DNA of 63,944 nucleotides, the filler included, from Octopus bimaculoides (taxonomy: Eukaryota): assembly GCF_001194135.2 (NCBI RefSeq). It is 7 parts of 5 records of this genome, joined end to end, with 100 filler letters (N's around TTAATTAATTAA, not from the genome) between each part and the next. Parts side by side here need not be neighbours in the genome. Positions count along the whole stretch, not along the records: positions 23,559 to 54,167 come from NC_068983.1; 6 more parts are not named here. The stretch is one strand, 5' to 3'. Each line of letters starts with the position of its first letter. Positions within the stretch are counted from its first letter, which is position 1. The position numbers were made by a program, and so were the translations under genes. A model generated the notes under the pieces. That model was not told the DNA's origin. It was given only the letters and a program-made list of their open reading frames with translations, and did not search any database. Of this stretch, positions 1 through 63,944 are shown one piece after another.

Positions 1-12746: not shown

Positions 12747-13029
12747 TTTCGCCATGATAGATCGCCAACCACTACACACTTTTTCAATTCCCGAGCCTTA
12801 TANNNNNNNNNNNNNNNNNNNNNNNNNNNNNNNNNNNNNNNNNNNNNNNNNNNNNNNNNNNNNNNNNNNNNNNNNNNNNNNNNNNNNNNNNNNNNNNNNN
12901 NNNNNNNNNNNNNNNNNNNNNNNNNNNNNNNNNNNNNNNNNNNNNNNNNNNNNNNNNNNNNNNNNNNNNNNNNNNNNNNNNNNNNNNNNNNNNNNNNNNN
13001 NNNNNNNNNNNNNNNNNNNNNNNNATATA

Positions 13030-13900
13030 TATATATATAAAACTGAGTATGTCCGTATGTGTGAATCCCTAAAACTCGAGAACTACCCAACCGATTTCGT
13101 TCAAATTTTACATTTTACACATGCATTACTTAGGGTCCATGGAGTGTTATGGGCCAAAAAAATTTTCAACTTCTTGCCTAATGCAGTCCCGGAGCAATCT
13201 TTTAGACTGGTTCGGTATAACGTGTCGAAAGTGAAAGAATAACATCTATATTGTAATGTGATATAATTTTGTTTCACTTTTATTCTTTCACTTTCAATTT
13301 TAATGTCATGAGACTACGATATCATTTCACCTTTATTGTTTCAATTACCAGTTAATAACTATCGCAGCAGTTGCACGGTTGCAATGTATTCACAGTTATA
13401 TATTATCCCTTAAATTGACATTTGATATATGTGCTTAATCTCTATATATAAAATTCTTTGTCTCTATGTCTGTTCCCAATGCATTCTCAGACGGCTCCAC
13501 TAAATTAAATTTTACAAGGTAATAGTATCACACGCCACGAGTTTCAACAAGTAATTTTTTCATTTCCATTGAAACGTTATAACATTTTATAGAGATAATC
13601 TTTTTATAGTCAAGTACAGTACAGGACATTTTATATCACTCCGACGACGACAACGTCACATTTTTATATGAGTGTGTATGTGTCTGTCAGTGTGCGTGTG
13701 TGTGTTTCTGCGTTCGACGACAATGTTACATTTTGTATATTAGTGTTTATGTGTGTGTGAATGTATGAGTGTGTATGTGTCTGAGCTTGTGTCTGTGTGT
13801 TTCCGACTGATATGTGTGAATGTGTCACTCCACGACTGTCAACATGTAATATTTTTTTCATTTCGATTAAAACAATATAACATTTTATACACATAATCTT
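13030..13900 (+). mobile_element. Non-autonomous Helitron-like 5' ends
   Basis: tatataaaactgag...aaccgatttcgttcaaatttt at about 13035 and aTCTCTATATATAAA at 13437. Internal direct repeat about 300 bp apart (13553-13610 vs 13852-13903). No clear 3' hairpin/CTAG. Confidence 0.4.
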
Positions 13901-13904
13901 TCTT

Positions 13905-14158
13905 AACGTAGTTTTTCGGGAAGATTCAGCGTGACACAGAGTGTAACCAGGCTAGTCCCTTTGAAATAGAGGTACAACAGAAACAGGAAGAAAGAGTGCA
14001 GGGTGGAAGAGTACAGCAGGGTTCACCACCACGACCCTGCCGGAGCCTCGTGGAGCTTTAGGTGTTTTCGCTCAATAAACACTCACAACGCCCGGTCTCG
14101 GAATCGAAACCGTGATCCTACGACCGCGAGTCCGCTGCCCTAACCACTGCGCCTCCAC
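13905..14158 (-). mobile_element. tRNA-derived SINE (third family)
   Basis: Minus-strand head gtggaggcgcagtggttagggcagcggactcgcggtcgtaggatcacggtttcgattcc with A-box and B-box. Confidence 0.85.
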
Positions 14159-14853
14159 AAGATATATATATATATATATATATAAAGAGAGAGAGAGAGA
14201 GAGAGAGAGANNNNNNNNNNNNNNNNNNNNNNNNNNNNNNNNNNNNNNNNNNNNTTAATTAATTAANNNNNNNNNNNNNNNNNNNNNNNNNNNNNNNNNN
14301 NNNNNNNNNNTGTATACACTTGTGTGTATGTTTTTATTCTTTTATGTTTATTTAAAGATACACACAAAGAGACACATGCATACCCACGCATTTGTATATA
14401 TTTATATATTGGAAAACAGTATAATTATGAAAAATAAAGTGAGAGTATAAAAAAAATATAGTCAGGAAAAAATAAAATGAAAAGTTATGATAACAGAAGA
14501 ATAATACTGCAAAAGTAAATTAATATATTGATAGAGACACATGATTGGTTCGACAGATATATGCCCAGACAAACAGATAGAAAGATAAGTATGTGGAAAC
14601 AATATATATATTTAATATGTTGTCATCACACAGACAGTCAGATGCCAGAAATGATAATGTTTGATGTTGTTGTTAATCATATACACTCAGTTACAAATTT
14701 ATAGGTACACACACACGTGCGCGTGCGCCTTCATGTGTGCTTGTGTGTTTACGTGTCTATCAATGTAGTGGGAAAAGAGGAAATTTCAAGAAACTAGAGA
14801 TCATATATCTTGCAGAGAGTTCTCATAATTTGAATCCGCACCTCTTTGTGACG

Positions 14854-14898
<45 letters not shown>

Positions 14899-15263
14899 AC
14901 CAGCAGTAACTATCCTTGTTTTTAGTCCCAGAACTCTTGAATTCTACTGTTCTACTATTTTACTACCATCGGAGGATAGATTTACAGAAATTTATATACA
15001 ACCTGGAGAAACAAATATAAACCAAAACTAAACCCAAGATTAGTTCTAAAACTAGTCCTGTGAGTACAATTCTTTTCTCTTGATTTGCATCAAACACATC
15101 GCTCATTCTGATTTGTACTTAATACACTGAACTCTCCCACACACGCCCAGATATAGCCACGCATTTCCGAATATATCAACACAAACTTTTCAACGGTGCA
15201 TTCACTATTATATATCAAGTCATCAATTACTGACTTACAGTGTATAATACTATACCACTGAAT

Positions 15264-15462
15264 ATGGCCAATGACATTCTAAAACGACACTGGGTAGAAA
15301 ACGAAAATCAGTGCACTGATAAGCGCTTGGTACACTCACCATAACGATTGTGTAAAAGCTAATGTCTACAGTAAAATCGCTGAAAAATTAGCGTCACAAT
15401 CCTTTTACAGATATGTAAAACAGATCGAAAACAAAATAAAAGAAATCTACACACGTACATGA
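15264..15462 (+). pseudogene. Myb/SANT-like (trihelix) domain remnant, possibly PIF/Harbinger ORF2-derived
   Basis: MANDILKRHWVENEN.../frameshift/...KANVYSKIAEKLASQSFYRYVKQIENKIKEIY fits W...IAEKL...R...Q..NKIK. Stop at 15342 needs a frameshift. Confidence 0.5.
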
Positions 15463-17891
15463 CAACAACTGACCCAACTCCAACAGGTCACAGGTCACTT
15501 CAACGAACCGTTAGCCAGCAACAAACAACATTCTCATTGATATCGCTGTCTGACCTAATTCCACCCAATACCACCGTGGCAAGCCAGGACTCACTACCAC
15601 AACAACAGCAGCCTGTTACTGCTTCTACATTGGAAGCGCCTTGTTTGGCACCACTATCTGACCTGATTCCAACCAGCCCTACTCTTGGAAGTCAAGTTTC
15701 ACGGCCGCTACACCAGCAACAACAACAACAGTCTGCTACTGCTATTATAATAGGAAGGTTCAAGCTTCATATTTAGGATTAAGTATTTTTTTTTTTACAG
15801 ATATCAGATATTTATAAGTTGTCAAATATTGCAGACTGGTACTTTATTTGTGCTGAAGAGGATTAAATGAATTTTGCCCATGACTACGTAGAATTGTGGT
15901 GTATAAATATGCTTCTATATCATGTGTGGTAAGTGGGTGTTTGAAGTGATGAATTACAGATGAATAACAATTCAAAGAGCTTCCATGGAGTCGCTTCATT
16001 TGCTAGAAACAACATTCACATCTTCACATCTGTCCTACTGCTTAGAAAAAAAAAATGTAATAAAGATTCCTGTGTTCGTTCAGCCGATAGAATCGAAGGA
16101 TTAAGACACCGTAAAATTGCCTTGGAAATATCTCTGCTTAATGTTAGCTGACTTGTAGCTAAGCAGTAAGAAAATAATAGGAACTGATTCGCATTGTATA
16201 TGATGTCAAATGGATGAAAATGAGTGTTGTGTTTGTACACATACATGCATAACATGCATACATACATATATGTAGTGTGTGTGTGTGTCAAAGGTGTATA
16301 TTAATATATTGATATATGTTTATACATGCATATACATATATACATATATATGAATGCTTATATGTGTGTGTATGTATGTATGTATGTATGTAGGTAGGTA
16401 GGTAGGTAGGTATATTAGCAAAGTATGAAATTATATCTTGATGATTCGAGGTATACTGTTGCAATGAATTTTTTTTTAATGGAAGTGAATTGAAAATATT
16501 TAACCTACTTGTCACTTCATGAAATACATGAACATCAGAAAATGTAGTGCTTGTTTCTTCAGTAACATAGTGAAGCCCTGTATCCTATATCAACATTGAG
16601 AGAAAATAACAATATGCCCTCTGGTGAAAGTCATAATAAGGATCATCCTTAAGGTAGTAGCAGATCAAAGATACATGGAGTAACCAATTCATAGTCAGTA
16701 ATATCTTATGTGAAAACCTTAATATGCTCACATTTTATTTCCTGGCAATACGACTCCGATAACCCATTACTTTCTTATTTTGTACCAGTCTTTAGAAAGT
16801 GATCGCAAGGGGTAGTTTATGTCATCTTATTCTATGCTCGCTAAATATGTTCAATGGAGAATTTAAAAGCATCAACCTCATCATACCAGTTACTAGTGGC
16901 TGATAATTTACTGTAAGTTTACTTAAAAATACAGCGAAACACACTTTGGTTCGTCTTTTAAGTGTTGGTATCCAAATGGTAATACATACAGATGAAGAAA
17001 CGGTGGAGGTTGAAAGGCATTGCGAAGCATACAAATGTCCTCTTATAAGCCTAAAGCTGTTCAACCCCATTACTTCTAGCCAGCTCCAATGCTTGTGAGA
17101 AATTTCTAATGCGCTTTTATAATTCAATCCCATTCTATTCGATGCTGTTTGTATTGAGCGAAATTAATGAAAAGTTTGGAGACTTACTCAAACGGCTTTA
17201 TAAGCCGTTTAACGATTCGTATTTCTTCTATCTACCGAATAGCGAACAAAATGCCATTTGTTATATAAGCTGCTAAATCCATACAACAGTTCTGCATGAT
17301 TAAAACATGTTTCAGATAATGAAAGAAATTAAAAGTTCAGGCTACAAATAGATAGTGGATAACTCTCTATTTCAAAAGAGCTGGAATCTGTTTATCTTAG
17401 GAAATGGAGGTCGAGATATGACATATTATATAACACGGCCGAAACAAATAAGTATCTCCGCAACGATCATTAAATAAAATTCGAATATCCAGTGTGGACG
17501 AGATATAAACGATCTCGGCTGTTGTTATCAAGTTGTTTAATCCTTACTGTATTATGCACATCTTGACGAGAAAAAAATGAAACAAAACAAAAAAAAAACA
17601 ATGATTTCGAATAAGTTAGAGAACTGCTATATTTTAGAGGTAAAGCAAATACGATTTAGTATTTAGTTGCATTTTTCACAAGTTGAACATCTACTTCAAA
17701 ATAACTAAATGACTGAAATTGCATTTTCATCTCAAGTATCTCAATGTTGAAAACATACCTACTAAGATTTGCTACTCTGATCATTCATAAAGAATACTCC
17801 TTATTACCTTACTTAAAGGTGCACGTTCTCAGTGTATGCAATTTTCCTATACATTTCCACAACTGGTTGCAACAAATTCTGCATTTCACAC

Positions 17892-18063
17892 TGTTGTGTC
17901 AACGCCCCCAGACGATGAAGTAGGCTAGCCCAATACGTAGATATAGAGGGAGAAGTCTAGACGCCGGGGGAAGTTGAATAGAGGTCATCGGAACGTGCGA
18001 TATAACGGTGGCGACGAGGATTTCGTATCTCACACAACCACTATGTAGTATTGTGATATAACA
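17892..18063 (+). mobile_element. Miniature LTR-like element with internal PBS (copy A)
   Basis: TGTTGTG...TATAACA termini; TGGCGACGAGGAT at 18009-18021; homologous to 19804-20024; flanks cacac/gacat (degenerate TSD). Confidence 0.7.
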
Positions 18064-18739
18064 GACATGATTAATGACACCAAGAAATGCACAATTATCA
18101 CGAAATCATGTTCTTATCCTTGAACGAATTTATGAATCTATGTCACAGGAAGAAATAAATGTAGTGGAGTGTAGAGTAAATATTGATCTCTTATATAATC
18201 ACTATATTGTCCATAAAAGGCGGGTATAATGCACAAAATCAATACCCTTATGTAACCGGAGTTTATTTTATCGAACTTGGAAAAATGATATAATAGATCT
18301 ACGCCTATCACCTTTGAATTGCTGCCTAAAATATTCGAACACTATATTCTAATTAATTTCGTCTGATTACATATTACGACAACAAGGCCAACGATCACCA
18401 ACAAATAGAAATAAATTATTGAGTGACGCTAACTTTCATTGGTCAGTTCACCTGCCAATAATAACAGCCAAATCTATCACAAATTACACCTTGCTTTAAA
18501 ATGTCTTAAAAAATAAGATAGTGTATAATGTAGAACACGAATTACAATATCTAAAAGAAAACTAGGATAGTTTAAGGTAAAATAACTTTGAATATGTCCA
18601 CGGGGTGAGTGGGTGACAAACGGCGAGCACACCTTACGCAATATCTGCATTCATAACAACAATAAATTTATTAAGTACGAGAGCAATTTTAACCAGAAAA
18701 GTGTAACATTCTTCAGGTAACCACAAAACGATCATAAGC

Positions 18740-18900
18740 ATCATCCACAACATTATCATCATCATCATCACCATCATTATCATCAACATCATAATCATTA
18801 TCATCATCGTCGTCGTCGTTATCACCAACAACAGAATTTCCACCACGCTCGCCCTCACTGTCACCAAATCCACCACCAACACCACAACTACCAAAGCTAC
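18740..18900. repeat. Degenerate (CAT)n/(CAC)n repeat
   Basis: Direct reading. Confidence 0.85.
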
Positions 18901-19803
18901 CAGATCCGCAATCACTCTTCTCTCATCCGCCTCTATCTCCTTCTCCTCCTCCCTCTGACCTCTTCTCCTCCAACATCATTCCCTCATCAACTTTAACATC
19001 GTCAAAATTATCATCTCTGTTATCTCATCTCCTCGTTAAATTTATTCGAATACCCATGTAAAGAAATACGCTCATCTACAGAAAAAAACCAAACCGTATT
19101 GGAGAAGGTGTATTTACATACACTAATGTAGCAGTTACTATCTTATCTGTCAATTTAGCATTTACTTCTACGTACTTTTGTTGAACATGTGTCAGGTTTC
19201 CACTCCTAATTTTTCAATGCGTTAATAATATTGCTGACAAGGTGGTTGGAGGGCGATAATATATTACTTATAATGTAACAATGATATAAGCGTGCTAAAC
19301 AGAATATTGATATAGAAAATTTCAACGAGTATGACTTTTCTATTAAATGAGTGAGTCTCGAAATCGTATGCTAGAAATAGCAACCAAACTGTCTACCAGA
19401 ACATCGGCATCTTCGAAATGATTTGAACATTACATATTGTATATCGGTTGTTTTATTCTTCAAAAGTACAAGATTAGGCTTTTATTGTTGAAACACAATT
19501 ATTTTCAGCATATAGAGAATGCTAAATTTTTGGCAGAAACATTAGAGTGTCAATATTTGTCCTGGCATTTTAAACTTCTGAGTTCCAATCCTGTTGTTAG
19601 TCACCTTTAAATTTTACCTTTTCAGGGCTGGTAAACGATATTTACCAGTAAAATACTGGTTCGATAGTATCGACTGTTCTCATGCTGCACACAGACATCA
19701 CATTGGATATTTAGCCTTCCAACAATGCTACAAATGATAATGAACTGAGTTTTAAACAACACCAGAAACACATTTGAAATTGTTATTAATCGAAATGGGA
19801 GAA

Positions 19804-20024
19804 TGATGTGTCGACATCCTCAGGCGAAGAAGTAGGATCTCGCAAGACATATAAATAGAGGTAGTCCGGCCGTGGTAGGTGTGTTAAGTAGCAGTTGAGT
19901 AGCAGTTGTGTAGCGGTTGAGTAGCGATCATCCGAAGGTGCTAAATAGCAGTAGCTTGAGACATAGCAGTGGCGACGAGGATTTCGTAGCTCACTCAGCC
20001 ACTGGTAGTATTTGAGACATAACA
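19804..20024 (+). mobile_element. Miniature LTR-like element with internal PBS (copy B)
   Basis: TG...CA termini, perfect 5-bp TSD GAGAA (19799-19803/20025-20029), TATAAATA, PBS TGGCGACGAGGAT at 19970-19982. Confidence 0.85.
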
Positions 20025-21114
20025 GAGAATTAAAATCATACTGAGTTATATTAATGCGTAATAATCAACGTATTTGGAAAGCACCATAATGTCAGTCAAT
20101 GCACTCAGGATCCACTTTTGAAATGCATTATTTACTCCACTTATCACCGACGCACCGCAAATAAACAATTTCTGAATAATGCTTTTCGTTAAAGATCAAT
20201 GAAATATGCCTACCCATTGCACACGTTTATTATTAAACTATTAATCAAATATATTTCCCAATCTCGAAATAAACTTACAGATTCATAATATTTTGTCATT
20301 GATCGTTAGATTTAAACAAAAAAGGTATAAAAAAGATAATATCGAAATTTATCTTTATCTTTGTTTTTAATTTGCTTCATCCAAAAGAAATATTTATTAT
20401 TAAATATAAAAAGATTATGATTGCTATTTTTATTAACGTAATACACTAAAAGAGATTTTGCGTACTTCTAATAATTCTAAAATATTTTCTTTCAAGTCAC
20501 ATGATTCATTGTATTCTTTCAGTCAGTTTTATTATCTTTATTTCCACGCACAAATTTTGATCATTTCCATTCCCTCACTCACTCAGTCACTCACTCACTC
20601 ACTCATTCACTCAATTATTCACTTCTAAGCTTCTCTTACCCTCTTCCTTGCTGCATGTCTGCCCTGCGTTCTATGTGTGTGTATGTGTAAGTATATGAGT
20701 GTGTGCGCGTCTCTGTGTGTTTGTGTGTGTGTGGATGGATGGGTGTTTTATACACACACACACACGCACGCACGTGCATATTCACACCGTCACATGCACT
20801 TTGACATGTATATATATATATATATATATATATATNNNNNNNNNNNNNNNNNNNNNNNNNNNNNNNNNNNNNNNNNNNNNNNNNNNNNNNNNNNNNNNNN
20901 NNNNNNNNNNNNNNNNNNNNNNNNNNNNNNNNNNNNNNNNNNNNNNNNNNNNNNNNNNNNNNNNNNNNNNNNNNNNNNNNNNNNNNNNNNNNNNNNNNNN
21001 NNNNNNNNNNNNNNNNNNNNNNNNNNNNNNNNNNNNNNNNNNNNNNNNNNNNNNNNNNNNNNNNNNNNNNNNNNNNNNNNNNNNNGCACATCCAGACATA
21101 TTCATACATAGTTA

Positions 21115-23140
21115 AATAATAAACTCCTAGAAAATTTAACAGATTTTTACAATTCCAGTAATGGCTTGAATCAGTACTCTTCGAATCAGCTTTCTCTTTT
21201 TTGGTTTCGAGAATCTTAATTTTGTAAAATTAGTATTTAAGCAGTTGTTACATATCCCAGAGCCTCAATAATTTCAGCTGTACACCTGTACTTGTGATCT
21301 GTATGGAGTAATTACAGATTTTTCAATAATTCACCGTAGGTATTCTCTTTTTCACTGATCTTCAGTTTTATGTTAACATCCGTTGGACAGCTAATTTCCA
21401 CAACTGTACATAGTTTCTCTACTCTGTCCCAAATCATTATATCACGTCTGTTCTGTTTACATATTGAAATTTTGAGTAGGACATTCCAGCAGTACTACTT
21501 TTTATTATGAGTGACTGTGGCTTCCACCATACTGTGGGATCTTAATTCTTTGTACTTGAGGTTATCCTTTCGATGGATTTCATTTTATAGTGTCCTAGCT
21601 ACAACACCGTGTTTCATTGGCAGATGATGCCGTGATGACATTTCCGGACACCAGCTTATGATTTGGCTGGTATTTTCGCCGTTCACTCCACAAAGCCAGC
21701 ATTGGTTGTCACCTTTTACTGCTTTTCCTGCATCTCTATCCCTTTGTGCATCAGGTTTGTGGTTGACATTTCCTGTTCCTGGATTACATTTCATAGTGGA
21801 AGTAATAAGGTTATTGGTCTGTGATAGACTACTTTAATGATCAATGTTACTAACATCTCGAATCATTATACTAACATATCCATGCATAGTTTTCTGCTCA
21901 TATATGCAGATCCTTCCATATGATGATACATCGCAGGAGAGTCGTGCGACATCTTTGGACATGTATCTAGGGTTATCAAAGACTGCTGCTGGAGGATATG
22001 CCGTGCAAGTCGTATGATCTTATAAGCCTCATGTAAGCAAACATGATGAAGGGATGCACTTTGACACTTTGCAGTTAAAAGAGGTTGCCGAAGGGTTATG
22101 ATGCGACATTCAAAGGCACTATGGGTCGATGTCGCCTTGTTTCGCTTTAGGTAGAGTCTAAGTTTCACTTTAGGCAGTCACTGTTGATGTGGAAATTATG
22201 TGTGATTATTAGCATTTTCCGGGTTTTCACATCAATGGTTTAGATATCAAGTGTCCAGTCAAGTATTCCGAGTGTTGGTATATGTACTGGCACTGAAAAC
22301 ACTTTGTGTGCTACTGATTTATTGAATGCAGATAGTTCCGAAGTCCAAATTGTCTTTATTCGGTTGTAATATAATTTAGCGACACGTGTGTTGTTAAAGA
22401 TGCCATCGTAAGATACGTTATCATCCTGTAACATTACGTTATCATTCTGTATCATCCTGTAACATCAGATATAGGGGAAACAGTCTGGTTTACAGTTTTC
22501 TCTCATTTCATAATCATATAACAACATTGATCCTGACACAACTCCAACCGTATATTCTTTGAGAATGTTGTAACCAGGTCAAGGATCTTTTTCAACACGA
22601 GCATATTTTTGGATATCGTTTCAGGACAATCACAACGAAACGGTTTGTAATTTTGGTAATTCTGTTTTCTTGTGAACCAGTGAGATATCCTTGAGACGTC
22701 TTTAACTTGAGTGACGAGGAATTTACAGAAAGTATAAACAACGTCACAGAGAAGCTGTCCCCTTGGGATATGCCTCTGTAACACTGTATTCTATCACTGA
22801 TAGAATTTTCACACTTTGTGTTTAATTTTGAGATGGTGACCCACGATGGAGAAAATTCATCTATAGCTTTGACTACCCTCACTGAAACTTTAGCAAGTTG
22901 AAGGGTTGCTAGTAACCATGCGTGGGGAACTGAGTCAAAGGCTTTCTTGTAGAGTAGTCAGATTGAGACTAACTTCTTTCTGTGCTCCCTCACTTCTGAC
23001 GTCACAGATTTGTTGATTTACAATTGCTCAGCACATCCCCAAATTTCCTTCTTCCCAGCTATTTGTTCTGCTGTGATGATGCTATTGATTTCACAATGGT
23101 ATTCGAGGAAGTGGTTTAAACATGCTATATATATCTTATA
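21115..23140 (-). mobile_element. Decayed RLE-type (R4/Dong-like) non-LTR retrotransposon: RT, CCHC finger and RLE
   Basis: YKKAFDSVPHAWL and RGISQGDSFSVTLFILSVN (RT), CWLCGVNGENTSQIISWCP (zinc finger), NRRDIMIWDRVEKLCTVVEISCP...EKENTY (PD-(D/E)xK RLE). Confidence 0.85.
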
Positions 23141-23279
23141 CATTAAGTTGTGCCATGCAGTTGTCCGGTAGATTTTTGCCATGTGGATGATTCTGCATTT
23201 GGGGATTACTTTTGTCTCTACCAGAGCTTACCAGTGTTGTATGCCACTGTTCTCATTGCGAGCTTGCTGATACAGGTTG

Positions 23280-23435
23280 GTAGCTGTGTGGTAAGAAGTT
23301 TGCTTCCCAGCCACACTATTCCGGGTTCAGTCCTACACCATGGCACTTTGGGCAACCGTCTTCTTTTACAGCCTCCGACCGACTAAAGCGTTGTGAGTGG
23401 ATTTGGTAGATGGAAACTGAAAGAACCCCGTCGTT
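23280..23435 (+). mobile_element. SINE 5' half
   Basis: gtgtggtaagaagtttgcttccc...ccgggttcagtcc head, then gttgtgagtggatttggtagatggaaactgaaag as in 10810-10863. Confidence 0.8.
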
Positions 23436-26400
23436 TATATATATATATATATATATATNNNNNNNNNNNNNNNNNNNNNNNNNNNNNNNNNNNNNNNNNN
23501 NNTTAATTAATTAANNNNNNNNNNNNNNNNNNNNNNNNNNNNNNNNNNNNNNNNNNNNCACAAAGCATTTCTACTGATTACAGCTGTGTATCACATGATG
23601 GCATGAGTCATGTAATCCACAATATTCCCATCTTGATATTAACTAGATTATGTAATTTTGAGAAATTTGAATGTCTACTAGGAAATGAATGCCTAACAAA
23701 AAACATCACATATAAATGTTAAAAGTAGTCTACATACTTCCACTTACAGTTCCACTTCTATTTCATATATTTAGAGGGAGAGATGAAGCAAAAACAACAT
23801 TGCTCTTCCCAAAGGTCTGGGAGAGAAAGGAGAAAAATATCGATTTTCATCTAATGTGGAGCATTGCTAGGCATGCTAAGCTTTATGCTAGTGGTAGATA
23901 TGGTGGCAATCTCTACCATTTAGAATTACTGAAAACCATAAAAATGCACTGATGATGTTATTATTAGATCAGTTGAATTAAGGATCAAATGACCACATTT
24001 TATCCATAGAACTTTATAATTTATATGTATCTACCTGAGTGGTTGATACATATCTATAACTCTACAATACAGATACGTATCTATAACTCTTTAATCATTA
24101 GTAATAAGAACCAGGGATTATATTTAAGTAGACTATCATATCTTAATACTGTTAATACTAATAACTGATCAGATTTAAGCATATCCCTTGTTCTAACAAC
24201 AGATACTGATTACTGTTATTGTATATGATTTATATATTTTGCCTATTTTATATAATTTAGAATTTAATAACTTTATTCAGTTTGCTTCTGACCTTATATG
24301 ATATCTTCGGAGCATTTGCTTCATCCTCCCAGGTTATGGCTTTTAAAATTCATTATAATTCATTATAATCCTATAACTTCTTTAACATTTATAAACATTT
24401 ATTCTCTTTAAAATTTCTTAGTGCTCACCACAATTTTGAATTATTATAGTAGTGATCTGACCTAAATACTTGTTGTAATGTGATTTGTTACATACAATAA
24501 ATAAGATAACCAGACAACAGTAAAAACAATGTAACAGACTAACAAATCTATTTAAGAAACAACAATCAATATTCCTTGTGAACAAACCAACCAACACCTT
24601 CCATCTTCACTGCAAACTAACGCAAACTTCACTCGATTCCGAACTCTCAACTCACTTGGATCGTTACTATTTATACTTTACTTGGACCATTCTATTTCTT
24701 GCAAGGAGGCATCATAACTCTCATCACAACATCTCCCCTTTTGAGATTTCGACTACTGTGAGAAAGTGGAACTTCTCTATTTTTTTTTCCAGCACCTCTC
24801 CCTCTTTTTTTAGCTGTTGTATCGTAATTGTTGCCTGACTTTTAAGGTAGTATTGTTCGTTGCATACACCACTTATTCTTTTCATTGTACTAAGCACTCT
24901 TGTTAGCACTTTTTTCTTTGTTTGAAAATTTAATATTTTTTACATTTAGGTGTTACTTCCATATATTCAATCTGTTTTTGTTTTCTGATGCTAGTTTTAT
25001 GGGGTTTGATATTTCTCGGTTCTAGCACTTCAAAATATCATTGAAGACTTCCATTGGTATTACCTTTCATTCTTCTGTATGTCTCATCTTTAACTGGTTA
25101 AGGTGTCTCTTCTGTTCGGAATGTTGTCCTTTAATTAAATACATCACGTTACTTCATTTTTTAATTGCACAGCCATTCTCCCAACCTTCTTTACCATTTT
25201 TGTAATTTTTTAAATGTACTTTATCTCCTACTTCGAAATGTTTTGTAATATTTCTTGTATTTCCTTCAAATGTATTTTTTGTCTTTCCTCTATATGTATT
25301 TTTCCTGGCAATAATTTATCGATTTTATTTTACACAAGAACATTAACTCTGCTGGTGACTTTCTTGAATTAGTATTTGGATTTGACATTATTCTATATAC
25401 TCTCAAAAATTTCGTGAGTGCCTCATTACTATCTAGCTCATTCCTAGCTTTTCTTAGAGCTCTTTTGAATGTCAAAAAATCTTTCCACTAGCCCATTTGA
25501 CCCCGGGTGGTAGGACAGGGTAAAGATGTGCTTTATGGCATGTATTTTGCAGAAATTTCTTAATTACTATACCATGAATTGTGTTCCATTATCTGAAAGT
25601 GACGTGTCTACAACACTGTATAGAGCAAATAACTCGAGTATTGTTGCCTTTATTGTTGTCTTTGCTGCGGGTTTATTACACCTGTATACTTCTGGACACA
25701 TTGTATAGTTATCCACAGTGAATAGATAATATGCGCCCGTCATTGGTCCAGCATAGTCAATATGTATCCTGGACCATGGGCTCTCAAGCTCAGGCCACGA
25801 TTGGTATTTTACTGGTGATGCTTTGGGTGCCAACACGCAACCTCTACATGCTTTCACCAATTTCTCGATGTCCGGTCCATAGTCAGCCATTATACAATAG
25901 ACATTCATTAAAGCTATCATTCTGGACATTCTCGGGTGCTTACAGTGGAATTGTTGCAATACCCGTTTCTGTAGTGCACTTGGTACTATTACACTCTATG
26001 TATACATTAAGGCATCATCGCATAGTGAGAAATTATTTGAATTTGTATTTTTTTATTATGCTTATTTTTTAATGTTTCTTTCATTCTTGTAATGTAACTA
26101 TCCTCTACGGTTTTCATTTTTATATCAAGTGCTGTCACTGGCAGTTCCTGGATTATATTACACACAATACTTTTTACTTCATTTTCTGACTGCAATGATA
26201 CTATCACGGTCTCTTCCAGTGGTTCCATGTAAATGCGAATTAACCTCAATAAGTAGTCTGCATGACCAATTTTCTTCGACGGAACATACTGCCTCTTAAA
26301 ATTGTAGTTCAGCAATATTGTACCCCAGCATTGTAATCGGTTAGCTCTATGGGTAGGCAATCCCTTCTTTGATCCAAAAATTAAAAAAGATATTTCCACA

Positions 26401-27031
26401 AGTACTCTTGTTAAAACTAGATCTATGCACAAAGACTATTGTTTCTTTAAAGCAACTTTCATTGAGTTTTTTGGAGAATATGAAATTACAGTAATATTCA
26501 TGCTCTAACGGAACTAATTTTTGCAATAAGAATCCCACTTTTGTTTGTCTGACCATGATTTGCAATCTTGTTTAAAAATCTCCTTGGACCTTCTGTAGTG
26601 CGATGCAGAAGTTATACCTTCCTCTGGGTTATAACTGAATAATGAACTTACCTCATTTTTAGACTTCTTTGAATATAGCTCCAATAATTGTTGTTGCAGT
26701 TGTTGCTGTAATAGTTGCTTCTGCAGCTCCTGTTGCTGTTCTTGTTGCCTTTGTGGCTGTACTATGGAAGCTAATAGGTCTTCCATTATTTAACAAATTG
26801 TATCACGAACAAATTGTTAAATAACCTACATGAGCTTTGAAACCCTCGTCGCCAGATGTTGTAACGTGATTTGTTACGTACAATAAATAAGATAACCAGA
26901 CAACAGTAAAAACAATGTAACGATCTAACAAATCTCTTTATGAACCAACCGTCAATATTCGTTGTGAATGAACCAACCTATACCCTCCAACTTCACTGTG
27001 AACTAACATTAACTTCACTCGACTCCGAACT

Positions 27032-28903
27032 ATTTTCTTTATTATGAGCACATTGGTTCTATAAAGAAGGGACAATACAAGGACAGACAACACAACACAG
27101 TGAGGTACATTAAACATATCATCATCATCATCATCATCATCGTTTAACGTCCGCTTTCCATGCTAGCATGGGTTGGACGATTTGACTGAGGATATAACGA
27201 ATGAAATTATGAATATAATGATATAATGAAAAATGAAATGTCTTCCCTGCCCCTACATGCAGGTAGTGCCATTTAACTGTTTATGTATCAATATTAACTT
27301 ACAGTTCATTACTCTTTCTTTGCATCGTTTTATTTTTTTTTGTTTGTTTTAAAAGTCATTATTTTAAGATTTTAAATATTTCACATACTTTCATATCAAA
27401 TATTCTATTATATCCTCAAATGCCACCACTGGTGGCATCTCATCATATCGAACCTGTAACGGCGATATTTCAGTTTGTTCACCAAATAGTTCCTTTAACC
27501 ATTCACCTTTCTCTCAAGCAAGACCGACCTGTCGTCCTCGGTACACTCCCTCCCTGATAACTTGACTCTAATTACATTTTTCATTTTTGTAATCTTTCTC
27601 TCAATCTCTACACTCTTTTTATAGTTTATCATCGTTCGAATGTGTTTTCCTTTTGGTATCAACTCCTGTTTTCCGTTGTTATTCTCCCCTGATGTTCCTG
27701 GTATTGGTATCTCTCTTACTCTTTGTTGTTGCTATCTCTCTTCTCTCTTCCTTTCCTTTCTGAGCACTTCTTTCCTCCTCCGTAATTTTCCTTTTTGATA
27801 TTTCTGGTCTTTCACACTGATTCTCCTCTATGTTTTCTTTTCTCTTTTTCTGTAGACTTTTGGATGGTGAATTAACGTTTTCTTCTCTTTTCTTCTTTCT
27901 TTTTCCGAATGTATATTTTTCTCCTACATTTTCTATCTTTTTGCTTACTTGCATTTGTAACTCCACTCTTTGTTCCTCTTCCTCTTCCTGCTTCTCTTGT
28001 TCTACATCCTTTTCTTGTTGCTGGGGACACTTTGCTTTCATGTGTCCCCGTACTCCGAAGTGGTAGCAGATGGGAGGTCTTCCCTCCACTACCACTCTTT
28101 GTTTTATATCCTCGGGTAATACAATCTCTTCTACTATTTTGTGCAAATCTGATAAACTGATTTAGACCGCCACCTCGAGGCCGCATCCCCAATAGTTTAC
28201 CTCTGTTGTCCTTGTGACTTTCAGAATTTTTGTTTCCTCCTCCGTGTTGAAGAGGATGGCTGCCACCAGCCATACCTCATCGATCTCTGGGGGCACTCTG
28301 CCAATCCTAACTCTGGCCGCACGTTTGCCACTGTAGGTTGGCAGTAGTGTCCACTCTGACGACCTCAGTGGCACAGTGGAGTACTTTTCGGTCGCAAACC
28401 GAACCTCCACTGTGCCATACTTCTTTCCTCTAGTGTAGAATGTCGTGAATTCCTTTATGTCCTTTGGACATCATTCCTCCACTGCTTCCACCGTCGCTAT
28501 TTTCACCTTTTTACTTCATGTTGACAGCGTTCTATAGACTATTGTCCTTTTTGTTACCCTCTCCTCCACTTCTTTGGGTGATGTCAGCCTCAGGCTGGTA
28601 CCCTCTTTTACGATAAGTTCATTATACTTTTTAACTCCTTTCTCCTAGAATTGTATTTCTCTCACTTGCAATGCATCAACAAACAAACCTTTTCCGGCTG
28701 CTTCAGCATAGCTACCGACTGGTTGGGTTTCCATATTTTCGCCTGTTACAACTTCCCTCATAAATGGGGAAGAGAACAATCAAAAATAACAATTCCCCAA
28801 AAATTCATCTAATTAACAATAGGTACAGAATATACCTTCAACAATTTTTAAGCAATGCGACTTGCATCTAACCAGGATCAAAAATGATTAAGTCAAACAG
28901 CAA
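27032..28903 (-). mobile_element. ORF1-only L1/Tx1-like non-LTR element (HAL1-like), full-length copy
   Basis: About 170-bp 5' UTR. Decayed ORF from ATG 28734 (METQPVGSYAEAA) through GTVEVRF, EWTLLPTYSGK, VVEGRPPICYHFGVRGHMKAKCP and IERKITK to LKELFG, ending about 27395. 3' UTR ends aataaagaaaat. No APE or RT. AACT duplicated at the junctions. Confidence 0.8.
27115..27192 (+). mobile_element. Short repeat fragment with (CAT)n nested in the ORF1-only element
   Basis: catcatcatcgtttaacgtccgctttccatgc... is absent from the sister copy; a similar start occurs at 45405-45450. Confidence 0.6.
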
Positions 28904-30477
28904 AACTCTCAACTCACTCGGATCATTACTATTTATGCTTTACTTGGACCAGTCTATCTCTCGCAAGGGGTTGTTGTAACTCTCATCACAACAATGCTAA
29001 GCTTGTATAATTTCCATTGTTTTGGTTAATAGAAACATTGGGATTTATGGCTTCATGGTTTTATGGTTTTATTGGAAATATAAGTTCTGCTTTTACCTTC
29101 TCTATTAATTCTAGCCTTTCAATACGTAACTTTGTAACAGCTATGTTACTGATCTATCTAAATTTTGATATTTAACTGATATGAATTTATAATTTTTAGG
29201 GTTGTTACTGTTTATTGCCTAATCAACTTCCATTAGTCTAGTATACACATTATTTGTTTCTTTATGCCAACGCCATCTTCCTTTTAACTGTGTTGTCCAC
29301 TTCCTCTACTGGATGTATCCCAATCTGTTTCTTTTTAAGTATTTATAGGTTATGGTTGCTTGCACTGTAATTAAGGCAATATTTACAAATCAAATATTTT
29401 TTCCTTTCCTCTCCTCTGAAATTTTGCATTGAGCTTCACTATTCTCTACATTTTATCCTTAAGTTATTTTTCCCTGAATAATAATTAGTTGGGTTACCCT
29501 TACATAAAGCTAATATTCTATTAATTCCATATTAATTAGTTGGAAAACTTTAATCAAGAAGAATTAAGTTTATTAACCATGTCACTCCTTTGATATTTTA
29601 AACATTATAACACAACAAATGGATTTTCTTTGGAACAATATTGGCTATGATCTTCAACAAAGTTTTGAAATGTCATGCTTGGTGAATGCTATCTACTGGT
29701 TCTGTTAGTGTTAGGTCTTATGAGTGACATCACTAAGTTTAATGACATCTTTTGAACAGATATATTTTTTAGGTCAGGCACTGTGTCAGTTGTAACTACG
29801 AGTGTTCCACTTGATTTGATCAACAGAACAGCCTGCTCTTGAAATTAATGTGCAGGTGGCCAGAACACTCCACAAATATGCATACCTTTAGTGTAGTTCT
29901 CAAGAATATTCATCATGACACACCAGATGTGACAAGGCAGGACCATTGAACTACAGTTACATCTCATTTTTGCCAGTTGAGTGTACGGGAGCAATGGGAA
30001 ATAAATTTGATGCATTTTGCACCATTAACAAAGGGTTATTTACTTAAGTGACTGATTTGTGTCATTCCGTCTTCCCATTATGTAAGGTATTCTTCATTTT
30101 GATATGCTTTCATCCTTAATGGATCCCCTTAAACCAAATCCATTTATGTGTTTGTGTGTGCATGTGTGTGTGCATGTGTGTGTGTCTATATACATATATN
30201 NNNNNNNNNNNNNNNNNNNNNNNNNNNNNNNNNNNNNNNNNNNNNNNNNNNNNNNNNNNNNNNNNNNNNNNNNNNNNNNNNNNNNNNNNNNNNNNNNNNN
30301 NNNNNNNNNNNNNNNNNNNNNNNNNNNNNNNNNNNNNNNNNNNNNNNNNNNNNNNNNNNNNNNNNNNNNNNNNNNNNNNNNNNNNNNNNNNNNNNNNNNN
30401 NNNNNNNNNNNNNNNNNNNNNNNNNNNNNNNNNNNNNNNNNNNNNNNNNNNNNNNNNNNNNNNNNNNNNNNNNNNNN

Positions 30478-30514
<37 letters not shown>

Positions 30515-30519
<5 letters not shown>

Positions 30520-31203
30520 TAATCAAAGGACATACTAAGTCTGTCTACCTGCTGGAAATAACAGTCAAAACTCCTATTTAAATTGCCAAAATACACTGAT
30601 AATGACTACAGAAATCAACCATCCAAAGGCAAACAGGCTAAGACAATGTTCCAGCATACATCTAAGTATTTGGACTCACGTGAACTGGTTTCTGCACTGG
30701 CATAATAGCTTCAGCTTCCTTAGCATGCATTACCATGATAGCGACCCTCAACCTGTTGTGTTGAAGTCTGTGTTGCGACTGATTCATTTTGCGCTGAAAT
30801 CATGGCAGCCGCCAGTGTGAAAATAATTTCAATACAGAGCAACTAATTCATGAGAAATTATTTTTTCCTGAATTATTTGCTCCATATTGAAATTATTTTC
30901 ACACTGGTGGCTGCCATGATTTTGGCACAGAATGACTCAGTTGCAGAACAGACTTCAACATGGCAGGTTGGGAGTTGCTATCATGATAACGCTTGCTGAG
31001 GAAGCTGAGGCTATTATGCCAATACAGAAACCAGTCCACGTGAGTCCATATACTTGAATGTATGCTAGGAGAACGTCTTAGCCTGTTTGTCTTTGGACGG
31101 TTGATTTCTGTAGTTATTATCAGTGTATTTTGGCTACTTAAATAAGAGTTTTGACTGTTATTTCCAGAAAGTAGACATACTTAGCATTCCTTTGATTAAT
31201 TTT
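30515..31203. mobile_element. Foldback element with about 335-bp inverted arms
   Basis: 30515-30850 is an imperfect reverse complement of 30869-31203, with an 18-bp spacer. Confidence 0.9.
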
Positions 31204-31377
31204 AATCCTTCAGCTATTTAAGGCTTTTGGTGGGGACCTGTATTCGCCCACATTATTGATTCTGTTATTATCATTTTTAAATTGTTACACCAGATAATAA
31301 CAGTCAATGATATCTTCGCAAATTATTTTTTGTGAATTAGTTTTTTTCTCTTGAATTATTTGCTCCTAATTGAAATT

Positions 31378-31408
<31 letters not shown>

Positions 31409-31414
31409 CATATA

Positions 31415-32666
31415 TTAGGTTGTCTCACATAACAAGTTGCATTTGAAAAAGGAAGCATTAAAATTGTTTTTTAATTTTTAGAATATTTATTTATTTAATC
31501 AAACTATGATCCTTGTTCATTTATAACTTTTATCCAACGTTCCTGTAAGGCATATATTCCATCTTCAAAGAATTTGTCATCTTTTACACTGATAAACTGT
31601 TCAAATGCGTCAATTATCTCTTCTTTATTTAAGAATGTTTTATAGCAAGCTTGAAGGGTTTAAATATGTGATAATCAGTAGGAGAGATATCAAGAGAATA
31701 AGGACGATTTGCTAAAATTTCATAATTCAGGCTTTGCAATTTGTAGACTGTAGCTTGAAAAGTATGAGGTCATGCATTATCATGAAGCAAAATTTGGTCA
31801 TCTCTATTCACTAATCTGGGTTGCTTCTTTTTAAATTTTTCATGCATACAAACAACTTCTTGACAATAGGATGCTTCTGTTACAGTTTTTCCTTATTGCA
31901 AAAATGAATAATGAATAACCCCCTTTGTTGAGCACCATATAGTATCCATCAACTTTTTAGGGTGCAATGGTTTTGGGTAGTGTTTTGGTGACTCTCCTGC
32001 ATTTAACCACTGTCCTATCCTCCTGCTGTTATCGAAGAGTATCCATTTCTCATCACGCGTAATGAGGCGATACAAAAATGGTTCTCTTTCCAATCGAGAA
32101 ATCAACATGGAACACACTGTAAAGCATCGGTTTCTTTGAATCTCATTAAGTTGATGGGGAACAAACCTATCCATCTTTTCGACTTTTCCAATTTACTTCA
32201 AGTGTCGAGAAGCAGTTACGGGAGATGTCTGGAGCACTGATCCAATTTTTTGGACCATTGTTCTCGGTTTTCGTTTAACCAAAGCATTCAATTCATCATG
32301 CCAAATGACTGATTTTGGTCTCCCTCTTGATTCACTTTTAAGGTTTTCATTTCCTGACCAAAATCTTTGGAACCATCTCTGAACAGTTCCAATGTCAACA
32401 GAATCATTACCAAAAGCCCGCTTGATATTTCATAGAGCTTTATTGGCAGAGTGACCCAAATTGTATTCATACAAGAAAATTACTCGGTATTGTTCAGTTG
32501 TCATAATTGTCATAAGAGCTGTGGGTAGCAATTTTGAATGGTAGTATTGTCTAGAAAGAAAGAGTTAAGATTAAACACAAGCATATACATAGAAACTCAT
32601 TAAAATCCATTTATGGACGACTCATATGAAACCCATTTAAAATATATTTCATGTGAGACAACCTAA
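31415..32666 (-). mobile_element. Near full-length mariner transposon with decayed transposase
   Basis: 16-bp TIR ttaggttgtctcacat at both ends, TA flanks, 1252 bp; FVPHQL (WVPHEL motif), ITRDEKWILFDN, LHPKKLM. Confidence 0.92.
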
Positions 32667-32680
32667 TATATATATATAAA

Positions 32681-32781
32681 GAAAATAGGACAAGGTAGAA
32701 AATGCTAAAATAATTTTATCATGTACCTAAATGTTCTTCATGATAAAACTATTTCAGCATTTTCTACCTTGTCCTATTTTC
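32681..32781. repeat. Hairpin with 43-bp arms (MITE-like)
   Basis: 32681-32723 vs 32739-32781 with two mismatches and a 15-bp loop. Confidence 0.85.
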
Positions 32782-33930
32782 CTTATACATATCAACTTGT
32801 GTATTACTTTTCAACTTTCTACCTGGTATTTATAGTGTTAAACACTTTCGGTATGCTAATTAGGGATTCCTTCATAGAGTAACTACTCCATTTGCTGAGT
32901 ATATAAACAGTGTTTCTCTGGAGACTGTCAGAATGATGTGGATGCCTCTGATGAGAACCTAGTAAAGTTTGAAAGTTGATTAATGTTGTTTATTTTTTTC
33001 AGTCTGTGGAGAAATGGCTAAAATTTGCCTTGTTTGTAATTATACCATATGTTACACACACACACATACATACACACACACACACACACATATATATAGA
33101 CCTTACAATCGTGGGCCCAAAACACTTACTATTAAGTCACATACTTTCACATGAATAGTCAAAGGGCTATTCTATAATTCACAACACCACTTTGCTATCC
33201 ACCCTCATGATTGACAGATTGTAGTCCCAACGATTTTACATTTCTTAAAAGCTGGTAATCCTTATTTGAAATTTCACTTGTTGATGAACTGTTGATTTAT
33301 CAGCATGTCACTGCTCACATGTATATTTAGTAAGCCTGGTGAATTGAGAGTTGTGTAATGCATTGCATAATCTTATGGATATTGTATGTACTTCATACCT
33401 CACAGGATCCTGTTTACATGGCAATAAAGACTTTCAATGACAATTATAGCAGTATAAGATAACCCATTCATATGCTTTTACACCTCGCTTAAACTTTCAT
33501 TCATCCTTGGATACTATCAAAGTGCAAATTACCAACCAACAGCAAACTACCCTTCATTGATGTATTTTCTACTACGGCAGAGGATTATTTACTTAAGTGT
33601 ATAATTTGTATTCTTTATTTTGGTATGCTTCATCCTTAATGGAACCCCTTAAATCAAATCCATCTATGTATGTGTGTGTGTATGCCTATATATGTACGTG
33701 CATATACATATGTGTGTATGTGCGTGTGTGTGTGTATGTATGTGTGTATGTATGTAGGTAGGTAAGTATGCATTTACCATATTTCATTCCATAACTGCCA
33801 TCTATGTAAAGTACAGCATCACATAGTCGGGCTGTTATCTGTCTCTTTTTAACCCATGACACAAAGCCAATTGGTATGCTTTGATTAATGCATATATATG
33901 CTTATATATATACTTATATATATATATATA

Positions 33931-34182
33931 AATTTAAAAGAGAGTTTTGACGCTGATATCCATTATTATTGAAATTTATTCCTATGTCAACATTTCTGTA
34001 TAAGGCTATATTTAACTGTCAAATTTTCCCTGATGATGTGTAAGGTAAATTATACGTTTGACTTGTGTTTGACTTGAGTTTGACTTGAATTTGACAGTTA
34101 AATATAGCCTTATACAGAAATGTTGACATAGGAATAAATTTCAATAATAATGGATATCAGCGTCAAAACTCTCTATTAAATT
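33931..34182. mobile_element. MITE with about 95-bp near-perfect TIRs
   Basis: 33931-34025 is the reverse complement of 34088-34182 with about one mismatch; the spacer carries tandem tttgacttg units. Confidence 0.9.
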
Positions 34183-35454
34183 AAAATTTTGGATACATAA
34201 CCAAGGAGAACGATTCTTAAGGAGTCTACTTAAGACTTTTTGCAGAGAAATCCCTTGCTATATTGATAGCGATTACATGTTTTTCTCATCATCAACACAT
34301 TGTGGAGATATCATCATATGAACAAATATATATATATATATATATATATCACCATTATTTAGTACACAGTTTTCCATTCTTGTATGGAGCAGATGGACTT
34401 AGTTGAGTCATATTTTCTATGATTTGAAGCCTTTCCTGTTCCCAACTCACAATTCTTTCCAAGCAAAGTAATTTTTTCCCATAGTTAGAGGTGTCTTTTG
34501 TGGAAGATTGAGAAAAAATTAGCAAATTTGTTTGTATGATGTGCATTTACAACTATCATATGATGTGTAGACAAGAGTGCACACAAACACATGCACACAG
34601 ACATACATGAATTTACATACATATATACTTTTATATATTTATATGTGTGTGTGTGTGTGTGTGTGCATGTGTATGTATGTATGCCTGTGTGTGCATGTGT
34701 ATGTATGTACATATATATATATATGCACACACACATATATATATACACACACACAAACACATGTATATATACTTCAAACTATCCAGAGGGAAGTATCTTT
34801 TCTCATATTAATTTTCAGTTTTCTGATAAATTCTATGGTTAGGTAATTTTATAAACAAACATATAAACAATTACAAACAAGACTATTATATTTCATTTAA
34901 ATTTGCAAATCTAAATACCTTATTAGATAACATATCTTTCAGCTAAATACTATTATTGATAATAATTACACAATTAGTTAGTATAAATGGTACTTAATTT
35001 TTCAGATCGATTAACTAAGAATAGTAGAATTAAATGCTAGAATGCACTTGAGAATAAATATAAGTTTTCAACCAACACTGTATGTATAAATTAAAGTGAA
35101 TTAGGATGCACCAGACAATTGTAATTTTTGGAATGTTCTCAGGAATTAAGTACCATGTATAAATGTCTATGGAGACATTATATTCATAGCCACTAGAATG
35201 CAGTGAAGCCCTCAATTTCAGTGGCTTATTGTAACGTAGTTACTTGTCACCAATTATTGTAGTATCGCCAATTGTTATGACAATACTTCTTTTTATACTA
35301 TAACAGTGTAGTAACAATAAGCATATAACGAAGCAGGGTAACAACAATGTAACAAGCCAACAAACTCTCTATGAACTATACATGAATCAACAAACGATAT
35401 TCCGACAAATTACCAAAGCAACACATGATTTCCTGCAATTAACGCCTGCTCTCT

Positions 35455-36937
35455 ATTTCTTTATTTTGGCAATGCAACCATTCACACAGAGGGGACAGCA
35501 CAAGGACAGACAGAACACCACAGTGGGGACAAAAAACATAAAACGAATGAAAAAATGAAAAAAATGTATGATGAACTGGCTGCATTGAGCCCCACTCTTA
35601 AGCAGTACCATTTAACTGCTAATTTATACAATTTTTGAAAGTCTTTTTCTTTTTGCACCTTTTTTTTTTTCCATTTTTAAAAAGTCTTTTTTTTTTTTTC
35701 TTTTAAAGGACTCCTCTATTACCACTCATTAAGGGTATTAATTCTTCATATTTAATTACTTTTGGTAGTTCCTCAAATTCAATCTCTTCCCCCCAAAGGG
35801 TTCACCTCATCTCCAAATAGTTCTTTCAATCTTTGATATATTTCCTTGTCAGTCACCATACCTTTGATGTGTTTCGGGTAACTTTCTGTTGGCTGTTTAA
35901 TCCTTATGGCACCTTTAAACTTCGTTATTTTCCGTTCTATGGCGGTACTTTTCACATATGTGACTACATGCCATTTTTTCTTATTCCCATTTACTTGTTT
36001 ATGCCACAGAGACCTGGGCCGTCCGGTTAGTCGTTTCCCTTGGTTCCTCCATGTGTACATCAGAATAATCATCCACGATTATGTCTTCCACCCTATGTTG
36101 CGATGCTTCTACTGGTATATCTGACCAGTTCCTCGGTACCTCCTCTATTTCCTTCATTCTTTTTTGGTTCTCTGGCAGAGAGCTCAACCGCTCTTTCCTC
36201 TTTAACCTATTTATGACAGTAAATGGCTCCTCTTTATTTTCCTTTTTTCCGGTCTCTCCTCTTCGGCGGGTTGTCTTTCGTGTTGTTGTTCCTCTATTTT
36301 ACCTTCTTGCTGAGGGCATCTTGCTTACATGTACCCTCTTTGTTTACATAAAAAACGTGTTGGAGGTCTTCCCTCCACCACCGCTCTTAACATAATGTCT
36401 TTTGGTAGAAGAATCTCTTCTACAATTCCGTAGGTGTAGGTCTTTTAACCTAACTTGAATCACCATCTCTACTTAGTCCCAGCAATTAACTTTCTTCGTT
36501 CTGGTTGTCTTCAGAATCCTTACATCTTCCTCCATTCTGTGCATGACTGCTGCCACCAGCCATGCCTCTTCGATCGCGGTGTGCACTCTGCAGACTCTCA
36601 TTCTGGCAACATGTTTGCCACAGTACGTCGGCAGCAGCACCCACTCTTGTGTCCTTATCGTCTCAGTGGAGTGGTTAATAGCGTCCTCTTCGCTGGAGAA
36701 CTTGACCTCCACTGTTCCGTATTTCCTTCCACGTGTATAAAAGGTGGTTAGTCCTTTCACGTCCCGTAGACATTCCTCAATTACCTGTATTTGGGAAATC
36801 TCTTTTTTTTTTTGTAGAAGTAGATAGTGTCTTGTATACTACCGTCTTCCTTGCAATATACTTCGTCACTTCTTCTGTTGGGGGTCATATTTAAGCTGGT
36901 CCCTTCCTTTTGTAACAATTTGTATCCTTCTTTCCAC
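35455..36937 (-). mobile_element. ORF1-only L1/Tx1-like element, second copy, 5'-truncated
   Basis: RGRKYGTVEVKF, EWVLLPTYCGK, VVEGRPP, IERKITK and LKELFG as in 27032-28903; homologous 3' UTR ending aataaagaaat; 5' junction ambiguous (36930-36943). Confidence 0.8.
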
Positions 36938-38937
36938 TTCTTTCTCACTCAGACCGCTACTATTTGTAGTCGTTCGGTCAAGTCTATTCTCGCAGGGTGT
37001 GTTATGACTCTCGCCACAATATCTCCCCTTTTGAGATTTTGACTTCCTTAGGAAATGAAATTAATTTTTTTTCCTTTCTTTTCAACAACTCTCCCTTTTT
37101 GAAATTTTGCGTCCCTAGTGAGTTCAGTACCTTTTCCGCTTAGGAATTATTTCTAAATGTTCAGTCTATTTACGTTTTCTGCTACTGCTCCTTCCAGGTT
37201 AAACCTCTTTCGGTGCTAGCACATCGAATATATCGTAAAACACTCCCAATGGAATTTCCTTCCTTTCTTCTGAATGTCTGATTTTTAATTCATTTAGGTG
37301 TCGTTTATACTCCCATCTTTGGCCTTTTATTATATACATCATGTTTCCAATTCTTTTAGTCACTACACCATCCTACTAACTCTCTTCGCCGTTTTTGTAT
37401 ACTTTGAAATGGACTTTGTCAACGGCATCAAAATATTTAGTTGATTTTTTTGTATTTTTTTCCTTTGGCAACAATTTATCGAAGATCGATTTAATATTTC
37501 GAGCAAAAAGCTCTGCAGGCAACTTGCCTGAACTGGTATTTGGACTGGCCATTATTTTGTACATCCTTAAGAATTTAGTTAGCATTTTGCCATTTCCTAA
37601 CTCCTTTCTTGCTTTTCTTTTGCGCTCGCTTGAAGGTATCTACGAATCTTTCTGCTTGCTCATTTGACCTTGGGTGGTTGGGTGGGGTAAACATGTGCTT
37701 GATTACATGCATTTTGCAGAATTTCTTGAACTCGTATCCTGTAAATTGTGCTCCATTGTCCGATGCTATGGTGTTCAGAACACCGTATCGATCAAAAAGT
37801 TCATGCAAGAACTTTATTGTTGCTTTCGAGGTAGGTTGACTGCAACGACATACTTCCAGCCACTTGGTAAAGCTATCAACAATGATCATGTAGTACGTGC
37901 CATTCGCTGGTTCAGCGTAGTCTATATGTACGCAGGGCTACGGACTATCCATCTCAAACCATGATTGGTATTTCACCGGTGGTGCTTTGGTTGCTAACAC
38001 ACAACTTCTACATGATTTTACCAAATTCTCAATGTCCCAGTCCGTTGCCAGCCAATACACGTAACTCCTCATCAAAGCTTTCATTCTTGACATACCCGGG
38101 TGTCCATTATGAAATTCATGTAATATCCATTTCTGTAGGGCAATTAATACAACCGCTCTTTGTACGTACATTACTACATCATCGCAGAGTGAAAAATGTT
38201 TCGCATTCATGTTTCTCTTTTGTTTATGTTTCAAGGTTTCCCTCATTTGTGTGATGTATTTGTCCTCTGCTGATTTACTTTTTATATATTGTATAGTCAC
38301 TTGCAACTCCTGAATGACATTACACATAAAGTTTTTAATTTCCTTCTCTGATTGTAATGCAGCTATCACCATATCTTCCAGAAGTTCCGCATTCTTTGGA
38401 ATTAGCCTAGATAAACCATCCGCATGGCCAATTTTCTTAGAAGGAATGTACTTCATCTTAAAGTTGTGATTTAACAATATTGTACCCCAGTGTTGTAATC
38501 TGTTAGCTGTATGGATAAGAATTATTTTCTTTGATCCAAAAATTGATAGTAACGGTCAGTATTCTGTCTGAAGCCGAAAACTTCTACTTTGAAGAAATCT
38601 GTGAAATTTCTTCACGGTAAAAATAATCGCTACAGCTTCTTTCTCTATCTGACTGTAGTTTTTTCTGCTGCAATCAGAGAACATGAAGCATGAACCACTG
38701 CCTTCATAGTACCATGTTTGTTTGTGTAGCAAAGCTGCTCCTACACCATATTCAGAAGCATCAGAAGCGTCAACAATCTCCGCTGCAGGATCGAAATGAG
38801 CCAGCGTCAAATCCGAAATTAATATTTTCTGAATATTGTGAAACGCTTTTCGACAGTTATTTGACCAATTGCATTTAGCATCTTTCTTTGGAGCTCTCGG
38901 TTCATACATATTTGGCATGTAATTTTGATAATAGTTC

Positions 38938-53555: not shown

Positions 53556-54267
53556 CATACATATATGTATATGTTTGTGTGTGTGTATGTATGCATACAT
53601 ATATGTGTACTTATATATATGTATGCACACACACATAGATAGACTGTAATTTTGATGACACCTATTGACTGTTCATTTATCTTCAAACAATAAAGTAGTC
53701 CTTTTCCAACTTCAACTTTGAAGACTTCTTGATTCTTGAGATAATCTCCCCATTACATTTTCATTCTATATGAATATACATATCAATTAGTCTGTAAATG
53801 CGCCTGTACAAAGCATCCAGTATGCTCTGTAAAGTCGTTAGTGTTAGGAAGGGCATCCAGCCATAGAAATCATCCCACAAAAAAAAACAATTAGAGCCTG
53901 GACAACAGCCTAGCTGGCCAGCTCTTGTCAACTATCCATCCTATGCCTGCATGAAGAACAGATGTTAAACGACAATGATGATGATGATGATGAAGATGAT
54001 ATATAAAGAATGCCATTGGTCATGGATGACCATGAGATTGCTCCTAGAAAGTTACCTTCCATGTCTGGGCAAGTTTGTTTATGGAAGACCAGTAGTCACT
54101 CATGCATACCAGCCTCTCCTCTCCATGCCATTTATCCAACGTAAGGCAAAGGCTATTCATGTGTGTANNNNNNNNNNNNNNNNNNNNNNNNNNNNNNNNN
54201 NNNNNNNNNNNTTAATTAATTAANNNNNNNNNNNNNNNNNNNNNNNNNNNNNNNNNNNNNNNNNNNN

Positions 54268-54490
54268 GAGGAATCTGCACAAAGTAGATGTAGGGGTTTT
54301 TAAATCAAAGCTGGACCTCTTCCTATCGAGAGTCCCAGATGAACCTACCTCGCGGCAGGAGGTGCAAATGAGGGTTGCTAAATCAAACTCCATTCTTCAC
54401 CAAGTGCCACATATTGTAAGAGGCTCCCTGTAATTACAGTGTAGCAACACGGTGGTGCATCAGCATGGCCGCAGCTCTAAGCTGAAACTT
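54268..54490 (+). mobile_element. CR1-type LINE 3' end
   Basis: RNLHKVDVGVFKSKLDLFLSRVPDEP...SNSILHQ* followed by cagcatggccgcagctctaagctgaaact. Confidence 0.75.
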
Positions 54491-54559
54491 TAAAAAAAAA
54501 AAAAATATATATATATATATGGTCTTCAATTATATCGTAATTTAAACGTTCCTTCTGTT

Positions 54560-55300
54560 ACATGTGCTATGATTCGAAGCAATCGTACTTTTGGTGATAT
54601 ATATAAAAGGTATAATTGTTATACTGGACCGATTTTTATGAAGCTTGGTTGTTGGATGAAATAAAGCCACATGGCTGAATTTAAAAACAACAACAAAAAA
54701 TGAATTGAATGTTACGGGATTTATTTTTGATTTTCTTAATATTTTACTTTAGAATATTCAGTATTATGGGTGGAAGACAACATGAGACTTTTCAATCATC
54801 TGAAGCTCGGCACTCCAGAAGTCAAAGGGCTAGGGAAACACAAGAAGAAAAACAGGACAGGTTCCAATCTCAGAGACAACAAAATGCCGTGGCGATACAA
54901 GAGCAGCGAGTAGTAAAATTTCAGTTTGAAAACCAGGCAGACCCGCTTGAGGAAACACGAGAGACTAGAGCAGAAACGACGGAGCAAGAAGTCTCAAACC
55001 GATAGAAAAGCCCGCTTAAGAGAACGGGTGTTAACAACAGATCTTCAAATTAGCGCAGTCAGAAATTCCCATTCTAAAGAACAGCAAGCATCAGAGCAAC
55101 AAGTCATGTTGGAATTTAGACCTTTTTCTCGTGAAGAATGACAACTAGCAGCCTTTAACTATGATCTGACACAAGGACATTACGACAGATGCCTTATGAA
55201 TATATGTGAGTATAGTACAGACCGGGTGACAAGTAATAGATATTATAATTGATTACTCTCGTGGTAGAAGAGACTAGTGCAGAGATGTTGTCTCCTAAGT
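54560..55300 (+). mobile_element. Helitron 5' region (STPR-like repeats, AAFNYD)
   Basis: RSQRARETQEEKQDRFQSQRQ...ETRAETTEQ, then LAAFNYD at about 55146, as in RepHel N-termini; interrupted by stops. Confidence 0.5.
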
Positions 55301-57581
55301 TTACACATTCAACACTACTTATATGGACTATTATACTGTCTAATGAATCAAATGTTTCAAAGAAAAAACAATTTCAAAAGAAATTACATCTTTCGTGAAA
55401 TGCATCATGGTTCTCTACCAACTTCCAATAGTCTTACAATTTTCAAATAACTGTAGAGTTTTTAGGAGTACTGCTTGTAATAACAATATAAAGGAAAGTG
55501 CAAACAAGAAAAGGTCCACAAAATTGCATAGGGAGACAACCCTACAACATCGAATTACGTTGATACACAAAAGGTAAGGATTTTCCCTGCAATTCTTGCT
55601 GTCAGAGTATAATCGTATTCTTTGACCAGGCCATTTCGTTCTCCCCTAATTAATCTACTTTCATCCAACCTTCATAAAATTTACTCAAAGGCAGCGCCTC
55701 CCTATCTACCGTCACGTTCTTCCTCAAGAGGTATTCGAAGAATGCGACGAGAGCTTAAACTTTTATCTTTTAACGGTTCAACTGTATCTCTCAATTTCCG
55801 TCACCATAACCACCAGATAGATGAAATCGAACCAGTCTTCCACGACAAAGTAAGGCGGTGATTTGATTTTCGCGATAGCTTCAATTGATAGGCAGAACTG
55901 TCCCGCACGTGATTACCGCAGTTCGACATAACACCACAAGTCAGAATATGTACACTGAACGAATGTGTGCTGGTTGATTTCGTGACTCTGTGCTTTTCGG
56001 ACATGTTCAGTTGTTGAAAGTTCCAATAAGGTCATATCTGTAGAGTTCAAGAATTGACTTTTGGAAACTTTCCATAATACCCGACCTGAAAGTTTTCTAG
56101 GAGACACAACTAAGCGTAAACACAGGTACGGCTGTTAGACTAAAAATATCTCTTTAGAATCACAAAGGTTTGTATTCTGTCCCACATGCACATTGGAAAA
56201 GTGTCTTCAACTATAGACACGGCTTATTCAAATCCTTCAGAGAACTTAATATACGAAAATTTAAATATTTGTATATATTTGTGGGCCAAGTTTCTCGTTG
56301 TCTTGAAATGACGCACTATTCATACAAGCGGTGACGTTTTTTTGCAATCTTCTGTGAATTCAGTCCCAGATGAGGAGGAAAATATTACCATGGGTGGAAA
56401 TACGCGAGGGTTAATGATGTGTAAAAGTCGGCATTAAAAAGAGGAAGAAGAGCAGCAGGAGCAGGAGGAATGATGATGATGATGATGATGATGATGACGA
56501 CGACGACGACGACGATGACGATGACGACGATGACGAGGAGGATTTCTCTAATTTTCCTCATCGGTGCTCAACATTGCTCCAAGGCCGTGAAGATTACAAT
56601 CTTAAGCAAAAAGCAAATTTCTGGTAGCGAGTATAATCGATTTAATCGATTCCATTACCTAAATGAAATTCATTGTATCGACCCAGTAAAGTGGAATATA
56701 AACTCGGAACGTAAAGAGATTCTGTGCGTTTGTGTTGAGTGTGTGTATTTATTTATTTATTTATTTATTCAAACACAAAGATTCAGAATTACCCCCAAAG
56801 CATTAGCGGTATAAGCTAAATGTACTAACTAAGCTATCATTCACAAACACTTGTAACTGGGACATCTAATCACTTCTCTGCAATCTTACATCCGATATAT
56901 CAAGGTTCAAATTCTATTGGACTGAATGCATACAAATTTGTTGTATGGATATTTATGTATTTCGTAGATTAAAATAATAAAGGCGGAAAAGGTTTATTTG
57001 CATTCAAAGTTAAATTAAATGATTAAGGTTTAAATCTGTTTCCTATATCATGTATGTAGGATTTGTAAAAATCTGTTACTGCCCCAGTTAAATATGTGAA
57101 ATAGAGAATTAAGATTATATAGGATAATAATAGGGCCCTTTCTTTTCATATCCCCACCACCTCTCCAACCTTTTTTTAAACACATTTGTGCGCTATGCTG
57201 CAGGCTCTTTTATTTTCTGAGTGAGCGGGGTTTGATGGAAGTTTATACCTACTTATATGCATACATGCTTAATACTTACATACAAACGTATATGTGTGTA
57301 TGACTATGTATATGTGCGTATGAATGTACGCAAATACATCTCTCTCTCTCTCTATATATATATATAAACCCCTCGCCCGAACATATAAAAATACAAATCA
57401 TAAACAGAATTATTCAGTCGGCTATAATGAATCCATAAACATATAAAACATCCAAGGGTATATTTTTTCCCTCTGAAGATATGCTCAGGTCATATCAATT
57501 TAATAATTAAAATTACTGAGTATTAATTGNNNNNNNNNNCTTCTTCTTATATATATATATATATATATATATATGCATGTA

Positions 57582-57618
<37 letters not shown>

Positions 57619-57656
57619 TGGAAGGAACCACACACACACACACACATAGCTTTACC

Positions 57657-58470
57657 TTCTGTGGAGATGATGGCAATCTCAAGCCATATGAAAGACCACG
57701 CAATGGACAAACTCAGGAAGGATCTAATAAAGATGATCAAATGAATAGGCCTAACTACAAAAGCTGCCACTAATTTGACAAAGGTCAGTTTCCTGGACGT
57801 AACCTTAGACTTGAAGACAGAAAAGTAGCAACCTTATAGAAAGCCCAACGACGAAACTATTTGCATCCACAGAAACTCCAGTCATTCCCAGCGGTAATCT
57901 AAAACCTGCTCACAAACACAAGTAGAAGAATCTCTAAACTGTCAGTGGATAGAGAGAATTTCAACGGGTTCATCACTACCTTACTATAATGAAGCACTAG
58001 CGAAGTGTGGATTCACTGGTTAGTTAGTATGTATGAAGGGCAACCTTCTCCGAATAGGAGAAGAATCAGAAAGAGAAAGATATTCTGGTTCAATCCTCCA
58101 TGCAGCCTAGAAGTTTCAACTAACATAACTAGGAGCTCCCTGATGTTAATTACAAAAACATTTCCTTAGAATCAGTATTATAAACTCTTCAATCCGTACA
58201 GTGTTATGGTCAGTTAGTTACTCGTGCTTTGACCTCGTCGCTTCAAATATCGCACGCTATATTAGACTTAAATACACACCTATTCGGCCTCTAGTCCACA
58301 TCCTGACTTGTAACCGTTGAAATCCTACAAACAACCCACTGGGAGGATACTGTCTCTCAAAGGTTTGATCTATAGAACTATTTTCACATCATCCGATAAC
58401 ATCACAAGGCACTATATGATCATGACAGCCAACAATTTTAAAGAAGGTTTTACGCATACTTCAGAAGCAA
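57657..58470 (+). mobile_element. Penelope-like element remnant (RT C-terminus and GIY-YIG)
   Basis: DDG..., VSFLDVTLDLK, PYRKPND, SRRISKLS, RKRKIFWFNPP, then GLIYR...FKEGFTH. Confidence 0.85.
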
Positions 58471-59060
58471 GGATAGGAAAAAGACCATCTTCCTGTCCCG
58501 TTTCATATGGAGACTCGATGGTAATCGGGACGACTTCGCGACAGCATCCCACCCCCTTGAAATTGCAATTTCCAAATCTGTCTCCGCGAGAGACTACATA
58601 CTCCACCAACATGTAATATCCATCAAAAGGAGAAAGGAACCATCGTACTGTTGCCACCAGTGATATGCCCTGTTAATGAACTGCAAGCCTCTTGCAACTG
58701 CTAATCCACATATACTAACCTGGGCCTGGTGGCCCCACATACAAGGTCAGGGTATTTAATCCTTGCTAGATGATCCTCATGTTAACCATCCAGCCTCAGT
58801 TTTAACCGAACTCCAAATGTGTTGTTGTCATTATCATCATATCTATCTTTACTATAATGGAAAAAAACTGCCTGTTAATTCCTTTGAATTGTGTACTTTT
58901 ACTAGTAGAAGGTAATTATCAAGGTCTTCACTGTCTATAAAATTCTTATCATTTCCAAATTTAATATATATTTTAACTAAATGTAGTTTTCGACCAACTT
59001 TATTATCGAATAGTTTAACCACACGCTCAGAAAACACAATTCTATTTACCGCAACAAGCT

Positions 59061-59073
59061 GTTTCCTAGCAAC
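59061..59073. promoter_or_regulatory. Candidate RFX X-box
   Basis: GTTTCCTAGCAAC (reverse GTTGCTAGGAAAC) in non-repetitive, relatively CpG-containing sequence; motif match only. Confidence 0.3.
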
Positions 59074-59412
59074 GTTCTCTCTTTTTCGCTTTCCATCACT
59101 TCTTAGTTTATCGCCCCTATTTCTATTAGCCTTTCTATATCCTTCTATCTGTCATTCTTATCCTCATCCTTCCTTGTTCTTTTCTCTTTTTTTTACAACG
59201 ACTTTCTCCATCCGGTCTTTATATGTGAAAATTTTGATTCTTTATTTATTTATCATAACAAAATTGATAAGAATTTCATATTTCAAGTTTCATTCGGTTA
59301 CACACAAATGTATATAATACAATATACATACTACGCTATTCCTCTCCGTATCAAAATGTTTCATTTCAGCATATAATTTTCGTCTTTCCCCTGTTCCATC
59401 TCTCTTGTTCTA

Positions 59413-59469
<57 letters not shown>

Positions 59470-59809
59470 GTCTGTCTGTCTGTCTATCTATTTATAGCTA
59501 TCTGTCTATATCGACGAAATATAATGAATTAGAAAATCACATGCTTTTAAAGTTAAAGCAAGTTTTTACAATACGACCGAAAATTCGATCTTGTATTCAG
59601 TGTTTAAGTATCTGATGCTGATGATGCGAAAATACGCGGAAATCACATGTTACAATTGTCCTGTACCAGTGCTGACGAAATTTCCCTGCCGATATAATCC
59701 GTGTTATTTTAGCAATATTTGTTTATATATGATTTCTCAGAACGATTACTACAGCTTGTGGCTTTTAAACAGTGCATCCAAGTGAATATATATATATATA
59801 TATATACAC

Positions 59810-60013
59810 TCTTTTACTCTTTTATTTGTTTCAGTCATTTGACTAGGGCCATGCTGGAGCACCGCCTTTAGTCGAGCAAATTGACCCCAGGACTTATTCT
59901 TTGTAACCCTACCACTTATTCTATCGATCTCTTTTGCCGAACCGTTAAGTTACGGGGACGCAAACACACCAGCATCGGTTGTCAAGCGATGTTGGGGGAA
60001 CAAACACAAACAC
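59810..60013 (-). mobile_element. SINE 3' half (same family as 10550-10863)
   Basis: tttcagtcatttgact.ggccatgctggagcaccgcc...cgaaccgttaagttacggggac. Confidence 0.85.
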
Positions 60014-60145
60014 NNNNNNNNNNNNNNNNNNNNNNNNNNNNNNNNNNNNNNNNNNNNTTAATTAATTAANNNNNNNNNNNNNNNNNNNNNNNNNNNNNNN
60101 NNNNNNNNNNNNNTATATATGTGTATATAAATATATATATATATG

Positions 60146-60179
<34 letters not shown>

Positions 60180-60242
60180 TGTATGTATGTATGTATGTAT
60201 GTGTGTGTGTGTGTGTGTATGTATATGTATATATACAAACAC

Positions 60243-60720
60243 ACGAGGGTTGGTTGAAAAGTTCGTAGGCTGGCCAAGATACTATCATCGAATGTGACCA
60301 AATGCGCTTCATTTTACATATTCTCCGTTGCAGTTCACACACTTCTCCAATTGGTGTTGCACTGCTTGGATCCCATTGGTATAAAAGCTTTCATCCTGTT
60401 GGCAAAAAATTGTCATCAAGAGCAGATATGACATCATCACTGTGATACTGGTTTCCAGTCAAGTGTCTTTTGTTGTTGTTTTTTTTGTTTTTTTTTTTCA
60501 AGTTAGGAAACAGATGAGTCGAATCAAGACAACATTGTGGGTTATGGACCAGTTCAAAGCCACAGTCACGCACAACAGCCATCAAAACTAAAAACGTGTG
60601 TGTTGAAGCTGTCCTGTTGAAACAAGACTTCTTTCGTCAGTTTTCCTGGGCATTTGGTCTTGGTAGTCTTTCGTAACTGCCTCTGCAAGTGACATTTTTT
60701 TACCTTCTGTCTATGATCTC
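60243..60720 (-). mobile_element. Mariner transposon 3' portion
   Basis: TIR acgagggttggttgaaaagttc; GKLTKEVLFQQD, DCGFELVH.P, HLFPNLKK. Confidence 0.8.
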
Positions 60721-61175
60721 TCAGATTGCTGTTCACTCCCGTGGAAGATCAGTGTAGTTTGAAGCATAGGTAATAGTCGAAAGTTGTTGTGCGCCTCAAA
60801 ATGGTTAGGTCTGCACACGTCGTCACTCTGTAATTGCCACAGCACTTTCAATAGATGGAATAACAAATGAGGTCACCATAAAGAGACATCTCTTTGTCAT
60901 TGGATTATTGGAATAAACGCTGTAGAGCACGAGTACCACCCTCTGAATGTCCGTGATTAGTATCCAGCGACCAGCAATCACAAAAAACCGCAGGTTTTGC
61001 ATCAAACTGTCCCTGTCCTAGAAGGATGCTGTGAAAACAGCGAGGAGGGTCTTACTCCCAGTGGTTTTACAGTGCGTCCTGGCACCAATCAAGGGTATTT
61101 CTGCGTCTCCACGTTCAGATGGAATGTCATCACATATGCTAGCTAAGCCATAGCTAGGACCCCAACAGGTGTTAT

Positions 61176-61932
61176 TACGAGGTGGTAACAAAGCGTTCCC
61201 GGACTAGTTTTGTAGCTCACCAACAGATGGCAGTACACGGTTGCGTGCGCAGTGAGAGCTATCAGTGACCTTCATGAGGCAGTGTGCCGAGTGACTTCGC
61301 AAGTTGTAAAATTTGTGTTTTTGTGATCACGTGTATGCTGTAGTCTGCGATTTTGTGATGGACAGGAACAAAGAACCAACGTAAAATTTGGGGTTAAACT
61401 TGGGAAATCTGCTACATAGACATTGAACATGCTTCGGCAAGCTTACGGCGACGAGACAATGGATCGTACGCAATGTCTCGAATGGCATGGGCGCTTTAAA
61501 ACGGAAGAGCGTCCCTGGAAGACGATGAGCTATCTGGAAGACTTGCCACGAGNNNNNNNNNNNNNNNNNNNNNNNNNNNNNNNNNNNNNNNNNNNNNNNN
61601 NNNNNNNNNNNNNNNNNNNNNNNNNNNNNNNNNNNNNNNNNNNNNNNNNNNNNNNNNNNNNNNNNNNNNNNNNNNNNNNNNNNNNNNNNNNNNNNNNNNN
61701 NNNNNNNNNNNNNNNNNNNNNNNNNGGTATTCTGCATCGAGAATTCGTCCCCCAGAGCCAGACCGTCAATAGAGAGTTTTATTTCGACGTTTTGAAGGAG
61801 GACATTCTGCAAAAGCAACCGGATCTGTGGAGCGCGAAAAATTGAATTCTTCACTTGTGAGTTTCTCGCCAAAAACAACATTGTATCACTTCCGCACCCA
61901 CCCTATTCACCAGATGTAGCACCTGCGGACTC
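61176..61932 (+). mobile_element. Mariner transposon, gapped and 3'-truncated
   Basis: TA-CGAGG start; KLGKSA...MLRQAYGDE...EWHGRFK, GILHREFVP...TVN, HPPYSPDVAPAD (YSPDL motif, 61904-61921). Confidence 0.88.
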
Positions 61933-61934
61933 CC

Positions 61935-62370
61935 AAGCAAAAATATGTACCGCCTAGAGGTCAGCTGTCCTGCTAATGTGAATATCTCTCTGAAAATCAA
62001 AGAGAAAAAAGATGACTATGGACAACTGCCTCGAAATCTCCAGCTTCTATATCCACATTACAAATTTTCATTGCTACCAATAACAATTGATGCACTTGAC
62101 TTTGTAAGTAAATGCCTAACTATCAGTCTGGATAGGCTTGGATTTTCAGAGAAAGAAATTAACCAACTGACTCACAAATTACAAATACCATTTGTAAGCG
62201 GAACAGTAAAGTTATGCAAGACTTTCGTGAGGTTTAAAATGTGACATTGTTTTTCGTTATCTACATTCCAATGGTGGAGCTATGCATCTTTGTTAGAAAC
62301 CAGCTTCTTCATTAGAGGATGAATTTAAGTGATTAAATACAGACGAGAAACACATAATACATACATACAT
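61935..62370 (+). mobile_element. RLE-type LINE 3' end (same group as 21115-23140)
   Basis: LEVSCPANVNISLKIKEK.DDYGQL.RNLQLLYP...SGTVKLCKTF; ends in (CATA)n. Confidence 0.8.
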
Positions 62371-62419
62371 ACATACATACATACATACATTAATGTTTGT
62401 TTTTATGTCAAGTTATAGG

Positions 62420-62628
62420 TGGTTTCAAATTTTGGCACAAGGGCAGTTAGAGGTGAAGGGTCAATCGATTACATCGACCCCAGTGTTCAGCTGGTATTTA
62501 TTTTATTGGTCTCGAAACAGATGAAATGGAAAGTCGAGATTGGCGGAATTTGAATCCAGAATATCAATGCCGGTAGAAATGTCGCTAAACATTTTGTCCG
62601 ACTTGCTAACGTTTCTGACAGCTTGCCA
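62420..62628 (-). mobile_element. SINE copy (8084 family)
   Basis: aatcgattacatcgaccccagtg...ggcggaatttgaatcc...gctaacgtttctgacagc. Confidence 0.8.
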
Positions 62629-62893
62629 CATTCACCTCAAGATATATATACAAAAAAACAATTTTACATTAAACTAAAGAATTACTCAATACTTTTAGGG
62701 TGAATATATGTTTATTAAACTTTTGCAATAAACGTGACAGTGACTTCGGAGTTTATCCCTAATATTATTATTATTATTATTTTATATATATANNNNNNNN
62801 NNNNNNNNNNNNNNNNNNNNNNNNNNNNNNNNNNNNTTAATTAATTAANNNNNNNNNNNNNNNNNNNNNNNNNNNNNNNNNNNNNNNNNNNNA

Positions 62894-62931
<38 letters not shown>

Positions 62932-63589
62932 AATATATATATATGAGAGATTGTGTGAGAGATTGCGTGAGAGAGAGAGAGAAAGAAAGAGAGAGACAGA
63001 TGTGGGGTGGAATAGGTGATTGCTGTATCAGAATTCTTTAGTTGAAAGGCAAATTTAGCAACGTTAATTCTGATATATTTGACGGACCTTCTTTTGCCTT
63101 CGTAGCAAACGTTCGTAAATATGCTTTGAACGTCTCCCTGTAACCTTCTTGCCTTTCACTAATGCATGACGGATTCATGCTTATAAGTATTAATACTCCC
63201 TTAGTGTTACATACATACATACATATAGATAAATATATGTATGTATGTTTCCTAGAAGGATTTTCATCTAAGCTTAAATATAGATGCTGCTCCAGAAAAG
63301 CTTCAAATCTATTTTGGTCAGTGTAATTCTTGAAACTGCTCGTAGAGTCTCTTCCTCTTTTACTATTCCTTAGAAGCTTGCCGGCGTTGCTAAATCTGTT
63401 TTCTTTGGAAAAGCCCTATGTCTATGATTCCTTATTTTTATTATTTCCATTTGCAATTCAGCTGATAGGAATGATAAGACTTTGGATACATTGCCTTTGC
63501 TGTAATGATTTGTTATCAAACCTATATGTTCTGAGTTCAATTCATATCTTAGGCTTATTCTTTATTTTCATCGTAACCATTCTTTGTTG

Positions 63590-63713
63590 TCATAATCACA
63601 ATCCTGATCATGATGATGATGATGGTGATGATGATGATCATCATCATGATCATCACCTTCCTCATTTTCACCCTCCTCATTACTAGCATAACCACTATTG
63701 GTAGTAGTCATCG

Positions 63714-63751
<38 letters not shown>

Positions 63752-63900
63752 TATCATCACCATCGTCATCGTCGTCGTTAGCATCTGTACCCTACTCCTC
63801 AACCCTCATCATCACAACTATCCGTCAGCATTACAACCACCACCACCACCACCACCACCACCGCCACAGTTACTACCACCACAATCACCACCACGTTAAT
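63590..63900. repeat. (CAT)n/(GAT)n/(CAC)n compound repeat
   Basis: Direct reading. Confidence 0.9.
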
Positions 63901-63944
63901 CAGAAAATTTTATCGTGGTAACTAAAAATACTATCAACACACAC

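What the first reader, a model, noticed from the sequence alone, without database searches (positions are those of the whole stretch)
27025..36950. Two independent insertions of one non-LTR family at the transcription start of Gypsy LTRs
Seen: the same ORF1-only family interrupts the 5' LTR of Gypsy 1 (after 27031) and the 3' LTR of Gypsy 2 (after 35454), co-oriented with the host. Mapped onto the intact partner LTRs, the breaks fall 30 nt (24675 to 24646) and 31 nt (42033 to 42003) downstream of the first T of TATAAATA. They lie 5-6 nt past a conserved AGTGAG and just before AG. The host LTRs are diverged, the two inserts are diverged, and different LTRs are hit, so these are separate events. 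Established: TATA lies about 30 nt upstream of +1, and Tx1-clade LINEs target specific repeats, including other transposons. Inference: a retrotransposon that targets LTR promoters by sequence or via the Pol II initiation complex, capturing the promoter while disabling the host. Template switching during LTR replication would place the insert in both LTRs, which is not seen.
Basis: partly seen in the sequence, partly recalled or inferred. Interest (0 to 1): 0.88.

Follow-up and report, generated by a model that had tools for sequence, protein, structure and literature searches.

The report
LINE-derived element homing to Gypsy LTR start sites
Two decayed octopus Gypsy retrotransposons each carry, at the same spot about 30 bases after the TATA box of one LTR, an independent insertion of a gag-like-only offshoot of an L1/Tx1-type LINE; this is another site-preferring LINE rather than a new kind of element.

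Summary
The piece is octopus DNA with two Ty3/Gypsy-order elements on the minus strand, G1 (24471-28993) and G2 (35227-42086). Each has its own 5-bp target duplication. Each has one intact and one interrupted LTR.

The inserts (27032-28903 and 35455-36925) lie in the host's orientation. They end 30 and 31 nt after the first T of TATAAATA. They differ in 5' extent and junction repeats and are about 65% identical, so they are separate events.

They encode only an ORF1-type protein (RRM-like domains plus CCHC knuckle) with no EN/RT remnant. A full-length relative in O. vulgaris has a homologous ORF1, an APE+RT+zf-RVT ORF2 (L1/Tx1 group) and the same 3' tail.

A third copy, chosen only by protein similarity (contig L009), again follows the TATA box of a homologous Gypsy U3.

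Other copies lie head-to-tail with each other or in unrelated sequence, so this is a preference rather than strict specificity. Copies in other contexts start with GTTGAG. These are the six bases that precede the insertion point in the G1 LTR, which suggests LTR-driven source transcripts.

Tx1 families that prefer LTR retrotransposons are already published. The start site is inferred, not mapped, and targeting through the Pol II complex is untested.

The parts
24471..24731 (-). G1 3' LTR, intact (261 bp): U3 24731-24646 with TATAAATA starting at 24675; R-U5 24645-24471
   Evidence: purine tract aaaaggggaga lies immediately upstream on the minus strand; ends TG..CA
24732..26856 (-). G1 internal region, a deleted copy (gag fragment 26786-26514, integrase fragments 26432-25567)
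   Evidence: 67-69% identical to the two ends of the G2 interior; ORFs
26857..27031 (-). G1 5' LTR, R-U5 part, downstream of insert 1
   Evidence: 87% identical to 24471-24645
27032..28903 (-). Insert 1: near full-length ORF1-only LINE derivative. It has a 5' UTR of about 168 nt, a decayed ORF 28734-27394 and a 3' UTR/tail 27393-27032 ending AATAAAGAAAAT. The 5' edge is ambiguous, 28903-28913.
28904..28993 (-). G1 5' LTR, U3 part (CATAAATA box), upstream of insert 1; flank AGCAT
   Evidence: 87% identical to 24642-24731
35227..35454 (-). G2 3' LTR, R-U5 part, downstream of insert 2
   Evidence: 83% identical to 41777-42002
35455..36925 (-). Insert 2: the same family, 5'-truncated by about 290 nt or more (no 5' UTR or start codon). 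It has a decayed ORF and ends AATAAAGAAAT. The 5' edge is ambiguous, 36925-36945.
36926..37022 (-). G2 3' LTR, U3 part, upstream of insert 2
   Evidence: 84.5% identical to 41993-42086
37023..41776 (-). G2 internal region: gag, protease, RT (39640-39326), RNase H (39044-38556), integrase (38477-37575). All are decayed, with 99 stops in one frame.
41777..42086 (-). G2 5' LTR, intact: TATAAATA starts at 42033; the site homologous to the insertion point is 42003|42002
30200..30477 (.). Assembly gap between the two elements; not part of any feature

Best explanation
The inserts are dead copies of a non-autonomous, ORF1-only derivative ('E') of an octopus L1/Tx1-group LINE.

Shown:
- E keeps the LINE's ORF1 and its 3' tail.
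- E has no endonuclease or reverse transcriptase.
- Full-length relatives encoding both exist in Octopus genomes.
- Two, probably three, independent copies sit in one orientation at the same place in LTRs of one Gypsy lineage, 30-31 nt after the TATA box.

Inferred: E is copied into DNA by target-primed reverse transcription, using the ORF2 protein of the autonomous LINE in trans. The first nick falls just before the AG that follows AGTGAG(N5-6). The 5' end is joined by microhomology, which gives variable short duplications and one 5'-truncated copy.

Inferred life cycle: a copy sitting at this place is transcribed from the LTR's own U3 promoter. Its RNA therefore starts with a few LTR bases, and E copies elsewhere do begin with GTTGAG. 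Its AATAAA signal lies only 6-7 nt from its end, so the RNA must also end in the first bases of R. An RNA flanked by LTR sequence on both sides would pair with nicked LTR DNA of the same Gypsy lineage and home there. The same logic would place copies directly upstream of existing copies and build head-to-tail arrays. The insertion separates U3 from R and so should cripple that LTR.
For: Anatomy and independence of the two events.

ORF1-only nature:
- The ORF matches only Octopus proteins.
- A profile of it finds 429 clusters of fragments, none with RT or EN.
- There is no ORF2 remnant in the window or in five other E loci.

Autonomous relative:
- L008 holds 5.27-kb units with ORF1 36% identical to insert 1 (E 3e-25).
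- Its ORF2 has Exo_endo_phos + RVT_1 + zf-RVT.
- Its best PDB hit is human L1 ORF2p at 1e-61.
- Its 3' tail aligns with both inserts (A6).

Retrotransposition hallmarks: 5' truncation of insert 2; 13-bp and 17-bp target duplications around a full and a 70-bp copy in L001.

The 70-bp L001 copy carries the 13 nt that flank the full copy 0.9 kb away. This shows that transcripts run into the 3' flank.

Third LTR case, L009, chosen only by protein similarity and contig length:
- Its U3 is homologous to the G2 U3 (z = 6, 1 of 2000 shuffles; 31 invariant columns).
- E then begins 32-43 nt after the TATA box.
- Gypsy gag-NC, protease and RT follow, collinear with G2 (tblastx 1e-46).

Leader: E begins GTTGAG, GTTTGAG, GTTGAA or GGGAGA after four unrelated upstream sequences. 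G1 has GTTGAG at -6..-1 of the insertion point, and the full-length LINE lacks it.

Precedent: Tx1 families that prefer LTR retrotransposons, and tandem insertions sandwiching a duplication (PMC4494074).
Against: - The sample is small. Of about seven E copies with a readable junction, three are in Gypsy LTRs, and two of those three define the finding.
- The O. sinensis copy closest to insert 1 (L001, 72%) sits in a local 213-bp repeat with no significant similarity to these LTRs.
- L009 lacks the 3' part of E and R-U5, through deletion or possibly misassembly, so its 3' junction is unknown.
- The start site, the nick site and trans-mobilisation are not shown.
- The two hosts are homologous, so a shared target motif cannot be separated from shared ancestry.
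- Inserts (about 65%) and hosts (67-70%) are similarly diverged. That would also fit co-inheritance.
- Tx1 clade membership was not tested by phylogeny.
Confidence: 0.62

Rival explanations
1. Capture at the RNA level. During Gypsy reverse transcription the strong-stop cDNA reaches the 5' end of the Gypsy RNA (+1). It jumps end-to-end onto the 3' end of a co-packaged E RNA and copies it. It then returns by microhomology to R/U3 at the 3' end of the Gypsy RNA. The same end-to-end jumping by the LINE enzyme would make the head-to-tail arrays.
For: It explains, without any sequence-specific nuclease, why the 3' end of E abuts what looks like an RNA 5' end. This holds both in the LTRs and at the 5' ends of other copies (L004, L005, L007, L008). 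It also fits the microhomology at the 5' junctions and the absence of a poly(A) tail.
Against: Plus-strand strong-stop synthesis would copy the insert into both LTRs. G1 has it only in the 5' LTR and G2 only in the 3' LTR. The 5'-only state has no simple route in the replication scheme. The intact partner LTRs show no scar.
Confidence: 0.12
2. Inheritance. An ancestral Gypsy acquired E once in its LTR, and the long LTR was propagated as part of the element. The short LTRs arose by later precise loss or by conversion from short-LTR relatives.
For: Divergence between the inserts (about 65%) resembles that between the hosts (67-70%). An insert in a 3' LTR between U3 and R is heritable in principle. 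L009 shows E next to Gypsy pol again.
Against: The two inserts have different 5' ends (full-length versus truncated inside the ORF) and different junction repeats. Each element has one long and one short LTR, on opposite sides. Two precise deletions between 4-10-bp repeats would be needed. E also exists on its own with ordinary target duplications.
Confidence: 0.1
3. Targeting of transcription start sites as such. The integration machinery is drawn to the Pol II initiation complex or to open promoter DNA, so E lands at the +1 of active LTRs and at the +1 of active copies of its own family.
For: All three LTR cases lie 30-43 nt after a TATA box. Family members abut each other's 5' ends. In L005 the first copy begins about 37 nt after TATAAAT.
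Against: There is no direct evidence. The two L001 insertions show no such context. TATA-like strings are common in this AT-rich DNA. Homology-guided homing explains the same junctions with known mechanisms.
Confidence: 0.1
4. Coincidence or a regional hot spot without specificity.
For: Only two cases lie in the window. Nested transposons are common in octopus DNA.
Against: The same nucleotide (within 1 nt) and the same orientation recur in LTRs that are about 30% diverged, at roughly 5e-6 by my estimate. A third case comes from an unrelated data set.
Confidence: 0.03

Closest known systems
Target-specific Tx1-clade LINEs: Tx1L in Tx1D, Keno in U2 genes, Kibi/Koshi in microsatellites, Tx1-Mar in a Mariner family, and Tx1-8_Crp / Tx1-4_AMi in LTR retrotransposons (Kojima 2015, PMC4494074)
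   Same: APE-type LINE of the L1/Tx1 group with zf-RVT. Insertion into one position of another repeat family in one orientation. Variable target duplications or truncations. Tandem copies. Non-autonomous partners that share the tail and the target preference.
   Different: Clade membership was not tested by phylogeny here. The mobile unit seen is an ORF1-only derivative, not a SINE or the LINE itself. The position is the presumed start site of a Gypsy LTR. The preference appears loose. The published note on LTR targets gives no position.
R1 and R2 of insects (rDNA-specific LINEs)
   Same: Reliance on the host unit's promoter. Transcripts carry target sequence at their ends, which helps precise junctions. 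No poly(A) tail is needed.
   Different: R2 uses a restriction-like endonuclease and a ribozyme. The targets there are rRNA genes transcribed by Pol I. Here, co-transcription and homology-guided pairing are inferred only from the GTTGAG leader and the position of AATAAA.
HAL1 (half-L1) of mammals
   Same: A LINE lineage that keeps ORF1 and has lost ORF2, presumably mobilised in trans.
   Different: HAL1 has no known target preference. Its ORF1 is the coiled-coil/RRM/CTD type without a CCHC knuckle.
Ty3 and Dictyostelium TRE elements (integration at start sites through transcription factors)
   Same: Integration within a few bases of a transcription start.
   Different: Those elements target Pol III genes through TFIIIB/TFIIIC contacts. 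No factor contact is shown here.

Membership tests
Non-LTR retrotransposon, L1/Tx1 group (non-autonomous derivative) | ORF homologous to ORF1 of an autonomous LINE | tested here: met
   Insert 1 and insert 2 match L008 ORF1 (36-40% aa, E 3e-25 and 2e-16). In L008 that ORF1 lies upstream of an APE-RT ORF2 in the same 5.27-kb unit.
Non-LTR retrotransposon, L1/Tx1 group (non-autonomous derivative) | 3' tail shared with the autonomous partner | tested here: met
   The last ~60 nt (TTGTATTGTCCC.TCTTTGT...AATAATAAA) align among insert 1, insert 2, L001, L004, L007 and L008 (A6).
Non-LTR retrotransposon, L1/Tx1 group (non-autonomous derivative) | Own endonuclease and reverse transcriptase | tested here: not met
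   No tblastn hit of the L008 EN/RT in the window piece or in L001, L004, L005, L006 or L009. The element is therefore non-autonomous.
Non-LTR retrotransposon, L1/Tx1 group (non-autonomous derivative) | 5' truncation and variable target duplications (target-primed reverse transcription) | tested here: met
   Insert 2 lacks about 290 nt or more of the 5' end. Junction repeats are 4-10 bp in the window and 13 and 17 bp in L001.
Non-LTR retrotransposon, L1/Tx1 group (non-autonomous derivative) | ORF1 protein with RRM fold(s) plus CCHC knuckle | tested here: inconclusive
   CCHC is found by Pfam in the intact relatives P0028 and P0056. The AlphaFold model of P0028 (pLDDT 69) has two beta-alpha-beta-beta-alpha-beta units. 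The best PDB matches are tandem-RRM proteins, but only at E = 0.01-0.2. Pfam finds no RRM.
Tx1 clade specifically | Placement inside Tx1 in an RT phylogeny | not tested
   No reference LINE sequences were available. The only support is zf-RVT, a best match to L1 ORF2p and the report of active L1-Tx1 families in O. vulgaris (PMC13282606).
Target-specific LINE | One kind of sequence in more than 20% of flanks (criterion of PMC4494074) | tested here: inconclusive
   3 of about 7 readable E copies flank a Gypsy LTR (insert 1, insert 2, L009). The sample is tiny, and two of the three define the finding.
Target-specific LINE | Same nucleotide position and orientation in independent events | tested here: met
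   3' junctions lie 30 and 31 nt after the TATA T, and both inserts are co-oriented with the host. In L009 the 5' junction lies 32-43 nt after TATA, also co-oriented.
Target-specific LINE | Endonuclease that cuts the target sequence | not testable with these tools
   This needs a biochemical assay.
Ty3/Gypsy LTR retrotransposon (the hosts) | LTR pair with TG..CA ends, 5-bp target duplication, purine tract, and RT-RNase H-integrase order | tested here: met
   The tRNA primer site was not assigned.
Strong-stop template-switch recombinant | Insert present in both LTRs of the new copy | tested here: not met
   One LTR of each element is intact.

The most novel reading that the evidence does not exclude
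The family does not read a DNA sequence. It is delivered to transcription start sites as such, through the Pol II initiation complex, open promoter DNA or the 5' end of nascent RNA. This would explain both the LTR insertions and the head-to-tail arrays at its own 5' ends. It would be a Pol II counterpart of Ty3/TRE start-site targeting, used by a LINE to parasitise the promoters of other retrotransposons.
Probability: 0.12. Interest if true: 0.8.

Novelty: new member of a known kind. Interest (0 to 1): 0.5.

Why it matters
It adds a concrete case, mapped to within a few nucleotides, of one retrotransposon family living inside the promoter of another. The LTR-derived leader appears to be a sequence fossil showing that the guest uses the host's promoter. 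If a census confirms it, the pair would be a tractable system for three questions: how LINE derivatives choose targets, how homology at RNA ends guides integration, and how transposon families suppress each other in cephalopod genomes. These genomes are very repeat-rich and have active L1-Tx1 families. For annotation, such long 'LTRs with an ORF' should be split into host and guest.

Tried and rejected
1. Insert ends as LTR halves. I tested whether the insert is the RNA form of a gag-only LTR element, making an LTR-int-LTR-int-LTR composite. By eye the ends looked like U3 and U5. Shuffle tests showed no similarity above chance, so I rejected this.
2. L001 target as a diverged Gypsy LTR. It has CATAAG 31 nt upstream and a U5-like end. 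Global and local alignments were not significant (z 0.3-1.1), so I do not count it.
3. Rfam scan of L001 for ribozymes of Penelope-like elements, prompted by the direct and inverted flanking repeats. There were no matches.
4. Getting more copies:
   - Three protein searches found few annotated relatives. One large profile query timed out.
   - Several look-ups found nothing on record.
   - Gypsy relatives from another cephalopod assembly (L002, L003) share no nucleotide similarity. L002 has two intact short LTRs.
5. Alignment of the 5' UTRs by MAFFT was too noisy to define 5' ends. Anchoring on the GTTGAG motif worked.
6. Supplements of PMC4494074 are not held.

Full report
**What is there**

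The usable piece (23559-54167) is AT-rich, microsatellite-rich DNA with five N gaps. The insert's reading frame matches only Octopus proteins, so the source is an octopod.

Self-comparison and reading of the minus strand show two LTR retrotransposons, both on the minus strand.

- **G1** runs from 28993 to 24471. It has an intact 261-bp 3' LTR (24731-24471) and a deleted interior.
- **G2** runs from 42086 to 35227. It has an intact 5' LTR (42086-41777). Its decayed interior encodes RT, RNase H and integrase in that order (Pfam).
- Both have TG..CA LTR ends.
- Each has its own 5-bp target duplication: AGCAT/AGTAT for G1 and AACCA/AGCCA for G2.
- The LTR pairs are 87% (G1) and 83-84% (G2) identical. 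The two interiors are 67-70% identical. These are old, separate integrations of related families.

**The observation**

The G1 5' LTR is split after 27031 by 1872 bp. The G2 3' LTR is split after 35454 by 1471 bp.

Mapped on the intact partners, the downstream junctions lie 30 nt (G1) and 31 nt (G2) after the first T of TATAAATA. They are 5-6 nt after AGTGAG and directly before AG.

Both inserts end AATAAAGAAA(A)T and have no poly(A). Both lie in the orientation of the host.

- **Insert 1** is essentially full length.
- **Insert 2** starts inside the reading frame. It lacks about 290 nt or more and has a purine-rich microhomology at the junction.

The upstream edges are ambiguous, by 10 nt in insert 1 and by about 20 nt in insert 2. 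The junction repeats can therefore be read as duplications of 4 and about 10 bp or as microhomology.

The events are independent for four reasons:
- the 5' ends differ;
- the junction repeats differ;
- different LTRs are hit;
- the inserts are only about 65% identical.

Chance co-location is about 5e-6 by my estimate.

The assembly gap at 30200-30477 lies between the elements in microsatellite sequence and touches none of these features.

**What the insert is**

Frame 2 of insert 1 gives a decayed protein of about 450 aa. It begins METQPVGSYAEAAG and continues with RRM-like domains, a CCHC knuckle, a Lys/Glu-rich stretch and a conserved C-terminus. Pfam sees nothing in the decayed copies. It does find the knuckle in intact relatives.

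A profile search finds 429 clusters, nearly all short octopus fragments, and none has an RT or endonuclease. A model of the intact relative P0028 shows two RRM-like units. Its best structural matches are tandem-RRM proteins, but they are weak.

The decisive link is locus L008 from O. vulgaris:
- It holds 5.27-kb units with a homologous ORF1 (36% aa identity, E 3e-25).
- Its ORF2 has Exo_endo_phos + RVT_1 + zf-RVT.
- The best solved relative of that ORF2 is human L1 ORF2p, at 1e-61.
- Its 3' tail aligns with those of both inserts.

No EN/RT remnant exists in the window or in five other loci that carry the short element. The insert is therefore an ORF1-only, non-autonomous lineage ('E') of an L1/Tx1-group LINE, present in several Octopus species.

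A recent O. vulgaris repeat annotation lists 13 recently active L1-Tx1 families (PMC13282606). I could not run an RT phylogeny, so 'Tx1' remains an inference.

**Where other copies sit**

I could fetch only a few loci.

- **L001 (O. sinensis).** A copy 72% identical to insert 1 has a 13-bp target duplication inside a local 213-bp repeat. That repeat is not significantly similar to these LTRs.
- **L001, second copy.** A 70-bp 3' fragment lies 0.9 kb away with a 17-bp duplication. This fragment carries the 13 nt that flank the full copy. Transcripts of this family therefore run into their 3' flank. That is expected, because AATAAA lies only 6-7 nt from the element's end.
- **L004 (O. bimaculoides) and L005 (a Logan contig).** The 3' end of one copy abuts the 5' end of the next.
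- **L007 and L008.** The full-length LINE forms head-to-tail arrays.
- **L009.** I chose this Logan contig only for protein similarity and length. It starts with unrelated flank. A Gypsy U3 follows that is homologous to the G2 U3, with the same TGTTGTGG start and TATAAA box (z = 6, 1 of 2000 shuffles, 31 invariant columns). E then begins 32-43 nt after the TATA box, in the same orientation. After a break in E comes Gypsy gag-NC, protease and RT, collinear with G2 (tblastx 1e-46).

L009 is a third, independent case of E at this place in a 5' LTR. Its downstream junction is lost.

**A leader that looks LTR-derived**

E copies preceded by four unrelated sequences begin with GTTGAG, GTTTGAG, GTTGAA or GGGAGA. 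The four upstream contexts are another copy's tail in L004, another copy's tail in L005, unknown flank in L006 and the L009 U3. The full-length LINE lacks these bases.

In the G1 LTR, GTTGAG occupies positions -6 to -1 of the insertion point, and AGTT follows on both sides. The simplest reading has three steps:
1. An ancestor of E sat at this place in a G1-like LTR.
2. It was transcribed from the LTR promoter, starting about 25 nt after the TATA box.
3. It passed the LTR bases on to its descendants.

The odds of an exact six-base match at that position by chance are about 1 in 4000. It also means the true start site may lie about 6 nt upstream of the break.

**Mechanism**

The best explanation is target-primed reverse transcription by the LINE's ORF2 protein in trans, with a preference for this LTR site. 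The preference would be reinforced by LTR-derived sequence at both ends of RNAs made from LTR-resident copies. This is the logic known from R1, R2 and Tx1-type elements. It also accounts for the head-to-tail arrays.

Shown:
- the anatomy;
- the independence of the events;
- the ORF1-only nature of the insert;
- the existence of an autonomous relative with a shared tail;
- transcripts that run into the 3' flank;
- the recurrence in a third LTR.

Inferred:
- the nick site;
- trans-mobilisation;
- promoter use;
- homology guidance;
- damage to the host.

**Rivals**

- **Capture by template jumping during Gypsy replication.** It would explain a junction at an RNA 5' end. It predicts the insert in both LTRs, which is not seen.
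- **Inheritance of a long LTR.** It conflicts with the different 5' ends and the discordant LTR pairs.
- **Direct targeting of Pol II start sites.** It is not excluded, but it has no direct support and does not fit the L001 insertions.

**Comparison and novelty**

Target-specific Tx1 LINEs are well known. Kojima (2015, PMC4494074) already notes two crocodilian Tx1 families that prefer LTR retrotransposons, and also notes tandem insertions of their dependants. ORF1-only LINE derivatives are also known (HAL1).

What is new here is the particular pairing, the position at the presumed LTR start site, and the LTR-derived leader. I rate it a new member of a known kind, of moderate interest. A genome-wide census would settle how strong the preference is.

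Noticed in passing
L008 4438-19184 (O. vulgaris OX597840.1); L007 about 4500-20850 (O. sinensis CM016867.1): Head-to-tail tandem arrays of a full-length 5.27-kb L1/Tx1-type LINE. Units are 99% identical in O. vulgaris and 75-88% in O. sinensis. The 3' end of each unit abuts the next unit's 5' end, and the 5' starts vary at the L007 junctions.
   Followed up: partly
L004 8450-10390 (O. bimaculoides CM046615.1): A circularly permuted copy of the ORF1-only element. The part from codon ~156 to the 3' end is followed directly by the 5' UTR and codons 1-159, with about 30 nt present at both outer ends. This could be a remnant of a tandem pair, a reintegrated circle or an assembly effect.
   Followed up: partly
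L009 about 1385-1450 (Logan SRR11869391 contig): The ORF1-only element breaks off after about 330 codons and runs straight into the Gypsy gag zinc knuckle, protease and RT. This is either a roughly 1.7-kb deletion spanning the rest of E, R-U5 and the gag N-terminus, or a chimeric contig. The same contig was assembled in 5 samples.
   Followed up: partly
L001 4763-5175 and 7117-7325: The target of the O. sinensis copy is a 213-bp sequence present twice in direct orientation (92.5% identical), plus an inverted partial copy forming a palindrome. Its nature is unknown.
   Followed up: partly
window 40499-40707: A repeat of about 160-200 bp inside the G2 interior recurs inverted at 46643-46865 and 48173-48354. 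It also occurs several times in L001 (212-448, 3474-3707, 3968-4200). It is probably a SINE or MITE nested in G2.
   Followed up: no
window 31893-32174 (minus strand): A 93-aa ORF with a mariner-type transposase DDE fragment (Pfam Transposase_1, E 6e-12), lying between the two Gypsy elements.
   Followed up: partly
window 30516-31202, 32670-32792, 33931-34182: Three self-complementary palindromes of 688, 123 and 254 bp (84-86% arm identity). The first starts right after the assembly gap. Sequences on the two sides of the gap match 33608-33684 directly and 33871-33929 inverted.
   Followed up: no
window 43430-44138: A tandem repeat of 123-bp units (94-100% identical) interrupted by two assembly gaps (43238-43457, 43817-43997).
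   Followed up: no
window 47047-47265: A long imperfect (ATC/GTC)n trinucleotide tract.
   Followed up: no
window 50982-51256 versus L001 3678-3952: A 276-bp stretch is 88% identical between the window and the O. sinensis locus. It is probably an interspersed repeat shared between species.
   Followed up: no
L005 285-330: The first ORF1-only copy in this contig appears to begin about 37 nt after a TATAAAT box. The upstream sequence could not be shown to be an LTR.
   Followed up: partly
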